A DNA stretch of 64,000 bases from a bacterium (GCA_037130175.1 JBAXTN010000002.1:56455-120454), one strand, 5' to 3'; counted from the first letter of the stretch, positions 1 through 64,000 are shown. Notes: generated by a model from the letters alone, not told the origin. Made by a program: numbers and translations.

Positions 1-468
1 CAAGGCATGAGTAATCTCGGCTGAAGCGAATCGACCCGGTCGGTAACCTAGATGGATAAAAAGTGCTGGTGGCGCTGCCAGGGAACGCATCCACGCAAGC
101 CATTGTAGGAAGTGACGGGGAGCTACCATCTGCGCAAAAACCAGATCGTTAGGCTGCACTCCCGAAAACCTTTTCAGATCCATTCCAAAACGCCAATCAC
201 TCCATTTTTCCAAAAGCCATAACAGCTGATGATGCCTCGCAACCCATGATGGAGGGTTGGCTCGGTGATCCGTGTGAAAGAGCCGTGAGGTCTTCCAATC
301 ACCAGCCAGGGATGTGTCAAAGTCCCGATGAGTCACCAGTACTGGATCGAACTGCGACATGGAAGCCGCATCTGCAATGGCAAGATTATATCCGAGATGA
401 TGCCCGATGACATCTCGCAACAAGTGATCGCAGAGATAGAGGCGCATTGAACTTCTTCCTGTGATCAC
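1..468 (-). CDS. Probable glycosyltransferase (GT4-like N-terminus), partial; runs off the window start
   Basis: Manual translation: open frame MRLYLCDHLLRDVIGHHLGYNLAIADAA... from ATG 447 (or GTG 468, GTGA overlap with upstream stop) to position 1 with no stop. The D-x(6)-GHH-x-x-Y start is typical of GT-B enzymes. Confidence 0.6.
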   Translation of the reverse strand, partial: MITGRSSMRLYLCDHLLRDVIGHHLGYNLAIADAASMSQFDPVLVTHRDFDTSLAGDWKTSRLFHTDHRANPPSWVARHHQLLWLLEKWSDWRFGMDLKRFSGVQPNDLVFAQMVAPRHFLQWLAWMRSLAAPPALFIHLGYRPGRFASAEITHAL

Positions 469-1610
469 TCTAGAAGATCAAGAAAGCGGGCCACCTCCGG
501 CCAACGCGCTTCCATGCTGTGGCTTGTTCGGAATATCTCCAGCGCTCTGTTGCCCATGATCTGTAACCGATGGGGGTCCGAATAAATCCAGATCAGTTCT
601 TTGGCCATCGCCTCTGCGCTCAACTCCCTCACAATAACCCCGTTGTAATGCTGTTGGATCAGTTCCCATGGACCGTTAATGTCGAAACAAACGGGGACCG
701 TGCCGCAGGCCATGGCCTCTTGTGGCGACATCGGCCCTCCTTCGCCCCACAAAGGACTCTTTCCGATGTTGAGTGCCATAAAAATGGCGCACTGCTGCAT
801 CTGTGAAATGATCGCCGCTTCGTTCCCCTCTAATTGCACAAACTCCAGATTCAATCCGGCCTTTTTTGTCTTCTCTTCAATCTCCCGGACATAGCGGGCA
901 CCATGATCACCCTCGTCAAAATATCCGATGCGTGTCGCGATTCGACGGAGAGGATCAGGTTGCCAGTGCTGTTCGTCGATCAGTTGTCTGAGCACTACAG
1001 AGGAAGTCTCAAAGACACACCTGTGAAAAGCCTGCACCGCCCTGTTGACGCCAGCTGTGCGAATAATGCGTTGGCGAGCGATCAATCCCGCCAAATCAGG
1101 AAAGTGACTTCTCGAAGAAGCTGAAAGCTCCTGATCCCAAAAATAGAAACGCGAACATTCGTTGATGAACGGACGGGCTTTCAGCCAGGAAGTGACGCAT
1201 CTCACCTCCCCGACACCCTTCTTGCGCGCTTTGAACTCATCGAGCGAAAGAAAGGGAGCATGTTCGGCAAGCCATCCTGCGTGCCTGCCATCGAGGCTCA
1301 CCATGAATGCCTCGTATCCTTTCCGGCGCAGCAAGAGCACGAGATTATTAAGTAGTTTCTCTCCACCGCAATAGAGATGGCTTCCCTTTAGTGAATCATC
1401 CGTAGCATAGGAGACATAAATTTCCGGCTTTGGATCTAGGTTGGAGGCTCGCTCAGTAGCCAGGGAAGGATTGCGTATGGCATCTCTTGCCTCCTTCGGG
1501 AAAATGCAACGCAGCAGATCGTTCACAAAATCCTGCCGTAGGCTGAGCGTAAAATTTCGCCATGCCACGCCCAACCGTGCTCGGTCGATGACTGTTTTTT
1601 TGAATTTCAT
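465..1610 (-). CDS. Glycosyltransferase family 4 (GT-B)
   Basis: C-terminal EGGPMSPQEAMACG (E-x7-E) motif, then PVCFD..G..ELI...YNG; GGEK loop near the N-terminus. Confidence 0.8.
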   Translation of the reverse strand: MKFKKTVIDRARLGVAWRNFTLSLRQDFVNDLLRCIFPKEARDAIRNPSLATERASNLDPKPEIYVSYATDDSLKGSHLYCGGEKLLNNLVLLLRRKGYEAFMVSLDGRHAGWLAEHAPFLSLDEFKARKKGVGEVRCVTSWLKARPFINECSRFYFWDQELSASSRSHFPDLAGLIARQRIIRTAGVNRAVQAFHRCVFETSSVVLRQLIDEQHWQPDPLRRIATRIGYFDEGDHGARYVREIEEKTKKAGLNLEFVQLEGNEAAIISQMQQCAIFMALNIGKSPLWGEGGPMSPQEAMACGTVPVCFDINGPWELIQQHYNGVIVRELSAEAMAKELIWIYSDPHRLQIMGNRALEIFRTSHSMEARWPEVARFLDLLE

Positions 1611-1638
1611 GATAATGAGCTGAAAGGTGTGTTAACAC

Positions 1639-2859
1639 TTACTTGCCAAAGAGTCTCTGTAACAGTCCTGAAGATCGCGCAACAGAGGCACTCCTCTTCA
1701 ACTCGGCATCGCGATTCATGGAAAATTCGAGAGCCTCTTCCCCTCGAACCGTCTCCAAGACAGGATCGGTGGACTGCTCCATGATCTCTACGCCCCGCAC
1801 ACTTTGAAGCTTCTCCCATGCAGACAGCATTGATTCCATCGTGATTCCGGTAATGCAATGTGGCTGCTCGTATGGACAGTAGAAATGACACATTTGGCAT
1901 GACATCGACTGAGTCACCGCGAGAGCGGGACCGGATGAAGGAAGAAAGCGCCCCCAATGCCCTCCTCCGTAGGCGGCCAGTACCGGACGCCTGGATGCCG
2001 CTGCCATGTGCATGACTCCCGAATCCCTCCCGAGATATCCGCTGGAGAGTGCAACGAGCGCTTGGGATACTGGAATCGAAGGAGGGGACGCTGCGAGATT
2101 GACGGAATGAATGCCTCCGGATCGGATCCGTTCGATCGACTCCCACTCCTTTGGGTTACCAAGAAAAAGCACGGGGAGATCAGCAGCAGGAAGGACAGAT
2201 TCTAAAAAAATCTTCCAATTCATTTCCCCCCAGTCCTTCATCCTCAAACCGCTGCGCCCTCCCATGCACGCAACCCAGTACTCCCGCTCCTTCAGACCGT
2301 GGGATTCGAGAATTTCTCGTGCCGCATCGAGGGAAGCGGAACTAGGTCTCAGTTCCGGGGTGGTCTTCGGTAGGTCGATACCCAGGATTTTTGAACCAAG
2401 CAGCCTGTTCTTCTCGAGTTCGGGAAGTGAGACCGGTACCTCGACCTTGATTGTGAAGCGCTCGGAGACTTCCTTTGGATCGGCATTTGTCCCTGATGGC
2501 CAGAACACATCTGCCGTAGTGAATCCGGCAATGGGAATCCCTGCATTTTCGCGCTCCATCCACACCTCATCAAAAAAACTCAGGCTAAAGAGACACACGA
2601 CATAAAGATCGGGTTGGAAGCTCCGGATCAACGCATGCTCCTTGCTGAATGGATTCTTTTTTTTCCTAACTGACTCATCGTTGGGATCCGCAGAGATCAC
2701 ATGTATTTCGCATTCTGGGAAAACCTCCGCTGCCAAGCTGGCGGCAGGTTCGCGCAAGAAGAGTTGCAATTCATGCCCCTGATCATGCAATGCACGAAGC
2801 ATCGGGATACGGAGGATAAAATCCCCTAATCCATCAGGACTGCTGATTGTCATTTTCAT
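1639..2859 (-). CDS. Glycosyltransferase family 9 (heptosyltransferase-like)
   Basis: N-terminal DGLGDFIL..P, K-x-W, and GRDSGVMHMAAA motifs; Cys-rich C-terminal segment. Start moved to ATG 2859. Confidence 0.85.
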   Translation of the reverse strand: MKMTISSPDGLGDFILRIPMLRALHDQGHELQLFLREPAASLAAEVFPECEIHVISADPNDESVRKKKNPFSKEHALIRSFQPDLYVVCLFSLSFFDEVWMERENAGIPIAGFTTADVFWPSGTNADPKEVSERFTIKVEVPVSLPELEKNRLLGSKILGIDLPKTTPELRPSSASLDAAREILESHGLKEREYWVACMGGRSGLRMKDWGEMNWKIFLESVLPAADLPVLFLGNPKEWESIERIRSGGIHSVNLAASPPSIPVSQALVALSSGYLGRDSGVMHMAAASRRPVLAAYGGGHWGRFLPSSGPALAVTQSMSCQMCHFYCPYEQPHCITGITMESMLSAWEKLQSVRGVEIMEQSTDPVLETVRGEEALEFSMNRDAELKRSASVARSSGLLQRLFGK

Positions 2860-2872
2860 AAGGGAACTATTC

Positions 2873-4825
2873 CTACGGTGCCATCGTGGCATCCAGATAA
2901 TTGATGTGATTCCTCACATAATCAGGTCTTAAATGGCACCCGTCGTAACGAATGGGACCATCAGCGGCCTCCTCTCTGATGCAATCGCCATTGATGGAAA
3001 GATACTGGGAAGGATCAATCACCTTTGCTCCGTTGGATAGGGCAACCTTTGTGATCTCGCCTGTTAACTCCTGCACCCGGTTCCGAAACTGCTCTAAGGG
3101 AAGATCCTTGGATGAGTGAATATATCCTCCAAAAAAACTTCTCTTGTAAAAAGATCGGGGATCCAGTTCGGGTCCGTTTGGTACAGGAAGTAAAACGGTC
3201 ACTTTTTTCCCAGATGAGACAAATCCCCTGATCAAACTACCCAACTCATTTAATGCTGCCATCCTCCCCTGCATACTGCTAAGAGGAATTCCTCGATATG
3301 AGTATTTAGAGTCATTCGCAAAGTATCCATTCCAGAGAGCCGCAATCACGACCCTATCAACACTTTTGTCAGTATGAGTAATTTTTGCGAGTTTGGAGAG
3401 ATATTCGTCGCACTCGCTTATTGTGCCGCATGAAATGCCCGGAATCGGTGGAACACCTCCACAGGTCATGAAAAGAGCACCCCGGGAGGAATGAACCCCT
3501 TGGGCTTTAATTAATGCAAGAATGCGGGGAGCATACTGTTGCATATTGCTATCCCCGATATAGAGAGTTCTGGGAGCATCCGCTCCGGCCTTGTTCAAGA
3601 TGGCGTTTCCATGCCGCCACACAGTCTCCAAACCATCCCACCAGAACTTATTCTTGGCATCCAACGATTGTATCACCTTTTCCATTTCAGGACTCAGCGG
3701 CCTCTGGATCACACCCTTCCAGACACACAAACCCACAACACCTGTTATAATAAATGAGATCACGAGAAACGGGAGTACCCATTGTGATTTCGAAAACCTC
3801 ATCGGTCTTTCAACTAAGAAATATGTCACCACGGACAAACCTAGCGAAAAGAACAATGCTCCCACCAAGAGTACATCACTTGGCCGCTCCCCCTCGACAA
3901 TATGGAGAAAGGACAAGGCCGGCCAATGAAAGAGATAAAGAGGATAGCTGATCAGCCCGATCCAGACGATGGCCCGTTGAGAGAGTATAGCCCTGTTTAC
4001 CCAGGCTCCCTGTCCCCCTTCAATGACAAGCAGAGACCCCGTAACGGGCAGTAACGCCCTCCAGCCCGGATAGTGATCTGCTCTCTGGATTTGAGTCATG
4101 GCACACAACAGCAAACCCGTACCACCAACCGAGAGCAGATTGCGGAAGAATGGCACATCTTCTTCGTGTCCTTTGTCAAAGTGCCACCAGGCAAGAAGAC
4201 TTCCTCCGAGAAATTCCCATGCACGGTATGGCGTCAGGAAAAAATCACTCGATTGATTCTGATACGCCATGATGAAATTGCCGACAAGGGAGGCAATCAG
4301 GAGCACGCCCATGATGGGTGCTAGAGGCCACTTACACTTCCAGGCAAGTAAAAGAAGGGGTGGAAAGAAGATATAGAACTGTTCCTCCACCGCCAAAGAC
4401 CAGAGGTGGAGAAGCGGCTTAAGCATCGCCAGCGTGTCAAAGTATCCGCTCTCCTGCCAGAAAACGATATTCTGGACGAAGAGCGTGCCTGCGGCCACAT
4501 GCTTGCCAAGTTGAACAAACTCATCCGGCAACAAGATCAACCATCCGTATGCCATGGTGAGCAAGAGAACAGTGATCAGCGCAGGGAAGAGTCGTCTGAT
4601 ACGCCGGGCGTAAAACTCCTTGAAACTGAAGTTTCCAGCCCTGTGTCCTTTGTAGAGAATCCCACTGATCAGATAGCCTGAGATCACAAAGAATATATCC
4701 ACCCCGATAAAACCTCCCGGCAATAGATGCGGAAAGGCATGGTAAAATATCACTCCCAAAACCGCGACAGCACGCAGGCCATCTATATCGGGTCGATATT
4801 TTAGGTGAACCACAGGTTGGCACAT
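2873..4825 (-). CDS. oafA: OafA/OatA-type O-acetyltransferase (acyltransferase_3 plus SGNH domain)
   Basis: [40 protein letters not shown]; SGNH GDSN and C-terminal DGCH. Start likely ATG 4825. Confidence 0.9.
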   Translation of the reverse strand: MCQPVVHLKYRPDIDGLRAVAVLGVIFYHAFPHLLPGGFIGVDIFFVISGYLISGILYKGHRAGNFSFKEFYARRIRRLFPALITVLLLTMAYGWLILLPDEFVQLGKHVAAGTLFVQNIVFWQESGYFDTLAMLKPLLHLWSLAVEEQFYIFFPPLLLLAWKCKWPLAPIMGVLLIASLVGNFIMAYQNQSSDFFLTPYRAWEFLGGSLLAWWHFDKGHEEDVPFFRNLLSVGGTGLLLCAMTQIQRADHYPGWRALLPVTGSLLVIEGGQGAWVNRAILSQRAIVWIGLISYPLYLFHWPALSFLHIVEGERPSDVLLVGALFFSLGLSVVTYFLVERPMRFSKSQWVLPFLVISFIITGVVGLCVWKGVIQRPLSPEMEKVIQSLDAKNKFWWDGLETVWRHGNAILNKAGADAPRTLYIGDSNMQQYAPRILALIKAQGVHSSRGALFMTCGGVPPIPGISCGTISECDEYLSKLAKITHTDKSVDRVVIAALWNGYFANDSKYSYRGIPLSSMQGRMAALNELGSLIRGFVSSGKKVTVLLPVPNGPELDPRSFYKRSFFGGYIHSSKDLPLEQFRNRVQELTGEITKVALSNGAKVIDPSQYLSINGDCIREEAADGPIRYDGCHLRPDYVRNHINYLDATMAP

Positions 4826-4888
4826 TAGAGACTCTCTGAAAACTGGGGAATGACGCGCATGAGCAAGGAGGGAGGGATGGTAAGGCAC

Positions 4889-6496
4889 CTACGAGGGAGA
4901 ATCCCCGCAGCGGGCTTTGACCGAGGAGGGAACGCAGCCAGACAACTTCCCTTGCTCGTGCCCGAAGGGTCGGGATTTCTTTAAGTCATTCACCACGCGA
5001 CTGATGCAATACACTCCCCAGCAAATAAAGATCGTGAACAAGGGATCAAAGGGATAGCGAAAATCCTTGAGCAAAATCCCGAACCAGGTGACAAGCAGAC
5101 TCGGTAGGGCAGCCAATAGGATAAGGGGGATTCGTAGATCAGTGGATCGGTTGAAGCACGCACAGACGCTTCCTATGATGCCGATCAGAAGCGTGATCCA
5201 TGTCGGTGAAAACAGATTGCTGGCAGCAATCCATCGTTCAAGATTGGGTGAAGGAGCCACCCTCCGCGCATAATCCCAATGCACTGAATCCACAGGAACC
5301 GCTCCCTCCTGTTCCTGCAGCCACCCATTTCCTGGAATCAAGTCTCCCTTGTCGGGAATGGGAATCCCCTTCTCCTTGTACAACTTGTATCGTTGCGTTC
5401 TAAAATCATTAAATTCTTCGAAACTATGCGTCATGTTGCTCAACACAAATGGATGATGACCTTCGGGTATCGAAATAAACCCAAGCACTCCATCAACATA
5501 CCCCAACCAACCTTCGATAGGGTTAGCACGGATCGCCTCCCAACCGGCATCCTTTAACAATTTGAAGTCATGATCCCAACCTCGTTCAGCATAAGCCTTG
5601 CGAACCAGCATGTTAAACATCCGCTGCGTCGAATGATGAAAGAAAATATTTTCATCGATACCGTATTGAAGGCACATACTTTCCGAGAGAATATACTTTT
5701 TAACCAAAGCCGCCAGTTCCGCGCTACGGGGACCATTTTCCGGAGCAATCAGACGCTGCTGTAGAAACAGTCTGTAAAATGGGATATGAGCTCCACCCAT
5801 CCCTGCTATGCAGAAATGTCCGTACCTTAGATAATTGGAAGAGGCGTGAAGTAGGGAAAATGCCATCGCGACCACAAGCCCCGTAACAGCACAGCGTATA
5901 AACTCCTTGTTTTTTACAGTTTTTGAAAATGCTGGCCCGATCCACATTCCCAGTAACGGGAGGATGCACATGGGAATAAGCAATTGGTTTGCGGGGCGAT
6001 TCATCACCAACAAATAAGTCACTATTCCCAACGCGCAACCTAGTCTCCACCCTCCGCGCTCCATCGAGTTGAATGTGACCCAGAACCATATCGCAAGCAA
6101 AACGGATTGAAGCGTTTCGGATCCCACTGAGTTATAACGCTCAAAAAAACGGAGATTGATAAAGAGAAGCAGCACTCCCATGAGACCGACCCAAATCCGG
6201 TAAGTGGTGAGCAGATCATATACGACCAGCACGATGATTACATAACCGGCACAGGCGGCAACCATGGCTCCCTTAATTCCTCCCAAGCCAAAGGCAAGAC
6301 CATAGAATAGAGGTGTGGCAGGAGTCCTGAACAACATGAGCAACGAATATTGGGGATCCGTCCTGAAGATATCCCGAAAGTATGCCCAATAAGTCCATGA
6401 GTCCCTTCCCTCAGCCATCGGAAAGAAGCAGTTCAAGAACAAGTACCATAGAACTGCAATCACACTGATCACGAACAACAGATTTCCCCTTCTCAT
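4889..6496 (-). CDS. Polytopic membrane protein, probable GT-C (ArnT/PMT-like) glycosyltransferase
   Basis: Many TM segments; first-loop DSWTY, RTP..P, SETL, RP and C-terminal RY..P pattern. Confidence 0.6.
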   Translation of the reverse strand: MRRGNLLFVISVIAVLWYLFLNCFFPMAEGRDSWTYWAYFRDIFRTDPQYSLLMLFRTPATPLFYGLAFGLGGIKGAMVAACAGYVIIVLVVYDLLTTYRIWVGLMGVLLLFINLRFFERYNSVGSETLQSVLLAIWFWVTFNSMERGGWRLGCALGIVTYLLVMNRPANQLLIPMCILPLLGMWIGPAFSKTVKNKEFIRCAVTGLVVAMAFSLLHASSNYLRYGHFCIAGMGGAHIPFYRLFLQQRLIAPENGPRSAELAALVKKYILSESMCLQYGIDENIFFHHSTQRMFNMLVRKAYAERGWDHDFKLLKDAGWEAIRANPIEGWLGYVDGVLGFISIPEGHHPFVLSNMTHSFEEFNDFRTQRYKLYKEKGIPIPDKGDLIPGNGWLQEQEGAVPVDSVHWDYARRVAPSPNLERWIAASNLFSPTWITLLIGIIGSVCACFNRSTDLRIPLILLAALPSLLVTWFGILLKDFRYPFDPLFTIFICWGVYCISRVVNDLKKSRPFGHEQGKLSGCVPSSVKARCGDSPS

Positions 6497-6634
6497 GAGA
6501 TAATGAATCCAAGTTTATTCTTATGAGGCATCATTCCGTTGCAAATAAATAATCTCCCTACAGGAAGTAGGGCATTGATTGAGGTTGGAGGTCTTTGATG
6601 CAAACGCCTAAAAGAGAGCGCTTCTTTTGAAAAA

Positions 6635-7303
6635 CTAAATATCTCCATCCGTGCGGATCGGTTTGAATCCAAATGCCCAGGCAAGGAGACTACCTCCTAG
6701 AAACCCCCAGGCTCGGTAGGGAGTCAGGAAAAAATCTGATGCCCCATTCTGATAGGACATCACTAAGTTTCCTATCAAGGAGGCAAGCAAAAGCACCAGC
6801 ACCGAAGGCACCAGCAACTTCGGTTTCTTCTAAATCAATAACAGAAGAAGAGGGGGAAAAATGTGGAATTGCTCCTCGACTGCCAGGGACCAAAGATGAA
6901 GAAGAGGTTTCAGAGCTGCCGATGTATCGAAGTAGCCGATCTCCTGCCAGAAAATGATGTTCTGAATAAAGATCGTCCCCGCAGCAACATGTTTGCAAAG
7001 TTGTGCATAATCATCGGGGAGTAATACTAACCATCAATACACAAGACAGAGCACTAAAACGGTGATCAGTGAGGGAAAGAGCCTCCGAATACGACGGACA
7101 TAGAACTCTGAAAAGCTGAATCCTGCATGATGATGTCCCTTATAGAGAATCCCGCTGATCAGATAGCCCGAGATTACAAAAAAGATGCCAACACCGATAA
7201 AGCCCCTTGGCAGTATTTTAGTGTAGGCATGAAAGATAACCACACCCAGCACAGCTACCGCCCTTAAGCCATCTATATCAGGGCGATATTTGAGATTAGA
7301 CAT
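6635..7303 (-). pseudogene. oafA: Degenerate second oafA-type acyltransferase
   Basis: Single frame collinear with the N-terminal about 210 aa of 2873..4825. In-frame TGA at 7034-7036 (Gly in the paralog) and TAG at 6830-6832 (Trp in the paralog); similarity breaks after GGSLLAW. Confidence 0.9.
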
Positions 7304-7391
7304 CGGTTAAATCTTAACAAGAGCCTCTGCTGTAAAACTGCAACTAGAACCAGATGTCATCGATCTCTTCTGAGGGAGCATACGAAAATAA

Positions 7392-8591
7392 TCACCTCAA
7401 ACGATCATCTCTAGTAGGTAGCGATATAAATCCAATCACTAGAGAAGTAAAAAAAGTAAGACTCCCAATAAGACACATCACTGATCCGACAGATACTAGA
7501 CGAATTAAGAAATTAGGGTTCATCGGACCAAAATCAGCAGATTCCCACACATAGAAAGCCTTTCCCACCATAAGCAAACCACTCAATACAAAAAACAAGC
7601 TAACAACGCCTCCCACCTCAACGACAGGTTTTTTTCTAATCTCCTGCAAAATTGGTTTTTCAGGGAGAAGTCCTTCATGCATTCCAATGAAACGCACAAT
7701 GACTCCAAAGCATACAGCCATGCATCCGACAACAATCCCAATGATGGATAGGAGAAGTGTATGTATATCGAAAACAAAACGTCCAATACGAAGCGGGCCC
7801 ATCAGGAGCACCATATAAATAATTAGACTAAATACGGATAAAAACATCCCAGGAACAATAAAAAGCCATTTTGGTCGGAACAAAAACATAAAGCGCAAAT
7901 GACGCCATCCGTCACGCCAAGGGCGTAAGTGAGGCGGTCTAGATCGACCATCTTTGTGGAGGATGGTTGGGACCTCTGAGATGCGCATTTTATACAAAGT
8001 GGCTTTGATCACCATTTCAGAGGCAAATTCCATTCCAGTCGTTCTAAGATCCATTCGTTCAAATGCATCTTTTCTGACACCCCTTAACCCGAAGTGAAAA
8101 TCACCCACTGTTGATCTAAAAAGACATCGCCCTATTGCAGTCAGAATGGGATTGCCGATAAAGCGATTTTTCCAAGGCATTGCCCCTGGTTTAATACCAC
8201 CTAAAAATCGGTTTCCCATCACCAGATCATATCCCTCACTGAGTTTAGATAAAAATGGCTCAAGCTCCGAGAAGTCGTAACTATCATCAGAGTCCCCCAT
8301 AATAATGTAGATTCCATGAGCTTCGCTACAGGCAGTATAGAGTGCCGAACCATATCCCCGCATTGGGACATTGATTACTCGTGCTCCATATCTTACCGCA
8401 ATTTCTTGTGAGCCGTCAGTGGATCCATTATCTCCAACAATAATTTCACCATTAATTTTAAGTTTACTTAAACTATGGTGAGCCTTGACAAGACAGCGCT
8501 CAAGTGTCTCCGCCTCATTTAAGCAAGGCATGATAATACTCAGAACTAATTGCGAACGATTTATTAAATCATACCCCGATTCTGAATTCAT
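7392..8591 (-). CDS. GT2 polyprenol-phosphate glycosyltransferase (DPM1/GtrB-like) with C-terminal TM helices
   Basis: MPCLNE, DNGSTDGS, RGYG.A, GDSDDSYD, GNRF, MEFASEM, LRPWRDGWRHL; about 4 C-terminal TMs. Confidence 0.85.
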   Translation of the reverse strand: MNSESGYDLINRSQLVLSIIMPCLNEAETLERCLVKAHHSLSKLKINGEIIVGDNGSTDGSQEIAVRYGARVINVPMRGYGSALYTACSEAHGIYIIMGDSDDSYDFSELEPFLSKLSEGYDLVMGNRFLGGIKPGAMPWKNRFIGNPILTAIGRCLFRSTVGDFHFGLRGVRKDAFERMDLRTTGMEFASEMVIKATLYKMRISEVPTILHKDGRSRPPHLRPWRDGWRHLRFMFLFRPKWLFIVPGMFLSVFSLIIYMVLLMGPLRIGRFVFDIHTLLLSIIGIVVGCMAVCFGVIVRFIGMHEGLLPEKPILQEIRKKPVVEVGGVVSLFFVLSGLLMVGKAFYVWESADFGPMNPNFLIRLVSVGSVMCLIGSLTFFTSLVIGFISLPTRDDRLR

Positions 8592-10351
8592 ATAAGATTA
8601 TTATTAATATTCAAATATTTTTTGTTTATTAATAATGCGAAAGGAGAAACGCATATTGCCATTAGAATAAGTCCATAGCAGCCACTGAGGTAATCAGTAC
8701 CCATCGCATGGAAAGAAGAAACTTCGATTAATGATATAATTGCGACTAACACACAACAAGACAGAAGGAGTGATATATATAATGCAATTATATCCATTCC
8801 ATTAATTGATCTTATTTTTTTAATAAAAAATGTTAATATTACAATCAAAAAACTTATTTTTAGCAGTGCTGGAACTGTTATCAGATAAACTGTAGAAATT
8901 TTGGCTAGAATATTAATTTTCATCTTATCTAACTTATTACTTGCTAAAATTGTTTTATTTATCCGGTCAAGTGTTGGATTTAACTTGCAGTTTGTTATAT
9001 CAGCAAAAGAAATAAGTGACTCTTGTGTCCCAATACTAGGTTTTAGTTCCTGTGCATTTATCCCTTTAAAATTAAACAGGAACTGCATTACATTTATTAG
9101 TGTACTTAGAAATGGTTGAATATACTCTTTATTGAATTGTGGTGTGAAAGTAGATCTTCTAGGTCCTGCTGCTAGAAGCCCGCGATCACAAGCACTATTA
9201 ATTTCGTCACTTACTTGCTGATAAAAATCCATTGCTTCTCGAGCATTTCTAGCATGGCCAGATTCTCGCACCGCGTCGCGCAATGCCCACATGAACCACC
9301 CCCCGACGATTTCACCCTGCGCGCTTTGCGGAAGTCTTTCCTGCCCATTATTCGCCCATCCCTTTCCAATATCACCTTCAAGAAATGGTTCTAATTGTTT
9401 AAATGATGGGCTAATCCCATAGATTTTAAGCCTAGTGCTTCGCGAACATGGAATAAGCGGATACCAGATTTCTGGTTTTACACGAGTGATTGCTCCATAG
9501 GCATTTTTGAAAGAAGCACTACGAAATTCACAAGTGCTAAACAGGCCATACCATTCAAGATTTTTGTAACTTATTTTTAAAATTGGAATAACTGCTATGA
9601 CAAATGGAATAATAATGCTAAACAAAACTATAAATCTAAAATTTGGGAGATGAATATTTTTAAGAAGCCCCCAAGAGATAAGTATGAAGAATAATGGCGT
9701 AAGCCACACCGTATCTTCTCGTGTTAAATAAAATGCAGCTGTTGATAACCCCAATGTAATTCCCCAAATAATACGCGTTTTTACTGATGTATTTTCAACT
9801 AGATTTAAAGCTATTAATGATGCGGCAATCATCAAACATAATGAAGGATTAAGATTTTGTCTCAGTACCCTCATATTACTTGCTGTATCATATGTTATTG
9901 GATTATAAATAAGTATGATATAAATGACAAGCAGCCACACTTCTGATCCGACTATTTTTTTCAGCGACAGTATAGTGATTGTACACGCTATAATATAAAG
10001 AATATGTTGTGCCGTAAATAATGGAATCCCCAAATAATAACTTCCTGCTATAAACAAGGGATACATCGGACCTTTCATAAGAGTCCCTTGGGAGTAATCT
10101 CCTAGCCATCTACCTTTTAATATGGCAGTTGCATGACTTATAAATAATTGATCATCATAATACTCAAATCCTCTTGCCTCAATACCATTGCAATTTACAA
10201 GCCATAATTTAAATAATATCGCAATTGCGGCAATAGCTAACAAAACATATCTATAGTTTACCTTTAATAATTGAAGTAATATCCCAATAAAATTATTATG
10301 TGATTGAACTATATTTTCTGCGATCTTCTTGAGTACAAATGATTCATTCAT
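8588..10351 (-). CDS. Polytopic membrane protein, probable GT-C glycosyltransferase
   Basis: YDDQLF acidic first loop, KGPMYP, LTRED, large periplasmic loop; AT-rich; ATGA-coupled to the GT2. Confidence 0.6.
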   Translation of the reverse strand: MNESFVLKKIAENIVQSHNNFIGILLQLLKVNYRYVLLAIAAIAILFKLWLVNCNGIEARGFEYYDDQLFISHATAILKGRWLGDYSQGTLMKGPMYPLFIAGSYYLGIPLFTAQHILYIIACTITILSLKKIVGSEVWLLVIYIILIYNPITYDTASNMRVLRQNLNPSLCLMIAASLIALNLVENTSVKTRIIWGITLGLSTAAFYLTREDTVWLTPLFFILISWGLLKNIHLPNFRFIVLFSIIIPFVIAVIPILKISYKNLEWYGLFSTCEFRSASFKNAYGAITRVKPEIWYPLIPCSRSTRLKIYGISPSFKQLEPFLEGDIGKGWANNGQERLPQSAQGEIVGGWFMWALRDAVRESGHARNAREAMDFYQQVSDEINSACDRGLLAAGPRRSTFTPQFNKEYIQPFLSTLINVMQFLFNFKGINAQELKPSIGTQESLISFADITNCKLNPTLDRINKTILASNKLDKMKINILAKISTVYLITVPALLKISFLIVILTFFIKKIRSINGMDIIALYISLLLSCCVLVAIISLIEVSSFHAMGTDYLSGCYGLILMAICVSPFALLINKKYLNINNNLI

Positions 10352-10821
10352 AATTTTCTACTAATATTAATATGATTAAATTTAAAATGCATGCTAACAT
10401 ATTTAATAGCAGTATTGTTTAATCGATTATTATACTCTCTAACAAGAAACAAGCTCGCTTCCGCTCTCTTCTCCACTTCCTCACAAGATGGATTTATTAA
10501 GCTGTGATTCAACTGATCAAGCTGATTTTTTGCAGCCAGCAGCAAAGCTATACCATCATTTGAAATTGGGTCGACTGCCCCAAGATGCGACAATGACTCG
10601 ATCCTCGCCAATTCACTACCAACTTCTGTCAATGGATTGTTGCCGCAGGATTTCTCTAAGTTGTGAAGATTTATCCTCAGCGCAAAGTCCAGTTGCAGGG
10701 CTTCTGTGACAATCTGTCGGCGCAAACGGACAATTTGATTATATTGTCCTGCCAGAAAAGCACAACATGCAAGTCCTGCAATGCCAATCGAGACACAAAA
10801 TAGAGTTGTCGTTAGAATCAT
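10348..10821 (-). CDS. LemA-like membrane-anchored protein (divergent)
   Basis: N-terminal TM then YNQIVRLR; C-terminal VREYNNRL...VSMHFKF resembles LemA family ends. Confidence 0.5.
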   Translation of the reverse strand: MILTTTLFCVSIGIAGLACCAFLAGQYNQIVRLRRQIVTEALQLDFALRINLHNLEKSCGNNPLTEVGSELARIESLSHLGAVDPISNDGIALLLAAKNQLDQLNHSLINPSCEEVEKRAEASLFLVREYNNRLNNTAIKYVSMHFKFNHINISRKL

Positions 10822-10824
10822 TAT

Positions 10825-11484
10825 CTATGAACTGACTGCCCTACTCCTGAACCTCTCGATGAGATCACTGATCGGCGAAATCGATCTCCCCACTATCGGA
10901 AGATCAAGGAGTTCTTCAAATACTCCAGCACGACTGCGACGGGCCCATCGGTTGTATTCCCTAATATTATGTCTGTAGAGATCATCCCCCCCCTTGGAAG
11001 CCGATGATTCTGGATGTGTCTGATGTTCGATATATCCAAAGTGGGACTGATAGCACCCCTGTAATGCTGATGCACGTGTCAACCACCAGTCAACATGGGT
11101 CGCACCACACCAGAGATCGGGAGGATCCACCCCAAGAAACTCGTCCCATGCCTTACATGGTATTAGATACATGTCTACCCCACCGCATATTTCACCGGAT
11201 GGTAGCTCTGTCCTGTGAAAACCATGAACAATTTTCCCATCGTCAACTTCGTAAGGATTTCCGGTCAAGGTCACATCCGAATTACACCAGACAAAGCTGT
11301 TGCCTTTGGCATTCTGCCTAGCAAAGCGCAGAATATCCACGAATTTCACCATCTTTGGCCCGGCAGGATAGATATTTGGTTCCAACCCCATCTGGTTAAT
11401 GCTCTTTTTTAATAATTCTTGCGCTCCTGCCAATCTCTGGTTGGGGCACGGATCGATCCATTGAAAAGTAATCTGGGGCTTCAT
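10825..11484 (-). CDS. Hypothetical protein, possible GT-A-like fold
   Basis: FVWCNSDV (DxD-like) and G.DMY...W motifs; operonic spacing. Confidence 0.55.
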   Translation of the reverse strand: MKPQITFQWIDPCPNQRLAGAQELLKKSINQMGLEPNIYPAGPKMVKFVDILRFARQNAKGNSFVWCNSDVTLTGNPYEVDDGKIVHGFHRTELPSGEICGGVDMYLIPCKAWDEFLGVDPPDLWCGATHVDWWLTRASALQGCYQSHFGYIEHQTHPESSASKGGDDLYRHNIREYNRWARRSRAGVFEELLDLPIVGRSISPISDLIERFRSRAVSS

Positions 11485-11492
11485 TGAGTGAT

Positions 11493-12326
11493 TTATTTTT
11501 GAGGAGCGGATTTCAACTGACCCAGCACAGATTCCCAAAAACTCCGGTCATGTTTAGCCCATGCATGGCACCCGAAGGGTAACTTTCCCCCTGTCATTTG
11601 AAGGCAATATTCTAGTTCCACTTCAAAACCAAAGTGCATTGCCTCAATTACAGAAGGTTTTTTATACTCAGAACTAATTGCCATGACATCGATCGCCCAA
11701 AAACGATCTTCATTTTCTACATAGTTGGCTAATTCGTCTTCGATAGTCCAAAAATTAAGATGTTGCTTCATGCGATTAGCTATATTTTCAGCCAGCCATT
11801 TTGTAAACGAAGAGACGATATGATCAGCGGGTGGCATTGGGTAATAAAGCCCCCTTTTAATTCGCTTTTTCAGAATATTTAGGGCTGTCGATACTTTTCT
11901 CAGTGAAAACCCTCCATTACCGACTTTCCAAGTCACATCACCACTAGGGTAACTGTCTTTCCATGGAGATCCGATATAGTCGTATCCTTTACGACACCAC
12001 TCCAAGAGTTCGTCTTTGAAAACCAGGCAATCTAATTGATAAATTAGGATATAAGTATATTTTTTAAACTGTTCATAAAACCGCCTACTCAACATGAGGC
12101 GATTGTAGCCGTGAGGATATGTGAAATAGATATCGGGCAACCTGATTACTTCTTCACCAGCAAAAAATTCAACTGGGATCTCAAGTGATTCCGGGCAAAC
12201 AATAATTCGAGGATAGGCCGCAAGAATATTTCTAATAACTCTGAGCGAAACATACTCATCTGCAGTCAGGGGGATTCTATGAACAGGTATAATAACCGCA
12301 ACCAGAGATTTCAACAACTCACTCAT
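11493..12326 (-). CDS. DUF5672-family protein (putative glycosyltransferase)
   Basis: YILIYQLD, YDYIGSPW, VGNGGFSLR, NED.FW, PFGCHAW motifs. Confidence 0.8.
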   Translation of the reverse strand: MSELLKSLVAVIIPVHRIPLTADEYVSLRVIRNILAAYPRIIVCPESLEIPVEFFAGEEVIRLPDIYFTYPHGYNRLMLSRRFYEQFKKYTYILIYQLDCLVFKDELLEWCRKGYDYIGSPWKDSYPSGDVTWKVGNGGFSLRKVSTALNILKKRIKRGLYYPMPPADHIVSSFTKWLAENIANRMKQHLNFWTIEDELANYVENEDRFWAIDVMAISSEYKKPSVIEAMHFGFEVELEYCLQMTGGKLPFGCHAWAKHDRSFWESVLGQLKSAPQK

Positions 12327-12336
12327 CTTAAAGTTT

Positions 12337-13284
12337 TCAATGACCACGAGATGACAACCTGGATTGCCACATTTTTTTAATTCCTTGCTCAATGTCCACT
12401 TTAGCCTTCCAGCCACTTCTTTGCCATAATCGTGTGCTATCTAGGATATTTGCTTCAACATCAAAGCGTCTTGCAGGACGAGTGATCTGCTTTACATCAA
12501 TCCCTTCATCGACTGCAAGCACCTCCAGCATCTTAATCACATCAGCATTGGATGATCCAATTCCTGTTCCGATATTGTAGATAGCTCCATCTTCACCTTT
12601 TTCTAACGCTGCAACAATTCCAGAGGCGACATCATTTACATGAATGTAATCTCGGATAGTTCCATGCACACCAAATATCTCTATCTCATTTCTTGAGAGA
12701 ATAGCATCAATCGCAGCAGCGATAAATCCCTGCCCCGTTCCCGATCTCTGATCTTCTCCGTAGGCATTTCCAGGACGAACCACAGTGACAGGCAGGGAAT
12801 TATTGCGGTGAAACATCATCGCATAGCGATCAATGGCCAGTTTTGTAATGCCATATGGACTTATTGGACGAGTTGGATGATCTTCCGTAATTGGCAGAGA
12901 ATCCACCGACCCATAAACAGTTCCACCTGAAGAAACAAGAACGAGTCTTCCTACTCCAACTCTTAAACACTCTTCGAGAAGTCCAACACTACAAGGAAGA
13001 TTTGAGACAAGATCAAAGACAGGATTCTCAAAGCTAGTTTTAGGAACAGTTGAATATGCGAGATCAATTACTTCACATCCAGGTTCGAGCACACTTTGCA
13101 AAGTTTTTCTGTCACCATAATCACCAGAAAGATAAATGGACTCTGGAGGCAGCTCACAAATGGGTACAGCAGCCCTTCCAAGAACAATAATTTGACTTCT
13201 TTGCGTAGTAAGCAGCTTGGTAACCCTGCGACCAATAAAACCTCCTCCACCTATAATTACTGTTTTTAAGTCATTAAAAGACAT
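12337..13284 (-). CDS. NAD-dependent sugar-nucleotide epimerase/dehydratase (UDP-glucose 4-epimerase-like)
   Basis: GGGGFIG, SSGGTVYG, YGITK (YxxxK), RDYIHV. Confidence 0.85.
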   Translation of the reverse strand: MSFNDLKTVIIGGGGFIGRRVTKLLTTQRSQIIVLGRAAVPICELPPESIYLSGDYGDRKTLQSVLEPGCEVIDLAYSTVPKTSFENPVFDLVSNLPCSVGLLEECLRVGVGRLVLVSSGGTVYGSVDSLPITEDHPTRPISPYGITKLAIDRYAMMFHRNNSLPVTVVRPGNAYGEDQRSGTGQGFIAAAIDAILSRNEIEIFGVHGTIRDYIHVNDVASGIVAALEKGEDGAIYNIGTGIGSSNADVIKMLEVLAVDEGIDVKQITRPARRFDVEANILDSTRLWQRSGWKAKVDIEQGIKKMWQSRLSSRGH

Positions 13285-13302
13285 ATTATCAATACGCTGT
13301 GT

Positions 13303-15036
13303 CTAATTCTTTTTATATTCCCAAAGAGTTACTTTTAAATCATCTGGTGTCATCCATTCCTTTATAGGCTTAAAGTTAGCGTCACGCGCTGCCTGTATCA
13401 TAAATGGTCTTATAATAGCTGGGGCCATATCACTATGGGGCTTGTCAGTAGTTAACAAATAAGTGTTCTGATTATTCATTTTTTTTAGATCTTCTAACCA
13501 TTTTTTATATCCGTCAACTGATTCTCCAGTGAGCACTGGTTCCACTTGAAATATATTGTTTACACATCTATTTTTCATTAGTTGGTGCATATTAACAGTG
13601 TTCACATTATAAATATAATGTCTAAATCCGAATCCAATTGCTGAATTATTTAAATTAAGTCTTTTAAATATTTCTGCAGTATCTTGATTCAGTTTCCACC
13701 ATTGATAAGCGTTTTTTGGAATGATAGGCTCTGCGTCTATAGGAGAACCGCACTGTCCGCTAGCCTCATATTGTTGTATAGTACCCCTAGGTTCGATAAC
13801 TCTGACACAACCAATTAATGGAGCGTTAACAAAGTAAGCTTTGGAAAATATTCCGTGCAAGTCAAATAGTGGATATGCGCAAAATAAGGCAATGAATGCT
13901 AATAATGAAAATATGATTGCCCTGCATGCCGGATTAGTAGTTATTTTATAAATAATTAAAACACAAAATATTATTAATAATGGAACTAACGGCAGGAAGA
14001 AAGCACTCCCCTTGTTGCGTGTTGTGACAAGGGCGAGCCAAATTTCGATTAAAATAATCGCAATGGGCAGCAACTGTGAAGTTAGGATTTTTTTTGAAAA
14101 AACTTTTATACCTTGCTTATATAGAGAATTGCATAGCCACAAGATCCATGCAATTAATCCAATGATAAAAAAAACAAAGTATGGAAAAAGAACTTCTGCA
14201 CTAAATGCAACTATGGTCGATCGCCATGCATCTATTCCAAATTTTGACTGCTCAGTGCCAAATTCGACTGCCCTTTGACCATAACCGAAGCTGAAGAGAT
14301 ATTCAGCAACAAGTTTGCCGCTCGACCACAACCAAATGCTACTTGTCAATGCTGCGATGAGCATTGCTAGTAGAAACAGAATAAACCTCTTCCCTCTGTT
14401 TTGCTGCTCTACAGCTATGTAGATCAATGTTGCAAAGACAATGCCAGGGATAAAAGCAAGCGTCATGGATCTTGCTAATGGCAACATACCTAATGAAATA
14501 CTATAAACTAGTATCCACCCATGATTTTTGAATCGCTCTGTTTTTAATAGAGAAAAAATGGTAAATGTAAGAACTAATGTTGCGGTTATAGAAAAATGAA
14601 AACTACGACTATAATTGATTATTTCTGGTGAAAGTGCGGTTAGTAGAGCTGACATGGTACCCACCGTATGACCGCCGATCCTATTACCAAGCCAATAGGT
14701 CACGATAATACATCCACTACCAATGATTATTGGGATTGCAAAAGCCGCGACATCTGTCGGGCCGGTTATCATCAGAACAAGAGATTCTAGCGCAGTCGTT
14801 AAGGGTGCCTGTAAGCTTGGACTCAATACAGAGCGAATCCAACCACCCATCCCACCTTGCAGCGATCCGTAATAATTCATCAGAGATATTCCAAAATATC
14901 CTGCTTAATCAATATCAAATGGTAGTCCTCGTCTGTATAGCAGTACCCATCTAACATTTAGCAATGTACTAATGAAAACAATGATATATAATAGATTAAA
15001 CACAATGGATTTAATTATATTCTTTATTTTTTTCAT
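13303..15036 (-). pseudogene. ArnT/PMT-like GT-C glycosyltransferase with an internal nonsense codon
   Basis: The frame extends upstream of the listed 14880 start to ATG 15036: MKKIKN...TM1...GLPFDID*AGYFGISLMNYY, with TAA at 14905-14907 (codon 44). Confidence 0.75.
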
Positions 15037-15249
15037 TTTGTTATTTTTTATGCTATAGACAGAAATTCACTGATTTTTAATTCTTTCATTTCAATAAGAC
15101 CGTCTATACAACACTTAACATCTTTAACTATAAATGTTTTTATATAATTGTTCAGAAATAACGATTTAATACTGACCAGACCCCAGAGATGGGACATATC
15201 AAAAGTGTAGTAATGGCTCTTGGTTGATGTGTTATATGTTGTTGCTGGA

Positions 15250-15730
15250 AGACGGAGTGGAGGCCGAAGGCCGTAACGGAGTCTTCCAGCATGCGGCCGC
15301 CTGGTTCTGGGTTTTATATCCGAGCGAACTGTGCGGGCGATCTTGGTTGTATTCGATGCGGTGCTGTTCTGTCAGCACTTTTGCTTCTAGAAGGCTGCCG
15401 AGATTTCCCGGTTGAGGAACTCATCCCGCAGCTTGTCATGGAAGCTCTCGATAGGCCGTTCTCCCATGGGCTGCCGGGAGTGATGTAGAGGGTTTTTGCT
15501 CCTTTGTCCTTGAGCCAATCCACGATGGCGTAGGCTATGAACTCCGGTCCGTTGTCTGCGGATGTGTTCGGGCACGCCGTAGCGTTCCATGGCCGCCTCG
15601 ACGACGGTGATAACATCAACGGCTCGTATGCTCCAGGCAACATGAACGGCCACGGCAGGCTTGGGCAGCTCTGCGCAAGCCTTCCTCGATGCTTTGTTTC
15701 ACAGCCAATCGCTTGGCCGACGGGCTTACC
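15250..15730 (-). pseudogene. IS3 orfB DDE transposase remnant (deleted and frameshifted); boundaries approximate
   Basis: Fragments YGVPEHIR / DNGPEFIA...YITPGSPWENG / IESFHDKLRDEFLNRE lie in different frames; most of the N-terminal part is missing. Confidence 0.8.
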
Positions 15731-15992
15731 ATTTTTTTGAGTTCACATATTTGAGGATGTCGATCTGTACGGCCATGTCCGCGATAATGCGCTTTAATCG
15801 GCCATTTTCTTCGGCCATCGCTCTCATCTGCCTCACTTCACCCTCTTCCATCCCTCCGTATTTCCTCTTCTAGTCATAAAGGGTTTGCTCGCTGATGTTG
15901 TGCTTCGCACACACAGCTTTGACAGTCGTTCCTCCTGCCGGTTCCCTCAATAGCCCAACGATTTGCTCCTCTCTAAATCTGCTCTTCTTCAT
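15726..15992 (-). pseudogene. IS3 orfA (HTH) with nonsense codon
   Basis: MKKSRFREEQIVGLLRE...ISEQTLYD*KRKYGGME...EENGRLKRIIAD...SKKW; TAG at 15870-15872 where Trp is expected. Confidence 0.85.
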
Positions 15993-16139
15993 TCGTTCCG
16001 ATCCTTTCTATAAGGCCGAAACTACATTTTCAATACGTCCCATTTTAGGGGGGCAGGCCAGATACCCATCATAAACATAAGACTTTTATTTTTAGATAGC
16101 GATCATACTACCCCTTGATGACTGTTACGAAAATTATAG

Positions 16140-18509
16140 TTAAAAATATCTATCAATAATAGACAGCCAAGCAGTGCAATGAAGCACCATACAAAGAATA
16201 CTAAATAATAAAACACAAAGGATTTTATTATGAGTAGAATTATCGAAGAAATATATTCCGGCTCGTCTATATCCTTCATACACAGCCGGCAATAAAAACA
16301 GATATGGACCTACTAGATAGCGGCTATTTAATGTAATATTGTTCTTATTGTAACATATTGATAGACTTATGAGCAAGACAACTATCGATATTATATTTAT
16401 TATAATAAATAAAAACTCCTTGTTGTTATCTTTTCTGAAGACCACAGAAATAATCAAAAAAGTAAAACCGAGCAAACACATATACCTTTGAAAATCTACG
16501 AATAATTGCGGCATCGGTGTATCCAACCATCCAAAGTTTCCCCAAAAAGACAGAGTTACCCAACAATCTGGGGCATTCGAATAGAATCCGCTAAAGAAAG
16601 ATGAAAGAACATGCAATACATACTGACAGGTTGAATTGTCATAGGGTTTTTCAGTGAAATAAAAATATATAAAGACAATAGGTAGCAAAGGAATTAAACT
16701 AATCAACATAAATAGAGTAAACTTCCTACTAGAGTTGTAATATTTACGGATCAAAAAACCAAACAAATAAAATAAAAATGAAATCAATGTTACGATTATT
16801 CCAAAATATATAATTATTAAATTAGAAGATAATAAATCATGAAATAATTTTTTGTTTATTTTATCGAAGGCCGGTGTAATAGTTTCAGATAGTAAGGGAG
16901 AATTTCCCGAAATAGATTCGAGTAATAAAAATAAAATTATTATAGTTCCATTAAAAAAACTATTAAAAAGAAGAAATCTAATTTTATTTAATTTTATTGA
17001 TAATACTTGCTCTAGTCCTAATTTAAACCAGTACAAAGGAAGTAGTATTCCCCAGAAAGTAATTCCGACCAAACCGTTGTCTGATGAATATGCAGATATA
17101 CAAATTCCGAATCCAATTAGAATCCCAATAATTATATCAAACTTCAAATTATTATCTCTCCAATTACAAGCCCACATCATACCAAGTGCAATAGATTGGA
17201 TCACATATCCTCCAATTAAAAATGGGTAGTTTGATACACCCATTGAAAAAAAAGCGATGCATGGTGAAAGCAAAATCGGAGCTGATAATAGCAAACCAAA
17301 TTTTACTTTCATTCCAGAATACAATACTCCAATTATAGGTATTATTATGCAAATACTTATGAATATTATATTTATTAATCGCAGAGAAAATAGCATTACT
17401 GATGAAGACTTTGAAGACAATAGATGAGAAATTGCAATCCAACTAACAGTTCCCATTAAAGATCTTTTCAGCGGAGTTATTCCTATGTGGTGAGCCCAGA
17501 TGCCTGATTCAGTTCGCCCCATATCAGCACTTGATATTTTTTCATCTGTATGAAACTTTATTCTTTCGAAGTTTCCTAGATTAGCTAGCATCAAGGCATC
17601 TTTAGACAAATCATCTCGGTTAGTTAATTTCGAATATGTTAAAAAGTGATTTGGCTCATCTGGTGCATGAAATGGAGGAAAGAGAATGCAGTATACTAAT
17701 CCTACACTAATGAACATCAAAGATATTCCTGTTGCTAAGGAGCAACCATACCCCCCTTCCTTTGAATGTGAGTGTATAATGAGTGCAATTAAGGCTATAG
17801 TCCAAATAAATCCAGATGTTATTAATATAACATAAATAATTCCTTCATCATTTCCCCATCCCCATACATATGAAATAAGCTGTGCTTTTGTACAGAGTTT
17901 TCCATGTACTGTCCCATCAATCCATCCATAGATACTCACAAATCCATTTTTCCCTTCTTTCGATGTCCAATGTGTCCATAGCAAAGTTGATATTGGATAG
18001 TTTTCTGAAAATTCTCCAACTAAAGCTAAATCGGTTATCCCTTGAGTAAGGAGATTCACTGAAATGGTATGAGCAGTTTGGGACGGGATTATATCTTCCG
18101 AAATCTGCTTTGAAAATTCTAACTTCCTATTTTCCCTGATTAGCGCCCTTTTTTTTGTTGAATATCTCGCTAATATTTTTCCGGAAATGCTGTCTGATAC
18201 CACTAATTCACCAGCTACAATTTTTCCAGTTTTCCAATTTGATACAAACAATAACCCAATGGTTTCTGGATATCTACAACCTGGTGTTATATCGCCATTT
18301 AATTGCACTTCTTGGCGAAATAAATATTTATTTATTCGCGATGATTTTAAGCCAATAATGATAGGTTGATTTAGAAATGATTTTTTTTCTAAGGGAATTG
18401 AAAAAAATGCCTCAGGTCTTACTGTCAGGCATGGTTGCTTAAGTTCATAAAATAGAACTAAGAATCCAATAAGTGAAAGAAAGCATGTCGCTACAATAGA
18501 TTTTTTCAC
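16140..18509 (-). CDS. Large membrane protein, DUF2142-like GT-C with an N-terminal extracytoplasmic domain
   Basis: PPFHAPDEPNHF motif, FWGNFGWLD, late RY; many TMs; very AT-rich. Confidence 0.7.
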   Translation of the reverse strand: MKKSIVATCFLSLIGFLVLFYELKQPCLTVRPEAFFSIPLEKKSFLNQPIIIGLKSSRINKYLFRQEVQLNGDITPGCRYPETIGLLFVSNWKTGKIVAGELVVSDSISGKILARYSTKKRALIRENRKLEFSKQISEDIIPSQTAHTISVNLLTQGITDLALVGEFSENYPISTLLWTHWTSKEGKNGFVSIYGWIDGTVHGKLCTKAQLISYVWGWGNDEGIIYVILITSGFIWTIALIALIIHSHSKEGGYGCSLATGISLMFISVGLVYCILFPPFHAPDEPNHFLTYSKLTNRDDLSKDALMLANLGNFERIKFHTDEKISSADMGRTESGIWAHHIGITPLKRSLMGTVSWIAISHLLSSKSSSVMLFSLRLINIIFISICIIIPIIGVLYSGMKVKFGLLLSAPILLSPCIAFFSMGVSNYPFLIGGYVIQSIALGMMWACNWRDNNLKFDIIIGILIGFGICISAYSSDNGLVGITFWGILLPLYWFKLGLEQVLSIKLNKIRFLLFNSFFNGTIIILFLLLESISGNSPLLSETITPAFDKINKKLFHDLLSSNLIIIYFGIIVTLISFLFYLFGFLIRKYYNSSRKFTLFMLISLIPLLPIVFIYFYFTEKPYDNSTCQYVLHVLSSFFSGFYSNAPDCWVTLSFWGNFGWLDTPMPQLFVDFQRYMCLLGFTFLIISVVFRKDNNKEFLFIIINIISIVVLLISLSICYNKNNITLNSRYLVGPYLFLLPAVYEGYRRAGIYFFDNSTHNKILCVLLFSILCMVLHCTAWLSIIDRYF

Positions 18510-18595
18510 TATTTTAAAACGGTATAATCTAAACTATTATCTTGTTTTTAATTATATTAAATTAAGATATGAGTTTATTACTGCTTACCTGATTA

Positions 18596-20458
18596 TCAAG
18601 AAATCTTATATTCAGGAACTATTCTGTTCAGCCACTTTTTAAGTTCATCTTTACTCATAGAGTGAAGTTGAGAAGATATGTGATTCAATTCATGAATAAT
18701 CGAATTATTAAATGAATTTCTTATCAAACATCTAACTTTAGGGTGAGTTGTAAGTATAATGTTTTCTCCCTCATGAATCGGCTCTTCGTAGAGTTTCTCA
18801 CCTGGACGGAGTCCAGTAAATTCGATTTTAATATCTTCGTCTGGTCTAAACCCACTTAGTTCGATCATCTGTCGAGCTATATCATTAATTTTTATCGGAT
18901 CCCCCATATCAAGCACAAAGACCTCACCTCCCTTGGACTGTGTTGCACTTTGAAGTATAAGCCCAACAGCTTCAGGAATACTCATGAAGTAGCGGGTTAC
19001 ATCCGGATGGGTTACTGTAACAGGTCCTCCCCATTCGATCTGTTTGCGGAATGTTGGAATGACACTTCCAGATGACCCAAGAACATTGCCGAACCTGACC
19101 GATGACAAAATTGTATTATTCTTTGGATCATGTTGTACAGCTGCCACAGTGAGTTCCGCAACTCTCTTAGTAGCTCCCATAACATTGGTTGGGTTCACTG
19201 CTTTATCTGTTGAAACAAGAATCATTTTTTTGCTGGCATGTCTTGAAGCGGCTAGAGATATTACCATCGTTCCAATCGAGTTGTTAAGGATTGCCTCATC
19301 CGGCTGTCTTTCCATGAGTGGAACATGCTTGTGAGCCGCCGCATGGAAAACCAGTTCCGGCTTTTCTTTTTCAAAGACGCCTTCTACCCGAGCCTCATTG
19401 CAAATACTTCCAGCAACAGGTTCAATATCAATCCATTTCCAATCACGAACAAGCTCCTGTTCAATGGCAAAAAGAGCCGGCTCACTCCTCTCCAACAAGA
19501 TTATTTTTTTAGGCCCTCTACTTGCAATTTGACGACAAAGTTCGCTTCCTATACTTCCTCCAGCTCCAGTGACTAAGACAACCTTATCACGAATCAGTGA
19601 TTCAATTGCTGTGTCATCAAGTCTGACTGGATCTCGTCCAAGTAAATCTTCGGACTCCACATGACGCAGGTGGCTTACCGTAACATGACGATGTAGAAGC
19701 TGAGTAACCGAAGGAAGAATATCATGCTGAACCCCTGTCTTATTCAGAATCTCAACAGTTTCACGCACGACACCAGGAGATGCTCTTGGCATCGCTATTA
19801 TAGCATGGGTTATTTGTAAACTGTTAACAATCTCCGGTAAGTCAGCACGGTTACCCATGATTTTTCTTCCATGGATTGCACTTCCTTTTTTTTGGGGGTC
19901 ATCATCAACAAAACAGATAACATCCATCCCCAATCCTGATTTTGATTGAATCTCGTGCATAAGAGAGGCTCCCGCTTCCCCTGCCCCTATGATGGCTACT
20001 TTCTTACGGCGCAAATGTGCGATTTCTGAATCGGCTTTGCCTTCACGATAAATTCTCATGAGCGTCCTCAAAGAATAAAGCGTCCCTACGGAGATGAGAA
20101 AGTCAGTCATAATTACACCCCTTGGGACGACATGACTTCCCTTACTTCCATACCAGATGCAAAGCGCAATCAGCGTCGTTGTTCCCATCGCCAGAATCAC
20201 ACGCTTGGCATCAGAAAGACTAAAATATGTGAGCAGACTCCTAAACTGACCAAAGATTAGTAGAGTCGCCAGCTTTATGGGAAGTATCCAGAGGAGTGTT
20301 ACTTTAAATCCTAGCCAATATTCTTTCGGAACCGCAAAATCGAAACGAAGAAGTAAGCTCATCCACAGCGAGAAGATGGCAACTGTCCCATATCCTATCG
20401 CCAGAATAATATTTCTAGTATACATGGGAAAAAGTGACGAAAATAAAAGTTTTTTCAT
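18596..20458 (-). CDS. pglF: Membrane-bound UDP-GlcNAc 4,6-dehydratase (PglF/WbpM/CapD family)
   Basis: 4 N-terminal TMs, GAGEAG, TGAGGSIGSE, HAAAHKHVP, STDKAV.P.NVMGATK, RFGNVLGSSGSV, GLRPGEKLYEE. Confidence 0.92.
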   Translation of the reverse strand: MKKLLFSSLFPMYTRNIILAIGYGTVAIFSLWMSLLLRFDFAVPKEYWLGFKVTLLWILPIKLATLLIFGQFRSLLTYFSLSDAKRVILAMGTTTLIALCIWYGSKGSHVVPRGVIMTDFLISVGTLYSLRTLMRIYREGKADSEIAHLRRKKVAIIGAGEAGASLMHEIQSKSGLGMDVICFVDDDPQKKGSAIHGRKIMGNRADLPEIVNSLQITHAIIAMPRASPGVVRETVEILNKTGVQHDILPSVTQLLHRHVTVSHLRHVESEDLLGRDPVRLDDTAIESLIRDKVVLVTGAGGSIGSELCRQIASRGPKKIILLERSEPALFAIEQELVRDWKWIDIEPVAGSICNEARVEGVFEKEKPELVFHAAAHKHVPLMERQPDEAILNNSIGTMVISLAASRHASKKMILVSTDKAVNPTNVMGATKRVAELTVAAVQHDPKNNTILSSVRFGNVLGSSGSVIPTFRKQIEWGGPVTVTHPDVTRYFMSIPEAVGLILQSATQSKGGEVFVLDMGDPIKINDIARQMIELSGFRPDEDIKIEFTGLRPGEKLYEEPIHEGENIILTTHPKVRCLIRNSFNNSIIHELNHISSQLHSMSKDELKKWLNRIVPEYKIS

Positions 20459-20481
20459 TCAATATTTGCCTCTTGCTGTAC

Positions 20482-21669
20482 TCATCGTACTGCCCTCTTC
20501 ATTATCTCCGTGAGTACATCAGTAACTTTATCAATGTGTTTTTCAAGCAATGTGGGATGAACTTGGAACATAAGACTTGTCTCGCCGAGTTGTCGGGCAA
20601 CTGGAAGTCTTGTTTCTGGCCTCCAAGTTGTTCCCTCAAAGGCTTTCTCAAGATATATTTCCGGACATGATCCGGTCAGGCAAGGAACCCCTGCCTCTTG
20701 AATTTCCATCATAATTCGATCCCTGGTCCACTCATCTTTTAATAGTGTGTTAACAACAAAAACATAGGCCTTGTAAGCAGCATGCCCCCCCCCCTCCACA
20801 ATCTTTGGAGATCGTAGGCCAGGCAATTCATCAGCAGCTTTCCAGATGCATTGCGCATTACTAAGTCGTTGCTGCGTCCACGCTTCCATCTTCTTTAACT
20901 GGATACGCCCCATCACTCCCTGTATTTCTGTCATCCGCCAGTTCGTTCCAAAACTTTCATGAAGCCATCGAAAACCTGGCCCATGGTTGCCATGGTAAAC
21001 CGTCTCCCAGTTCTTCCCGTGATCCTTGTGAGACCACATAGCCTTCCAGAGATCAGGGTCGTTTGTGGTCACCATCCCCCCCTCTCCTCCAGTTGTCATG
21101 ATTTTATCTTGGCAAAATGACCATGTACCCACATCGCCTATACTGCCAACCATTTTTCCTTTATAAGATGCACCGTGGGCTTGAGCACAGTCTTCAATAA
21201 CCCTGATCCCGTGTTTTCTGGTCAATTCCAGAATCGGATCCATGTCACAAGGTGCACCTGCAAGATGCACACAGATCACGGCCTTTGTCCGAGATGAAAT
21301 TCGCTGAGAGATGCTCTGTGCCGTGATATTTTGCGTAAATTGATCAACATCAACAAATATTGGAGCGGCTCCAACCAGAACAATTGAGCTGACGGTTGCA
21401 AAGTAACTTCTTGGAGTAACGATCACCTCGTCACCAGGGCCAATACCCAAAGATTTCAGCGCTAACTCGATAGCGACGGATCCATTGCTGAGTGCGACAG
21501 CGTGAGCAGTGCCTGAAAATTCCGCAAATTCCTTTTCAAAAAGGCGACACTCCTCTCCTGTCCAGTAATTGACTTGTCCGGATTGAAGTACTTTGCTCAC
21601 AGCCGCAATTTGTTCCTCTGTGTAAGAGGGCCAAGCAGGCCAGAGTAATGTGCTTTCTCGGGTACTCAT
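20482..21669 (-). CDS. pglE: DegT/DnrJ PLP-dependent sugar aminotransferase (PglE-like)
   Basis: EDCAQAHGA, SFCQDKIMTTGGEGGM, GTNWRMTE; lies between pglD and pglF homologs. Confidence 0.88.
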   Translation of the reverse strand: MSTRESTLLWPAWPSYTEEQIAAVSKVLQSGQVNYWTGEECRLFEKEFAEFSGTAHAVALSNGSVAIELALKSLGIGPGDEVIVTPRSYFATVSSIVLVGAAPIFVDVDQFTQNITAQSISQRISSRTKAVICVHLAGAPCDMDPILELTRKHGIRVIEDCAQAHGASYKGKMVGSIGDVGTWSFCQDKIMTTGGEGGMVTTNDPDLWKAMWSHKDHGKNWETVYHGNHGPGFRWLHESFGTNWRMTEIQGVMGRIQLKKMEAWTQQRLSNAQCIWKAADELPGLRSPKIVEGGGHAAYKAYVFVVNTLLKDEWTRDRIMMEIQEAGVPCLTGSCPEIYLEKAFEGTTWRPETRLPVARQLGETSLMFQVHPTLLEKHIDKVTDVLTEIMKRAVR

Positions 21670-22316
21670 TTGCTTGACCTAACGGCTGTCTTTATAGGCT
21701 TTGCGGGCACTCCAGTCACGACACATCCTTGAGGAATATCTGAAACTACAGCCGCCCCGGCACCGACCATCGCTCCGGCTCCAATCGAGATGCCCTGTTT
21801 AACAGAGCTACCCACACCTATCATGGCAAGGTCTCCTACACACACTGATCCGGCAAGATGCACACCGGGACAGATATGAACTCCTGCACCGAGTCGGCAG
21901 TCATGATCCACCGAGGCACCTGTGTTGATAATATCTCCTTTTCCTATTTCCGTACCGATATTTACTGCTGCGTTTGCAAAAATTACTGTTCCATTTCCAA
22001 CCAGACTTCTTTTGCTCACAACCGCCCTAGGGTGGATAAGAGAAGGCAACGCCCCTCCACACCGCTCCACCTCATCCATCAGCTCTTTTCTGGCTGTATT
22101 GGAGCCTATCCCAAGAGCAAAATCACATCCTCCAACAGCAAGTTGACTTAATTCGGATACCCGTCCGATAACCTGCCATTCCTCCCATATCTCTAATGCC
22201 GGATAGCGATCATCAAGAAACACGATCTCGCACCATTTGTCCAGCAAATCGCAAAGGTCGGCTACCACCTTCCCATGTCCGCCTGCTCCAATAATTACAA
22301 TCCGTTTACTTCTCAT
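21666..22316 (-). CDS. pglD: Sugar N-acetyltransferase (PglD/NeuD family, hexapeptide repeats)
   Basis: IIGAGGHG, INTGASVDHDC, left-handed beta-helix repeats, terminal GVPAK. Confidence 0.88.
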   Translation of the reverse strand: MRSKRIVIIGAGGHGKVVADLCDLLDKWCEIVFLDDRYPALEIWEEWQVIGRVSELSQLAVGGCDFALGIGSNTARKELMDEVERCGGALPSLIHPRAVVSKRSLVGNGTVIFANAAVNIGTEIGKGDIINTGASVDHDCRLGAGVHICPGVHLAGSVCVGDLAMIGVGSSVKQGISIGAGAMVGAGAAVVSDIPQGCVVTGVPAKPIKTAVRSSK

Positions 22317-22905
22317 TTCTAGTTCCTTTAAATTTCTCGGCACTCACATTGTCTGACTGATTTACGCCGCTTCCATAAAGCACTTTAAGTAACGTCAAAA
22401 ATAGAATTTTTAAATCCAAAAAAGTAGTTTTATTATCAACATACCATACATCGAGTCGGAACTTATCCTCCCAAGAGATAGCATTTCTACCGTTAACCTG
22501 AGCCCATCCGGTGATACCAGGTCGCACTTCATGTCGACGGTTCTGCTCAGCAGTATAAAGCGGAAGATACTCAACCAGCAATGGCCGCGGCCCAATCAGA
22601 CTCATATCCCCTCTGAGCACATTCAAAAGCTGAGGAATCTCATCAAGACTCATCCTTCGCAGCAATTTTCCCAATGCTGTTACCTGATGATTATGACAAA
22701 GTGATACCCCTTGACTAGGAGTTGTCTGTACCATGGTTCGAAATTTCAGCAAAAAAAACACCCTTCCATTTTTTCCAGGGCGAGGCTGGACAAAATATAT
22801 CGGCCTTCCCATGGCGCACAAGATCGCAAAACTAACGACTAGAAAAACCGGAGAGAGAATCACGAGTAAGAATATTGAGATCAATATATCAAAAATTCTC
22901 TTCAT
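22306..22905 (-). CDS. pglC: Monotopic phosphoglycosyl transferase (PglC-like, initiating)
   Basis: KRIFD, KFRTM, SLDEIPQL.NVL.GDMS.IGPRP, RPGITGWAQVNGRN. Confidence 0.9.
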   Translation of the reverse strand: MKRIFDILISIFLLVILSPVFLVVSFAILCAMGRPIYFVQPRPGKNGRVFFLLKFRTMVQTTPSQGVSLCHNHQVTALGKLLRRMSLDEIPQLLNVLRGDMSLIGPRPLLVEYLPLYTAEQNRRHEVRPGITGWAQVNGRNAISWEDKFRLDVWYVDNKTTFLDLKILFLTLLKVLYGSGVNQSDNVSAEKFKGTRNEK

Positions 22906-24044
22906 TTCTGTATGTCACTTGAAATTGTTTGGTAAAAACCCAAAGTATTTGCCGTCACAATCGCCATACTGAACTGAGTCTGCACACGCATTCTGGCGGC
23001 ATTCCCCATATGCAAGCGTTCCGTAGGATCGCTTGCTAAACGAGTCATTGCCATTGAAAGCTCTTTGGCGTTACCAGAAGCGTGAAGAATGCCTGTTTGC
23101 CCATCAACGACCGCATCGGTTAATCCATAGATCCGGGAGGCGATAGCCGGGAGGCCAACTGCTGCTGCCTCGATAATAGTGGAGCCGAATCCCTCCCGAT
23201 GACTCGGAAGGACAAATATATCACCTGCAGCCATGTATAACTCAGGGGTGTCCGTATATCCCACCCTCACCATACGATGCCTTGCCGGAGAAGTCTCTAT
23301 AAGGAGTTCCATTGATTCCTCATCCGGCCCGACAATAAGCAGCCAAATATTAGCCAGACTCTCTGTAACCTCTTCAAAAGCTCGCAGTAGTTCAGGAAAT
23401 CCCTTGTCACGATTCAGCCGACCGACATAGAGAAAAACTACATCTTCTGCAGAGATACCATTTTTTTCTCGTAGAGCATGTCGGGCAGTGGGATTCGGAT
23501 GGAATCGAAGCAGATTGACACCACTTATCGACCCATGCCCTAAAACAGTAGACTTTTTAGTAGCGACGACCCCGTTTTCGATTAAAAACTTTTGCTGGGA
23601 AAAGCTATCCACTATTACATGCGTGGCAAAATGGGCAATCATCTTGTCCATCAAGCGAAGCGCAAAACGGTATACTCCCGACTTAGTCGCCCAAACCTGG
23701 CCCGTAAAGGTATGAACCCTGATGGGAATTCCGGCAAAAAATGCAGCAGACATGGAGAGAAGACCAGCCTTAGGGGTAACCGAATGGACAATTTGAAACC
23801 GTTCATTTCGAAAATATAAAAATAGAGAAAATAGGGCTTGCAGATCCTCCCACGGGCGAATCTTTCGCTCAATTGGCACATGCTTGAAATGCGCAGCTAT
23901 TTCGAACTCATCAAGGAACGTACTTCTGGTAGAATTGGCTACCACAGAAAGCTCATATTGAGTCGCAATCTCCCGAAGTTGATCACGCAGGAATGCGACT
24001 ACAGTCATTGGTGAGGAGACGACAAGACAAAACTTGGTTTTCAT
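22902..24044 (-). CDS. GT4 glycosyltransferase (PglA/CapM-like)
   Basis: HSVTPKAG, GRLNRDKG, PSHREGFG..IIEAAA. Confidence 0.85.
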   Translation of the reverse strand: MKTKFCLVVSSPMTVVAFLRDQLREIATQYELSVVANSTRSTFLDEFEIAAHFKHVPIERKIRPWEDLQALFSLFLYFRNERFQIVHSVTPKAGLLSMSAAFFAGIPIRVHTFTGQVWATKSGVYRFALRLMDKMIAHFATHVIVDSFSQQKFLIENGVVATKKSTVLGHGSISGVNLLRFHPNPTARHALREKNGISAEDVVFLYVGRLNRDKGFPELLRAFEEVTESLANIWLLIVGPDEESMELLIETSPARHRMVRVGYTDTPELYMAAGDIFVLPSHREGFGSTIIEAAAVGLPAIASRIYGLTDAVVDGQTGILHASGNAKELSMAMTRLASDPTERLHMGNAARMRVQTQFSMAIVTANTLGFYQTISSDIQK

Positions 24045-24048
24045 ACAT

Positions 24049-24834
24049 CTAATCACCGCTAACTCTATACCGAAGTGAGTAAAAACCCCGTCCGTAGAAC
24101 TCTCTCAGTGCAAGCTCCGTCTGACTGAGAGCGACGGCAGAAGGGCATAGATCCAAGATGCTTATCTGCGATTCCGTAGAGACGATAAAGCCAACAGGAT
24201 ATTCCGAAACATGGAACCCTTGGGCTTCGAATTGAGCTTTCGCTCTGGGCATATGAAATGCTGATGTGACAAGCAATATTCTCGAGATGTTTGCTGCTTC
24301 ATTAACATTATGGGGAGAGCGAACATTCATTAGATGAGCCACAGCTGCTGCCTCAGCGGCCGTATTGAAGACCTTTTCGGTTGTCTTTATCGACTCTAAT
24401 GGCACGCCAAACCAGTGAGCGTAGAGCTTGAGTATTTCCCCCTCAGATAATGCACCGGGTTCCCAAGGAGCGGCTCCTCCAGTGAAAATCAGGAGTGGAG
24501 CCTTATTAGCGGAGTATAGCTCAATACCTCCAAAAAAGCGGTTGGCATCTTCCCATTCACTGATCTTTGCCTTTCCGGGAGCAACATTCCTACCACTACT
24601 GAGAACCACAATGGCATCTACGGATGGGGCATCTTGCGGCAAGCATCGTACGGCATCACCCTCGATGAGTTTCAGCGCCTGTTTCCCAACAAGGGGAGTA
24701 CTGCAAATATAAAGAAGAACAAGCCCTCCTACAATCAGCATCTGTCTCCTAATCGTCAGTCCTAAAAACATCAGGATTATAGCAACCCCTAAAGGTAAAA
24801 ACAATATGGGCACTATTTTACTCAGATAGATCAT
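24049..24834 (-). CDS. YdcF/DUF218 (ElyC/SanA-like) family protein
   Basis: AIVVL, FTGG, SEG, NT..EA, LLVTSAFHMPRA, terminal RE; two N-terminal TMs. Confidence 0.85.
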   Translation of the reverse strand: MIYLSKIVPILFLPLGVAIILMFLGLTIRRQMLIVGGLVLLYICSTPLVGKQALKLIEGDAVRCLPQDAPSVDAIVVLSSGRNVAPGKAKISEWEDANRFFGGIELYSANKAPLLIFTGGAAPWEPGALSEGEILKLYAHWFGVPLESIKTTEKVFNTAAEAAAVAHLMNVRSPHNVNEAANISRILLVTSAFHMPRAKAQFEAQGFHVSEYPVGFIVSTESQISILDLCPSAVALSQTELALREFYGRGFYSLRYRVSGD

Positions 24835-24839
24835 CGTTG

Positions 24840-27737
24840 TTAATCCACTATGTTTTTCACAACAGCAAGCCGCCCATGCCAAACAAAAAAATGTCCAGCC
24901 CCCATAAGCACTAGTAGAAAAAAAATACTAATAATAGATAGGCTCCACCCAGAGGATACGGCAAATGAGATCAGTGCCCATATACTCCATGTCATTACCA
25001 GAACGCAAGGCATGAACATATTCATAGCACACTTCTTCAACATTACCAAGACAAGGTAAAGCGTTCCTATGAGAGCACCTCCAAGTGACGCATAGGCGAT
25101 ACCAAGCATTCCAATTTTAGGAACGAGAATCCAGCTCAGAGCAACACTTATGACCAGCGATAGAGCTGATGCTAGAACCGTTTGGGATGAACGCATTGTA
25201 AGAGCAGAAGCCTTGATCATAATTGTCCCTACAATCACTATGGGAAGCTGCACGACGCCGATCCTAATAACATGAGACAATGTTTGAATCTGTTGCTCCG
25301 TGACATGCGAACCATTAAACAGCATGGCGACTATCGGTTCCGCAAACTCGACTACAGCAAGAACTATAATACCACCAATCCATGTGCCACAGAACAGAAG
25401 AAATACAAAATAGTTGCCGAGTTGAGCGACGCTACAAAGATTAATTATTCTCGCCATATGAGGAAGAAGGACGGTCGTAATACATGCTACGATAAGACCA
25501 TTAAATAACAAAACCATCTTGCTGGAAAACGCCCATCCGGCAACTGTGCCACCCCCGACAGTTCCTGCAAAAAAGTAGTTCATCGGAGATACTACCGCCG
25601 CAAAGAATGAAGCGAATACAAGCCATCTGTATGTTCTGAAAACTGATTTTACAGACTGTGAACTTACTACTGCCGATGGTGTAATGGTAATCCCATCAAC
25701 TTGACATAGGATCGCTACGATTATCACATTAACGAGTGTGCCAACAACCATACCGATAATGGCATAAACTGCAAGTTGGTCTGATGGAGCAATGAGAATT
25801 GCGGTAACCGCACAGATTGGAACAGAAAGTGATGCCAAAGAGGAATCACGAAATCGGTGTAGAGAATTTAGCACCGCATTTCCTATAATTGTCCAGGCGC
25901 TTAGAAACACTATCGGGGCGAAAAGCCTCATCAGTAAAGCCCCATCAGCGATTTGGCGGGCACCATGGCTACCGAGTATAATGCGCATGGCTGGAACAGC
26001 CAAAATAAAACAGACAGCCGAACTTGCTAACATCATAAGACTACCCCAACAGATAATCTGGCGAATAAATTGGCGGCTTTTACTGCGATCACCATTGGTC
26101 CACATTTTCAAAAATGGCATTGTAACTGCATCCGACATTGGTAATGCCAAACAGTTGACCAAAACCATCGGTAGCATCATAGCTGAGAATAGCGAATCCG
26201 TACTGGAATTTAGACCTTTAGCTTGAATAAGTAGCAGGTCTCTTAAAAGGAATCCGAGATAGCCAAGGAAGGTGATTAATATCGTTATTCCACTCGATCG
26301 TAAGAGTGCTATAAGACCAAGTGAGGAACAACGCTGAGCAACGGGAGATAAACTAATTGCCTCAAATATAGGAACACCCTTTTGATGAGATTGCTCTATG
26401 TACAACAAAAAGCTTCTCGTTATACTTACCCATCCAATGGCACCACTAAGTAAAAAAAACATCCAAAAACCATATCTCTCACGATAAATAGTTCCAATAT
26501 TTGGATTTGTATAGTCCAGCACCATGAGGAGTGTGGCGCAAAAAAAGATTCCACTAATTAGGGAACAACTTGGGTTTCGCCACACGAGTACAATCAATCC
26601 ACAAAAGAAAAAATACCAAATTGCAGTTTCTATGGCCCCTATTAGCCGAGGAAGGGTAACACGCTGACTCCATGAGTTTGGAAATGGAGCGAATAACCCG
26701 ACGAAGAGGGCACGTGGCATATAGGATAATACTCCGAGAGTATCCGACGGCATGAGATGTTCATCCACCCCCGATCCTGAACTTACCGACTGGGAGTACG
26801 CGATAAAATGAACGCGCAACTCGCTCACACGCTTAAAAATAGCGTCAATTCGTGGAGGCAAAAAGGGTGTCTCTTTCCATTTCCAATGTTCAGATTCATG
26901 GCTTATGGCACTGGACGATTCGTGGCTTATGGCACTCTCACCATATATCAGGCTTGCACTAGACGATTTCGACGCGACAAAACCAACTGTCCCAACTATG
27001 GATACAAAGAAAAGCAGGACTAAATACTTTTGCCAACATTTCCTAGGATTTTTTTGAAACAGATTGGAGCAAAAGAAAGCTAACCACGAAATTAAAAATG
27101 CGACTGCAATAATTATAGTAAAGTGCGGCCTGAACACCGAGAGCAAAACTGAAGCCAAGCCAGCAACAGTTAAAATCCGAAGAGTACTAAAAGTCGAGTT
27201 GTTGGACTGCTGCAAATACAGCCAGCAGCATAACATTGTCAATATCCCGGCAATAGCAAATGCATCTTTTAGATTTTGTCCATACCAGAGCAACGCGGAA
27301 GGGAAGATCAGAAATACAATTCCTGCAATGGCACCTCCAGTTCGTCCAATCTTGCCTGAGCATAAAAGTGGGCCCATAAGATAGATCATCAGAGCTCCTG
27401 TTGCGTGGGCGGCAGCATTCAAAGGAATAAATGCCGCTGGATTAGGTCCCATAAGAGCATATAGAGCTGCTAAAACACCGACATTAGCTGTGAATGGTTG
27501 CCCATTAATGATGGGCATAAGTTTCCATTCAGACCAACCGATAGTATTGATTTTTTTAGCAAGGCTCTCAGCCGCATCATGAAAAATAATCGCATCACTC
27601 TTCATCAATCCATGCCCAGCGTGCATTCCGGGGATCATTGGCAACAAAATTTTCTGCAAGACAAGTGCTAGCAAGCAGGAATAGAAAAATCCGCATGCCC
27701 AATATAATATACAGCGACTTATTTCCTGCTTATTCAT
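24840..27737 (-). CDS. Fusion: Wzy/GT-C-like membrane domain plus MurJ/MviN-like flippase
   Basis: N-terminal about 440 aa polytopic with SDA..FH, LKD and NIGTIYRER; C-terminal about 480 aa with GFLLRDLLL...G....DSLF.A..LP, ITTVLLP and 12-14 TMs. Confidence 0.7.
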   Translation of the reverse strand: MNKQEISRCILYWACGFFYSCLLALVLQKILLPMIPGMHAGHGLMKSDAIIFHDAAESLAKKINTIGWSEWKLMPIINGQPFTANVGVLAALYALMGPNPAAFIPLNAAAHATGALMIYLMGPLLCSGKIGRTGGAIAGIVFLIFPSALLWYGQNLKDAFAIAGILTMLCCWLYLQQSNNSTFSTLRILTVAGLASVLLSVFRPHFTIIIAVAFLISWLAFFCSNLFQKNPRKCWQKYLVLLFFVSIVGTVGFVASKSSSASLIYGESAISHESSSAISHESEHWKWKETPFLPPRIDAIFKRVSELRVHFIAYSQSVSSGSGVDEHLMPSDTLGVLSYMPRALFVGLFAPFPNSWSQRVTLPRLIGAIETAIWYFFFCGLIVLVWRNPSCSLISGIFFCATLLMVLDYTNPNIGTIYRERYGFWMFFLLSGAIGWVSITRSFLLYIEQSHQKGVPIFEAISLSPVAQRCSSLGLIALLRSSGITILITFLGYLGFLLRDLLLIQAKGLNSSTDSLFSAMMLPMVLVNCLALPMSDAVTMPFLKMWTNGDRSKSRQFIRQIICWGSLMMLASSAVCFILAVPAMRIILGSHGARQIADGALLMRLFAPIVFLSAWTIIGNAVLNSLHRFRDSSLASLSVPICAVTAILIAPSDQLAVYAIIGMVVGTLVNVIIVAILCQVDGITITPSAVVSSQSVKSVFRTYRWLVFASFFAAVVSPMNYFFAGTVGGGTVAGWAFSSKMVLLFNGLIVACITTVLLPHMARIINLCSVAQLGNYFVFLLFCGTWIGGIIVLAVVEFAEPIVAMLFNGSHVTEQQIQTLSHVIRIGVVQLPIVIVGTIMIKASALTMRSSQTVLASALSLVISVALSWILVPKIGMLGIAYASLGGALIGTLYLVLVMLKKCAMNMFMPCVLVMTWSIWALISFAVSSGWSLSIISIFFLLVLMGAGHFFVWHGRLAVVKNIVD
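26893..26936. repeat. In-frame tandem duplication, 24-nt period (SAISHES twice)
   Basis: gattcatggcttatggcact (26893-26912) and gattcgtggcttatggcact (26917-26936). Confidence 0.85.
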
Positions 27738-28626
27738 TATTCAGACTACGAGATACTATTGATTGCGCTATGCTGAACCATCCATCGATAACTCCACGAA
27801 CTGCCCTATAATTAAATTGTAATAATGCATGAAAAAAGAATCCGATATTGAGCCATAAAAAGGCAACTTGAGCGAACGGAATAGTATTTAAGTTTTTTTT
27901 GTAATGATAATAGTAAAATTCCACTTTACTTGAATAAATCCACCTTATGCTTTGTCTCTCTATAGGGGAAGGATAATGATAGATTTTTGATAGGGGCTGA
28001 ATAAATAGTTTGGTTCGCAATCCAACACGATACGAAAAATCAATATCCTCCCCGATGCACGAACCGGTAAGCTTTTCATCGAATTTTTCATTGTCAAATA
28101 CTTCGCGACGATACGCCCCTACTCCGGGCAAGGTATTTGTCTGAATAATATTTTTTCTGTTTGAAAAAAAGATCTCTTCTCTATTTTGTCTAAAAGGCCC
28201 GATATAAAATACTCTAAATAATATTTTTTTCAGAATTGATATTTTTCTATCTGGCTCGATTACTAAACCTGATACCCCTCCTGCTATAGGTGACTTAAAT
28301 GCTTTAAGAAGATAATAAAAATAGTCCGGATCTAAAATGGCGTCATCATCTAAGAACTGAATAACCTGACCTTTTGATTCTTTAACGCCACGATTTCGTG
28401 CTGCTGTCAGTCCCCGGTCTTCTGGAGCATGAATGTAACGAATACCGGGCGCATGCGGACAACCGTGCAAAATTACTTCAAAAATACTAGGATCTGACAT
28501 TTCTTGAGATCCATCCACAATAACAACTTCGTCTATACGAACAGATTGGTTGCCAATAGATTGAACCGCAGCTAAAATCGTGCTTCCTCGAGACTTAGTT
28601 GGAATGATTACGGAAATAGCTGTCAT
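27730..28626 (-). CDS. GT2 glycosyltransferase
   Basis: ISVIIPT, GLTAARN.G, FLDDD, GEDIDFS. Confidence 0.88.
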   Translation of the reverse strand: MTAISVIIPTKSRGSTILAAVQSIGNQSVRIDEVVIVDGSQEMSDPSIFEVILHGCPHAPGIRYIHAPEDRGLTAARNRGVKESKGQVIQFLDDDAILDPDYFYYLLKAFKSPIAGGVSGLVIEPDRKISILKKILFRVFYIGPFRQNREEIFFSNRKNIIQTNTLPGVGAYRREVFDNEKFDEKLTGSCIGEDIDFSYRVGLRTKLFIQPLSKIYHYPSPIERQSIRWIYSSKVEFYYYHYKKNLNTIPFAQVAFLWLNIGFFFHALLQFNYRAVRGVIDGWFSIAQSIVSRSLNNE

Positions 28627-28630
28627 GATA

Positions 28631-29581
28631 TTACTGTGACATATTTCGAAGAATTAAAAGTGTGTCCTGTAAACTTTTTTTGATCGGTATCTTGGGAGAC
28701 CACCCTGATAATGCATGTAATTTTGAGCCTTCACCCTTCTGCGTCATGATTGCCAATGGTCCAGGTGGTGGGCCCGTCTCGATGATTTTGATTTTTGGCA
28801 CGCTACTCAACTCGACAAGAGTATTGGCAATTTCACAGATGGATGTCGGGTACCCAGAACAAACATTATAGGCATCACCGGGAATACCGAGTTCAATAAT
28901 ATCCCAATATGCGCGCACTATATCCCGTACATCGGTAAAATCGCGACTGGGAAGTAATGTTCCTGCATAAAGTTCTGGTTCCTGAAGTTCTTCTTCGATC
29001 CTGACAATCTGCTTCGCTAGTGTAGCCACCACAAGACCCGCCGGTTCTCCTGGTCCCGTTTGGTTGAATGTTCTCGCCCGGACTGTCAGTAGACCATGTT
29101 CTGTATAGAACTGCTGAGCTAGCATATCCTGAGCAGCCTTTGTAACAGCATATAGAGACTGAGGTTGAAATGGAGCTGTTTCACATAGCGGGTCATCTGG
29201 AACACTTGGTCTGCCATAAACTGCAGAGGATCCGGCAATGAGGATCCGTGCAGATGGAGCTTTTTTGCGTACGGCTTCTAGCAGATTTTGTGTTCCCAAT
29301 ATATTTGATGTTATGAAATCTTCTGGGCCGGGAGGAGGAGTTCCTCCTGGAATTTTGGCAGCAAGATGAAAAATCCATTCTGGCTGAACAGAATCAATTA
29401 CTGAATCAATAAAATTTGGTATGGTCAGATCCCCAATATGAATCTTTATCCCGTTAATAGATATATTACCGCGGACAATTCCATGAACTTCGGTCCCGTT
29501 GGCAATCGCAAGTTCAATAAGATGTCGTCCGGCACAACCTGCTGCCCCTGTAATTAATATCCGTCGTGATGCAGATTTCAC
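28631..29581 (-). CDS. GDP-4-keto-6-deoxy-D-mannose reductase-like SDR (Rmd/Tld-like)
   Basis: ITGAAGCAG, FHLAA, SSAVYG, YAVTK, R.FNQTGPG, RDFTDVRDIVRAY. Confidence 0.7.
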   Translation of the reverse strand: MKSASRRILITGAAGCAGRHLIELAIANGTEVHGIVRGNISINGIKIHIGDLTIPNFIDSVIDSVQPEWIFHLAAKIPGGTPPPGPEDFITSNILGTQNLLEAVRKKAPSARILIAGSSAVYGRPSVPDDPLCETAPFQPQSLYAVTKAAQDMLAQQFYTEHGLLTVRARTFNQTGPGEPAGLVVATLAKQIVRIEEELQEPELYAGTLLPSRDFTDVRDIVRAYWDIIELGIPGDAYNVCSGYPTSICEIANTLVELSSVPKIKIIETGPPPGPLAIMTQKGEGSKLHALSGWSPKIPIKKSLQDTLLILRNMSQ

Positions 29582-30462
29582 TTTGTTTGAAGAGTTGTCT
29601 TAAAAATTAGGCTTTTAGCAATGAACTTAAGTGAAAGTGCTCCATTCATAGCAAGATCGTATTCTGCTAGTGCTTCTATTGTATTGTTGCATGCATGATG
29701 GATTCTTGCGGAGCGGTAGTGAAAAAACGCCTCTGCCTTATTCTTCTCTTTTGAAGAAAGGCGATCTAAATGTCGTCCATATAATGTTTTTAGACGCAAA
29801 ATCTGGAGGGACGACGGACTCGAAATACTATTTGGCGCCGACCAATAACAACCCAGAGGGCGTGGTATCCGCACAAAGCGATTTGACACTGTGGCAATGT
29901 TTAACCAGCAGTCCATGTCTTCGACAGCTATCAGCATAGGATCCTCAGAAAATCCGCTAACTTGAAGGAGAAGATTTTTACGCACTACCACACTCGAGTT
30001 TGGAATGGAGATACCAGAACACAGAATATTCTCGAATATTGGCACTTTAGGATTTCCAGATCGGATTTTATATTTTTTTGCTTCATTTTCAGAAGTCATA
30101 ATCCACATGTCATGATATACAAAGTCCGCACCGGACCGTAGTATTTTTAAGCATGCCTCCAATTTGATAGGCTCCCACCAATCATCGGAATCTAGAAAAG
30201 CAATGTAGTCGGCACATGCGATTTTAATTGCACGATTCCTAGGTCTTGCAGGCCCCCCAAAATTACCTTCACTTATGTAAGATAGTGACAATCTTGATCT
30301 GAAGGAATCAACAACTTCTCTGGTGGAATCTGTAGATCCATCGTCACTAACAATCACTTCGAAATCTTGAGTTGTCTGCCGGGTCAATGATTCCAAACAA
30401 CGCACTAAAAGGCTCGCTCTATTATAGGTAGGAATAACTACGGATATTAATGGTTTTAACAT
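29578..30462 (-). CDS. GT2 glycosyltransferase
   Basis: ISVVIPTYNR, DDGSTD, GGPARPRN, FLDSDD, ED. Start moved to ATG 30462. Confidence 0.9.
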   Translation of the reverse strand: MLKPLISVVIPTYNRASLLVRCLESLTRQTTQDFEVIVSDDGSTDSTREVVDSFRSRLSLSYISEGNFGGPARPRNRAIKIACADYIAFLDSDDWWEPIKLEACLKILRSGADFVYHDMWIMTSENEAKKYKIRSGNPKVPIFENILCSGISIPNSSVVVRKNLLLQVSGFSEDPMLIAVEDMDCWLNIATVSNRFVRIPRPLGCYWSAPNSISSPSSLQILRLKTLYGRHLDRLSSKEKNKAEAFFHYRSARIHHACNNTIEALAEYDLAMNGALSLKFIAKSLIFKTTLQTK

Positions 30463-30514
30463 CTCTTGTTTTTTCCTAAAGATACCTTTATCTTCCTTCA
30501 ACCCTTGTTTTCCA

Positions 30515-31498
30515 TTACCTGCACAAGGGGAACCTTTGTAAAGATTTATAAAAGCACTCATAACCTCTGGCAAGAATTCCAGGAATGAACATGCCTAAAG
30601 CCCAGGGATCTTCATTCAGAATAGAGCGAAAATGATAGGGAAAATTGCTAATCCAACTCCTGCCATTTTTCGTAAGATGAACAGACCAAAGATACATTAC
30701 ATGAAAGCGGGTTTTAATTTTAAGCCTCCATGAGATATCCGTGCAAGCCACTCGCCTTAGAAGTACGCGGAAGTATTCCTCATAGACAACCCTGTCTTTT
30801 GTTGCACTTCTGATAGTGCTCTCATGCTGACGGAATCGATTGAGAGGTTTTGCGATGTAGGCGATGTCATATTCTACCGCCACCCTCAAGAATAAATCCC
30901 AATCACAGCATACCCGGTAGTCATGAGAAAATTTTCCTACCCTACTAAAGCAATCTCGACGAAAAAGTGCCGCGCTCAGGTTGGGAATTACACACGAATG
31001 CAAAAGAAAGCGGGTTGCCTCCTTTCCAGAGAGCAGCGTATCCATCGCGCATCGGCTTCTGAACCCCTTTTCTCTTATCGTGAAATCATCTGAGAGAACC
31101 TGACTCTGCGAATCAATCATCTGGCTTCTGCAGAATACAACCCCGGCGGTGGGTTGTGAATTCATACCTTTCACAAGCTGCTCAATCATCGTCGATTCAC
31201 ACTCGTCATCACAATTCCCAAAAAGAACATACTCTCCGATGGCAAGAGCTAATCCCTGATTGCTGACCTCAACCCAGCCTCCGTTCTCTTCCCTGGCTAT
31301 AAGGCGAACTTTCGGATGCGTTTCATAACCTCTAAGAACCTCCAAGCTGGAATCGGTAGAGCAATCGTCGATGACAATAATCTCCATATTCTGATATGTC
31401 TGTTTTAGCAGACTATCCATTCGCCGCTGCAAATATCCTGCGTGATTATAGCTAGCGACAACGATACTCACCAGACCATTGACAGCGTTATCTTTCAC
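30515..31498 (-). CDS. GT2 glycosyltransferase
   Basis: VSIVVASYNH, DDCSTD, CDD, IPNLSA, DW. Confidence 0.9.
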   Translation of the reverse strand: MKDNAVNGLVSIVVASYNHAGYLQRRMDSLLKQTYQNMEIIVIDDCSTDSSLEVLRGYETHPKVRLIAREENGGWVEVSNQGLALAIGEYVLFGNCDDECESTMIEQLVKGMNSQPTAGVVFCRSQMIDSQSQVLSDDFTIREKGFRSRCAMDTLLSGKEATRFLLHSCVIPNLSAALFRRDCFSRVGKFSHDYRVCCDWDLFLRVAVEYDIAYIAKPLNRFRQHESTIRSATKDRVVYEEYFRVLLRRVACTDISWRLKIKTRFHVMYLWSVHLTKNGRSWISNFPYHFRSILNEDPWALGMFIPGILARGYECFYKSLQRFPLCR

Positions 31499-32631
31499 TT
31501 AAATAGACCCCGTCTTCTCATTTCCTTGATGCTTTCCTCGTAGAGATCTGCTTCGATACACTCGCCTTTCACCCATTTTACAAAGTGAAGAAGACCCTCC
31601 TCAATCGTCACTTTTGGTGAATATCCCAGAATCCGCAATATTTTGGAATTGTCTGCTACATTATGTCGGATATCTCCAGCTCTGTATTGACCTGAAACTT
31701 TGATTTCCGAATCACCACCGAAATGGGAAAGCAATAAATTTGCAACGGTCAACACATCGGTTCCTTTCCCTGAACCAACATTGAAGGAATCCGTGATGGG
31801 GTCGGGGCATTCAATGCCAGCAATCGTTGCTTCAACCACATCACTGATATAGACAAAGTCGCGGCTCTCCAGCCCGTCCTCAAAAATATTGATCTCGCGA
31901 CCATTGCGGATGCGTGTTGAAAATATGGATAGAATTCCAGTATAGGGATTTGATAAAGATTGCCCTGGTCCATAAACATTTTGATACCGGCAGGCAATCG
32001 TTGAGATCCCAATCGCCTTTCCCACCGACATCACCAGTTGCTCCTGGGTAAGCTTGGTTACACCATAAACCGAAGTTGGATGCAGGGCAGAGTTCTCATC
32101 CGTAAGAAGCATCTCAACGGTACGGAAACAAAGCGGACAAACGGGCTCAAACTCTCCACGCGACATCCTCTCTTCAGTTCGTTCCGTTGGAAAGCAAACA
32201 CCGTGCTCTTGGCATTGATACTTGCCCTCACCGTAGATTGCGCGCGATGATGCAATAACTATCCTTTGGATAGAAAGTTTTTCATTTGCGATTAAATCAA
32301 GCATCAACGCCGTGCCGCCGACATTCACCGAGACATATCGACTGATCGCGTACATCGACTGACCGGTTCCTGTCTCCGCAGCTAGGTGAACTATGGTATC
32401 AACACCCTTCATGGCATTAAACAGATCCTGACGGGATGTCACATCTCCACGAATAAAATCAACCTTTCCTGCAATGCTTTGATAGAGGGAGGAGGTCATT
32501 TCCTTCTTCCCATGGATCTGAGTGGCCAAACTGTCTAAGACCCGAACCTTATGCCCTTTAGCCAACAGTGCTAAAGAGAGATTGGAACCGATGAATCCAG
32601 CGCCACCAGTGATGAGGATATGACGGATCAT
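31495..32631 (-). CDS. NAD-dependent epimerase, WbiB-like (dTDP-L-rhamnose 4-epimerase)
   Basis: TGGAGFIG, HLAAETGTGQSMY, SSRAIYGEG.Y.C..HG...CP.C, YGVTK, YGPGQSLSNPYTGI. Confidence 0.78.
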   Translation of the reverse strand: MIRHILITGGAGFIGSNLSLALLAKGHKVRVLDSLATQIHGKKEMTSSLYQSIAGKVDFIRGDVTSRQDLFNAMKGVDTIVHLAAETGTGQSMYAISRYVSVNVGGTALMLDLIANEKLSIQRIVIASSRAIYGEGKYQCQEHGVCFPTERTEERMSRGEFEPVCPLCFRTVEMLLTDENSALHPTSVYGVTKLTQEQLVMSVGKAIGISTIACRYQNVYGPGQSLSNPYTGILSIFSTRIRNGREINIFEDGLESRDFVYISDVVEATIAGIECPDPITDSFNVGSGKGTDVLTVANLLLSHFGGDSEIKVSGQYRAGDIRHNVADNSKILRILGYSPKVTIEEGLLHFVKWVKGECIEADLYEESIKEMRRRGLFK

Positions 32632-32670
32632 GTAGATGAAAAAATAATCCCTTTGAAGTCAGCTGCCAAT

Positions 32671-33282
32671 TTATTTGGTATTTTCCCCTAACTGGGCTGC
32701 TGTAGCAATAAACTCATCGATATTGCCTTCAAACAAGTTCAACCGACTGAGAATGCAGGAGTGTTCCCAATCCCACCATTGAATCTGAAGGAGATCTTGA
32801 ATCTGGCTCTTGGAAAACCGGTATCGCAGAACCCTTGCAGGCACCCCTGCAGCAATGGCATAGGGAGGAATATCACTTGTTACAACTGCTCCAGCTCCAA
32901 TGACAGCGCCATCACCAATCGTCACTCCAGAGAGCACAATCGCCCGAGCCCCCATCCAGACATCATTGCCTATACACAAATCCCCCTTGCTCGAGGTCTC
33001 GGACTCACCGTCATCACCGAGACATCTGGCGCGAAATGGGTAATTGGCAGCCCGCCCATAATAGTGTTCGCCGCTGGCAATGATTTTTACCCCATAAGCA
33101 ATACTGCAATATTTTCCGATCGTAACACGGTCTGATTTCTTGAAAAGAAGCACAGTTTCCGGGGTGATCCCATAGGTATAAGCACCAACAATTACCCGCC
33201 GATCAATAGGCACCTTCCAAAAAATACGGATTATCTTCGAAAGCAAAGTGTTAATATGTTTTATTATCTTACTGTGATACAT
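32671..33282 (-). CDS. CatB/Vat-related hexapeptide O-acetyltransferase
   Basis: [30 protein letters not shown]. Confidence 0.85.
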
Positions 33283-34216
33283 TATGCTTTTTACGCATTT
33301 TCAACGAGCATAAAATAAAACGGCCGGGTAGGGAAAAATTCTGCCAAGGCTGGAGCCGGAAAACAAACCGATCAACAAGATAATAAAACAGCGTTAAAAA
33401 AGTCCAGGGCGCCCTGAACTGCTTTTTGAGTGACATAATTTGCATTGAGACCCCAATACTAAAAAGATGCCATGGTTTCACGGACTCGATATTAAATGAA
33501 GCGCTGGCGTATTCGGATAAAACTTCAATTTCAACTGGTCTCTCATGTGGGCTGCACATGGTATAGCCGCGGGCGATCTCATCCTGATGTCGACTACTAA
33601 ACAATCCGAATTTTTTGGGGATGATGGAAAGGAGGACGACAATAATTCCGTTGCAAAAAAAGTCCACGACACGAACGAACCAGTTTCTTTCGACCTGCTT
33701 TGATGAGAGAGGCTCGTAGAAATAGACTCTTCCTCCCGGCTTGAGAATCCGAGCTATTTTATAGAGGGTCAGCTGCAGTTCGCTCTCCGGCAGATGATGA
33801 AGAAAGGCATTCACAAATGCACAATCAAAATATTCTGCGTAATTTGATGAATCCCAAGATAGCAGATCACAGCAAATGAAAGATAGTTTTTCAGACGATT
33901 CCTTCTCTTTTAGGCGGTTGGCGGCACAGATCTGCTCCTGAGAAATATCCAAACCGAGAACCTCCATTCCTTGTTTTGCATAGACATGAGACAGCCACCC
34001 ACTTCCGCAGCCAATGTCAATCATCCTTTCACCTGCTTTCAGCAGATAATAGTTCCTGTCTTCTTCCATCCTGCTGCGGATCACGCGATTCATTAGCGGC
34101 GTAAGCTGCCACTGAAATGTCATGTACTCTCCATGATTATTCCACCATTTTTCCTCATCCTGATGCCACTTCTGAAGACTTACCTCGTTGGAATTGCTCA
34201 TTGAATCGGTCTTCAT
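33269..34216 (-). CDS. Class I SAM-dependent methyltransferase
   Basis: [22 protein letters not shown]. Confidence 0.85.
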
Positions 34217-34902
34217 GAAGATATTTTTTCCGTGTCGTAGTTTTGGATGTCGGGCGATGTTCCATATTTTTCAGCAAAGGATTTTACACTCAGGAAGTCT
34301 GAGATGTGCTCCTGAATCCAAATATCGGGGCGCTCCCACCAAACGGACTTTAACAGGGAAGATCGGATCTCTTCATCGAATCGGTATCGGATTATTTTTG
34401 CCGGAACTCCTCCCACGATAGCATAGTCAGGAACATCTTTGGTCACCACGGCGCCCGCACCAATCACGGCCCCACAGCCGATCCGCAGTCCGGCCATAAT
34501 ACAGGCATTCTGTCCGATCCATACATCGTGCCCGATAGTTGTCCTTGGTGAAGAACAAGTTGCGATATCACCAGCTGAGAATGTTTTTACCAGCGGCGTA
34601 TTTTTTAGATAGAATGAAGGGTGACTGGAAACCATCTGCAGGGAATGCTGAGGCAGCCCTATGAAGGATCCCATGGCAAGTGAGCAGAAATTTCCTACAT
34701 CGGCCTGAAGGACAATGCTTCTTTCCTGAAGATAGGTATGACGACCAATCGTGGACTCCACAACCTTGGTTCCTTCAAAAAATACATTGTATCCTCCGAG
34801 AGAGGATTGACGGTCAATCACTACCCGTTCATAAAACCTGCATGTGGGGTAGCTGCTGCGGAGACGGGAGAGACGCCACCAATCTTTAAGGGCAGTGATC
34901 AT
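34213..34902 (-). CDS. CatB/Vat-related hexapeptide O-acetyltransferase
   Basis: [28 protein letters not shown]. Confidence 0.85.
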
Positions 34903-34950
34903 TGGACAATCTTTAGACTTCAGGCTTGGTGTAGAAAGGCACAGATATTT

Positions 34951-36801
34951 TCAATTCGACCTATCTAGCATCTTCAAAACCTGATCATAATTCCGCTCAA
35001 GATTTTTTCCATCAAGCGGCCCTACATATTGTTCCATAGTTTGACGGTTCAGAAATTGAGTGAAGCGCTCACTGCCAGTGTAGAAATCCTGCAGTGCTAC
35101 ATCAAGTTCCTCTCGAGAAGAGGTCATGACTACTTCGGATTTACCATCCCAAGGAGGATTAAGAAACTCGTTGTCTTTTTTGTAATAGATAGAGGGAATT
35201 CCAGAACAGGAAGCTTCAAATATTGTCTGTGAATTTATTGAAATGAAAAGATCGGTATCAGCCAGTAATTCCTGAAATGGCTCCATGTGAAAAACACGAC
35301 TTATAAAAGAAGGAAAATATTCCTCGACAAATTGTTCGTATTGCCACTTATACGCATTGGCACGCACTTTGATACGAACGCTAGCCCCACCGATACGGTT
35401 GCTAAAATCTTTTATCGAGGAAAGAACATCGAACATGAAGTCAAATTCGACAGCCAGATAGGAGTTGAGATCTAGATTATTAAAACCTGATGCTCCTACG
35501 GTTATCACTGGATTCTTACGATTCACAGAACGAGATTTTACCAAAGGATATTGATCCATTCGAGGATCTCCGAGGCAGACCACATTGTCCATTCCACGAA
35601 AATAGTTATTCTTAACACTCTCGGAATAACCATTGATCACAGTGGCATACTTGCTCTCGTCCAAAAAATTATTCGCAAATATTCCGTTCGCAATGAGGTA
35701 AACAGGAATTTCCTTGCTTTTTGCATAACAGTCCATAAGCGCGGAGATCTTTCCTAGATTGGCGATAAGCACTACAAGATCAAGTCCGTTTCTCTCGAAG
35801 TAGGAAACCACACAACTCAGGTCGCGAAGCGTTATGGCCAATACGGGGGAGAGACACTTCTCAATCACCTGAAAGACCTCATCCGTGATGTCACAATTCC
35901 CAGCAAGAATCACCCGATGACATCGGTCTGCGCGAAAAGCATCCATTAAAATATCGGCCTGACTCTGAAATCGCACCGGACTCCCATATGTCGGAATCAT
36001 TCGCTCCCTTAAAAGTCGGAACGGGTTCCATCTTGGTGTAATCTGCTCCTGAATGATCTGTATGCCAGAAGTCCTCTGCAATCGTGAAATCAGATCGCTG
36101 GTGGGGTAGTAATTTTGGATAAAAATAGATGACTGTTTTTTATAAAATCCAAAAAACATATCCACCACGGACAAGAGAATATTCTGACTTCGTGCAAACT
36201 CATTGCGAAGCCACCGCTTCCAAGAACTTTTATTCAGGCGCTCAGATACCCATTCCTTGATAGGAAATGAATATATAGGCGTATTCCGCATGCATGTTAC
36301 ATTAAGAAGTGAATATTGAATGTCAGTTTTTTTTAGAATATCGGTAATTTCGTCGATATTTGTAAATTCTTCTGAGATAATAATCGAGCCGTATAGCAAA
36401 CCATGAAGAGCCTCAAGGTTAAGTCGCAACCTAACATATCCAAGGAGTTCGCTTAATATGCTGATACGAAAGGCGAACCCAAATGCAATACCGTGATACT
36501 GAAAAATATCGTTCCCTTCCTTATTTTTGAACCAATCCCGAAAGAAGGAATAAACAATATAATTATTCTTCTCCATGGTATCCCGGTCAATGAGATGATC
36601 CAAATATTTAACCTCCGCGCCAAGTTCGGACAGATAATGATGTAAACCAAAGTCTGTCGTCAGCACAAGATCACTAGCCATGCAATAATTAGTCTCTACA
36701 TCCGGCCACTCCTTCCTTGATCGAAGAATATAAATATTTCTGTAGGAAGACTTCGAAAAGGTTTCTTTCACAGATTCAGTCATATTCCTATTATGAGGCA
36801 T
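34951..36801 (-). CDS. Hypothetical 616-aa soluble protein; possible GT-B-fold nonulosonate transferase
   Basis: Long ORF with no TMs; C-terminal LGDPRMD...DLFISINSQTIFEA..G.P resembles the GT-B donor-binding end. Confidence 0.5.
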   Translation of the reverse strand: MPHNRNMTESVKETFSKSSYRNIYILRSRKEWPDVETNYCMASDLVLTTDFGLHHYLSELGAEVKYLDHLIDRDTMEKNNYIVYSFFRDWFKNKEGNDIFQYHGIAFGFAFRISILSELLGYVRLRLNLEALHGLLYGSIIISEEFTNIDEITDILKKTDIQYSLLNVTCMRNTPIYSFPIKEWVSERLNKSSWKRWLRNEFARSQNILLSVVDMFFGFYKKQSSIFIQNYYPTSDLISRLQRTSGIQIIQEQITPRWNPFRLLRERMIPTYGSPVRFQSQADILMDAFRADRCHRVILAGNCDITDEVFQVIEKCLSPVLAITLRDLSCVVSYFERNGLDLVVLIANLGKISALMDCYAKSKEIPVYLIANGIFANNFLDESKYATVINGYSESVKNNYFRGMDNVVCLGDPRMDQYPLVKSRSVNRKNPVITVGASGFNNLDLNSYLAVEFDFMFDVLSSIKDFSNRIGGASVRIKVRANAYKWQYEQFVEEYFPSFISRVFHMEPFQELLADTDLFISINSQTIFEASCSGIPSIYYKKDNEFLNPPWDGKSEVVMTSSREELDVALQDFYTGSERFTQFLNRQTMEQYVGPLDGKNLERNYDQVLKMLDRSN

Positions 36802-36830
36802 CTATTAGTTCTGGACTTTCGATGGCGTTC

Positions 36831-37628
36831 TTATACAGCGCGGCAAATAAAATGCTTCAATGTGCGGCCTGATTTTACTTTCAATGTGGACATACCTGTA
36901 TCAAGAAGTTCTGCAATCTCAAACCCTGAGCGCCTAATGGCTTCTTTCCAATACCAGATGGGGTAATCTCTATCGCCCAGAGCAGGATCATAAAAGTATC
37001 CGGACGATGAGATGGAAGGCGACATAGAGTGGTAGCGCTTCAGGGAAAGATTTAAAAAGATGTTCAAGAATCCCTTCGTACTGGAGAGTAGATGGCGCAA
37101 TCCAGAATAGGGAGTTTCATTGAGAATGAAAAGATACCCCCCAGCCTTCAGTACCCTCCGACATTCCAGGAGCAGCGTCTCCAGATTCTCGGAATGATGA
37201 ATCACCGAGGAGGCTACGATGGCATCCAATTCCCCATCAGAGAAAAGTAGCGGATTGAATAGCCCCTCTATAGCTTCAATCTTCTCGTTCTTGCCATTCA
37301 TTTTAGAAATAACATCCGGAAGAAGGTTGGTCAAAAAGGCGTGACTCGAATCCAGAGCATAGATTTTTTGAACTTGATCAATGGTCGAAAGATACGCACT
37401 CAACCACCCACCACCACAACCAAGATCCAGAATACTCATCTCATTTATGAAATATGATTTCCAGTTTACAGTTTTGATTGCGTCAAAATAGTTACAGGTC
37501 TCACATATGGTCTGAAGATACTTTCCTGCCTCCCTTGTGAATTCCTTAGACTCGGGATAGTGTTTCTCCATCGATTGATCAAACTGACTCAATCCCTTAA
37601 TAGTTTGTTCGTGAATCCAATTTTTCAT
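36831..37628 (-). CDS. Class I SAM-dependent methyltransferase
   Basis: LDLGCGGG, VIHH, RRVLKAGG. Confidence 0.85.
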   Translation of the reverse strand: MKNWIHEQTIKGLSQFDQSMEKHYPESKEFTREAGKYLQTICETCNYFDAIKTVNWKSYFINEMSILDLGCGGGWLSAYLSTIDQVQKIYALDSSHAFLTNLLPDVISKMNGKNEKIEAIEGLFNPLLFSDGELDAIVASSVIHHSENLETLLLECRRVLKAGGYLFILNETPYSGLRHLLSSTKGFLNIFLNLSLKRYHSMSPSISSSGYFYDPALGDRDYPIWYWKEAIRRSGFEIAELLDTGMSTLKVKSGRTLKHFICRAV

Positions 37629-37659
37629 GAATATTTAAAGTTCTCCATTTAGAAATATA

Positions 37660-38847
37660 TTAGAACATCCCATTTAGTCTTAAAGTATTTAAGGGGGCTC
37701 CACGAACAATATCATTCAATTCGTATATTGTAGCAGCAGAGACATCTCCATTAGAAAGTGATTTATTACGATCCTCATCGATTTTATTTAATTGGAACTC
37801 AATATTATAAGGCATGATTTTTATACCAAAATCAGTTGGGGCATCTGATGGCTTATTAAATATTCGACATATAATCCAATTGCCAACTCGTTCTTTGTAA
37901 TGAGATGAGTCCCAGTAAAAAGACATTGGAGTTCTAACTTTTTCTGTAGTCACTGAGTTATATCCTGAGAAATCATAAAGTGGTATACTATAATCTGAAG
38001 CGAGTGTGCATATTCTTCTCTTCCAGTTTTTAAAATCATCCCACTTTTTAACAGCATGGATTCCCTCACCGTCTAAATACATATGAGAAGGATTAATAAA
38101 CAGTTTAACATCTATATTGTGATTTTTACAAATAATTAATAATGACTTTAATTCTTCATAGACCGATTCATTTATTGTAAAATCAAAATAATATTTCGTG
38201 TCTTGTTTCTTAGGAGTTAAAAAGATCCAATTAGTATAATAGTGACAAGACTCGTAGTTTTTTAAATTATAAAATGCTTCTGGTCGAAATCCATTTGTAT
38301 AAAACTCTAATCTATCTGGCTGTTGAAAACTCGTCGATACAGTTTTATATGAATCATATAATGCAGTAGAAGAAACTAATGTTGCTCCACAATAATCATA
38401 AAAGTGTATTTTTCTTCCAATTAGTTTCTCATCAAAATCAATGTTTTTTTGTTCCCGAGAATTAAACATAAAGAAGTCGAGACCAATAATGATGCGTTTT
38501 ATAGGTGCATTTTTTATAGCATGAATAATTAAAACTTTAGTTTCATGAATCCTATTCATGTCGACAGCAAGATTGTAAACAGGAGGGTATTCCTGCAAAA
38601 TTGGATTTTCTGGGTTAATTCCATCCATTACACGCGAAGAACCAAGCAGTATCGTTTGAGGCTTAATAATTGGTAGTTGCAATGCTTTTATTAGTCGAAT
38701 TTTCGATCTCACACCTTCCTTTTGTTGATTAAACCCCCTGTGAGTTTTCGCATAATACAATCCATATGGATCAACAACTAATGTCGTTATGCATGTAATT
38801 ATTAGAAGCGCAATTACAGTAATAGATAAATGTATTATGTATTTCAT
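37660..38847 (-). CDS. Membrane-anchored SGNH-like protein (MBOAT partner; DltD/AlgJ-like)
   Basis: N-terminal TM plus VDPYG, LLGSSR nucleophile motif, C-terminal WDSSHY (DxxH); directly downstream of the MBOAT gene. Confidence 0.7.
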   Translation of the reverse strand: MKYIIHLSITVIALLIITCITTLVVDPYGLYYAKTHRGFNQQKEGVRSKIRLIKALQLPIIKPQTILLGSSRVMDGINPENPILQEYPPVYNLAVDMNRIHETKVLIIHAIKNAPIKRIIIGLDFFMFNSREQKNIDFDEKLIGRKIHFYDYCGATLVSSTALYDSYKTVSTSFQQPDRLEFYTNGFRPEAFYNLKNYESCHYYTNWIFLTPKKQDTKYYFDFTINESVYEELKSLLIICKNHNIDVKLFINPSHMYLDGEGIHAVKKWDDFKNWKRRICTLASDYSIPLYDFSGYNSVTTEKVRTPMSFYWDSSHYKERVGNWIICRIFNKPSDAPTDFGIKIMPYNIEFQLNKIDEDRNKSLSNGDVSAATIYELNDIVRGAPLNTLRLNGMF

Positions 38848-38853
38848 TGCAAC

Positions 38854-40377
38854 TTAAAACTGAAAATACAAAAACTCACTTACCTTATTTATAGATATTA
38901 TAGCAATAAATAATATTAAACCAGTGATAATTCCATACAAGGGTGTTAGCGGCCATATATTCGATTGGGGTTGAGGAAGTTCATCACATGTTATATCATA
39001 GTGTGAAAGTAGCCTCTGGGTATTCGGGAAAAACCAGACAACAATAAGACCAACAAATAACCATGCTACTGTTTCTGGAAATGAGATTGATGACCCAGGT
39101 ATAAATCCATTAAATTGCAAGCTACTAATGTTGAGGAATTTATACTTAACTGAAAGAGACTCTGCAAATGATATTCCATTGAAACCAAACATTCCCCTCC
39201 AGAGGGCATATGTAGAATTTATATTTGTCGCCCTGAAAGGTATCCATGCAACAACTACACACAGAAAAGTCAAAACTACAGAAAATGCATGGTTAAATCG
39301 AAAATAATATTTCAATCTAAAATGCTTAAGATCACTCCAGAAATGGTTTATAATTAAATATGTTCCGTGTAAGCCACCCCAAAGAACAAAATTCCATCCG
39401 GCACCATGCCACAATCCACCAAGAAGCATTGTAATTAATATATTATAGTAACGAATGGATACACCTTTTCTATTTCCACCTAATGGTATATATAAATAGT
39501 TTTTAAGAAAAATTGATAACGATATATGCCAACGACGCCAAAAATCAATAATACTTGATGCCTTATAAGGAGAATTAAAATTTAGTGGCAGTTTTATACC
39601 AAACATTTTAGATATTCCAAGTGCCATGTCAGAGTATCCAGAGAAATCAAAATATATTTGTAATGCAAAGGATATACCAGCAGTCCATGCACCAATAAAC
39701 ATTGGAGGGTATTCTGTTATGTTTGCATTGAAAAGTGGAGTGGAATATCTTGCGTATTGTTCTGCAAATATAACCTTTTTAAATAACCCGAATGAAAACA
39801 AAGTCAATCCAGCCGCTATCGATTGATAAATTAATTTGCTAGTTTCCTTATTTGCAAACTGAGGCATCATTTGCTTGTGATGCAGCACTGGCCCTGCAAT
39901 AAGATGAGGAAACCATGTTACAAATAGTAAATAATGTATGAAGTTTCGTTCTATCGAGATTTTTCGATAGACATCAACAAGGTACGCAATTTGAGTAAAT
40001 GTAAAAAATGAAATTCCTAGCGGTAGCACTATATCAATGTAATTATATTTAAATCCGATTGCATTTGCCGATGATATAAAAAAGTTTGCATATTTAAATA
40101 CACCCAAAAGACTTAAATTAAATATTATGAATATAATTAGTAATATTTTTTTTCGATCTATTTTTGCTGTAGCTATTAAATTTCCGGCATTATAATTTAC
40201 TAAAATTGATCCAAGAAGAACTATAACAAATTTTGGATTCCAATATCCATAAAATAGTATAGACGCAAAGGCTAGCCATAGAAGCGACAATCTATAGCTT
40301 TTTCTTCGGATTAAGTAATAAGCAACTATTACTATAGGTAAATATGCAAATATAAACTCGAAAGAATTAAATAACAT
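38854..40377 (-). CDS. MBOAT O-acyltransferase (AlgI/PatA/DltB family)
   Basis: MLFNS..F, LPLGISFFTF, AGP, QIYFDFSGYSDMA, FWRRWHISLS, GLWHGA, terminal FLYFQF. Confidence 0.93.
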   Translation of the reverse strand: MLFNSFEFIFAYLPIVIVAYYLIRRKSYRLSLLWLAFASILFYGYWNPKFVIVLLGSILVNYNAGNLIATAKIDRKKILLIIFIIFNLSLLGVFKYANFFISSANAIGFKYNYIDIVLPLGISFFTFTQIAYLVDVYRKISIERNFIHYLLFVTWFPHLIAGPVLHHKQMMPQFANKETSKLIYQSIAAGLTLFSFGLFKKVIFAEQYARYSTPLFNANITEYPPMFIGAWTAGISFALQIYFDFSGYSDMALGISKMFGIKLPLNFNSPYKASSIIDFWRRWHISLSIFLKNYLYIPLGGNRKGVSIRYYNILITMLLGGLWHGAGWNFVLWGGLHGTYLIINHFWSDLKHFRLKYYFRFNHAFSVVLTFLCVVVAWIPFRATNINSTYALWRGMFGFNGISFAESLSVKYKFLNISSLQFNGFIPGSSISFPETVAWLFVGLIVVWFFPNTQRLLSHYDITCDELPQPQSNIWPLTPLYGIITGLILFIAIISINKVSEFLYFQF

Positions 40378-40382
40378 TGATA

Positions 40383-42197
40383 CTAAACCCGCTTCGATAG
40401 CAATATGCTATCATGAATCAATAAATGATCTAATCCTGAATGTTCAAATGTACGAATTGCATCGTCCATATTGTTTACAATTGGTTCACCGTGTAAATTA
40501 AAACTAGTATTCAGCAGTGCAGGTGTTCCTGTCAGTGCCATGAATTCTGAAATTAATAAATGATACTGTGGTGCTATATCTCGAGATACAAATTGGGGTC
40601 GTACCGAGCCATCGTATTGATGTGATCCGGCTACAATCTCATTGCGTCGATTACTCTTTGAATCAAGACTGATAGCCATAAATGGTGACATTAGTTTTTT
40701 TGGATTAATCAAATAGTCTTCATGATATTCCTCGAGAATTGAGAGAGCAAACGGCATCCAGAAGTCTCTATTTTTGATTGCTTCGTTAATTCGTTTAACA
40801 GAATCGCGAATACCAGGGTGTGCTAGAATACTTCTATTTCCCAAAGCCCGAGCCCCGAACTCTGCTGCCCCTCGGATGACGGCAACAATGTCTCCTTTCT
40901 CTAGCAAATGTGCAACTTCACTCAGTTTAATATTGGTTTTAATATTATACTTAACTTCATGATTTCGTATATTAAAATCATTTATTTCATCTCCTATATC
41001 ATAACCAAGGTATAGGTGCATCAATGGCTTGTTAGTAGCATGCTCGGCGTTAAGTAAATAACATCCTCCAATTGCAAGGCTTTCATCTCCGCTCGATCCA
41101 CAGACAAACAGCTCGTCAATTTCTGGAATTTCTCCAATTGCCTTGTTCATTTTGACGTTCAATGCAATTCCTCCACCTAGAACAAACCGTGATATCCCTG
41201 TCTGCTTTGCCACATCACGAAATAAATCACATGCAATTTTTTCGACATATGATTGAACCGCTCCCGCGATATTATCAAAGCGATGCGTCTTCCAAACTTC
41301 ACATAAATAGCCAAAAAGATCAGCAGGCCGATTCTTTGATACTATCCGCATTTCCTCTACCACACACAATTCATCTATCAAACTCCTTGTTTTTTCGACA
41401 TAGGATTCTTTCGCATAAGGAGCCAACCCCATCACCTTGAACTCATGTTCATCTGGTCGCATCCCCAAAAGTAGTGTGGCCATCTTGTAGATTCGCCCAA
41501 GATCGTTTTGATCCGATTCAGCGATCAGAGTAAATTTATCATTGGATATTTTCCACACTGTTTGATTTCGTCCGTCTCCCCAGCCATCTAAAGTGACGCA
41601 AATGCAATCCTCCTTACGATATGGTGATCCAAAATATGCATAATATGCGTGACACATATGATGATCCAGAAACTCAATACTATCAACAGATCGATTAAGA
41701 TGTGAGGCAAGGCACTGTGCACTTTTCATCCGAAAGATCCTGATATCTTCCTCTGGATCACAAAGAACACTGTCTGTCATATAACTGAAATCGAATTCTT
41801 CTTTATATTTGTTGAACTGTTTGTTATCTCTGAGCCAGATAAAATAATTTAATGTATCTTCACCTCGCATTTTTTTCTGATAGTATTTATCGCCGTAATA
41901 ATCCCAATAATCCTGAAGCGAGAACTCAGTGTTTGTCTTAGCTTTTACAAGTATACCAGGATTTTTAATTGTCGTATATGCGACTCTCTTTAGTTGGTCG
42001 GGACTAATTCCGGATTTTTTAAGGCAATAATCAATGGCCTTTCGGGGGTAGCCGATAAAGTTTTTTGTCCTGCAGAAACGTTCTTCACAGGCTGCAGCAA
42101 TAATTTCACCATCACACATTATTGCGGCAGATGAGTTATGTGATACACTCACGGCAAGGTGATAGTCCGACTCTAATGATTTTTTTTTAGTTATCAT
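40383..42197 (-). CDS. Carbamoyltransferase (NodU/CmcH/TobZ family)
   Basis: EERF.R.K, HH..HA, DG.GD, E.KVMGLAPY, GG.ALN, EFGARALGNRSILA, LLNTSFNLHGEPIV. Confidence 0.92.
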   Translation of the reverse strand: MITKKKSLESDYHLAVSVSHNSSAAIMCDGEIIAAACEERFCRTKNFIGYPRKAIDYCLKKSGISPDQLKRVAYTTIKNPGILVKAKTNTEFSLQDYWDYYGDKYYQKKMRGEDTLNYFIWLRDNKQFNKYKEEFDFSYMTDSVLCDPEEDIRIFRMKSAQCLASHLNRSVDSIEFLDHHMCHAYYAYFGSPYRKEDCICVTLDGWGDGRNQTVWKISNDKFTLIAESDQNDLGRIYKMATLLLGMRPDEHEFKVMGLAPYAKESYVEKTRSLIDELCVVEEMRIVSKNRPADLFGYLCEVWKTHRFDNIAGAVQSYVEKIACDLFRDVAKQTGISRFVLGGGIALNVKMNKAIGEIPEIDELFVCGSSGDESLAIGGCYLLNAEHATNKPLMHLYLGYDIGDEINDFNIRNHEVKYNIKTNIKLSEVAHLLEKGDIVAVIRGAAEFGARALGNRSILAHPGIRDSVKRINEAIKNRDFWMPFALSILEEYHEDYLINPKKLMSPFMAISLDSKSNRRNEIVAGSHQYDGSVRPQFVSRDIAPQYHLLISEFMALTGTPALLNTSFNLHGEPIVNNMDDAIRTFEHSGLDHLLIHDSILLSKRV

Positions 42198-42241
42198 ATG
42201 TATTTTAAATATTCAATTATTTGCCATCTGTTTTACATTAA

Positions 42242-43033
42242 TTAATTGTTATTTGCGAGAGGAACCCATGACGCAAGATGATATCGGCCCTCAATAAGCT
42301 TTTCTCTTGTTTTCATTAGCCCATCGCCGACAAAATTATACAAATGAGCGGTGGCAACGGCATCAATCCGTGGATCTGAAAGTCCGCTCTCAAAATGATG
42401 ATGATTGCCAGCTCCCCCGGCCAGAATCAGAGGCATAGGAAACTTTTCCGGTAGGATATCCAGCATTTGAAAATCATACCCCTGTCCAGTTCCGTCACGA
42501 TCCATTGAATTGAGGTAGAGCTCCCCAACTGGGAGTGAGACGATGGACTGGATAATTTTACTAGCCTCCTCCTCAAGAATGCACTCTCCGTTTCCATGGC
42601 GGATATGATAGGTTTCATTCCCGTTTCTCTTGCAGTCTATTGAGCCGACCACACACTGCTGGCCAAATTCACCGGCCAGTTCTGTGATGAATTCCTGGTC
42701 CGTGAATAGCGATGAATTCACTACCACTTTATCAGCACCAGCACGCAGCAATGCAGAGGCATCTTCCAATCGGTGTATTCCTCCACCAGCTGCTACAGGG
42801 ATAAAACACCCATCTGTCAGAGATTTCAAACACTCACTAAATGCCGCTATGTTGCGCTCCCCTCTTGTGACATCAAGCACAATTAATTCATCTATTGCAA
42901 AAGCTATTCTTGAAAAGTTATAGTTTTTTTTAAGCCATTTCAGATCTCCCACCCTCTGTAATCGAAAATTCCTGCTCAGCATGAAATACCCTTCGCAATA
43001 AAGCAGGGTAAAAATAATCCTTTTTTTTGGCAT
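42242..43033 (-). CDS. hisF: HisF-like cyclase subunit of sugar amidotransferase (WbuZ-like)
   Basis: DEL..LD, GGGI, GADKVVVN, MDRDGTGQGYD; in an LPS locus beside a WbuX homolog. Confidence 0.85.
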   Translation of the reverse strand: MPKKRIIFTLLYCEGYFMLSRNFRLQRVGDLKWLKKNYNFSRIAFAIDELIVLDVTRGERNIAAFSECLKSLTDGCFIPVAAGGGIHRLEDASALLRAGADKVVVNSSLFTDQEFITELAGEFGQQCVVGSIDCKRNGNETYHIRHGNGECILEEEASKIIQSIVSLPVGELYLNSMDRDGTGQGYDFQMLDILPEKFPMPLILAGGAGNHHHFESGLSDPRIDAVATAHLYNFVGDGLMKTREKLIEGRYHLASWVPLANNN

Positions 43034-43665
43034 TAGGAGTGTTTCTGAAGAAAGTTTTGCAGCAATACGAGACCGTTTGTCTGGCTTTTTTCAGGGTGAA
43101 ACTGAACTCCAAAGATGTTATCAGACTCGAATGCGGCAACAAACTCCACTCCATGACAGCAAGTGGCTATACCGCTCGCCATCATCCCGGGCAGCATCCG
43201 GTAGGAATGGACGAAATAAAAATCTGCCTCCTCCGGCAATCCCTTGAAAAGTCTCTGGGTAGTTCCCCTAGAAACAGTATTAAAACCGATATGAGGGATC
43301 TTTCTCCCATCAAGTTCCAATGGCGTAAATCTATCAACAGAATTGGGAATAAGACCAAGCCCCTTCGAATCACCATCTTCGGTTCCTTGCGACCCCAGTA
43401 GTTGCATGCCAAGGCAAATTCCAAGGAGATCTACGCCACGGACTTTCACAGCGTGAAGGATGGCTTCGTCTAACCCAGACTCCTTGAGTCTCTCTGCTGC
43501 ACGCCTAAAAGAACCAACACCCGGAAGAATCAAGGTATCCGCATGGGAAACCTCGTTCGGGTTACTGGTTACTTTTGCAGAACACCCCAGAAAAGCTAGG
43601 GCGCTCGTAATTGACCAAAGGTTCCCCATTCCATAGTCAATCACTGTGACGGAAGGCATTCCCAT
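43033..43665 (-). CDS. hisH: HisH-like glutamine amidotransferase (WbuY-like)
   Basis: DYGMGNL, LPGVGSF, GICLGMQ, FYFVHSY, QFHPEKS. Confidence 0.9.
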   Translation of the reverse strand: MGMPSVTVIDYGMGNLWSITSALAFLGCSAKVTSNPNEVSHADTLILPGVGSFRRAAERLKESGLDEAILHAVKVRGVDLLGICLGMQLLGSQGTEDGDSKGLGLIPNSVDRFTPLELDGRKIPHIGFNTVSRGTTQRLFKGLPEEADFYFVHSYRMLPGMMASGIATCCHGVEFVAAFESDNIFGVQFHPEKSQTNGLVLLQNFLQKHS

Positions 43666-44792
43666 CAGTGAACCTGAAATTTAGGAATCCATCGGCCCCC
43701 GACTTTTTCGAAGAGTTCTTTGTTAACCCAATGGTCGACTACGACATCAAATTCGTCCTGATTCATCTTATAGTACTCAAGATATGTTTCTATATATTCT
43801 TCCGGATAATGACCGTCATAGAGACGAACAAGGTTTACTGCCTGATCGCGAGTCATGGCCCCTCGTCGGATTTCAATTCCGGCATCCTGGGTGGCACGCC
43901 CAAATCCAAACTTGATATACATCATGTAGGTATGCAGTGCATAAAGCGCCTGATCGTTCTGCGAGAAATTTGTAAAGGTTCCCGAGTTGTTTGCGTCTGC
44001 TTCCTGAAGCCCGCAGTGTTCTTTTGCAACAAGATAGTTTCTGTAGGGATCCCATGATTCAAAATATGACCAATGGGTAATTTTAAGGTCTTTCCCTGCG
44101 AGTTCTGCCTCATTTGGAAAGAGGAAAAAGTAGAGTTCTGAATCGGAAAGCCCTGAAGATCGCAATACCTTTTCGTGCCCTCCCTCCAAATAGATCCGCT
44201 TCATATAAGCTATATCATACATTGCACGATTCTTGGACTCGGTCGATCCTCCATATTCCACTTCACCATCCTCGCCATAGAATAGAAGAGGGATATTCAA
44301 ATTGACGGCTAATCTTACTACTCCGGCCTGAATGGCGGTAAGCCAGCCGTAATAGGGAAATCCCTTCTCGATGAACCCCTGACGATTCAGTATCTGCATG
44401 ACCCTGGCATCAGGATTGATCTGGATGTGGTTATACCCGCTTTCAATATAATTTCGGAGATTCATGTTCCCCAGTTCCAATGATAGCGCTGGCGTAACGG
44501 TCACAGCCAATGGATGCATTCCATACTCATGCTTCAGTTGATGGGAAACATAAGATCCGTCCTTTCCTCCACTGACAGGCACAATACAGTCAAACCCCCC
44601 GTTTCTGGAGCGGTATTTAGCGAGAATCTCAACCAACTCTCGCTGACGGATTTCCCAATCCAGCGTCTTCTTCTCTTCCATCCACTGGCAAGCGTTGCAC
44701 CAACCACGATCATTAAATGTGATTCTGGGTCGGGTCGACATGTTAAGACAGTTCGAACACCAGAAAACTGAAGTTTGTTTGCTTTGTGGCAT
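43665..44792 (-). CDS. N-acetyl sugar amidotransferase (WbuX/PseA/PtmG family)
   Basis: CxxC..TRPR...CNAC, PP-loop VSGGKDGS, YGEDGE.EYGG, KFGFGRAT. Confidence 0.88.
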   Translation of the reverse strand: MPQSKQTSVFWCSNCLNMSTRPRITFNDRGWCNACQWMEEKKTLDWEIRQRELVEILAKYRSRNGGFDCIVPVSGGKDGSYVSHQLKHEYGMHPLAVTVTPALSLELGNMNLRNYIESGYNHIQINPDARVMQILNRQGFIEKGFPYYGWLTAIQAGVVRLAVNLNIPLLFYGEDGEVEYGGSTESKNRAMYDIAYMKRIYLEGGHEKVLRSSGLSDSELYFFLFPNEAELAGKDLKITHWSYFESWDPYRNYLVAKEHCGLQEADANNSGTFTNFSQNDQALYALHTYMMYIKFGFGRATQDAGIEIRRGAMTRDQAVNLVRLYDGHYPEEYIETYLEYYKMNQDEFDVVVDHWVNKELFEKVGGRWIPKFQVH

Positions 44793-44851
44793 GATGATTT
44801 TTTAGTTTGAATCAGTTGAGACCGATCCTGGAGAGAATAACCTGCCGTAAG

Positions 44852-44962
44852 TTATTGGGTTGCATGAGATAATATGATGAAAAAGTTGTGATCGACAGGA
44901 GTAGAGGCCTTTCCTAAGAAGGGTTCACAAAGTGGGCTTTTTCCCTTGTGATCAGACTGCAT
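44852..44962 (-). pseudogene. legC: Probable 5' remnant of a LegC-type aminotransferase gene
   Basis: ATG 44962 overlaps the legB stop and reads MQSDHKGKSPLCEPFLG then unrelated sequence (36 aa). PLxEPxxG matches LegC/DegT N-termini, and the position is syntenic. Confidence 0.55.
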
Positions 44963-45932
44963 ATTCATCCACTCGATACGATTGGCCGTTACTACGAGCC
45001 CATTCGATCATTTTGGCAAGCCCCTCTTCTAAGCTGATCTTCGGATGCCAATCCAGCAGTTGCAAGGCTTTGCTGTTATCTGCCAATAACAATCCTACTT
45101 CACTCTTTTCGGGACGAACACGAGCAGGGTCGCTTTCGATTTCGGCATCGCAATCGATCAGATCGCGGATGATTTCAAACAATTCCCCGATGGATACATC
45201 ACGGTTCGAGCCGAAATGGATCGTCTCACCAGCGATTCCTTCTGCTGTAGCCGCCTTGATGAAGGCATCCACTGTATTGGCGACATAATTCAGATCACGG
45301 CGTGGAGTGGTGCTGCCGAGATGAATGCTGCGCTTTCCCGCCAGCATTTGACTAATGATTGTGGGAATCACGGCGCGGGCGGACTGGCGCGGGCCGAAAG
45401 TATTGAACGGACGCACTGTCACAGCATCGAGTTCAAACGATTTATGAAAAGATTCGACCAACTTGTCTGCACCGATTTTTGAAGCTGAGTAAGGCGACTG
45501 CCCTTGAAGGGGGTGATCCTCGGTGATCGGAGCAAATATTGCTGTTCCGTAAACCTCGCTGGTGGATGTATTCAGCAGCCTCCTTACTCCTGATCTAAGA
45601 CTGGCTTTGAGCACATTGAGGGTCCCCACGACATTCGTCTGAACATAGGCCTCTGGTGCTTCGTAGGAATAAGGAATCCCAATGAGCGCCCCTAGGTGAA
45701 AGACAGTATCGCATCCCTCGATGGCCTTCTCCACAGATCCCTGATCCCTGAGGTCTCCGTGCACAAACTCAATCGAGCCGCGATGAGTCGAGGAGTCAAG
45801 CCATCCTCGGGAACCCGAGGAATTATAATGAACAAAAGCGCGGACATTGGCCCCTGCTTCGACAAGACCCTCCGTAAGATGGCTTCCGATAAAACCGGCG
45901 GCACCGGTGACGAGTACTTTTTTCCCTTTCAT
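44952..45932 (-). CDS. legB: NDP-GlcNAc 4,6-dehydratase, LegB-like
   Basis: TGAAGFIGSHL, HYNS, LIGIPYSY.AP..Y, STSEVYGTA, QSPYSASK, RPFNT.GPRQSARAVIP, RPEKSEV. Confidence 0.85.
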   Translation of the reverse strand: MKGKKVLVTGAAGFIGSHLTEGLVEAGANVRAFVHYNSSGSRGWLDSSTHRGSIEFVHGDLRDQGSVEKAIEGCDTVFHLGALIGIPYSYEAPEAYVQTNVVGTLNVLKASLRSGVRRLLNTSTSEVYGTAIFAPITEDHPLQGQSPYSASKIGADKLVESFHKSFELDAVTVRPFNTFGPRQSARAVIPTIISQMLAGKRSIHLGSTTPRRDLNYVANTVDAFIKAATAEGIAGETIHFGSNRDVSIGELFEIIRDLIDCDAEIESDPARVRPEKSEVGLLLADNSKALQLLDWHPKISLEEGLAKMIEWARSNGQSYRVDEYAV

Positions 45933-45951
45933 ATTTTTCGTGGTTTTTTAT

Positions 45952-46983
45952 TCATCCATTACGGGCTCGCTTCAGTTCCTCCCTATGACCCACATCAATC
46001 CATTCATCATTAACCTGCCAGGCCCCAATCTTCACTGTATTGAGAAGTGATAAATTGATGAGTTCGGTGATCGGGAAGAATTTTTTTGGGACCATCTTGA
46101 GAAGCGGGGGATTGACCACATAGATCCCCGCATTGATTGCCCGAACAATCGTTGGCTTCTCCACAATCGAGTGAATCTGGCCGTTTTCCTGTTCAACACA
46201 ACCATAGGGAATCTGATGGGTGTAATCATAAACACCAACAGTCATTCCATAGCCACCGATTTCATGGAATGAGAGCATATCTTCAAGGTTGGCTTGAGTC
46301 ACAAGATCCCCGTTGGAAACAAAAAGCGGACAGGAGGGTAGTGTAGGGAGAAGACTGAGTGCCCCTCCTGTTCCCAAGGGCTCTTCCTCGTGCAGATATT
46401 CGATTTGACACCCAAATCTGCTTCCATCCTCGAAATATTCCTCGATCACTTCGTAGAGGTGGTTGACCGCCAAAAAAATCCGCCGAATTCCAAATCCCAC
46501 AAAATGCAGGATTAGTCTCTCAAGAATCGGACGCCCGGCAACCTTCAGCATCGGTTTCGGGATTGTTCTGGTAAGTTCCCCTAATCTGGTTCCCTTTCCG
46601 CCGGCCATGATCACGGCACAGTTGGGACGCTCGACCGCACCGAGAAGTTCATGCAGAAGGTGCACTCCATGAACATGACCTCCTGGATCGAGAACGGGTA
46701 TTTGATCGATCCTCATTGCCTGCATGAGATCAATTGCCTCGGCGCGTGAGGATCCAATCTCTACAGTGAACACCTCTTTTTTATAAAACCCCATCACCCC
46801 GTCCCCAAGCGAGGCCCCACTGAGGAGGGCCCGACGGATATCTCCATCAGTCATAGCACCTTGGAGTTTCAGGTCTGAATCCACAACCAAGGCTATTCCA
46901 ACGCCTCCGCTATCTAATGCAACCAAGGCTTCCCTCAATGTCCCATCAATTGGAACACACATGCTTTGAATAGTAGGTCTCAC
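45952..46983 (-). CDS. ptmE: CBS-domain nucleotidyltransferase (PtmE/LegX-like)
   Basis: CBS pair with TDGDIRRALL, MAGGKGTRL...PKPML, PLGTGGAL, NGDL, EKP, W.DVG. Confidence 0.85.
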   Translation of the reverse strand: MRPTIQSMCVPIDGTLREALVALDSGGVGIALVVDSDLKLQGAMTDGDIRRALLSGASLGDGVMGFYKKEVFTVEIGSSRAEAIDLMQAMRIDQIPVLDPGGHVHGVHLLHELLGAVERPNCAVIMAGGKGTRLGELTRTIPKPMLKVAGRPILERLILHFVGFGIRRIFLAVNHLYEVIEEYFEDGSRFGCQIEYLHEEEPLGTGGALSLLPTLPSCPLFVSNGDLVTQANLEDMLSFHEIGGYGMTVGVYDYTHQIPYGCVEQENGQIHSIVEKPTIVRAINAGIYVVNPPLLKMVPKKFFPITELINLSLLNTVKIGAWQVNDEWIDVGHREELKRARNG

Positions 46984-47120
46984 GGTTTATTTTTTTGACG
47001 AGGCGTTTTGGCCGGCACACTGGCAACGGTATCATGCGGTCCAGAAGCCAGCCGAGCATTCAGGACTGATCTATCATGCCTCTCATTGCCAATAATTACG
47101 CAGTTCATAGGAGTATTCAT
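46980..47120 (-). pseudogene. neuD: Internally deleted NeuD/LegH acetyltransferase remnant
   Basis: 46 aa: MNCVIIGNERHDRSVLNA (cf. IIGxGGHAxSV) joined directly to DTVASVPAK (cf. terminal VxGVPAK); stop overlaps the ptmE start. Confidence 0.65.
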
Positions 47121-47133
47121 GGATAAGAAGATA

Positions 47134-48303
47134 TCAAGCGTGCCGTCCTTGTTCGATATCGTGAAATTTCTTGCGCATGAAACGCTCGTCAATACTTGTC
47201 TGAAGCAAAACCCCGGCAATGCTCTCCGCCGCATTGCCCACCCCGTAGGGATTGACGAGTTTTTCAAGTGATTTCCCAAAGGATTCGGAGAGTGCCTTTG
47301 AAATTGCTGACTCGATCTCCATCCGCGAGTTTCCGCAGTTGATGACATTTGATGGCTGCATCCTGCCTTCCTGCCTGCTTCCAATGTTCACAACAGGAAG
47401 ACCAAAGCTGGCTGCTTCAAGAATTCCACTTGAGGAATTGCCTATCATGGCAGCCGAGCATCGCATGAGACTGAAGTATCTCAGAGTGCCAAGATTCTCG
47501 ACGAAATGGATTTTTTGGTTATCCGAGGCCTGTTCTGTGTATTTGCGATGGAGGAGTTCCCCTCCGGGGTCGGCGTTGGGTGCCGTGATCACAACTGTCC
47601 GGTTTGTACTGACCAGTGAATCGAGAAGCCCTTCCACAACAGCTTCCAAATTGATATTTTCCAGTGTGGGCGGATGGAATGTCACAACCAGAGGCTTGGC
47701 TTCAAACTCAAATCCCAATTGCTCTTGCAGTTCCGATGGAGAGAGGAGTTTCAGAGCTTTGAGATTATCGAGTGCCAGAGCCCCTGTCACATGAACTCTC
47801 CATGGCTCTTCACCCATTTGTACAATTCGTGCCGCATGGGACGCTGTGGATGCAAAGTGAAGATGACTCATTTTTGTCATGGAATGCCGCATCACATCAT
47901 CAACGGCACCCAAGGTCAGTTCTCCACCATGCAGATGTGCGATTGCTTTCCTTGCGAAGACGGCAGCGGTAGCTGCAGCGAACATTTCAAACCGATCTCC
48001 CAGCACCACTATAAGATCGGGCTGCAAGCGCCCATAGGCAGCACTCATTCCCATAACTCCCTCTGAAAATGCGGCAGTCATGCCGACTGCATCATCCGAT
48101 CTTACGGGAACCACCACTTTGGCGGCCAAGGAAAATCCATCGGCTGTGAGTTCATCCAGCGAAGATCCCTGACGGCTGTGAAAATGCATGCCACCTGCAA
48201 TGATCTGTAGTTCGCACCCCTGTGCATCCTGCAGGCTATGAAGCAGTGGTCTGAGGATCCCGTAATCGGATCTTCCAACGGTAATGACCGCAATCTTTTT
48301 CAC
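47134..48303 (-). CDS. neuC: Hydrolysing NDP-sugar 2-epimerase (NeuC/LegG)
   Basis: RSDYG, GMH, LGDRFE, HLHGGE, DD.MRH..TKMSHLHF, GNSSSGI.EA, RQ.GR; GTG start 48303 overlaps the neuB stop. Confidence 0.92.
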   Translation of the reverse strand: MKKIAVITVGRSDYGILRPLLHSLQDAQGCELQIIAGGMHFHSRQGSSLDELTADGFSLAAKVVVPVRSDDAVGMTAAFSEGVMGMSAAYGRLQPDLIVVLGDRFEMFAAATAAVFARKAIAHLHGGELTLGAVDDVMRHSMTKMSHLHFASTASHAARIVQMGEEPWRVHVTGALALDNLKALKLLSPSELQEQLGFEFEAKPLVVTFHPPTLENINLEAVVEGLLDSLVSTNRTVVITAPNADPGGELLHRKYTEQASDNQKIHFVENLGTLRYFSLMRCSAAMIGNSSSGILEAASFGLPVVNIGSRQEGRMQPSNVINCGNSRMEIESAISKALSESFGKSLEKLVNPYGVGNAAESIAGVLLQTSIDERFMRKKFHDIEQGRHA

Positions 48304-49355
48304 GATAGCATTCCCTGTTGAAACTGCACGCCCTTGGGAATGAATGTCAGCGTGCGTCTGCCCAACAATTTCCTCCACTCGGATGGTGGAATTCCCCCGG
48401 CTGGACGCAGGGCCGTCAGATGATCCTCGGCAATCTCTGTATCAGCAGGAATATCCACTGCCGCTGCCAGACTTCTTCTCGCCACCATGGCTACCTGATC
48501 CTCCCCTGGGGCAGGCATTTTGAGACCATTACCCAATGCGGCCTCCACAATTTTTGCCTTTTTTATCATCGCTCCAAACTCACTGGGTTCCAATGATGCG
48601 GCATGATCGGGCCCCGGCATATTCCTATTGAGGGTGAGGTGTTTTTCTAACACGGATGCCCCCAATGCAACGGCTGCCAAGGCAATCACATCGTCCAGCG
48701 TATGGTCCGAAAGTCCGGTTGGCAGATGGAAGGAATCCTCCATTCTCTGCATGGCACGAAGGTTCATCGTTTCCGGGGAGGCCGGATAGTTGCTAACACA
48801 TTGCAAAAGTATCAATCCTGCATTACAAGCACTTCGGATCGCAGCGACAGCGTCTCGCACCTCATTCTCGTCGGACATTCCCGTGGAAAGAATCAGAGGA
48901 AGCCCCAAACGGGCGAGTCGGACAAGAAAAAGATGGTTGGATAGATCGCCGGAACCGATCTTGATCGCATTACAGCCAAGATCGACGATCAAACGAGCAT
49001 TCTCCTCGTCAAACGGAGTGCAGAGAAAATCGATTTTCCTTTCTTTGCAATAGTCCCTTAAATCACGAAACTGCCCTGCGGAAAGGGCAAGAGAATCCAG
49101 CATCTCTTTTTGTGATTTTTTAGCCCCCATGTTCCGGCTCTGGTATTCGGCCTGGGGGGCATCACTAGTGACCAGTTTTTCCGCATCGAATGCCTGAAAC
49201 TTGACCGCATCGGCCCCTGCTTCCACTGCCGCATCTACAAGTTGACGGGCCAGTTCCAAGCTGCCGTTGTGATTCACTCCAGCCTCGGCAATAAAGTAAC
49301 AGGGTTGTCCGAGTCCTACCCGCCTCGAACCTATAATGAGCTCATCTATTCTCAT
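48300..49355 (-). CDS. neuB: Nonulosonic acid synthase (NeuB/LegI) with C-terminal SAF domain
   Basis: IAEAGVNHNG, DAVKFQ, TPFD, KIGSG, LSTGM, SDHT, EKH.TL....GPDH.AS, ARRS. Confidence 0.93.
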   Translation of the reverse strand: MRIDELIIGSRRVGLGQPCYFIAEAGVNHNGSLELARQLVDAAVEAGADAVKFQAFDAEKLVTSDAPQAEYQSRNMGAKKSQKEMLDSLALSAGQFRDLRDYCKERKIDFLCTPFDEENARLIVDLGCNAIKIGSGDLSNHLFLVRLARLGLPLILSTGMSDENEVRDAVAAIRSACNAGLILLQCVSNYPASPETMNLRAMQRMEDSFHLPTGLSDHTLDDVIALAAVALGASVLEKHLTLNRNMPGPDHAASLEPSEFGAMIKKAKIVEAALGNGLKMPAPGEDQVAMVARRSLAAAVDIPADTEIAEDHLTALRPAGGIPPSEWRKLLGRRTLTFIPKGVQFQQGMLS

Positions 49356-50155
49356 CACCAAACGGTCATTCCACCATCCACCACGAAATTCTGACCCGTG
49401 ATGTAGTTTCCTAGATCAGACATCAGGAGTTGAGCGATTCCCTTGAAATCTTCTTCCGCAGCCATTCTTCCAAGCGGCACCCTCTCTGTATATTTCTGAA
49501 CAAATGATGCGGGTTGTCCTCTACTGATACCACCGGGACTGATACAGTTCACTCTGACCTCGGGAGCGAGTGCAGTTGCCAGATAGCGTGTTAGCTGGAT
49601 CAATCCTCCCTTGCTGGCATTATAGGCGGCTGGATTGCCCATTGATGTCCCTTCATAAAGACGGAAGTCCGGGGCCGCGACTCCATAGATTGAAGCAATA
49701 TTGACAACTGATCCGGCTCCTCCCTTTGCAAGAAGAGGCGCCGCTTTTTGCGTTAGTAAAAAGGGAACAAACAGATTGATATCCATGGCAGCAGACCAAG
49801 CCTCGACTCCCTGCTGGGAAAACGGAACCGCCCAACCGGAGAGTTTGGATGCCCCCGTAAAGGCCGCATTATTGACCAGAATGTCAAACCTTCCAACGAA
49901 TGACTCTATTTCTGCGGGCAATTTACTGACCGCCGCATGGTCACCCAGATCAAGTACTCGTCCTTCGCACCGCGTTCCGAATCGAGAAGAGAGTTCCGAT
50001 GCTGCATCAAGGACCGCCTCGTTGAAGTCCACAAGCACTACGGTTCCCCCCAGTTCAGCAACCACTTCACCAAACATCCGACCGAGATGACCGGCGCCAC
50101 CCGTAATCAGGGCAACGCGTCCTTTTAGGGATTGTAACTCTTTAAGATTTCTCAT
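49355..50155 (-). CDS. SDR oxidoreductase (PtmA-like)
   Basis: TGGAGHLG, LVNNA, ASIYG..APDF..Y, YNASKGG, RVNCISPGG, QP..F...Y; start ATG 50155. Confidence 0.85.
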   Translation of the reverse strand: MRNLKELQSLKGRVALITGGAGHLGRMFGEVVAELGGTVVLVDFNEAVLDAASELSSRFGTRCEGRVLDLGDHAAVSKLPAEIESFVGRFDILVNNAAFTGASKLSGWAVPFSQQGVEAWSAAMDINLFVPFLLTQKAAPLLAKGGAGSVVNIASIYGVAAPDFRLYEGTSMGNPAAYNASKGGLIQLTRYLATALAPEVRVNCISPGGISRGQPASFVQKYTERVPLGRMAAEEDFKGIAQLLMSDLGNYITGQNFVVDGGMTVW

Positions 50156-50849
50156 GGACTGTTCGTTGTTTGAGTAAAAACCTTGCCCACTCAAGGTCAA
50201 GAGCATCATCAATATCGACAGCTCGCTCTTTGGGAATTTCCACGCAACGAAGATTTCCCTCAAACAAGAAGCCGGAATTTATCACAAAACTTGTTTTCGC
50301 GAGATAAGCCACCGTCGTGACATCGAATACCTCAGGGGTATCCTGCCTTCGCGCCACGCCTTGACCCGCGCACACCAATCGACAAAATCCATCCTGATCT
50401 CGTTTTACCATGTTGAAATGGGGATTCCTAATGGCTTTTTGCACCGTGATCACCGCATCGGCTAGTGGATGTGCTGCCATCTCGATCAGGCATTTTTGAA
50501 CATCTTCACTGGAACGCAACGGGGAAGTCGCCGGCAATGATAACATCCAGTCAAAGGAACCTGTTCTTTGGGTCATCTCTCCGACCGCATGCTTCCATGC
50601 CATAAACTCGGATGAGGTATCGCCAGCAAGCTCCAAGGGGCGAATGAAAGGTACCTCGGCACCGTAGCAGCGCGCAACCTCGGCAATTTCCTCATCGTCG
50701 GTAGATACGACGACCCTTTCAACATCCGAAAGGGCGAGACCGCAGATGATCGAATGGGCAAGGAGGGGTTTCCCTCCCAGATCCTGAAGATTTTTTCGTG
50801 GAATTCCCTTGGATCCTCCTCGCGCAAAAATGAAGCAGATCGTTCTCAT
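50142..50849 (-). CDS. neuA: CMP-nonulosonate synthetase (NeuA/LegF/PtmB)
   Basis: ARGGSKGIPRKN, VSTD, RP.ELA.D, TSPLR, RRQD, DID...D. Confidence 0.92.
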   Translation of the reverse strand: MRTICFIFARGGSKGIPRKNLQDLGGKPLLAHSIICGLALSDVERVVVSTDDEEIAEVARCYGAEVPFIRPLELAGDTSSEFMAWKHAVGEMTQRTGSFDWMLSLPATSPLRSSEDVQKCLIEMAAHPLADAVITVQKAIRNPHFNMVKRDQDGFCRLVCAGQGVARRQDTPEVFDVTTVAYLAKTSFVINSGFLFEGNLRCVEIPKERAVDIDDALDLEWARFLLKQRTVHEKS

Positions 50850-51835
50850 TCGTCAATCGCATCTAGTGCTACAGTCTCTACGCGTGCATGATTCACTGCA
50901 GAATCTCTTGCTGCATCACAGACAACAAGAGAATGCAGGGATTCATTCAATCCAACGGCAGTTCCAATGGATGGATTCAGAAATGCATCATGCTCGTCCC
51001 TGAGCATTTCATTTCGGGATTGTGGAAAATGCCAGTTCTCTTCCTCTTCCAATCCTTTGAAATGAACAGATTGGGAAATTGCATCCAAATGAAGAGTGCC
51101 CTTCTCCCCAAAAACGAAGAAATTTCGTCGTGCTGGACGGCTTAGATAATCCAGCGCAACTTGAACCCGAACATCACCAGGCACGAGCAGATGTAGGAAC
51201 GCCTGTTCCTCAGCTTCTATGCCGAGTCGCCCAGTATTCACCAAATCTGCACCCGCGGAGTGAGGCCATCCCAAGATCCATCCAATGTAATCGATCTCGT
51301 GGATAAGATCCCGTAGTACCCCTCCCTGCGTTGGGGAAGACGAATAACTTTGGCGATAATTCGAACTTGGCCTCCAATCCGGCAACCAAGATCTGCATTC
51401 CACGAATGCGGAATGAATATCACCCACTTTATCCAATGAAGTTCTGAAGTGGAGCAACGCATGGGAATAGCGCATACTTAAGCCGCAAAAGATTCTCTCC
51501 TTCTGTGATGAGTCTAAGGCCAATAACGGCCCTGCTGCCTGCATGGATAACGCTATAGGCTTCTCAACAAGGACAATTAGTCCAACTTCAAGTGCTGCAA
51601 TAGTATCTTCAATATGACAAACCGTATCAGTAGCAATAATGGCATGTGTAGCTCCTGCGGCTTGAGCTTCTGACCAAGTATCAACACACGCCCAGCCCTC
51701 ACTGCTCAGGCTCTTTATTCTCTCCTCTCTTTTGGGAAAAAGAAGCACTTCATGTCCCGCACCACGCAGAACTTCGGCGTGCCTCATCCCGATACTACCG
51801 GTTCCACGAACAACTATTATTTTATGCGAAATCAC
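50846..51835 (-). CDS. Gfo/Idh/MocA oxidoreductase (PtmF-like)
   Basis: G.GSIG.RH, VEKP, LPDWRP...YR.SYS, GGVLRDL.HEIDY. Confidence 0.88.
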   Translation of the reverse strand: MISHKIIVVRGTGSIGMRHAEVLRGAGHEVLLFPKREERIKSLSSEGWACVDTWSEAQAAGATHAIIATDTVCHIEDTIAALEVGLIVLVEKPIALSMQAAGPLLALDSSQKERIFCGLSMRYSHALLHFRTSLDKVGDIHSAFVECRSWLPDWRPSSNYRQSYSSSPTQGGVLRDLIHEIDYIGWILGWPHSAGADLVNTGRLGIEAEEQAFLHLLVPGDVRVQVALDYLSRPARRNFFVFGEKGTLHLDAISQSVHFKGLEEEENWHFPQSRNEMLRDEHDAFLNPSIGTAVGLNESLHSLVVCDAARDSAVNHARVETVALDAIDE

Positions 51836-51909
51836 CAGAGTTAAGCTAATCGTTATAATTAAAATAGGTAAGATGCATTACTCATGTGCACGCATAAAAT
51901 TGAGCTTCT

Positions 51910-52986
51910 CTAAAAGGAAGGCAATTTTGTCTTCTTTTTAGCAACAATCCAAAGATGCGAACTCAGATTATTGATTGAAAGAAATTCTTGAAATACTTTC
52001 CCGAGTCGCTCCCAATCCTCAATAAGCACCTGTTTTAAAAAGGGGGTTTCCGGCTCTGGAATATCACCATTAATCACTCCCTTACGAACTAATTCCGCAT
52101 CGAGTATACCCGGTGTCAATGTCTCAACAGTATCAAATCCACACAGATCTAATAAATGCGTCAGTGAATCAGGATTAAACAGATTCAGATGTCTGGGATC
52201 AACTGAAGATGATTTTTCCTGAAGCATCGAAATGTCAAAGCCCTTAACATTAGGACATGTTAAAACAAGCAAGCCATCATCTGACAACACACGCGATGCA
52301 CCTTTTATCATTTCCATTGGATTGTTCAGGTGTTCGATAACTTCAAAAGCAACAGCCATGTCAATATGGATATCTGAAAGGTCAGCGAACTCAATTGGTT
52401 TATCTACTGTTTGAATTCCCTTGGATCGGCAACTCTCAGCAAGTGATGGACTCGGCTCCAAAGCATAGACATTTTGGAATGCTGCCCTCTTTTTGATCTC
52501 TGCACAGAAAGTTCCGGAACCAGCGCCTATGTCAAGAATGCCCTGCTTTGTGGATTTATTTCTTCTAGCTATTTCCAAAATCCGATCTACCCGTGGGATA
52601 ACTATTCTTTTAAGCCGGGCTGCTTCAGAGGCAGGATAAACCACATCACTCCAGTAAGCATAACTTTTTGAAATTTTATAATATTCCTGCAGAAGGTCTG
52701 GACTAGGGCGTGGATTTAAAAAAACCGTACCGCATGCCATGCATTCGTCGAATTTGTGTTTATGCTTTGAAAATCGGTACCGTGTTTTATCGGCACCACA
52801 CCCTGGACAGGACGCTTTCTGATACTCTGGAATTTTATTTATTAACCAGTTGATGTCGTACTCCTCCATCCGGCAAGCGATTTCGGAAGCTGCTTCTCCG
52901 CGGATTTCAGATTCAAATGTAGGGGATGTTTTCACTATGGAATATTTTAGATTTATAAATGCCCTGAGTGTTGTCGATTTACTCAT
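51910..52986 (-). CDS. Class I SAM-dependent methyltransferase with N-terminal Cys (Zn) motif
   Basis: CPGC...C..C...F.NPRP, LDIGAGSG, FEVIEH, PN. Confidence 0.85.
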   Translation of the reverse strand: MSKSTTLRAFINLKYSIVKTSPTFESEIRGEAASEIACRMEEYDINWLINKIPEYQKASCPGCGADKTRYRFSKHKHKFDECMACGTVFLNPRPSPDLLQEYYKISKSYAYWSDVVYPASEAARLKRIVIPRVDRILEIARRNKSTKQGILDIGAGSGTFCAEIKKRAAFQNVYALEPSPSLAESCRSKGIQTVDKPIEFADLSDIHIDMAVAFEVIEHLNNPMEMIKGASRVLSDDGLLVLTCPNVKGFDISMLQEKSSSVDPRHLNLFNPDSLTHLLDLCGFDTVETLTPGILDAELVRKGVINGDIPEPETPFLKQVLIEDWERLGKVFQEFLSINNLSSHLWIVAKKKTKLPSF

Positions 52987-53089
52987 TAGCCGACTCTATA
53001 AATTTATATAAATAGGCTAGGTCGAGCCAATCATGAAAGTTTAAGGATTTCTATAGAAATAATTTTGCGGAAAACAGCTTGTTGCCAAT

Positions 53090-54868
53090 TTACTGTAAAA
53101 CAAGCATCTCCTCGACCCCTCCCCACGATTTTACTTTCCCGTTTTCAAGGCAGTAAATCACATCGCAGTTCCTGATGGTTGAAAAACGATGGGCAACAAC
53201 AATGAGGGTTTTGAATTTTTTAAGGTTGTTGATCGCCATCATGACTTCATTTTGTGTCTGCTCATCAAGAGAGCTGGTAGCCTCATCAAGAACGATGACA
53301 TCCGGATTATAGTAAAGGGCTCTTGCTATACCAATTCTTTGCCTTTGGCCTCCTGATAATCGGACGCCATGTTCCCCAACATATGTATTAATACCATGCG
53401 GCAGGGAATTAACGAGGTCGTCAAGTTGAGCTAATCTAACTGCTTCTGCTACCGAATGTTGACTAATCTGATCTTCTGGCACACCGAAAGCAATATTTCC
53501 AGCCAATGTATCATCAGTCAGAAATATATTTTGTGACACATATCCAATACGATTCTGCCAACCTCTAAGGTTTTTCAGGATATCTTGCCCATCGATAAGA
53601 ACCCTTCCTTCGGAAGGTCTATGAAGTCCAATTATGATATCGATTAAAGTGCTTTTCCCAGATCCGCTTTCACCAATAATTCCCACAGAGGATTGCTTAA
53701 GTATATTCAGAGAAATCTTATCTAGAGTTTTATTGTTTGTTCCAGGATATGTAAAAGATACATCTTGTACTTCGATTTCCTTTTCATATTTTATCTTATC
53801 ACTTATTAATATTGGATCAGATTCATCGGTTCGCAATAAAAGTTCTTCAGTGACTGTTTCCACAGCAGGAAAGCCATAGCGTAGAGATTGGGCGGCTAAC
53901 AAAATACGGTTTACCGACGGAAGAATTCGGAATGCGGCTGCACCGAACAGTCCAAGTATTGCCACGATGGCATTCATCGAATGTCCCTGCGCAAGCATTA
54001 CCAATACAAGAATGGCCAATCCAGAGACTGCTAGAACTTCCAACCATAGCCTTGGAACCTGCTGAGCAACTGCCTGAAACTTAGAAATGCGAGTCGCTTC
54101 ACGGTTGTGATACTTGTATTGATCTATAAAGTTTTTCTCACGACCAACTATTTTTACATCTTTCACACCACCCAATGCTTGCTTTAAATGCAACAAACAC
54201 TTCGTTGCGTGGATCTGCCGATCGTAACCCCAACGAGTTGTTGCTTTTTGGATTGTATAATAAAATATTATGGCGGCTCCAGTTGATATGGTCAACACGG
54301 CCATCGCCCCCAAGGGCTCGAAAGTGAAGAGTAAAGTCGCTATGCCAATTAGAACCAACAACTCAGCAATTAGTTGAATGAGTGGAGAGATACAGTTGAC
54401 CGTTACAACCTCGACTTCGCCATAAATATTACGGATTAGTTGGGCTGAGTTTTTCTGTAAATGAAATGTATAAGGTTGATACAAATACATGGAAAATAGC
54501 CGACAAGAAAGATCCGATTGGAATTGAAAGGAAAAACATGCCTGAAACCAGGTAACCCATCCTAGATAAAGATTTTTTATAAAATAGACACCAATGATAA
54601 AAATTGCACCCGCGGCAACTATTTCTCCCTGTGTAGGATTACCAACCCAAGCCAGATTTTTTGTAACTTGTGGATATTTATGTATCAAATCCTGCTGAGT
54701 CAGCAAAGCAATCCCTGGAATCACCAATCCAATGCTAAATGTCTCTAATATCATTGCCAATAACAGCAATATGAACAACCGACCTGCTAACTTCCTTTCT
54801 TTTTTGTTTAATAAAAAATAAATCTTTTGAAGCGACTCAAATAGCGGTTTAACATCGAATCTTGGCAT
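53090..54868 (-). CDS. ABC transporter permease/ATPase half-transporter (PglK/Wzk-like flippase)
   Basis: 6-TM domain, GESGSGKST, LSGGQRQRIGIARALY, LDEATSSLD, VAHR. Confidence 0.88.
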   Translation of the reverse strand: MPRFDVKPLFESLQKIYFLLNKKERKLAGRLFILLLLAMILETFSIGLVIPGIALLTQQDLIHKYPQVTKNLAWVGNPTQGEIVAAGAIFIIGVYFIKNLYLGWVTWFQACFSFQFQSDLSCRLFSMYLYQPYTFHLQKNSAQLIRNIYGEVEVVTVNCISPLIQLIAELLVLIGIATLLFTFEPLGAMAVLTISTGAAIIFYYTIQKATTRWGYDRQIHATKCLLHLKQALGGVKDVKIVGREKNFIDQYKYHNREATRISKFQAVAQQVPRLWLEVLAVSGLAILVLVMLAQGHSMNAIVAILGLFGAAAFRILPSVNRILLAAQSLRYGFPAVETVTEELLLRTDESDPILISDKIKYEKEIEVQDVSFTYPGTNNKTLDKISLNILKQSSVGIIGESGSGKSTLIDIIIGLHRPSEGRVLIDGQDILKNLRGWQNRIGYVSQNIFLTDDTLAGNIAFGVPEDQISQHSVAEAVRLAQLDDLVNSLPHGINTYVGEHGVRLSGGQRQRIGIARALYYNPDVIVLDEATSSLDEQTQNEVMMAINNLKKFKTLIVVAHRFSTIRNCDVIYCLENGKVKSWGGVEEMLVLQ

Positions 54869-54964
54869 ATATTTTACTTTTTTTCAAATCACGATTCCAG
54901 AATCCACCAGTCTATTGCAAAGTGATAATCCAAATACAAATGATCTCATATTTATGCTCAGATT

Positions 54965-57490
54965 TCATCTAGAAACTTCCTTCGAATGAGTTACGGCCGT
55001 ACGAAACCCCTGATGCAGGCACATATTAGGGAGAAGCCTCTCGATGGCATGGAGCATTGAACCATCATTGGGTAGCGGTTCCTCAGGATAATCCTCCCAC
55101 TGAAGGTTTAAATCCAGCAAGGGTTTCAATGCTTGGCATCGAGCCCAGAACATCGTTCCTACTGGAAAATTAATACTGTTATTGTGGAGTATTTCTCCTA
55201 ATCCCATTCGCTCTCCCAATTTCATCGCAATATTTCCGTTTTCTTCCCAACCAACGACATGTGGATCATCGGGGAAAACAAGCCCTATACCTTTGTCTCT
55301 GTACATTGTAGTGAGAATGATCTCCATCATGGGAGCTATTCCCCCAATAAGATTTTCGTAGAGAAAGGTTGCCCACTGCTGCGCAAAATCCTCGCCAAGT
55401 TGCACTGATTTTTTCCCATGGATATGTCCGATGAATTCATATCCAGAATCAAAGATCTCAGGAAAGCCAGTGAAGAGCGGTGAAATATCGCGTCCTCGGT
55501 TCGGAACAACCCTTATCATCTTTGCCATCAGTCCATATTCCTCAATCGACTCCAAGATGTGAAGCTTGCCCTCTTCACTAGTGACACTGATAAAAAGATC
55601 AGGTTGGAATGTCGAATTTCTCAAGCGAGAAAAAATCTTCGTAGCGATATCAGGATAGTGTATGTGTATGTGAAGGGCCGTGTTAGGAATGTTTCTAATT
55701 GGACTCTTGTCCATTATACCGTTTGCAGATTGTATGACTTCCGTTAGCCATGGTCCTTTCGGTTTTCCTGATTCTATAAAGTGAGCAAGAGGATCTCTAG
55801 TGATTGCAGGGTGATAATCTGCATAAATTCCCGGATGGAACCCAGGAAATGGTTTTCGGCGATGGAGCCCCCTGCACCAGGCTGTCGTGTAATATTTCAG
55901 CGCCAGTTCCTCTTCATTATTTCGGGCAAGTGAAGGATATGAAAATTCAACATCAAAGCATCCCGACTTAAAAATCAATTCGCGATCCTTGATTTCCTGA
56001 TTTTTCTCCACTGCAACATTTCTTCCTATCGATAATAGCGTCTCGAAATAGCACTCTTGGTTGAAAATCCTTGTGGCTAATAGCTCACCTGCATCGCCAA
56101 CTTTCCTTCTCAGCGTCTCATCGGCAGCTAAAGTAAGAATTTTTTGCGCTGCGGCATCAACATCCAAATAAGGCACTACTCCCGTCGAAGCATCTTTATC
56201 TTCCTTGATATGTTCGGGAATGCCACTCGCTCCCTCGAAACAAACTAAAGGCAGCTTGTTAAGAAGAGCATCCTGCGCAACCAGGGGAAGTGGATCGAGC
56301 TTGGAGCTAAGAAAGAAGATGTCGGCGGAATCGTAAGCACATTGAAGTTGCTCAACTTCGTTCAATAGCACAAAGGAATCACCAATATCGGATGTATTGA
56401 GTTGCTCCTGGATAAAACAGGAGTAATTCAAGTCATTTTCGGGGTTATATCCGGAACCAATCCAGACGAAACGAATCGGGAACTGTGGGTTCATTTCGAC
56501 CACCTTTTTTGCGCATGATATAAAGAGGTCGAGTCCTTTACGCAGTTGAACAGTTCCCGCTCCTAGAACGACGATTGTGTCGCGGGGCCATCCTTTCGGT
56601 CTGAAAGCATTCCTGATGGAGGCCTCTTCCATTTCTTGCTCCTCATCGGTTGAAGTATTTTCCGGCAGTGCACAGGTTCCCTGAGGAAGGATTATTTTTT
56701 TGATTTGAGCAATACCGGGATATGCAGAGATAGCATTGTCGCGGACAATTTCAGCGGAAAAGACCATCGCACTGGAACGATTTGCCGATATTTCCATGCG
56801 CTTGAGTGGTCGTGTATAGACTGCAAATTCATGAACAAGATGAACGACCGGCACATCGTGTCTCCAGAGTTCTTCAAGGACTTCCGTGGATTCAATGGAG
56901 TTTACAATGGCAAACTCAGGAAGTGATATTTTTTTCAGGTTTTTGAGTTCCTGATCGAGAACAAATCCGAGTGTGGATCTTGGAATAGGACCGACAAATA
57001 CAGTGGATTTTTCTTTGAAAGTATTTTCTAAGGCCCCGCTACCAATCGAAAAGACAATGACATTGTGAGTGACTGCAAATCGATTGACTAAATCCAGAAC
57101 CAAAATAGGAGCACCCGTTCGACACACCGCATGGGTCACAATGACGACTGTCGGCTTTGCTGGGTCAAGGGACTCGTATTTGCCATCATCCTCTTCTGCC
57201 AAGCTACTAAAGAGACAAAAATGAAAAGCTGGAAATTTTCTCCACCACCCACGAGGACGATCCGAGGAAGCCATGTAAGCGCGAGCATCAAACTCCTCTT
57301 GAAACTTTGGCTTGAAGAAATGTCGTACTGCTCCGGGGAGACGAAGCAGTATGTTAATAATCTCCTCCCCCTTTCTCAGCGGATAGGTCAGGCGATAAGA
57401 TTTGGAGCTTTTCAGCTCCCATATCTTATACTCCAGCTTTTGTATATATTTTGCTTCGGGATTCAACTCGCGAACATTCCTAATCGCCAC
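54965..57490 (-). CDS. Multidomain glycosyltransferase: GT4 plus rhamnan-synthesis RgpF-like domain
   Basis: H...RTGAP, RKGLDLF, SKLDPLPLV (GT-B); HIHIHY.D, NRGRD..P, H.H.KKS, FP.GTMFWAR, HAIER (RgpF). Confidence 0.85.
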   Translation of the reverse strand: MAIRNVRELNPEAKYIQKLEYKIWELKSSKSYRLTYPLRKGEEIINILLRLPGAVRHFFKPKFQEEFDARAYMASSDRPRGWWRKFPAFHFCLFSSLAEEDDGKYESLDPAKPTVVIVTHAVCRTGAPILVLDLVNRFAVTHNVIVFSIGSGALENTFKEKSTVFVGPIPRSTLGFVLDQELKNLKKISLPEFAIVNSIESTEVLEELWRHDVPVVHLVHEFAVYTRPLKRMEISANRSSAMVFSAEIVRDNAISAYPGIAQIKKIILPQGTCALPENTSTDEEQEMEEASIRNAFRPKGWPRDTIVVLGAGTVQLRKGLDLFISCAKKVVEMNPQFPIRFVWIGSGYNPENDLNYSCFIQEQLNTSDIGDSFVLLNEVEQLQCAYDSADIFFLSSKLDPLPLVAQDALLNKLPLVCFEGASGIPEHIKEDKDASTGVVPYLDVDAAAQKILTLAADETLRRKVGDAGELLATRIFNQECYFETLLSIGRNVAVEKNQEIKDRELIFKSGCFDVEFSYPSLARNNEEELALKYYTTAWCRGLHRRKPFPGFHPGIYADYHPAITRDPLAHFIESGKPKGPWLTEVIQSANGIMDKSPIRNIPNTALHIHIHYPDIATKIFSRLRNSTFQPDLFISVTSEEGKLHILESIEEYGLMAKMIRVVPNRGRDISPLFTGFPEIFDSGYEFIGHIHGKKSVQLGEDFAQQWATFLYENLIGGIAPMMEIILTTMYRDKGIGLVFPDDPHVVGWEENGNIAMKLGERMGLGEILHNNSINFPVGTMFWARCQALKPLLDLNLQWEDYPEEPLPNDGSMLHAIERLLPNMCLHQGFRTAVTHSKEVSR

Positions 57491-57505
57491 AATGCTGACT
57501 TGAGA

Positions 57506-58558
57506 TTACTTGCCGGAAATAAGATCAACAAGAGATCTCAACGGGGCTGTCAGCTTCCATGAAGCGGAGTTTTCACGCAGAAACAGAGTGTGTTTTAACT
57601 TCTCGATTTGGCGGCCTGCCTGATTTAACTCATACATTGCCTGATCCAGTAAAATTTGTTTCTGATCTTTTTCTCGGCTCAGCTGTGATACTGAGGCGTT
57701 CAGATCGTTGATTTTCTTGGCTGTTTGAGCTGCCTCCAATTTTCCCTGAAATAAAACCGTCTGTGACCATGTATTGCCAGTTTGATCTGGCGCCTGATTC
57801 CCAGTTGTAAGGTCTGCCGGTGAAAAAACTTGGGCTGAAGTGCCCGCGCGGCATCTCGCTCCCAGCCCATCAACCCCTTCTTCCTTTTTTCTCACAACAC
57901 AAATTGAGTTCAGAAATTCGACAGATCGAATTTCCTCAAGATCTGATTCCTTGAATTCAATTCCGTAAGTATCGCAATAGGGTTGCAGCAATGCGCCTCT
58001 ATTCTCCGAAATACCCCAGTGCTCATGGTTCACAATGTCCGAAAGATCCTTGAAAAAAGTTATACTGGACAGGGGGTCAAATAAACCTCCCTCAAACTCC
58101 TCCCAATAACTGCAATGTAAGTCTTCTGCAAGGAAGAGCCCCCCTTTTTTAAGGGTTGAGAAATATCTTGCAAATGATTTCACAATATCGCCCGAGCGGT
58201 GCGACCCATCGTCTATAATGATGTCAAACTGCTGACTTCTCTTGATAATATCGCTCTGTATTATATCTGTATTAGCATCACCCACAATCACAGCTATACG
58301 AGGGTCTTCAAAGGTAAGATTACGACATTTTTCATTAATATCACAACCAGTGAGCGACTTCGCATTTGGAAAATATTTTCCCCAGATCTCCATAGATCCT
58401 CCATTTTGGACGCCAATTTCCAACAATGAAATCGGAGAATTTATAAGTCCGCAAAACAGGCGTTCGTATTCATCCAGATACGAAGACCACTTGTCGGAAA
58501 CCTTGCCTTGGTGAGCCTTGAAAATTTCCCTAAGTGTTAATGTTTGTAAGTTCTGCAT
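57506..58558 (-). CDS. SAM methyltransferase plus coiled-coil tail (WbdD-like chain terminator candidate)
   Basis: DKW..Y..Y, LEIGVQNGGS, IIIDDGSH, EDLH.SYW; C-terminal heptads ending SASWKLTAPLR; directly downstream of wzt. Confidence 0.75.
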   Translation of the reverse strand: MQNLQTLTLREIFKAHQGKVSDKWSSYLDEYERLFCGLINSPISLLEIGVQNGGSMEIWGKYFPNAKSLTGCDINEKCRNLTFEDPRIAVIVGDANTDIIQSDIIKRSQQFDIIIDDGSHRSGDIVKSFARYFSTLKKGGLFLAEDLHCSYWEEFEGGLFDPLSSITFFKDLSDIVNHEHWGISENRGALLQPYCDTYGIEFKESDLEEIRSVEFLNSICVVRKKEEGVDGLGARCRAGTSAQVFSPADLTTGNQAPDQTGNTWSQTVLFQGKLEAAQTAKKINDLNASVSQLSREKDQKQILLDQAMYELNQAGRQIEKLKHTLFLRENSASWKLTAPLRSLVDLISGK

Positions 58559-58560
58559 AA

Positions 58561-59907
58561 TTATTTTCTGTCGAGTTCAGATGATAATGTTGTCCATTTG
58601 AGCAAGGGACGCATGAAACCCGGTAAAGCCCCTTGATAGGCTCCGCGAATCAATTTGTCATTCCAATCGTCCATCAAGCGAATGCTCAATGCATCAGTGG
58701 CCAATGCGTGGGAATGCCCAGATTCGGTATCCTCTCCCACTCCGAAAGTAAATAAGAGCCTTCCTGGTGAAAAATAGTGCCCAGGAAATTCAATCTTAGT
58801 AGAATAGCAGCCCGGAATCGCAGGAGTGTTTCTGGCATCAAGGGATGCGTCTCCTGTCCAAAACAGAATATTCCCCAGTTCATCACTAACAATGCATGCT
58901 GGACGCAGAGGAAATCCCGCTTGCAGCACTTCATATTCAAACTGAAGTCTGAATCCCTGACTTGTCAGTCCCGCTTCGATGAGGTTGCCCGACTCATCAA
59001 CCAATCTACAGGAATGAATTTTTGCTACTTCATTCCCCGGTCGCTCATTGGAGTTAAAGATAATCTCTGCCCCATTTTCTTGTTTTTTTTCAAGACCCTT
59101 TACAATCCCCATTCCCTCTTCCCTCAGGGTTGTCTGATACTGTTCTATGGATGCATTCGCCTCTCCGTCACACAGAATCTCACCATTTTTAAGGCAGATT
59201 GCTCTGGTGCAGAGTTTTCTGACTTGCCCTGCACCATGAGAAACAAAAAGTACGGTGCGACCATCCTTGATAATATCTTGAAGGCGCTGGATGCAGCGGT
59301 TCTGGAACTGCAGGTCCCCCACGGAAAGCACCTCATCCACAATCAGAATTTCGGGTTCGAGAAAGGCAGCTACAGAGAATGCAAGTCGGACAAACATTCC
59401 GCTAGAGTAGCGTTTTACCGGTGTATCGATGAATTTCTCAACCCCTGAAAAGGAAACAATATCATCGAACTTCGCTGCAACCTCACTACGCCCCATGCCT
59501 AAAATGGCACCGTTCATATAAACATTATCGCGACCTGTTAGGTCAGGGTGAAATCCGGTTCCAACTTCTAGCAGGCTGCCAATGCGACCATTAATTTTAA
59601 TAGAACCAGAGCTGGGAGCAGTAATACGGGAGATCAGCTTCAATAAGGTCGACTTGCCGGCCCCATTAGCGCCGATAATCCCGACTGTCTCACCCTGCTT
59701 AATATCGAATGAGACATTCTGTAGTGCATAAAACAAATCGGGAGCTGTCGGCTCCTGTTCGGCTTCGGTCTCGGGATCCCCGAAGGCATGGTCAGGATTG
59801 AATTTGCTCCTGGCCCACCGCCCGAGATCAGCAAAAAACTGGCTCCGATTAATCTCTCCTAAGCGATAGATTTTGGAAACATTTTCGACTGAAATGGCCA
59901 ACGACAT
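58561..59907 (-). CDS. wzt: Polysaccharide ABC transporter ATPase with Wzt_C domain
   Basis: GANGAGKSTLLK, LEVGTGFHP.LTGR.N, YSSGM..RLAF, DEVL.VGD, VSH; about 170-aa C-terminal extension. Confidence 0.93.
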   Translation of the reverse strand: MSLAISVENVSKIYRLGEINRSQFFADLGRWARSKFNPDHAFGDPETEAEQEPTAPDLFYALQNVSFDIKQGETVGIIGANGAGKSTLLKLISRITAPSSGSIKINGRIGSLLEVGTGFHPDLTGRDNVYMNGAILGMGRSEVAAKFDDIVSFSGVEKFIDTPVKRYSSGMFVRLAFSVAAFLEPEILIVDEVLSVGDLQFQNRCIQRLQDIIKDGRTVLFVSHGAGQVRKLCTRAICLKNGEILCDGEANASIEQYQTTLREEGMGIVKGLEKKQENGAEIIFNSNERPGNEVAKIHSCRLVDESGNLIEAGLTSQGFRLQFEYEVLQAGFPLRPACIVSDELGNILFWTGDASLDARNTPAIPGCYSTKIEFPGHYFSPGRLLFTFGVGEDTESGHSHALATDALSIRLMDDWNDKLIRGAYQGALPGFMRPLLKWTTLSSELDRK

Positions 59908-59934
59908 TTTATTAAGACCTTTGTTTGTGTTGTT

Positions 59935-60801
59935 TTATATCGTATCGGCCATCGTCCTCTCGGCACGACTGAACTCAACGAGCCCGATGATGAGCACGAT
60001 AATCGTGATGGCAAAACTGATCAGCCATTGCCAGATCTCGATCTGACCTTGTCCCATCATGGCAAAACGGAAACTTTCGATAATCGGGACTATGGGATTG
60101 AAAATCAGGATGTTCTGTAAATAGGGAGGGGCGGCTGAGAGTGGGTAGAAAATACAGCTTCCATACATCCACAGCTGAATAAAGGGCGCAACTGCCATCT
60201 GAAGATCACGAAATCGCGTGGTGACGGCGGCGATCCAACACCCGAATCCTAACCCCAGCAAGGCCGTCTGCAAAATAAGCGCAGGAATGATGATGACTCT
60301 GTAGCTGAAATGGATAGGTGCCCCCTTCCAAAGGAAATAACAATAGAATCCGAGAAAAATCAGCAACTGTATCAAAAACTGCCATGCATTGGAGATAACC
60401 TGAGCAATGGGTATCGCGAGACGGGGAAAATAAACCTTGGTGAAGAGGTTTGCGTTGGCCGTGAAGATATTCGATGTCCTGCTGAGGCAGGATGAAAAAT
60501 AGTACCAGATCACAATCCCAGACATGAAGAAGAGAAAAGGTGGGATGTTGTTGGTTGATATTCTGGCTATATTCCCAAAAACAATCTGATAAACAACCGT
60601 GCTGATCAGAGGCTGAATGAAATACCAAAGAGGCCCCATGATGGTTTGCTTGTGCATGGCAACCAAGTCTCTCCTAACGCTAAGAATGATCAGGTCACGG
60701 TACTTCCAGAGTTCGCGAAATGGCAGATGAAACGGAGATTTCTTGGAGGAAATCACTGCTGTCCACGATTGAGTCAGTGATGATTGATCAGTTTGAATCA
60801 T
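59935..60801 (-). CDS. wzm: Polysaccharide ABC transporter permease
   Basis: ELW.YRDL, KQT..GPLW...QP, KVYFPRL, RFRD, NP...IIE.FR. Confidence 0.93.
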   Translation of the reverse strand: MIQTDQSSLTQSWTAVISSKKSPFHLPFRELWKYRDLIILSVRRDLVAMHKQTIMGPLWYFIQPLISTVVYQIVFGNIARISTNNIPPFLFFMSGIVIWYYFSSCLSRTSNIFTANANLFTKVYFPRLAIPIAQVISNAWQFLIQLLIFLGFYCYFLWKGAPIHFSYRVIIIPALILQTALLGLGFGCWIAAVTTRFRDLQMAVAPFIQLWMYGSCIFYPLSAAPPYLQNILIFNPIVPIIESFRFAMMGQGQIEIWQWLISFAITIIVLIIGLVEFSRAERTMADTI

Positions 60802-60923
60802 AGAAAATCATGCTGCCGCCCATGGCCGTCGAAGGAGATTTCCTTCGGACCATACTTTTAATCGGTCTGTATTCCCGTTCGTCACAGGGGTTTACTTCCG
60901 GGAGGAAGCGGATGTGAAAACAG

Positions 60924-61424
60924 CTAACTCACTAGGAATTTCTGGATCCAGGGCATTATCTTGCGCCCGCGATCCACCCAATGTTTGAGTCGTTCCACTC
61001 TTTTGAAAGCGGCTGCTTTTTTTTGAGTTGGCATTGCCTCAATTAATTTTTCCATGCGATGGATCCGCTCCGCCGCGCTGTCAAGACGGGGCTTGAGCTC
61101 ATCATTCAGGAAAGCCGTGGCAAAAGTGCTCAGATCGAGATCGGCCACGAAGTGATCGCGCCTGTCACCCGGCATATAGACAGCCCTGACGGCCCTGAAG
61201 GATCGTAGAATCTTGAGCCCTTGACTTGTGGCTCCAGCGCTGATCCTAAGTTGATCGGTAATCTGGTCGGAATTCAGCGGTGCATCCGTGACAAAAAGCA
61301 GCCCGTAGATCTCACCCACCGACTTGGGAAGTCCCACCAGTTTCATAAAGCTGATAAACAGGTCTATTGCCTCGATCTCCAACCCGGAGAGCGACGGCTC
61401 AATCTCAGCAATTTCGGAGGGCAT
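60924..61424 (-). CDS. GbsR/MarR-family transcriptional regulator
   Basis: GLPKSVGEIYGLL, winged HTH (IS...S.GL..L), PGDRRDHF.A. Confidence 0.82.
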   Translation of the reverse strand: MPSEIAEIEPSLSGLEIEAIDLFISFMKLVGLPKSVGEIYGLLFVTDAPLNSDQITDQLRISAGATSQGLKILRSFRAVRAVYMPGDRRDHFVADLDLSTFATAFLNDELKPRLDSAAERIHRMEKLIEAMPTQKKAAAFKRVERLKHWVDRGRKIMPWIQKFLVS

Positions 61425-61486
61425 GAAGGGTTAGTCTTGGGTTAGGGTTAACAGATGTAAAGGAGACAGATTCTACCGATCATCCT

Positions 61487-61514
61487 ATTTCCTTCAATAA
61501 AAAATGAAGGAAAT
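61487..61514. promoter_or_regulatory. Perfect 10-bp inverted repeat; candidate operator of the GbsR/MarR regulator
   Basis: ATTTCCTTCA-ATAAAAAA-TGAAGGAAAT, 63-90 bp upstream of the regulator start; no U-tail on the coding strand. Confidence 0.55.
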
Positions 61515-61579
61515 GAGCTCTCTTGACTCAGCAAGAAAAAGGCAGGCAGCATCCTCTCACCCGGAAGGCCGAAAGTCCC

Positions 61580-62125
61580 CTAGAATAGTTCTGCTTCTCG
61601 GAATGGCTTTCCCACAAGGTCCTTTGCAGAGAGCTTCGGAAGTTCTCCTTCCGACAACGGCCAGATAATGCCGATCTCAGGATCGTCCCACTGGATCGTC
61701 CTTTCTTTTGCGGGAGTGTAGTATTCTGTACACTTGTATTGGAAGTCGGCTGTGTCGCTTAGCACTAAGAATCCATGGGCCAATCCAGGAGGCACCCAGA
61801 GGCGCTCCTTATTCTCTTCACTCAGAATATGTCCATCCCATTTTCCAAAGGTGGGTGAACTCTTGCGCAGATCGACAAAGACATCAAAGACGCTTCCCTG
61901 CGTGACCCAGACGAGTTTCCCCTGAGGGTTCTCAATCTGGTAGTGAAGACCTCTCAGAACATTTTTCTGTGATCGGGAGTGATTATCCTGAACAAACTCC
62001 ACATCAATGCCCATTTCGGCAAATGTCCTGCGATTCCATGATTCCAGAAAAAAGCCGCGTTCATCGCCGAAGACCTTGGGCAGAAGGCGGAAGGCTCCTT
62101 CGATTTTTGTGGGGATTGCTTGCAT
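61580..62125 (-). CDS. rfbC: dTDP-4-dehydrorhamnose 3,5-epimerase
   Basis: FGDERGFF.E, FVQDNHS.S...VLRGLHYQ, QGKLV, VDLR..SPTFG, P.G.AHGF, YKC. Confidence 0.95.
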   Translation of the reverse strand: MQAIPTKIEGAFRLLPKVFGDERGFFLESWNRRTFAEMGIDVEFVQDNHSRSQKNVLRGLHYQIENPQGKLVWVTQGSVFDVFVDLRKSSPTFGKWDGHILSEENKERLWVPPGLAHGFLVLSDTADFQYKCTEYYTPAKERTIQWDDPEIGIIWPLSEGELPKLSAKDLVGKPFREAELF

Positions 62126-62142
62126 CGGCAGTTTCAAGATTG

Positions 62143-62577
62143 TTACCCAAGAGGGTTAACGGCTTTTAGGAAATCAAACTTTAAGAAGTCGGCGTCCGCT
62201 GTGTAAATCAGTTTTATTCCATGCTGCCTCAAAATCGTTGCCACATGGGCATCCGGAACCAAGTTGCCCCTGGTTAACACGCGGCTTGTTACCTTATAAT
62301 AATCATGGATAAAGTCCTCAGATTCACCGACAAGTCGCACTCTTGGAAGCTGCAAAAGAGCCTCAATATTTTTCCATGCTTCAAGGGGAGAAAGGGGTTC
62401 TCTGAAAATGGAGGGGTGGGTTGCGATTCGTTGATACCCCATCAGGACAGGCCAAGTTAAACAAAACAGATCCGGATCTTCAGGCCGCTCCTCCAAGAAT
62501 GACTTGGCGGATGCATGGTTTGGAGATGATTCATCCGATGCATAGATCAGGATATTGGTATCTACGGAGTAGCTCAT
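62143..62577 (-). CDS. vapC: PIN-domain toxin (VapC)
   Basis: VDTNILIYA, GNLVPDAH.A, T.D.DF. Confidence 0.9.
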   Translation of the reverse strand: MSYSVDTNILIYASDESSPNHASAKSFLEERPEDPDLFCLTWPVLMGYQRIATHPSIFREPLSPLEAWKNIEALLQLPRVRLVGESEDFIHDYYKVTSRVLTRGNLVPDAHVATILRQHGIKLIYTADADFLKFDFLKAVNPLG

Positions 62578-62807
62578 TCTCGGTCGAGAATTTTGTATAG
62601 TGCGTCTTTATCAGAAATATCCACCAGTGCATTCATTCTATGAGAGGTCCAGTGAAGGCGTTCTGTTTTAGATTTTTTTTTCCTTCTTGAACTCAATGCA
62701 TCAGCAATCAATCGGGAAGCAAGTTTGCCCAGCGACACACCCTCTTCACGCTGCAGTAACTTAAGCTCCTCAAGTATCGGTTCTTCAAGATCAAGCGTTG
62801 TCCTCAT
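62574..62807 (-). CDS. vapB: Ribbon-helix-helix antitoxin (VapB)
   Basis: MRTTLDLEE..L; 77 aa; ATGA overlap with vapC. Confidence 0.85.
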   Translation of the reverse strand: MRTTLDLEEPILEELKLLQREEGVSLGKLASRLIADALSSRRKKKSKTERLHWTSHRMNALVDISDKDALYKILDRE

Positions 62808-62844
62808 GATGAGCGATGCTTACAAGAAACGCATCAGATGTCAA
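62808..62844 (-). promoter_or_regulatory. Sigma70-type promoter with overlapping operator for the first vapBC
   Basis: TTGACA (62844-62839)-N17-AAGCAT, preceded by TGn; GATGC-N11-GCATC inverted repeat 62815-62835; ATG 8 nt after the -10. Confidence 0.55.
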
Positions 62845-62860
62845 ATCGATGTCTTTTTCC

Positions 62861-63289
62861 TTAACGCAAAGGGTTCCAGATGCGGAGGAATCCCAACCCC
62901 TCGAAATCTTTCGTATTTGCCGTGGCAAACTCCGTGACTCCATGAGCCTGAAGAGTCTTGGCCAGACGCACATCAAAAATTCTTCTGCGCGCAAATCCTT
63001 TCTGGGCTGCAATCGGCCAGACTTCCTTCATGACATCAGCGGAATCGATAAGCTGCCAATGCGGATGCGTTCTTAAAAGATTACACTCCTTGCATGCAGC
63101 AGATGCACTCAAGGGAGGAGTGATGATTTTTTCGTTCCGAAGCAGGACATAGAATTCCATCAGGACAAGCTCAGAAATGACCACCTCCGTGCTCTCGCCC
63201 AAAGCCTCAAGAAAGGACAATGCCTTCTTGTGATACGGAGACGCGCTAAGTCTGGCATAGGCAAGAATATTGGTGTCGATTCCAATCAT
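62861..63289 (-). CDS. vapC: PIN-domain toxin (VapC)
   Basis: IDTNILAYA, L.EFY, IFD..LA.T, T.N.KDF, terminal NP. Confidence 0.9.
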   Translation of the reverse strand: MIGIDTNILAYARLSASPYHKKALSFLEALGESTEVVISELVLMEFYVLLRNEKIITPPLSASAACKECNLLRTHPHWQLIDSADVMKEVWPIAAQKGFARRRIFDVRLAKTLQAHGVTEFATANTKDFEGLGFLRIWNPLR

Positions 63290-63540
63290 GGAATGGATGG
63301 ATCACTGTCGTCCCGTATTAAGTCTCTTAGTTGTCCAGGGTCATGAACCAACATTTTGGATCGAATCGGTGGTGGTAGCCGCCAGAGACCTGCCCGCCTC
63401 TCTTTAATGGGGGGATAAGCCCGTGTAATCGATTCGGCACCCCTACGGATAACTTCGGCAATACTCCACTCCTGAGTCTCTGCAACTCTCTGAACTTCTT
63501 TATAAAGTTGATCGGGAAGTTGTATTTGAGTACGAACCAT
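63286..63540 (-). CDS. vapB: Ribbon-helix-helix antitoxin (VapB)
   Basis: MVRTQIQL....Y, S.AEVIRRG; ATGA overlap with the PIN gene. Confidence 0.85.
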   Translation of the reverse strand: MVRTQIQLPDQLYKEVQRVAETQEWSIAEVIRRGAESITRAYPPIKERRAGLWRLPPPIRSKMLVHDPGQLRDLIRDDSDPSIP

Positions 63541-63575
63541 GAGTCGATATTACAGCGCTTAAAAATTGATGTCAA
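63541..63575 (-). promoter_or_regulatory. Sigma70-type promoter, probably leaderless
   Basis: TTGACA (63575-63570)-N17-TAATAT (63552-63547)-N6-ATG (63540). Confidence 0.7.
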
Positions 63576-63673
63576 TGTCACTCCAACCCGGATTATGCAA
63601 TAGAGTCATTCAAGCAGAGAATTCTTGAGCACCAAGTTGGTGAAGAGACTGAAGCGAGAAGCATCAGTAATAA

Positions 63674-64000
63674 TATGGAACTCAGCCGTAACAAACCTCC
63701 GACCGGGGAGGAGGTAGGACTGCGACAGAGTTGCAGCCCCGCGAGGGGCGAGCGGCGCGGGAACGCCCGAATGGAGTCTTGCGGGTGCAGGACGACATAG
63801 ACTGCGCTTCAAGCGCAGCCCGAAAGGGGATCGGATGGGCATCCGATCATCAATTCAAATGCGAAGCAACGGCCGGGCAAGCAAACTCAGGAGAAAATGT
63901 TTCTTCGTTTGATTCGCTCGTGCCCACTCGTCTCACCCTTTAGGCTACCTTCGGTAGTCTATCCCAGCCTCTCCCGAGGCTCGGTATTCTGAGTTCCATA
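63674..64000. repeat. MITE/REP-like element: 12-bp terminal inverted repeats enclosing three copies of a multi-hairpin motif
   Basis: TATGGAACTCAG at 63674-63685 and CTGAGTTCCATA at 63989-64000; motif TAG(G)ACT-stem-AGCC-stem-GGG at 63715 (+), 63798 (+) and 63961 (-). Confidence 0.7.

Follow-up and report, generated by a model that had tools for sequence, protein, structure and literature searches.

The lipid II flippase MurJ (MviN) normally occurs as a single essential copy per genome. In the 64,000-nucleotide stretch of bacterial DNA analysed here (the window), a MurJ-type flippase domain was found in a single chain with a GT-C domain. The C half of this fused protein resembles MurJ (PDB 7WAX, 6NC6, 5T77) in covering 428 of the 451 positions of the Pfam model and in a TM-score of up to 0.78 (target-normalised), but it differs in that the fusion adds a 450-residue N-terminal GT-C domain, sits in a glycan locus and scores below the equivalog cut-off. 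The systems of Wzx with Wzy (or WaaL) are alike in their logic, since they combine an oligosaccharide primed by a phosphoglycosyltransferase (PGT) on undecaprenyl diphosphate (Und-PP), a MOP flippase and a polytopic outer-face enzyme. The PGT, GT4 and GT2 gene context of the fusion fits the Wzx/Wzy pathways, whereas its outer-face enzyme is, by its modelled fold, a GT-C of ArnT/STT3 type and lies in one chain with the flippase.

In Campylobacter, PglB is a GT-C oligosaccharyltransferase that uses a diphosphate-linked (diNAcBac-primed Und-PP) oligosaccharide. The operon in the window has a PglF/E/D/C/A-like gene set and in this respect is like the Campylobacter system of PglK and PglB, whereas the N domain of the fusion is without the large periplasmic C-terminal domain of PglB/STT3, and Campylobacter PglK is of ABC type while the flippase of the fusion is of MOP type. 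A flippase paired with a GT-C enzyme is also present in the three-component systems (GtrA/B/C; a MATE flippase with a GT136 GT-C, PMC11127046), but these need a polyprenyl-phosphate sugar synthase, and none was adjacent or fused among the family proteins scanned.

Lactococcus lactis offers a precedent in which a MOP flippase is paired with GT-C enzymes whose substrates are oligosaccharides rather than single sugars: the Wzx-family flippase WpsG works with the GT-C enzymes WpsJ and WpsI, by which a lipid-linked oligosaccharide is attached to, or polymerised on, an ABC-exported rhamnan (PMC9574508). A second, ABC-transporter-dependent polymer thus belongs to the Wps locus, and the window likewise holds Wzm/Wzt and an RgpF-like glycosyltransferase (GT). 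The Wps proteins differ in being separate, and their likeness to the fusion is drawn by description, not by sequence; their donor is proposed to carry a C55-monophosphate link and to be initiated by a GT2, WpsA/B (PMC9574508), whereas the PglC-type PGT of the fusion locus points to a diphosphate link. MprF, reported as a lipid synthase fused to a flippase domain, is a conceptual precedent for an enzyme and the flippase of its lipid product or substrate in one polypeptide, but its folds and chemistry (aminoacyl-phospholipids) are other, and its enzyme acts before flipping, in contrast to the order proposed below for the fusion.

Architecture of the fused protein

The fused gene, its domains and its neighbours are listed in Table 1. 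The sequence-only reading had claimed a single uninterrupted ORF of 965 aa, and this was found at exactly 24840-27737, with an ATG start and 0 internal stops, on the minus strand, which that reading had not given. It had also named read support over the linker and full-length homologues spanning the linker in unrelated taxa as checks. Contigs (not raw reads) from four public runs, which belong to three studies, one of them not flagged as a possible source of the DNA, covered the linker and showed neither a substitution nor an indel there, the contigs of one run being without cover at 26634-27000; full-length homologues over the linker were found in many unrelated taxa.

Table 1. Positions of the fused gene, its domains and neighbouring genes in the window
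Feature	Position	Strand	Evidence and remarks
Whole fusion ORF (P0001)	24840..27737	minus	GT-C domain, linker and MurJ-like flippase domain
N-terminal domain, predicted GT-C fold, residues 1-452	26382..27737	minus	AF2 model, VIA-align, Foldseek
Interdomain linker, residues ~453-474	26316..26381	minus	presumably cytoplasmic
C-terminal MurJ-family MOP flippase domain, residues ~475-965, 14 TM	24840..26315	minus	PF03023, Foldseek
GT2 glycosyltransferase, upstream	27730..28626	minus	PF00535 82.9 bits; stop overlaps fusion start by 8 nt
DUF218 / ElyC-like (Upr-like) protein, ~2 TM, downstream	24049..24882	minus	PF02698 90.1 bits
GT4 glycosyltransferase, PglA-like operon position	22902..24056	minus	PF00534 124.5 bits
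Small PglC-type phosphoglycosyltransferase (Bac_transf)	22306..22905	minus	PF02397 210.8 bits; TIGR03025 EPS_sugtrans 241.2
PglD-like acetyltransferase	21666-22343	minus	PglD_N and Hexapep
PglE-like aminotransferase	20482-21669	minus	DegT 323 bits
PglF-like dehydratase	18596-20458	minus	Polysacc_synt_2 373.9 bits
DPM/AglJ-like polyprenyl-phosphate hexose synthase (GT2)	7392-8591		117.4 bits to AglJ; 16 kb from fusion
PglK-like ABC protein	53090-54868		335.6 bits, below cut-off 1000

In the AF2 model of the full-length protein (pLDDT 85.9, pTM 0.84), low confidence between the halves was confined to the linker, where pLDDT was below 50 at residues 458-460 and 462-471, which suggests two modules in fixed packing. 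In the homologue alignments the linker is weakly conserved and its length varies.

The C half had been read as MurJ-like, which agrees with the profile and fold searches. PF03023 matched residues 508-936 (model positions 6-433 of 451) at 83.4 bits against a cut-off of 27.4, and in the Foldseek search with the full-length model MurJ structures took ranks 1-14, with E values from 3e-11 to 7e-8, and MATE and WzxE came next, which places this half in the MOP flippase fold. The lipid II flippase equivalog model TIGR01695 gave 86.4 bits against its cut-off of 235.55, a separate true MurJ (398.6 bits to PF03023) was present on another contig of the genome, and BLAST of the C half against this MurJ gave E = 0.71. 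Because the equivalog cut-off was not reached, a MurJ of 398.6 bits is encoded elsewhere and the BLAST E value was 0.71, the C half, assigned to the MurJ family by profile and fold, appears yet not to be the housekeeping lipid II flippase. An R-D pair in TM1 (R499, D500) and an Asp opening TM2 (D514) are invariant in the fused family, and these residues may correspond to essential residues of E. coli MurJ.

The N half comprises ~10 TM helices with both termini predicted to lie on the cytoplasmic side, and its AF2 model has a pLDDT of 91.3 and a pTM of 0.91. When this model was compared with 48,161 chains by VIA-align, ranks 1-20 were all GT-C or GT-C-related (Z 9.4-20.8, 279-348 residues aligned), and the next match fell to Z 7.7. 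Matches to ArnT, AglB, STT3, Pmt, DPY19, PglB and ALG12 had Z 16.6-20.8, with ArnT first (20.8) and AglB second (19.7), and with STT3B at 17.7 and PglB at 16.7. In Foldseek, GT-C enzymes occupied ranks 1-24 and 26-28, rank 25 being a GPI transamidase subunit, and WaaL (PDB 7TPG) stood at rank 49 with a probability of 0.23 and a TM-score of 0.19-0.21; WaaL was not among the 50 VIA-align matches listed, an absence that is no exclusion. By both searches the N half has the polytopic fold shared with ArnT, STT3 and PMT that defines the GT-C superfamily, and its modelled fold assigns it to the GT-C glycosyltransferases of ArnT/AglB/STT3/PMT type and probably not to the WaaL/Wzy type. The earlier assignment to Wzy/GT-C was thus narrowed: the GT-C part stood in view of ranks 1-20 of the fold search, while the Wzy-like part found no support, as Wzy_C (PF04932) did not match the N half even at E<=1 in the Pfam profile search.

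Above the cut-offs, the N half had no match in Pfam or NCBIfam, and NCBIfam gave none at E<=0.1 either. The best Pfam matches, below cut-off, were DUF6541 (16.5 bits, cut-off 29) and YfhO (16.1 bits, cut-off 28.5), and the curated cut-offs of the named GT-C families PMT_2, YfhO, DUF6541, STT3 and DUF2142 were not reached. Among 52 members of the N-domain family, DUF6541 matched 3, YfhO 1 and PMT_2 1.

A first-loop Asp, an LKD motif, a large loop and NIGTIYRER had been picked out from the sequence; all are present, and they are the most conserved positions in the family. D48 (nt 27594-27596) sits on the first external loop, which places it in the model after TM1 and before the first loop helix; it is invariant in 52 stand-alone-domain sequences and in 66 fused sequences and is a candidate catalytic Asp. 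The N-L-K-D motif, whose K157 and D158 are kept by all 66 full-length homologues, lies at residues 155-158, the long loop at residues 259-361, and N-I-G-T-I-Y-R-E-R at residues 413-421, with invariant N413, G415, R419 and R421; R308 and E370 are also invariant in the N-domain alignments. By helix counting, the invariant residues D48, K157/D158, R203, R308, R342, E370, R419 and R421 are all predicted to lie on loops facing the periplasm.

Family distribution and gene neighbourhood

Long homologues (144 at E<=0.001) were spread across Verrucomicrobiota, Proteobacteria and others; among the 120 homologues listed, which include Rhodoferax saidenbachensis, Cohaesibacter gelatinilyticus and a Sphingorhabdus sp., query coverage was mostly 90-100%. 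At E<=0.001, a phmmer search with the N half gave 1404 cluster representatives; from these searches the N domain appears to be a large GT-C family without a Pfam or NCBIfam model. Among the best 150 of the 1404 representatives, 57 were two-part proteins, 62 were stand-alone domains, 11 were three-part proteins and 20 were partial. In the three-part proteins a further cytoplasmic domain, either a GT2 or an SDR-like one, is found at one of the ends. In 8 long proteins scanned, the extra domain was a GT2 at the N end (4), a GT2 at the C end (1) or an SDR (3); the fused GT2s were of the EpsE/TuaG/WcaA type, and none of these 8 proteins had a GtrB/ArnC/DPMS-like synthase as a fused domain. At the loci with a stand-alone N domain, a separate MOP flippase was found within 7 kb in 11 of 28 (8 Wzx-type and 3 MurJ-type), one of them directly adjacent (L063). 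The N domain was not detected at E<=1e-10 in 200 other sampled genomes of the phylum, and a full-text search of a limited set of papers found none describing a MurJ-GT-C or Wzx-GT-C fusion. Related loci were collected with a 19-sequence alignment, the single-protein query having given 20 pattern matches and 0 relatives.

Within the window, the upstream GT2 has HpsN, EpsD, MftF, AglG and PglI as its nearest NCBIfam models and chondroitin synthase and PglI as its nearest PDB sequences; among the NCBIfam profiles no GtrB-like match was found and ArnC was not listed for it. This GT2 was also considered as an ortholog of the GT2 fused in the long homologues, but only generic identity of 25-29% over the first 110-130 residues was found. 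The GT4 gave TIGR03088 stp2 as its best NCBIfam match (156.9 bits, below cut-off). PglC-type phosphoglycosyltransferases prime Und-PP-sugars, and the PglF/E/D-like set (18596..22343) would, from its profile matches, encode enzymes for a di-N-acetylbacillosamine-type sugar.

The ElyC/YdcF-like gene expected immediately downstream is the DUF218/ElyC-like gene of Table 1, in which translation probably begins only at residue 17 of the ORF as listed, an ATG. Its product exceeds the PF02698 cut-off of 27.6 and scores 71.3 bits to the ElyC model NF007794 against a cut-off of 205, which is not reached; it carries an H-x-x-R motif (H210, R213). In a preprint (bioRxiv 10.64898/2026.10.14.759067), the DUF218 family is reported as Und-PP-polysaccharide hydrolases and a Thr-His-Arg-Glu catalytic cluster is described for UprB and UprC.

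The DPM/AglJ-like GT2 sits among three other GT-C-like genes, and the window has four further polytopic proteins without a clear family; for the large membrane ORFs 16140-18509 and 8588-10351, a PDB sequence search gave no match at E<=1. The statement that there is no other wzx or wzy holds for Pfam matches in the window, where neither Wzx (Polysacc_synt) nor Wzy_C was found among the 51 ORFs scanned, but not for the whole genome, in which Wzx, Wzy_C, Wzz and Wza genes are present on other contigs (Wzz and Wza being absent from the window).

In other genomes, the immediate flanks of the fusion were GT4 in 15 loci, GT2 in 6, PGT in 6 and DUF218 in 5. Of 41 fused loci, 15 had a PGT of either kind within 7 kb and 7 had DUF218, which are modest counts, and the loci include the near-duplicates L017/L018, L022/L023, L024/L025 and L043/L044 and many short contigs. 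A cluster of ~536-aa ORFs seen in 13 of the 41 fused loci had been considered as a conserved partner; it was dropped as spurious because its representative is an Arg/His-rich antisense ORF from a high-GC genome that belongs to no family.

For the fused loci with full 7-kb flanks, 11 of 23 had no other ORF of at least 5 TM segments, and Wzy_C matched in 0 of 23; the polytopic ORF L071:1-765 was left out of the family scan of polytopic neighbours. Because profiles often miss Wzy proteins, the lack of a Wzy nearby is weak evidence. A separate Wzx was also found in 5 of the 23 full-flank fused loci and Wzy_C in 4 of 28 stand-alone loci, indicating that the GT-C domain is not a simple replacement of Wzy everywhere.

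Proposed function and alternative explanations

From the fusion itself, the two folds, their conservation and the gene context, we infer the substrate that is flipped, the direction of transfer and the acceptor as follows. Flip-and-polymerise or flip-and-ligate is the most plausible reading of the gene context. We lean, with modest confidence, towards an Und-PP-oligosaccharide being flipped by the C half and then transferred en bloc by the N half on the periplasmic face; the cell would thus probably flip a sugar chain over its inner membrane and put it to use immediately on the outer side. A short oligosaccharide would be built on undecaprenyl diphosphate by the neighbouring cytoplasmic enzymes, that is, the PglF/E/D-like sugar pathway, the PglC-type phosphoglycosyltransferase, the GT4 and the GT2s. 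This lipid-linked, bacillosamine-primed oligosaccharide would be flipped to the periplasmic face by the MurJ-family domain, and the GT-C domain would take the flipped glycan directly for transfer en bloc. The acceptor may be the next lipid-linked unit, which would make the protein a Wzy-independent polymerase, or a different glycan of the envelope, for instance the Wzm/Wzt-exported polymer of the locus, and the adjacent DUF218/Upr-like hydrolase may release or edit the Und-PP-linked product and recycle the carrier. In favour of this reading, the upstream GT2 and the GT2s fused in the long proteins scanned are of repeat-unit type, not GtrB/ArnC/DPMS-like, and PGT, GT4, GT2 and DUF218 flank the fusion in other genomes.

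Polyprenyl-monophosphate sugars are the donors of most GT-C enzymes and, to our knowledge, diphosphate-linked glycans serve as donors in the STT3/PglB/AglB group only; with ArnT first and AglB second, the fold search does not tell these kinds of user apart. The fusion might instead be a compressed three-component decoration system, in which a GtrB/DPM-like GT2 would make a polyprenyl-monophosphate monosaccharide, the MurJ-like domain would flip it and the GT-C domain would add this single sugar to an exported glycan (O-antigen or the Wzm/Wzt polymer). This would be the way in which most GT-C enzymes act, ArnT is the top structural match (Z 20.8), a MATE-family MOP flippase has exactly such a role in the GT136 system (PMC11127046), and the window offers both a DPM/AglJ-like synthase, which could feed the GT-C domain of the fusion, and a Wzm/Wzt pathway as a source of the acceptor. 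That synthase, however, has three other GT-C-like genes nearby as possible users, and the GT2s adjacent or fused are of EpsE/TuaG/HpsN/PglI-like repeat-unit type, not lipid-phosphate sugar synthases. Phosphoglycosyltransferases that make Und-PP-sugars stand directly beside the fusion in 6 loci, and DUF218, which is reported to cleave Und-PP-glycans, is a recurring neighbour, and we consider the decoration of a glycan with single sugars unlikely.

The halves could also be independent and fused for co-expression or membrane co-localisation, or the GT-C half could be a non-catalytic scaffold or substrate holder for the flippase. The strictly conserved Asp of the first external loop and the Arg, Lys and Glu residues at the expected GT-C active-site positions in 52 stand-alone and 66 fused sequences speak against this. 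In addition, 62 of the best 150 representatives have the domain as a gene by itself, which favours a self-standing enzyme. Although the GT-C family is without an assigned activity, a fold by itself shows no function, and the N domain has no periplasmic globular domain beyond the 100-residue loop, we judge such a loose association quite improbable. Homologues are named 'lipid II flippase MurJ' or 'MviN/MurJ' in records and the Pfam MurJ model matches, as would be expected if the protein were the lipid II flippase of the cell with an N-terminal extension; this is very hard to reconcile with 86.4 bits against the equivalog cut-off of 235.55, with the separate 398.6-bit MurJ in the genome, with the position of the gene inside a surface-glycan locus and with the N domain being found in 0 of the 200 other sampled genomes of the phylum (E<=1e-10), unlike an essential housekeeping gene.

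The hand-off of a lipid-linked glycan from flippase to enzyme is an open question in Wzx/Wzy, MurJ/SEDS and OST systems, and a widespread natural single-chain flippase-transferase would make this hand-off testable in one purifiable protein. The public name 'lipid II flippase MurJ' is unlikely to be right for the fused members, because a member fails the MurJ equivalog cut-off and its genome has a separate full MurJ; with a corrected name, numerous environmental genomes would be better annotated. Should the GT-C half be a polymerase, this would account for many glycan clusters that seem to be without Wzy. It is possible, though rather doubtful, that the N domain founds a GT-C family polymerising Und-PP repeat units and, together with the fused flippase and DUF218, forms a Wzy-, Wzz- and WaaL-independent route to surface polysaccharides; if so, one more assembly pathway would join those of Wzx/Wzy, ABC transporters and synthases, with flipping and polymerisation coupled in one protein.

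Domain identity of the fusion protein

The fusion protein is encoded by a single reading frame of 965 codons, uninterrupted from ATG to stop as the sequence-only reading had claimed, on the minus strand like all other scanned ORFs of at least 150 aa in the window. The 944-aa database form begins at a later codon; because residues 9-22 are conserved among homologues, the ATG at 27737 is the better-supported start. Each motif noticed in that reading was found: the Asp is D48, N-L-K-D spans 155-158, N-I-G-T-I-Y-R-E-R spans 413-421, and residues 259-361 make up the loop, ~100 residues long. Across 52 and 66 aligned members of the family, the D48, NLKD and NIGTIYRER positions were invariant or nearly so. 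In the linker region, 0 substitutions, insertions or deletions were observed in assembled contigs (not raw reads) from four public lake/freshwater metagenome runs of three studies, of which three may be the source of the assembly and one was not flagged as a possible source of the window DNA.

Residues 1-480 reached the cut-off of no Pfam family, and neither NCBIfam (E<=0.1) nor Wzy_C (E<=1) gave a match; the best sub-threshold Pfam matches were DUF6541 (16.5 bits) and YfhO (16.1 bits), both GT-C families. The model of this domain, whose input alignment held 51 stand-alone relatives, had a mean pLDDT of 91.3 and a pTM of 0.91. In an all-against-representatives structural search (48,161 chains), every one of ranks 1-20 was a GT-C or GT-C-related membrane enzyme, with ArnT at the top (Z 20.8, 316 residues aligned, rmsd 4.2), followed by AglB (19.7), STT3B (17.7), Pmt1/2 (17.1), DPY19 (16.8), PglB (16.7), ALG12 (16.6) and, further down, ALG6 (9.4), and rank 21 dropped to Z 7.7. 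Foldseek concurred, the O-antigen ligase WaaL first appearing at rank 49 with a probability of 0.23, and the clusters brought up by a language-model search for look-alikes were bacterial and without a name, apart from a few with partial PMT_2 or STT3 labels. The structural ranks and Foldseek indicate that the modelled N-terminal half is a compact GT-C glycosyltransferase of the ArnT/STT3/PMT type (class GT-C_A) without a large periplasmic domain. Of the earlier Wzy/GT-C assignment, the GT-C part stands and the Wzy-like part is not supported; the domain is GT-C by fold and first-loop Asp, falls in no named sequence family and is not a Wzy_C member. The helix count of the model gives about ten membrane spans with both ends cytoplasmic. 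Such a topology suits MurJ, whose N terminus is cytoplasmic, as well as the longer homologues with cytoplasmic GT2 or SDR domains at either end; on it, the invariant polar residues (D48, K157, D158, R203, R308, R342, E370, R419 and R421) are all predicted to lie on periplasmic loops or membrane edges.

In the C-terminal half, residues 508-936 matched Pfam MurJ (PF03023) with 83.4 bits (cut-off 27.4), and in a Foldseek search with the full-length AlphaFold model solved MurJ structures took the first 14 ranks (E 3e-11 to 7e-8), with MATE transporters and WzxE next, in agreement with the MurJ-like MOP flippase recognised earlier. That the fusion is the cell's lipid II flippase is very unlikely, since it scored 86.4 bits against the NCBIfam lipid II flippase equivalog model (cut-off 235.55) and a second PF03023 locus, with 398.6 bits, lies on a different contig of this genome, an assembly of 2.59 Mb in 82 contigs at 96.5% completeness. 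As the BLAST match between that protein and this half reached only E = 0.71 and the fold is MurJ-like, the C-terminal half is a flippase paralogue, a member of the MurJ family without being the MurJ equivalog. The full-length model had a pTM of 0.84 with low confidence confined to the linker, suggesting that one module sits in a fixed position against the other, which would be expected for direct substrate hand-on.

Distribution and architectures of the family

With the whole protein as query, a word-indexed search gave 144 matching proteins at E<=0.001. Among the 120 homologues listed, most had 900-1000 aa, 90-100% query cover and 33-85% identity, and they were named 'lipid II flippase MurJ', 'MviN/MurJ' or not at all; seven had 1144-1349 aa, a GT2 domain being also present in six of them. 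The N half by itself was also run exhaustively with phmmer against 1.84 billion cluster representatives, of which 1404 matched at E<=0.001, 895 at 1e-10 and 300 at 1e-30, and the best 150 of the 1404 comprised 57 two-part (850-1099 aa), 11 three-part (at least 1100 aa), 62 stand-alone (400-560 aa) and 20 partial or other forms. According to the record titles of 80 fetched loci, fused forms occur in Verrucomicrobiota, Beta-, Gamma- and Deltaproteobacteria, Nitrospiraceae and Bacteroidia, so homologues do span the linker in unrelated taxa, and stand-alone forms occur in Acidobacteriota, Chloroflexota, Bacillota, Cyanobacteria, Actinomycetota and Proteobacteria. This conservation is a stronger argument against a frameshift artefact than the agreement of contigs. 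In 200 other sampled genomes of the phylum, 0 matches were found at E<=1e-10; the gene is rare in its own phylum, with a patchiness usual for surface-glycan genes.

Eight long forms were scanned, and an N-terminal GT2 (EpsE/TuaG/WcaA type) was found in four, a C-terminal GT2 past the flippase in one (P0119), and an HpnA-like SDR at the N terminus, in the place of the GT2, in three (P0159, P0162 and P0189); none of these extra domains was GtrB-, ArnC- or DPMS-like. The conserved core is therefore GT-C plus flippase, and the attached cytoplasmic enzymes vary. A comparison of the fused GT2 with the GT2 upstream of the fusion in the window came out against orthology. A natural split form was observed in locus L063 (Pyrinomonadaceae, 6152-8976), where the GT-C gene is followed by a separate MurJ-like ORF in another frame. 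In locus L020 (6899-9193) the fused type breaks off after ~472 codons, yet tblastn similarity runs on; a frameshift, pseudogene formation or faulty assembly could each explain this.

Gene neighbourhoods in the window and in related loci

The fusion gene sits in one long minus-strand array, and the predicted ElyC/YdcF-like neighbour was recovered as a DUF218 gene.

Features of the window around the fusion gene, the array first and in transcription order
Feature	Position	Strand	Remarks
Several GT2s and sugar-modifying enzymes		-	first listed
GT2	27730-28626	-	stop overlaps fusion start
Fusion	24840-27737	-	next after GT2
DUF218	24049-24882	-	directly after fusion
GT4		-	after DUF218
PglC-type phosphoglycosyltransferase (PGT)		-	after GT4
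PglD-, PglE-, PglF-like enzymes		-	after PglC-type PGT
GT-C-like protein, 789 aa, ~12 TM	16140-18509	-	directly 3' of PglF-like gene; end of listed array
DPM/AglJ/PpgS-like polyprenyl-phosphate hexose synthase	7392-8591	-	three polytopic proteins around it
Polytopic proteins	4889-6496, 8588-10351, 13303-14880	-	surround the synthase
Sugar-tailoring block	38854-51835	-	NeuB, NeuC-like 2-epimerase, CMP-sugar synthetase-like gene, SDRs
PglK/MsbA-like ABC half-transporter	53090-54868	-	335.6 bits against PglK model (cut-off 1000)
Wzm/Wzt pair	54965-60801	-	beside 841-aa RgpF-plus-GT4 enzyme

The GT-C-like protein ending the array has an N-terminal extracytoplasmic region of ~230 residues followed by an A-P-D-E-P-N-H motif; its sole match was a weak DUF2142 (24 bits, below cut-off), and no PDB sequence match was found. 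This protein is probably another GT-C enzyme of the operon, and it may act on the glycan flipped by the fusion. Of the polytopic proteins around the hexose synthase, one matched PMT_2 and Agl23, one gave a weak DUF2142, and the third (587 aa, ~8 TM) matched no family at all; together with the synthase they resemble the components of at least one conventional three-component system for periplasmic glycosylation. The sugar-tailoring block also carries WbuX and HisH/HisF-like genes (acetamidino-type modification), along with a carbamoyltransferase and an acyltransferase of the MBOAT family; its gene content points to a nonulosonic-acid-containing glycan with many decorations. Three different export devices for lipid-linked glycans are thus encoded in the window, namely the PglK/MsbA-like ABC protein, Wzm/Wzt and the MurJ-like domain. 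Elsewhere in the same genome (G000), classical Wzy_C, Wzz/Wzc and Wza are clustered on contigs C34 and C31 (loci L083, L084, L087-L090) and Wzx lies on C39; therefore the genome also runs ordinary Wzx/Wzy-type pathways.

The related loci comprised 41 fused and 28 stand-alone, and all neighbourhood counts are indicative only, given that several loci nearly duplicate others and that short contigs are many. Immediate neighbours (83 of 89 ORFs scanned, six near-duplicates left out) were GT4 in 15 loci, GT2 in 6, PGTs in 6 (5 PglC-type, 1 WecA-type) and DUF218 in 5, the remainder being sugar epimerases/dehydratases, aminotransferases and acetyltransferases. When neighbours within 7 kb were clustered by BLAST, 15/41 fused loci had a PGT (either kind), 12/41 DegT and 7/41 DUF218. 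Full flanks were available for 23 fused loci: 11 had no further ORF with at least five hydrophobic spans, and the other 12 had Wzx (5 loci), WecA-type PGTs, other GT-Cs, an acyltransferase, an ABC exporter, a GGDEF protein or unknowns. MBOAT occurred only in L010, a locus without full flanks. No Wzy_C match was found in the 23, and over all 41 there was one above cut-off (L009) and one weak (L031). Among stand-alone loci, a separate MOP flippase lay within 7 kb in 11/28 (8 Wzx-type, 3 MurJ-type, one of the latter directly following the GT-C gene in L063), Wzy_C was present in 4/28 and an asparagine-synthase-like gene in 11/28.

Proposed function and relation to known systems

Because the GT-C family is linked repeatedly to a MOP flippase, by fusion or neighbourhood, a Rosetta-stone argument suggests that both domains would act on the same lipid-linked glycan, and we lean slightly towards a flip-and-transfer enzyme. 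The extra Wzx or Wzy_C gene beside the GT-C family in some loci counts against this. The shared glycan, in the window probably primed with a bacillosamine-type sugar, would be an oligosaccharide linked to undecaprenyl diphosphate (Und-PP) rather than a monosaccharide on the monophosphate (Und-P), as indicated by the nearby PGTs and repeat-unit-type GT2/GT4 and by the lack of a GtrB-like synthase among adjacent and fused GT2s. That the GT-C half instead adds a single sugar from a separate Und-P donor is somewhat less likely, even though most GT-C enzymes use such sugars, the fold search is blind to donor type (ArnT and AglB tied at the top), and the DPM/AglJ-like synthase lies 16 kb from the fusion; in addition, a MATE-family MOP flippase is known to serve a single-sugar three-component system (PMC11127046). 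On an Und-PP-linked oligosaccharide, the GT-C half could tentatively be assigned polymerisation of the units or, slightly more tentatively, their attachment to another glycan.

The lactococcal cell-wall polysaccharide pathway is the closest working analogue: according to the review PMC9574508, the Wzx-family flippase WpsG exports a lipid-linked oligosaccharide, which the GT-C enzymes WpsI and WpsJ polymerise and attach to an ABC-exported rhamnan, respectively, but these are separate proteins and the proposed carrier link is a monophosphate. Campylobacter PglK/PglB likewise passes a diNAcBac-primed Und-PP-glycan to a GT-C transferase, whereas its flippase is ABC-type and its GT-C has a large periplasmic domain; classical Wzx/Wzy follows the same logic with an outer-face enzyme of another fold. 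Both modules come from known superfamilies, and the GT-C family has no name. A full-text search with most subscription journals outside its reach turned up no account of MurJ or Wzx fused to a GT-C, and within that literature the single-chain coupling is undescribed.

In the flip-and-transfer enzyme, the flipped substrate would be handed directly from the flippase module to the GT-C module. A recent preprint (bioRxiv 10.64898/2026.10.14.759067) reports the DUF218 proteins SanA, ElyC and YgjQ, renamed UprA, UprB and UprC, as periplasmic hydrolases that sever envelope polysaccharide precursors from Und-PP and act as release factors. On that account, the DUF218 gene directly behind the fusion agrees with a pathway of Und-PP-linked periplasmic intermediates, and such a hydrolase would be most needed if the product were a lipid-linked polymer without its own ligase.

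What the first reader, a model, noticed from the sequence alone, without database searches (positions are those of the whole stretch)
43665..51835. Rewired nonulosonic-acid pathway: only the two C7-acetamido-installing genes are deleted
Seen: ptmF-like, neuA, ptmA-like, neuB, neuC, ptmE and legB are full-length with intact motifs, while legH/neuD (46980-47120) and legC (44852-44962) survive only as scars at two separate sites. Established: LegC and LegH convert the LegB 4-keto sugar to the 4-acetamido sugar that becomes C7-NHAc of legionaminic acid. Inference A: the 4-keto group is reduced instead (Gfo/Idh/MocA, SDR or Rmd-like enzyme), giving a 3,5,9-trideoxy, 7-hydroxy nonulosonate. With the adjacent amidotransferase trio this would resemble fusaminic acid (5-acetamidino) and leave a hydroxyl free for carbamoyl or acyl groups. 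Inference B: PglE/PglD, or the whole UDP-linked PglFED route as in Legionella, substitute in trans, coupling two glycan modules. Either would be an unusual pathway caught in transition.
Basis: partly seen in the sequence, partly recalled or inferred. Interest (0 to 1): 0.85.

Follow-up and report, generated by a model that had tools for sequence, protein, structure and literature searches.

The report
Legionaminic acid cluster missing legC
A lake bacterium's gene cluster for a sialic-acid-like surface sugar has lost its own aminotransferase (and probably its acetyltransferase) yet keeps the remaining genes under selection, most likely because a neighbouring bacillosamine module supplies those two steps.

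Summary
Partly confirmed. On the minus strand lie intact ptmF-like, neuA, ptmA-like, neuB, neuC, ptmE and legB genes, then wbuX/hisH/hisF.

The legC scar is real. The 36-codon ORF at 44852-44962 keeps the legC start codon overlapping the legB stop, plus 17 LegC codons. A metagenome relative (L082) and a lake contig both read on into intact legC past 44912.

The legH scar (46980-47120) is only weakly supported: 4 and 7 of 3000 shuffles reach its score, and hhalign gives P=0.034.

The genome has no LegC-family gene: best 184.9 bits against a cut-off of 420, while 8 of 8 relatives pass.

The same locus, 22 kb downstream, holds a PglF-like dehydratase, a close homologue of a proven UDP-4-keto-6-deoxy-GlcNAc C4 aminotransferase (524.6 bits to PDB 7L7X), a NeuD/PglD-family acetyltransferase and a PglC-like transferase.

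A diverged strain carries the same deletion. Its listed coding differences are 23 synonymous to 3 non-synonymous, so this is not simple decay.

A 7-hydroxy product is not excluded, at about 0.12.

The parts
50846..51835 (-). ptmF-like Gfo/Idh/MocA oxidoreductase
   Evidence: PF01408, PF22725 and PF02894. It is 28-29% identical to the genes at the same place in L041, L043, L044 and L047, which also have legC and legH.
50142..50849 (-). neuA/legF-like CMP-nonulosonate synthetase
   Evidence: TIGR03584, positions 1-221 of 222, 134.2 bits; PF02348.
49355..50263 (-). ptmA-like short-chain dehydrogenase. The real start is probably near residue 40 of this ORF.
   Evidence: PF13561 and PF00106; NF050062 PtmA 110.2 bits, below its cut-off.
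48300..49361 (-). neuB/legI nonulosonate synthase
   Evidence: TIGR03569 398.8 bits (cut-off 399.65); PF03102 plus SAF. Nearest solved structure is B. subtilis SpsE, 1VLI. It is 34-47% identical to the NeuB of seven related loci.
47134..48378 (-). neuC/legG hydrolysing 2-epimerase
   Evidence: TIGR03568, positions 1-365 of 365, 417.6 bits. 253.9 bits to PDB 5ZLR, 'GDP/UDP-N,N'-diacetylbacillosamine 2-epimerase (hydrolyzing)'. It is the only Epimerase_2 gene in the genome.
46980..47120 (-). Possible legH remnant: a 46-codon ORF in the 150-bp neuC-ptmE spacer
   Evidence: It starts 13 nt after the neuC stop, and its stop overlaps the ptmE GTG. There is a weak N-terminal match to the NeuD family. 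Searches found nothing.
45952..46983 (-). ptmE (legX): CBS domain plus sugar-1-phosphate nucleotidyltransferase
   Evidence: PF00571 and PF00483. It is 30-40% identical to PtmE of seven related loci and 75% identical to the L082 fragment. All 4 listed X10 differences are synonymous.
44952..45932 (-). [quoted passage not shown]
   Evidence: TIGR04180 435.8 bits. 87% identical to L082 and 50-63% to others. Listed X10 differences are 9 synonymous to 1 non-synonymous.
44852..44962 (-). legC remnant: start codon plus 17 LegC codons (44962-44912), followed by unrelated sequence up to a stop
   Evidence: (loose end at 44912).
43665..44792 (-). wbuX N-acetyl sugar amidotransferase
   Evidence: TIGR03573 361.6 bits, above its 203.2 cut-off.
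43033..43665 (-). hisH-like glutamine amidotransferase subunit (WbuY type)
   Evidence: TIGR01855 211.9 bits.
42242..43033 (-). hisF-like cyclase subunit (WbuZ type)
   Evidence: TIGR03572 219.5 bits, under its 299.7 cut-off.
21666..22343 (-). NeuD/PglB/VioB-family N-acetyltransferase; candidate for the LegH step in trans
   Evidence: TIGR03570 211.3 bits, above its 160.8 cut-off, and the only gene in the genome that passes. 165.8 bits to PDB 4M98.
20482..21669 (-). DegT-family C4 aminotransferase; candidate for the LegC step in trans
   Evidence: 524.6 bits to PDB 7L7X, aligned over residues 11-385. 7L7X is Pcryo_0638, shown to make UDP-4-amino-4,6-dideoxy-GlcNAc (PMC8040287, abstract). It scores only 184.9 bits on the LegC model.
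18596..20458 (-). PglF-like membrane-anchored UDP-GlcNAc 4,6-dehydratase
   Evidence: 620 aa. PseB and FnlA models match residues 289-566, all under their cut-offs.
22306..22905 (-). PglC-like small phosphoglycosyltransferase
   Evidence: TIGR03025, C-terminal domain, 241.2 bits.

Best explanation
This is a horizontally acquired, GDP-type legionaminic acid module: PtmE makes the GDP-hexosamine, LegB the 4-keto-6-deoxy sugar, and NeuC, NeuB and NeuA the nonulosonate and its CMP form. WbuX/HisH/HisF probably convert the 5-acetamido group to an acetamidino group. The module sits in an O-antigen-type locus of an uncultured lake bacterium.

Its own aminotransferase gene legC was destroyed by a deletion after codon 17. 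Its acetyltransferase gene legH was probably lost as well.

I infer that the two missing C4 steps are done in trans by the Pgl-type aminotransferase (20482-21669) and the NeuD/PglD-family acetyltransferase (21666-22343) of the same locus. Those enzymes also make UDP-diNAcBac for the PglC-like initiating transferase. The product would then still be a 5,7-diamino sugar (Leg5Ac7Ac or Leg5Am7Ac).

Only this reading predicts the exact pattern seen. LegC and LegH become redundant, while PtmE and LegB stay necessary because the hydrolysing epimerase needs, or prefers, a GDP-linked substrate.

Shown: the gene content, the legC deletion, the absence of a LegC-family gene, the presence of the Pgl module, and purifying selection after the deletion. 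Inferred: that the Pgl-type enzymes accept GDP-linked substrates, the nucleotide preference of NeuC, and the product.
For: GENE CONTENT
- Gene set and full profile coverage.
- legC deletion.
- No LegC-family gene in a 96.5%-complete genome: best 184.9 bits against a cut-off of 420. In contrast, 8 of 8 aminotransferases next to legB in relatives score 445-535 bits.

TRANS CANDIDATES
- The window aminotransferase scores 524.6 bits to 7L7X. This is Pcryo_0638, which gives the gluco-configured 4-amino sugar (PMC8040287, abstract).
- The acetyltransferase belongs to the same NCBIfam subfamily as the relatives' LegH proteins and is nearest to a diNAcBac-forming enzyme, 4M98.
- The other DegT pairs in the genome look like 3-aminotransferases of the DesV/QdtB/WbpE type.

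LITERATURE (passages seen)
[quoted passage not shown] T. forsythia LegB used only GDP-GlcNAc, and its LegG released GDP from GDP-diNAcBac (PMC5378307).
- legC and legH are encoded away from legB, legG and legF in Brevundimonas subvibrioides (bioRxiv 10.1101/2022.03.25.485807).
- In Pcryo_0638 the uracil is held mainly by stacking and the ribose is not contacted (PMC8040287). In the window protein the two stacking residues read Phe and Leu (counted by eye).

SELECTION AFTER THE DELETION
- X10 contigs bridge both gaps: record 9 at 44529-45153 and record 13 at 46040-47220.
- Of the 40 differences that one search lists, out of 254 in all, 26 are coding and 23 of those are synonymous: legB 9:1, ptmE 4:0, wbuX 8:2, neuC 2:0. 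22 of the 26 fall on third codon positions, binomial p=1e-7.
- On the two bridging contigs alone the count is 10 synonymous to 2 non-synonymous.
- The 159-bp scar spacer holds 14 listed differences and a 2-bp insertion.
Against: - No test here shows that the Pcryo_0638-like aminotransferase takes a GDP-linked keto sugar. The paper reports UDP substrates only, and 'GDP' does not occur in its text.
- The name of the nearest solved NeuC homologue says GDP/UDP. NeuC might therefore take UDP-diNAcBac directly, which would leave PtmE and LegB unexplained.
- Only 40 of the 254 differences in run X10 were listed. X10 holds more than one haplotype, so the synonymous excess is a sample.
- The genome is a draft of 82 contigs at 96.5% completeness. 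A legC on unassembled DNA cannot be ruled out.
- Several positions that are invariant in orthologues differ in the window's NeuA (12 of 44) and NeuB (8 of 62). This could reflect a changed substrate, or just distance.
Confidence: 0.5

Rival explanations
1. UDP route only, as described for Legionella. The Pgl module makes UDP-diNAcBac, and NeuC hydrolyses and epimerises it directly. PtmE and LegB no longer feed the nonulosonate and are kept for another 6-deoxy-hexosamine of the O-antigen, or as a second feed.
For: - A complete Pgl-type module lies in the same locus.
- The nearest solved NeuC homologue is named a GDP/UDP-diNAcBac 2-epimerase.
- A UDP-linked legionaminic acid pathway is on record (Glaze 2008, as cited in PMC6137143; passage seen).
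- Three unassigned extended-SDR sugar enzymes in the window (12337-13284, 28631-29581, 31495-32631) could use a LegB product.
Against: - It does not explain why legB and ptmE stay under purifying selection after the deletion (legB 9:1 and ptmE 4:0 synonymous to non-synonymous). They still sit in translational coupling distance inside the cluster.
- It needs an extra, unidentified use for GDP-4-keto-6-deoxy-GlcNAc.
Confidence: 0.15
2. The LegB 4-keto product is reduced instead of aminated. NeuC, NeuB and NeuA then build a 5-acylamido-3,5,9-trideoxy, 7-hydroxy nonulosonate, with a 5-acetamidino group added by WbuX/HisH/HisF. This would be a legionaminic-series counterpart of the trideoxy fusaminic acid.
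For: - Exactly the C4-amination genes are gone while legB and ptmE stay under selection.
- A natural 3,5,9-trideoxy 5-acetimidoylamino nonulosonate exists in Fusobacterium nucleatum 25586 (Vinogradov 2017, as cited in PMC7371886; passage and reference seen).
- Candidate reductases exist: three unassigned extended SDRs in the window.
- NeuA and NeuB differ at 12 of 44 and 8 of 62 positions that are invariant in orthologues.
Against: - No dedicated 4-ketoreductase was gained in or next to the cluster. The ptmA-like and ptmF-like genes are standard parts of clusters that have legC and legH.
- It needs NeuC, NeuB, NeuA, WbuX and the glycosyltransferase all to accept a 4-hydroxy or 7-hydroxy analogue.
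- A proven-type C4 aminotransferase and a LegH-family acetyltransferase are present in the same locus, so amination is the simpler path.
Confidence: 0.12
3. Simple decay. The island is dying after the loss of legC and legH, and the other genes are intact only because too little time has passed.
For: - The island is foreign. No LegB orthologue occurs in 22 same-genus genomes.
- GC is 0.49-0.53 in the island against 0.31-0.46 in the flanks.
- Two genes are broken or lost.
- An intact-legC haplotype still exists in a lake sample.
Against: - The deleted allele is present in strains whose scar spacers differ at 14 of 159 listed positions plus an indel.
- Listed coding differences are 23 synonymous to 3 non-synonymous.
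- There is no stop or frameshift in the ten remaining genes.
- The deletion-bearing form was found in runs of several studies.
Confidence: 0.05

Closest known systems
GDP-linked CMP-legionaminic acid pathway of Campylobacter jejuni (Schoenhofen 2009; seen only as cited in PMC5378307, PMC6137143 and bioRxiv 10.1101/2022.03.25.485807, since the paper itself is not held)
   Same: PtmE-type nucleotidyltransferase, LegB, LegG/NeuC, LegI/NeuB and LegF/NeuA, plus ptmA-like and ptmF-like genes.
   Different: There is no LegC-family gene anywhere in the genome and no LegH in the cluster. The cluster lies in an O-antigen-type locus with an ABC transporter, not a flagellar locus.
UDP-linked legionaminic acid route of Legionella pneumophila (Glaze 2008; seen as cited in PMC6137143)
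   Same: diNAcBac is made by Pgl-type enzymes outside the neuABC genes. The 5-acetamidino decoration of the Legionella O-antigen is from my recall.
   Different: Here PtmE and LegB of the GDP branch are kept and conserved. That the Legionella locus lacks them is recalled, not tested.
Tannerella forsythia FDC 92A2 legionaminic acid locus (PMC5378307; passages seen)
   Same: GDP-specific LegB plus PtmE, with the LegH role assigned to a PglD-like acetyltransferase. [quoted passage not shown]
   Different: T. forsythia keeps a dedicated LegC next to LegB. Here legC is deleted.
Brevundimonas subvibrioides dispersed leg genes (bioRxiv 10.1101/2022.03.25.485807; passages seen)
   Same: legB-legX(ptmE)-legG-legF lie at one place, and legC and legH lie elsewhere in the genome, so these two steps are supplied in trans.
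   Different: There the authors treat the trans-encoded genes as LegC and LegH orthologues. Here the only candidate aminotransferase belongs to the Pcryo_0638 (Pgl-function) type and scores 184.9 bits on the LegC model.
UDP-diNAcBac enzymes Pcryo_0638 and Pcryo_0637 of Psychrobacter cryohalolentis (PMC8040287; abstract and passages seen)
   Same: The window aminotransferase scores 524.6 bits to Pcryo_0638 over residues 11-385.
   Different: The window acetyltransferase is nearer to the PglB acetyltransferase domain 4M98 (165.8 bits) than to Pcryo_0637, entries 7L7Y/7L7Z (about 56 bits). The uracil-stacking Tyr and Phe read Phe and Leu in the window protein.
Trideoxy fusaminic acid of Fusobacterium nucleatum 25586 (Vinogradov 2017, as cited in PMC7371886)
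   Same: It would resemble the product under rival A: 3,5,9-trideoxy, 7-hydroxy, 5-acetamidino.
   Different: The configuration differs (gluco series), and from my own reasoning it probably arises from a pseudaminic-type route.

Membership tests
GDP-type legionaminic acid biosynthesis cluster | PtmE/LegX: CBS domain plus nucleotidyltransferase | tested here: met
   PF00571 and PF00483; 30-40% identical to PtmE of seven related loci.
GDP-type legionaminic acid biosynthesis cluster | LegB 4,6-dehydratase | tested here: met
   TIGR04180 is the best family, at 435.8 bits and full length, but under the 475 cut-off. 50-87% identical to LegBs that sit next to LegC-family genes. Nucleotide specificity was not tested.
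GDP-type legionaminic acid biosynthesis cluster | LegC-family aminotransferase (TIGR04181) | tested here: not met
   Only a 17-codon remnant is left. The genome's best score is 184.9 bits against a cut-off of 420. Positive control: 8 of 8 relatives score 445-535 bits.
GDP-type legionaminic acid biosynthesis cluster | LegH N-acetyltransferase (NeuD/PglB/VioB family) in the cluster | tested here: not met
   None is in the cluster. There is a weak remnant at 46980-47120. One family member lies 22 kb away at 21666-22343.
GDP-type legionaminic acid biosynthesis cluster | LegG hydrolysing 2-epimerase, LegI synthase and LegF CMP-synthetase | tested here: met
   TIGR03568 417.6 bits; TIGR03569 398.8 bits (cut-off 399.65); TIGR03584 134.2 bits, under its cut-off. 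PDB 5ZLR 253.9 bits.
UDP-diNAcBac (Pgl-type) module | Membrane-anchored UDP-GlcNAc 4,6-dehydratase, C4 aminotransferase, NeuD/PglD-family acetyltransferase and small PglC-type phosphoglycosyltransferase, all adjacent | tested here: met
   Four adjacent genes at 18596-22905. 7L7X 524.6 bits, 4M98 165.8 bits, TIGR03570 211 bits. Activities are inferred from homology.
WbuX/WbuY/WbuZ acetamidino-forming trio | N-acetyl sugar amidotransferase together with HisH-like and HisF-like subunits | tested here: met
   TIGR03573 361.6 bits, above its cut-off. TIGR01855 211.9 bits. TIGR03572 219.5 bits, under its cut-off. The same trio is linked to leg clusters in L044 and L047.

The most novel reading that the evidence does not exclude
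The lineage has switched product. With C4 amination removed, the conserved PtmE-LegB-NeuC-NeuB-NeuA line makes a legionaminic-series 7-hydroxy, 3,5,9-trideoxy nonulosonate carrying a 5-acetamidino group. I know of no such sugar described for the D-glycero-D-galacto series. An unassigned SDR of the locus would act as the 4-ketoreductase.
Probability: 0.12. Interest if true: 0.8.

Novelty: new variant of a known kind. Interest (0 to 1): 0.42.

Why it matters
Legionaminic acid pathways are described as either GDP-linked or UDP-linked, and the use of different nucleotides is thought to keep parallel sugar pathways apart.

Here a natural lineage has lost the dedicated GDP-branch aminotransferase. 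It still conserves the enzymes that make and consume GDP-linked intermediates, next to a UDP-type bacillosamine module.

If the Pgl-type enzymes serve both branches, this is a natural case of cross-talk between the two nucleotide pools. It is also a ready test of how strict that insulation is.

If instead the keto sugar is reduced, it would reveal a new bacterial sialic-acid-like sugar.

Either answer is reachable with four or five recombinant enzymes. The organism is an uncultured lake bacterium, so the value lies in glycobiology and enzyme tools, not in medicine.

Tried and rejected
SCAR DETECTION THAT GAVE NOTHING
- hmmscan of both remnant peptides against NCBIfam and Pfam at E up to 10: no family.
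- TIGR03570 over the own genome at E up to 10: 26 matches, none in the neuC-ptmE spacer.
- The search for homologous proteins with the 46-aa remnant, longer proteins only: 51 candidates, none at E up to 10.
- Smith-Waterman of the spacer frames against 7 LegC and 5 LegH proteins. For legC, the PLCEPxL hit was reached by 6 of 200 shuffles (L038) and 21 of 200 (L040). For legH the score was no better than shuffles.
- A LegC-family HMM built from 9 sequences does not detect even the proven legC remnant: -4.4 bits, reached by 2537 of 3000 shuffles. Such tests therefore have little power for short remnants.
- My impression by eye that the last part of the legB-wbuX spacer encodes the LegC C-terminus in another frame got no support. 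The same holds for my impression that the legH remnant ends with a '(G/S)VPAK' C-terminal motif: HMMER aligned that stretch to the N-terminal domain instead.

OTHER CANDIDATE GENES FOR THE MISSING STEPS
- The C39 DegT plus hexapeptide-acetyltransferase pair is rejected. It is nearest to the 3-aminotransferases DesV and QdtB and to WxcM/WlbB-type acetyltransferases.
- The C7 DegT is also nearest to 3-aminotransferase types.
- The DegT fragment at the end of contig C12 scores 20.6 bits on the LegC model.

OTHER CHECKS
- Promoter and terminator scan of 42000-53200: counts are not above shuffles and nothing stands out in the two spacers.
- dN/dS of window against L082 legB: synonymous sites are saturated (pS 0.785) and pN is 0.082. 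This shows only long-term constraint.
- No RNA holder was listed among the sequencing runs.
- Run X8 has no contig that bridges the neuC-ptmE spacer by 31 letters on both sides; X1 and X10 do.

LITERATURE
- Search for the paper behind 5ZLR/5XVS: nothing useful.
- Schoenhofen 2009 is not held. What I say about the roles of PtmA and PtmF and about the nucleotide preference of C. jejuni LegG is recalled, or taken from citing papers.
- Supplementary files were not opened.
- I ran no search asking whether a leg cluster lacking legC has been described. Searches were about other terms.

NOT DONE
- NeuB phylogeny with Fusobacterium enzymes, because no tool here fetches them by name.
- Taxon of the genome. 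The only hints are that the runs are lake and freshwater metagenomes and that one window protein's nearest Atlas clusters are mostly Pseudomonadota.

Full report
WHAT IS THERE

The window is G000:C12:56455-120454 of a 2.59-Mb draft genome in 82 contigs, 96.5% complete. Nearly all long ORFs run on the minus strand. Together they form one large surface-polysaccharide locus:
- ABC-2 transporter and Wzt-like ATPase at 58561-60801, and glycosyltransferases.
- Methyltransferases, a carbamoyltransferase at 40383-42197 and an MBOAT at 38854-40377.
- A MurJ-like flippase fusion.

Inside this locus, read in the direction of transcription, lie:
- ptmF-like (50846-51835)
- neuA (50142-50849)
- ptmA-like (49355-50263)
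- neuB (48300-49361)
- neuC (47134-48378)
- a 150-bp spacer
- ptmE (45952-46983)
- legB (44952-45932)
- a 159-bp spacer
- wbuX (43665-44792), hisH-like (43033-43665) and hisF-like (42242-43033)

All other junctions in this run overlap or are under 20 bp apart, so the two spacers stand out.

GC is 0.49-0.53 over 44.5-51.5 kb, against 0.31-0.46 on either side. None of 22 same-genus genomes has a LegB orthologue; their best hits are 36% identical or less. The module is therefore foreign to the genus.

THE legC REMNANT IS REAL

In 10 of 15 loci whose LegB is at least 50% identical to the window's, an aminotransferase follows legB directly. These are L038, L040, L041, L043, L044, L045, L047, L082, L083 and L084. 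L045 and L083 give identical figures and may be one sequence. In the other five loci (L039, L042, L046, L048, L049) a nucleotidyltransferase or a NeuD-like gene follows instead. Eight of eight of these aminotransferases that I scanned pass the LegC model, at 445-535 bits against a cut-off of 420.

The closest relative is metagenome contig L082, whose LegB is 87% identical. It has ptmE-legB-legC, and the legC ATG overlaps the legB stop. The window has the same ATG at 44962-44960, followed by 17 codons that match 9 of 17 residues, including PLCEPF. After that come unrelated sequence and a stop at 44852.

Independently, a contig of lake run X10 fits the window down to 44912. Its loose end then continues into codons that I translate by eye as the conserved LegC N-terminal motif seen in L082 (table 7). 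The breakpoint is therefore after 44912.

THE legH REMNANT IS ONLY SUGGESTIVE

The neuC-ptmE spacer holds a 46-codon ORF (46980-47120). It starts 13 nt after the neuC stop, and its stop overlaps the ptmE GTG.
- Residues 6-37 align to positions 5-36 of a NeuD-family HMM that I built from 17 sequences. The score is 4.2 bits, reached by 4 of 3000 peptide shuffles and 7 of 3000 DNA shuffles.
- hhalign against a 14-sequence alignment gives the same N-terminus-to-N-terminus register, with P=0.034 and probability 1.5%.
- The glycine-rich motif is not kept.
- Five other searches found nothing.
- I found no relative with legH in that position. L044 has neuC followed by legH, but neuB comes next there.

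I rate the remnant at about 60% likely to be real.

IS THE FUNCTION ENCODED ELSEWHERE?

There is no LegC-family gene in the genome. The best score is 184.9 bits against a cut-off of 420. LegC proteins of relatives find only 27-34% identical DegT genes.

The same locus, however, holds four adjacent genes 22 kb downstream:
- a PglF-like dehydratase (18596-20458)
- a DegT aminotransferase (20482-21669)
- the genome's only NeuD/PglB/VioB-family acetyltransferase above the cut-off (21666-22343, 211 bits)
- a PglC-like phosphoglycosyltransferase (22306-22905)

The aminotransferase scores 524.6 bits to PDB 7L7X over residues 11-385. That entry is Pcryo_0638, shown to act in UDP-2,4-diacetamido-2,4,6-trideoxy-D-glucose synthesis (PMC8040287, abstract). 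The acetyltransferase is nearest to 4M98. It belongs to the same NCBIfam subfamily as the LegH proteins of L041 and L044.

The other DegT genes, on C39 and C7, resemble 3-aminotransferases.

NeuC is nearest to 5ZLR, deposited as a GDP/UDP-diNAcBac hydrolysing 2-epimerase. It is the only Epimerase_2 gene in the genome.

IS THE CLUSTER DECAYING?

The DNA of 44600-47400 is held by 13 listed runs from 9 studies, all lake or freshwater metagenomes. Seven of the runs may be the source of this DNA. I laid four runs on the window:
- X1 spans the region without any difference, but it may be the source.
- X8, from another study, bridges the legC scar identically (record 25).
- X10, from a third study, holds a diverged strain that bridges both spacers with the same architecture. 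Record 9 (44529-45153) has 32 differences and one 2-bp insertion. Record 13 (46040-47220) has 25 differences and no gap.

One search listed 40 of the 254 differences. Of these, 14 lie in the 159-bp scar spacer and 26 in coding sequence. Of the 26 coding differences, 23 are synonymous and 22 fall on third codon positions, binomial p=1e-7. By gene, synonymous to non-synonymous: legB 9:1, ptmE 4:0, wbuX 8:2, neuC 2:0. On the two bridging contigs alone the count is 10 to 2.

Because the two deletion-bearing alleles differ heavily within the scar itself, the deletion predates their split. legB and ptmE have been under purifying selection since then. This argues against simple decay and against 'caught in transition'. 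The caveat is that only the best-supported rows were shown, and X10 contains more than one haplotype.

HOW IT MOST LIKELY WORKS

Three facts must be explained together:
- loss of exactly the C4 amination and acetylation genes;
- conservation of the GDP-branch genes ptmE and legB;
- a proven-type C4 aminotransferase and a LegH-family acetyltransferase in the same locus.

The reading that predicts all three is that the Pgl-type pair works on both UDP- and GDP-linked 4-keto-6-deoxy-GlcNAc, while NeuC still needs the GDP-linked diNAcBac.

Precedents, from passages I read:
[quoted passage not shown] There LegB used only GDP-GlcNAc (PMC5378307).
- legC and legH act from other genomic sites in B. subvibrioides (bioRxiv 10.1101/2022.03.25.485807).
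- Both UDP and GDP routes are on record (PMC6137143).
- In Pcryo_0638 the base is held mainly by stacking and the ribose is uncontacted (PMC8040287). In the window protein the two stacking residues read Phe and Leu.

Whether this aminotransferase really takes a GDP-sugar is inference. Confidence is 0.5.

The rivals are a UDP-only feed (0.15), a 7-hydroxy product (0.12) and decay (0.05). The remainder is unassigned.

COMPARISON AND NOVELTY

Every enzyme family here is known, and trans supply of LegC and LegH is known. What is unusual is a documented deletion of legC in a lineage that lacks any LegC-family gene, has long conserved the rest of the GDP branch, and carries a UDP-type bacillosamine module in the same locus. 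I file it as a new variant of a known kind. Interest is moderate. It would be high only if the product proves to be a 7-hydroxy nonulosonate.

Noticed in passing
G000:C12:125900-131000 (locus L161:5001-12381), outside the window: A second, divergent NeuB-family gene (108.8 bits to PseI, far under the cut-off) sits beside several others: an AroB-related putative sugar-phosphate phospholyase (TIGR04425, 420.3 bits, above its cut-off), an SDR, an acetolactate-synthase-like ThDP enzyme, an unassigned 566-aa protein, sugar epimerases and glycosyltransferases. This looks like a further, unassigned sugar pathway upstream of the same locus.
   Followed up: partly
window 2873-4888 (-): A fused Acyl_transf_3 plus SGNH O-acyltransferase of 671 aa (Atlas feature score 0.99, structure TM 0.91). 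With the MBOAT at 38854-40377 and the carbamoyltransferase at 40383-42197, the locus carries at least three O-decorating enzymes.
   Followed up: no
window 34951-36801, 37660-38847, 57506-58558, 16140-18509 and 13303-14880 (all -): Five long ORFs (616, 395, 350, 789 and 525 aa) inside the polysaccharide locus have no NCBIfam match at 1e-8. The first three also have no Pfam match at 1e-5.
   Followed up: no
locus L038 (G027:C7) 6481-6942: In a same-order genome, neuC-neuB-ptmE-legB-legC is preceded by a 153-aa ORF and no NeuD-family gene was found: none within the 20 kb fetched, and none in the whole genome at E up to 1e-30. From its size and position I guessed it could be a GNAT-type acetyltransferase, which would mean the LegH step is filled by different families in different clusters. 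It was not scanned.
   Followed up: no
window 24840-27737 (-): A 965-aa ORF whose C-terminal half (residues 508-936) is MurJ-like. The N-terminal 500 residues are unassigned.
   Followed up: no
window 44797 and 44801-44939: Between two deletion-bearing strains the legC scar spacer differs at 14 listed positions plus a TT insertion. The flanking roughly 340 bp of coding DNA shows 7 listed differences. The spacer thus gives a rough neutral yardstick for this population.
   Followed up: partly
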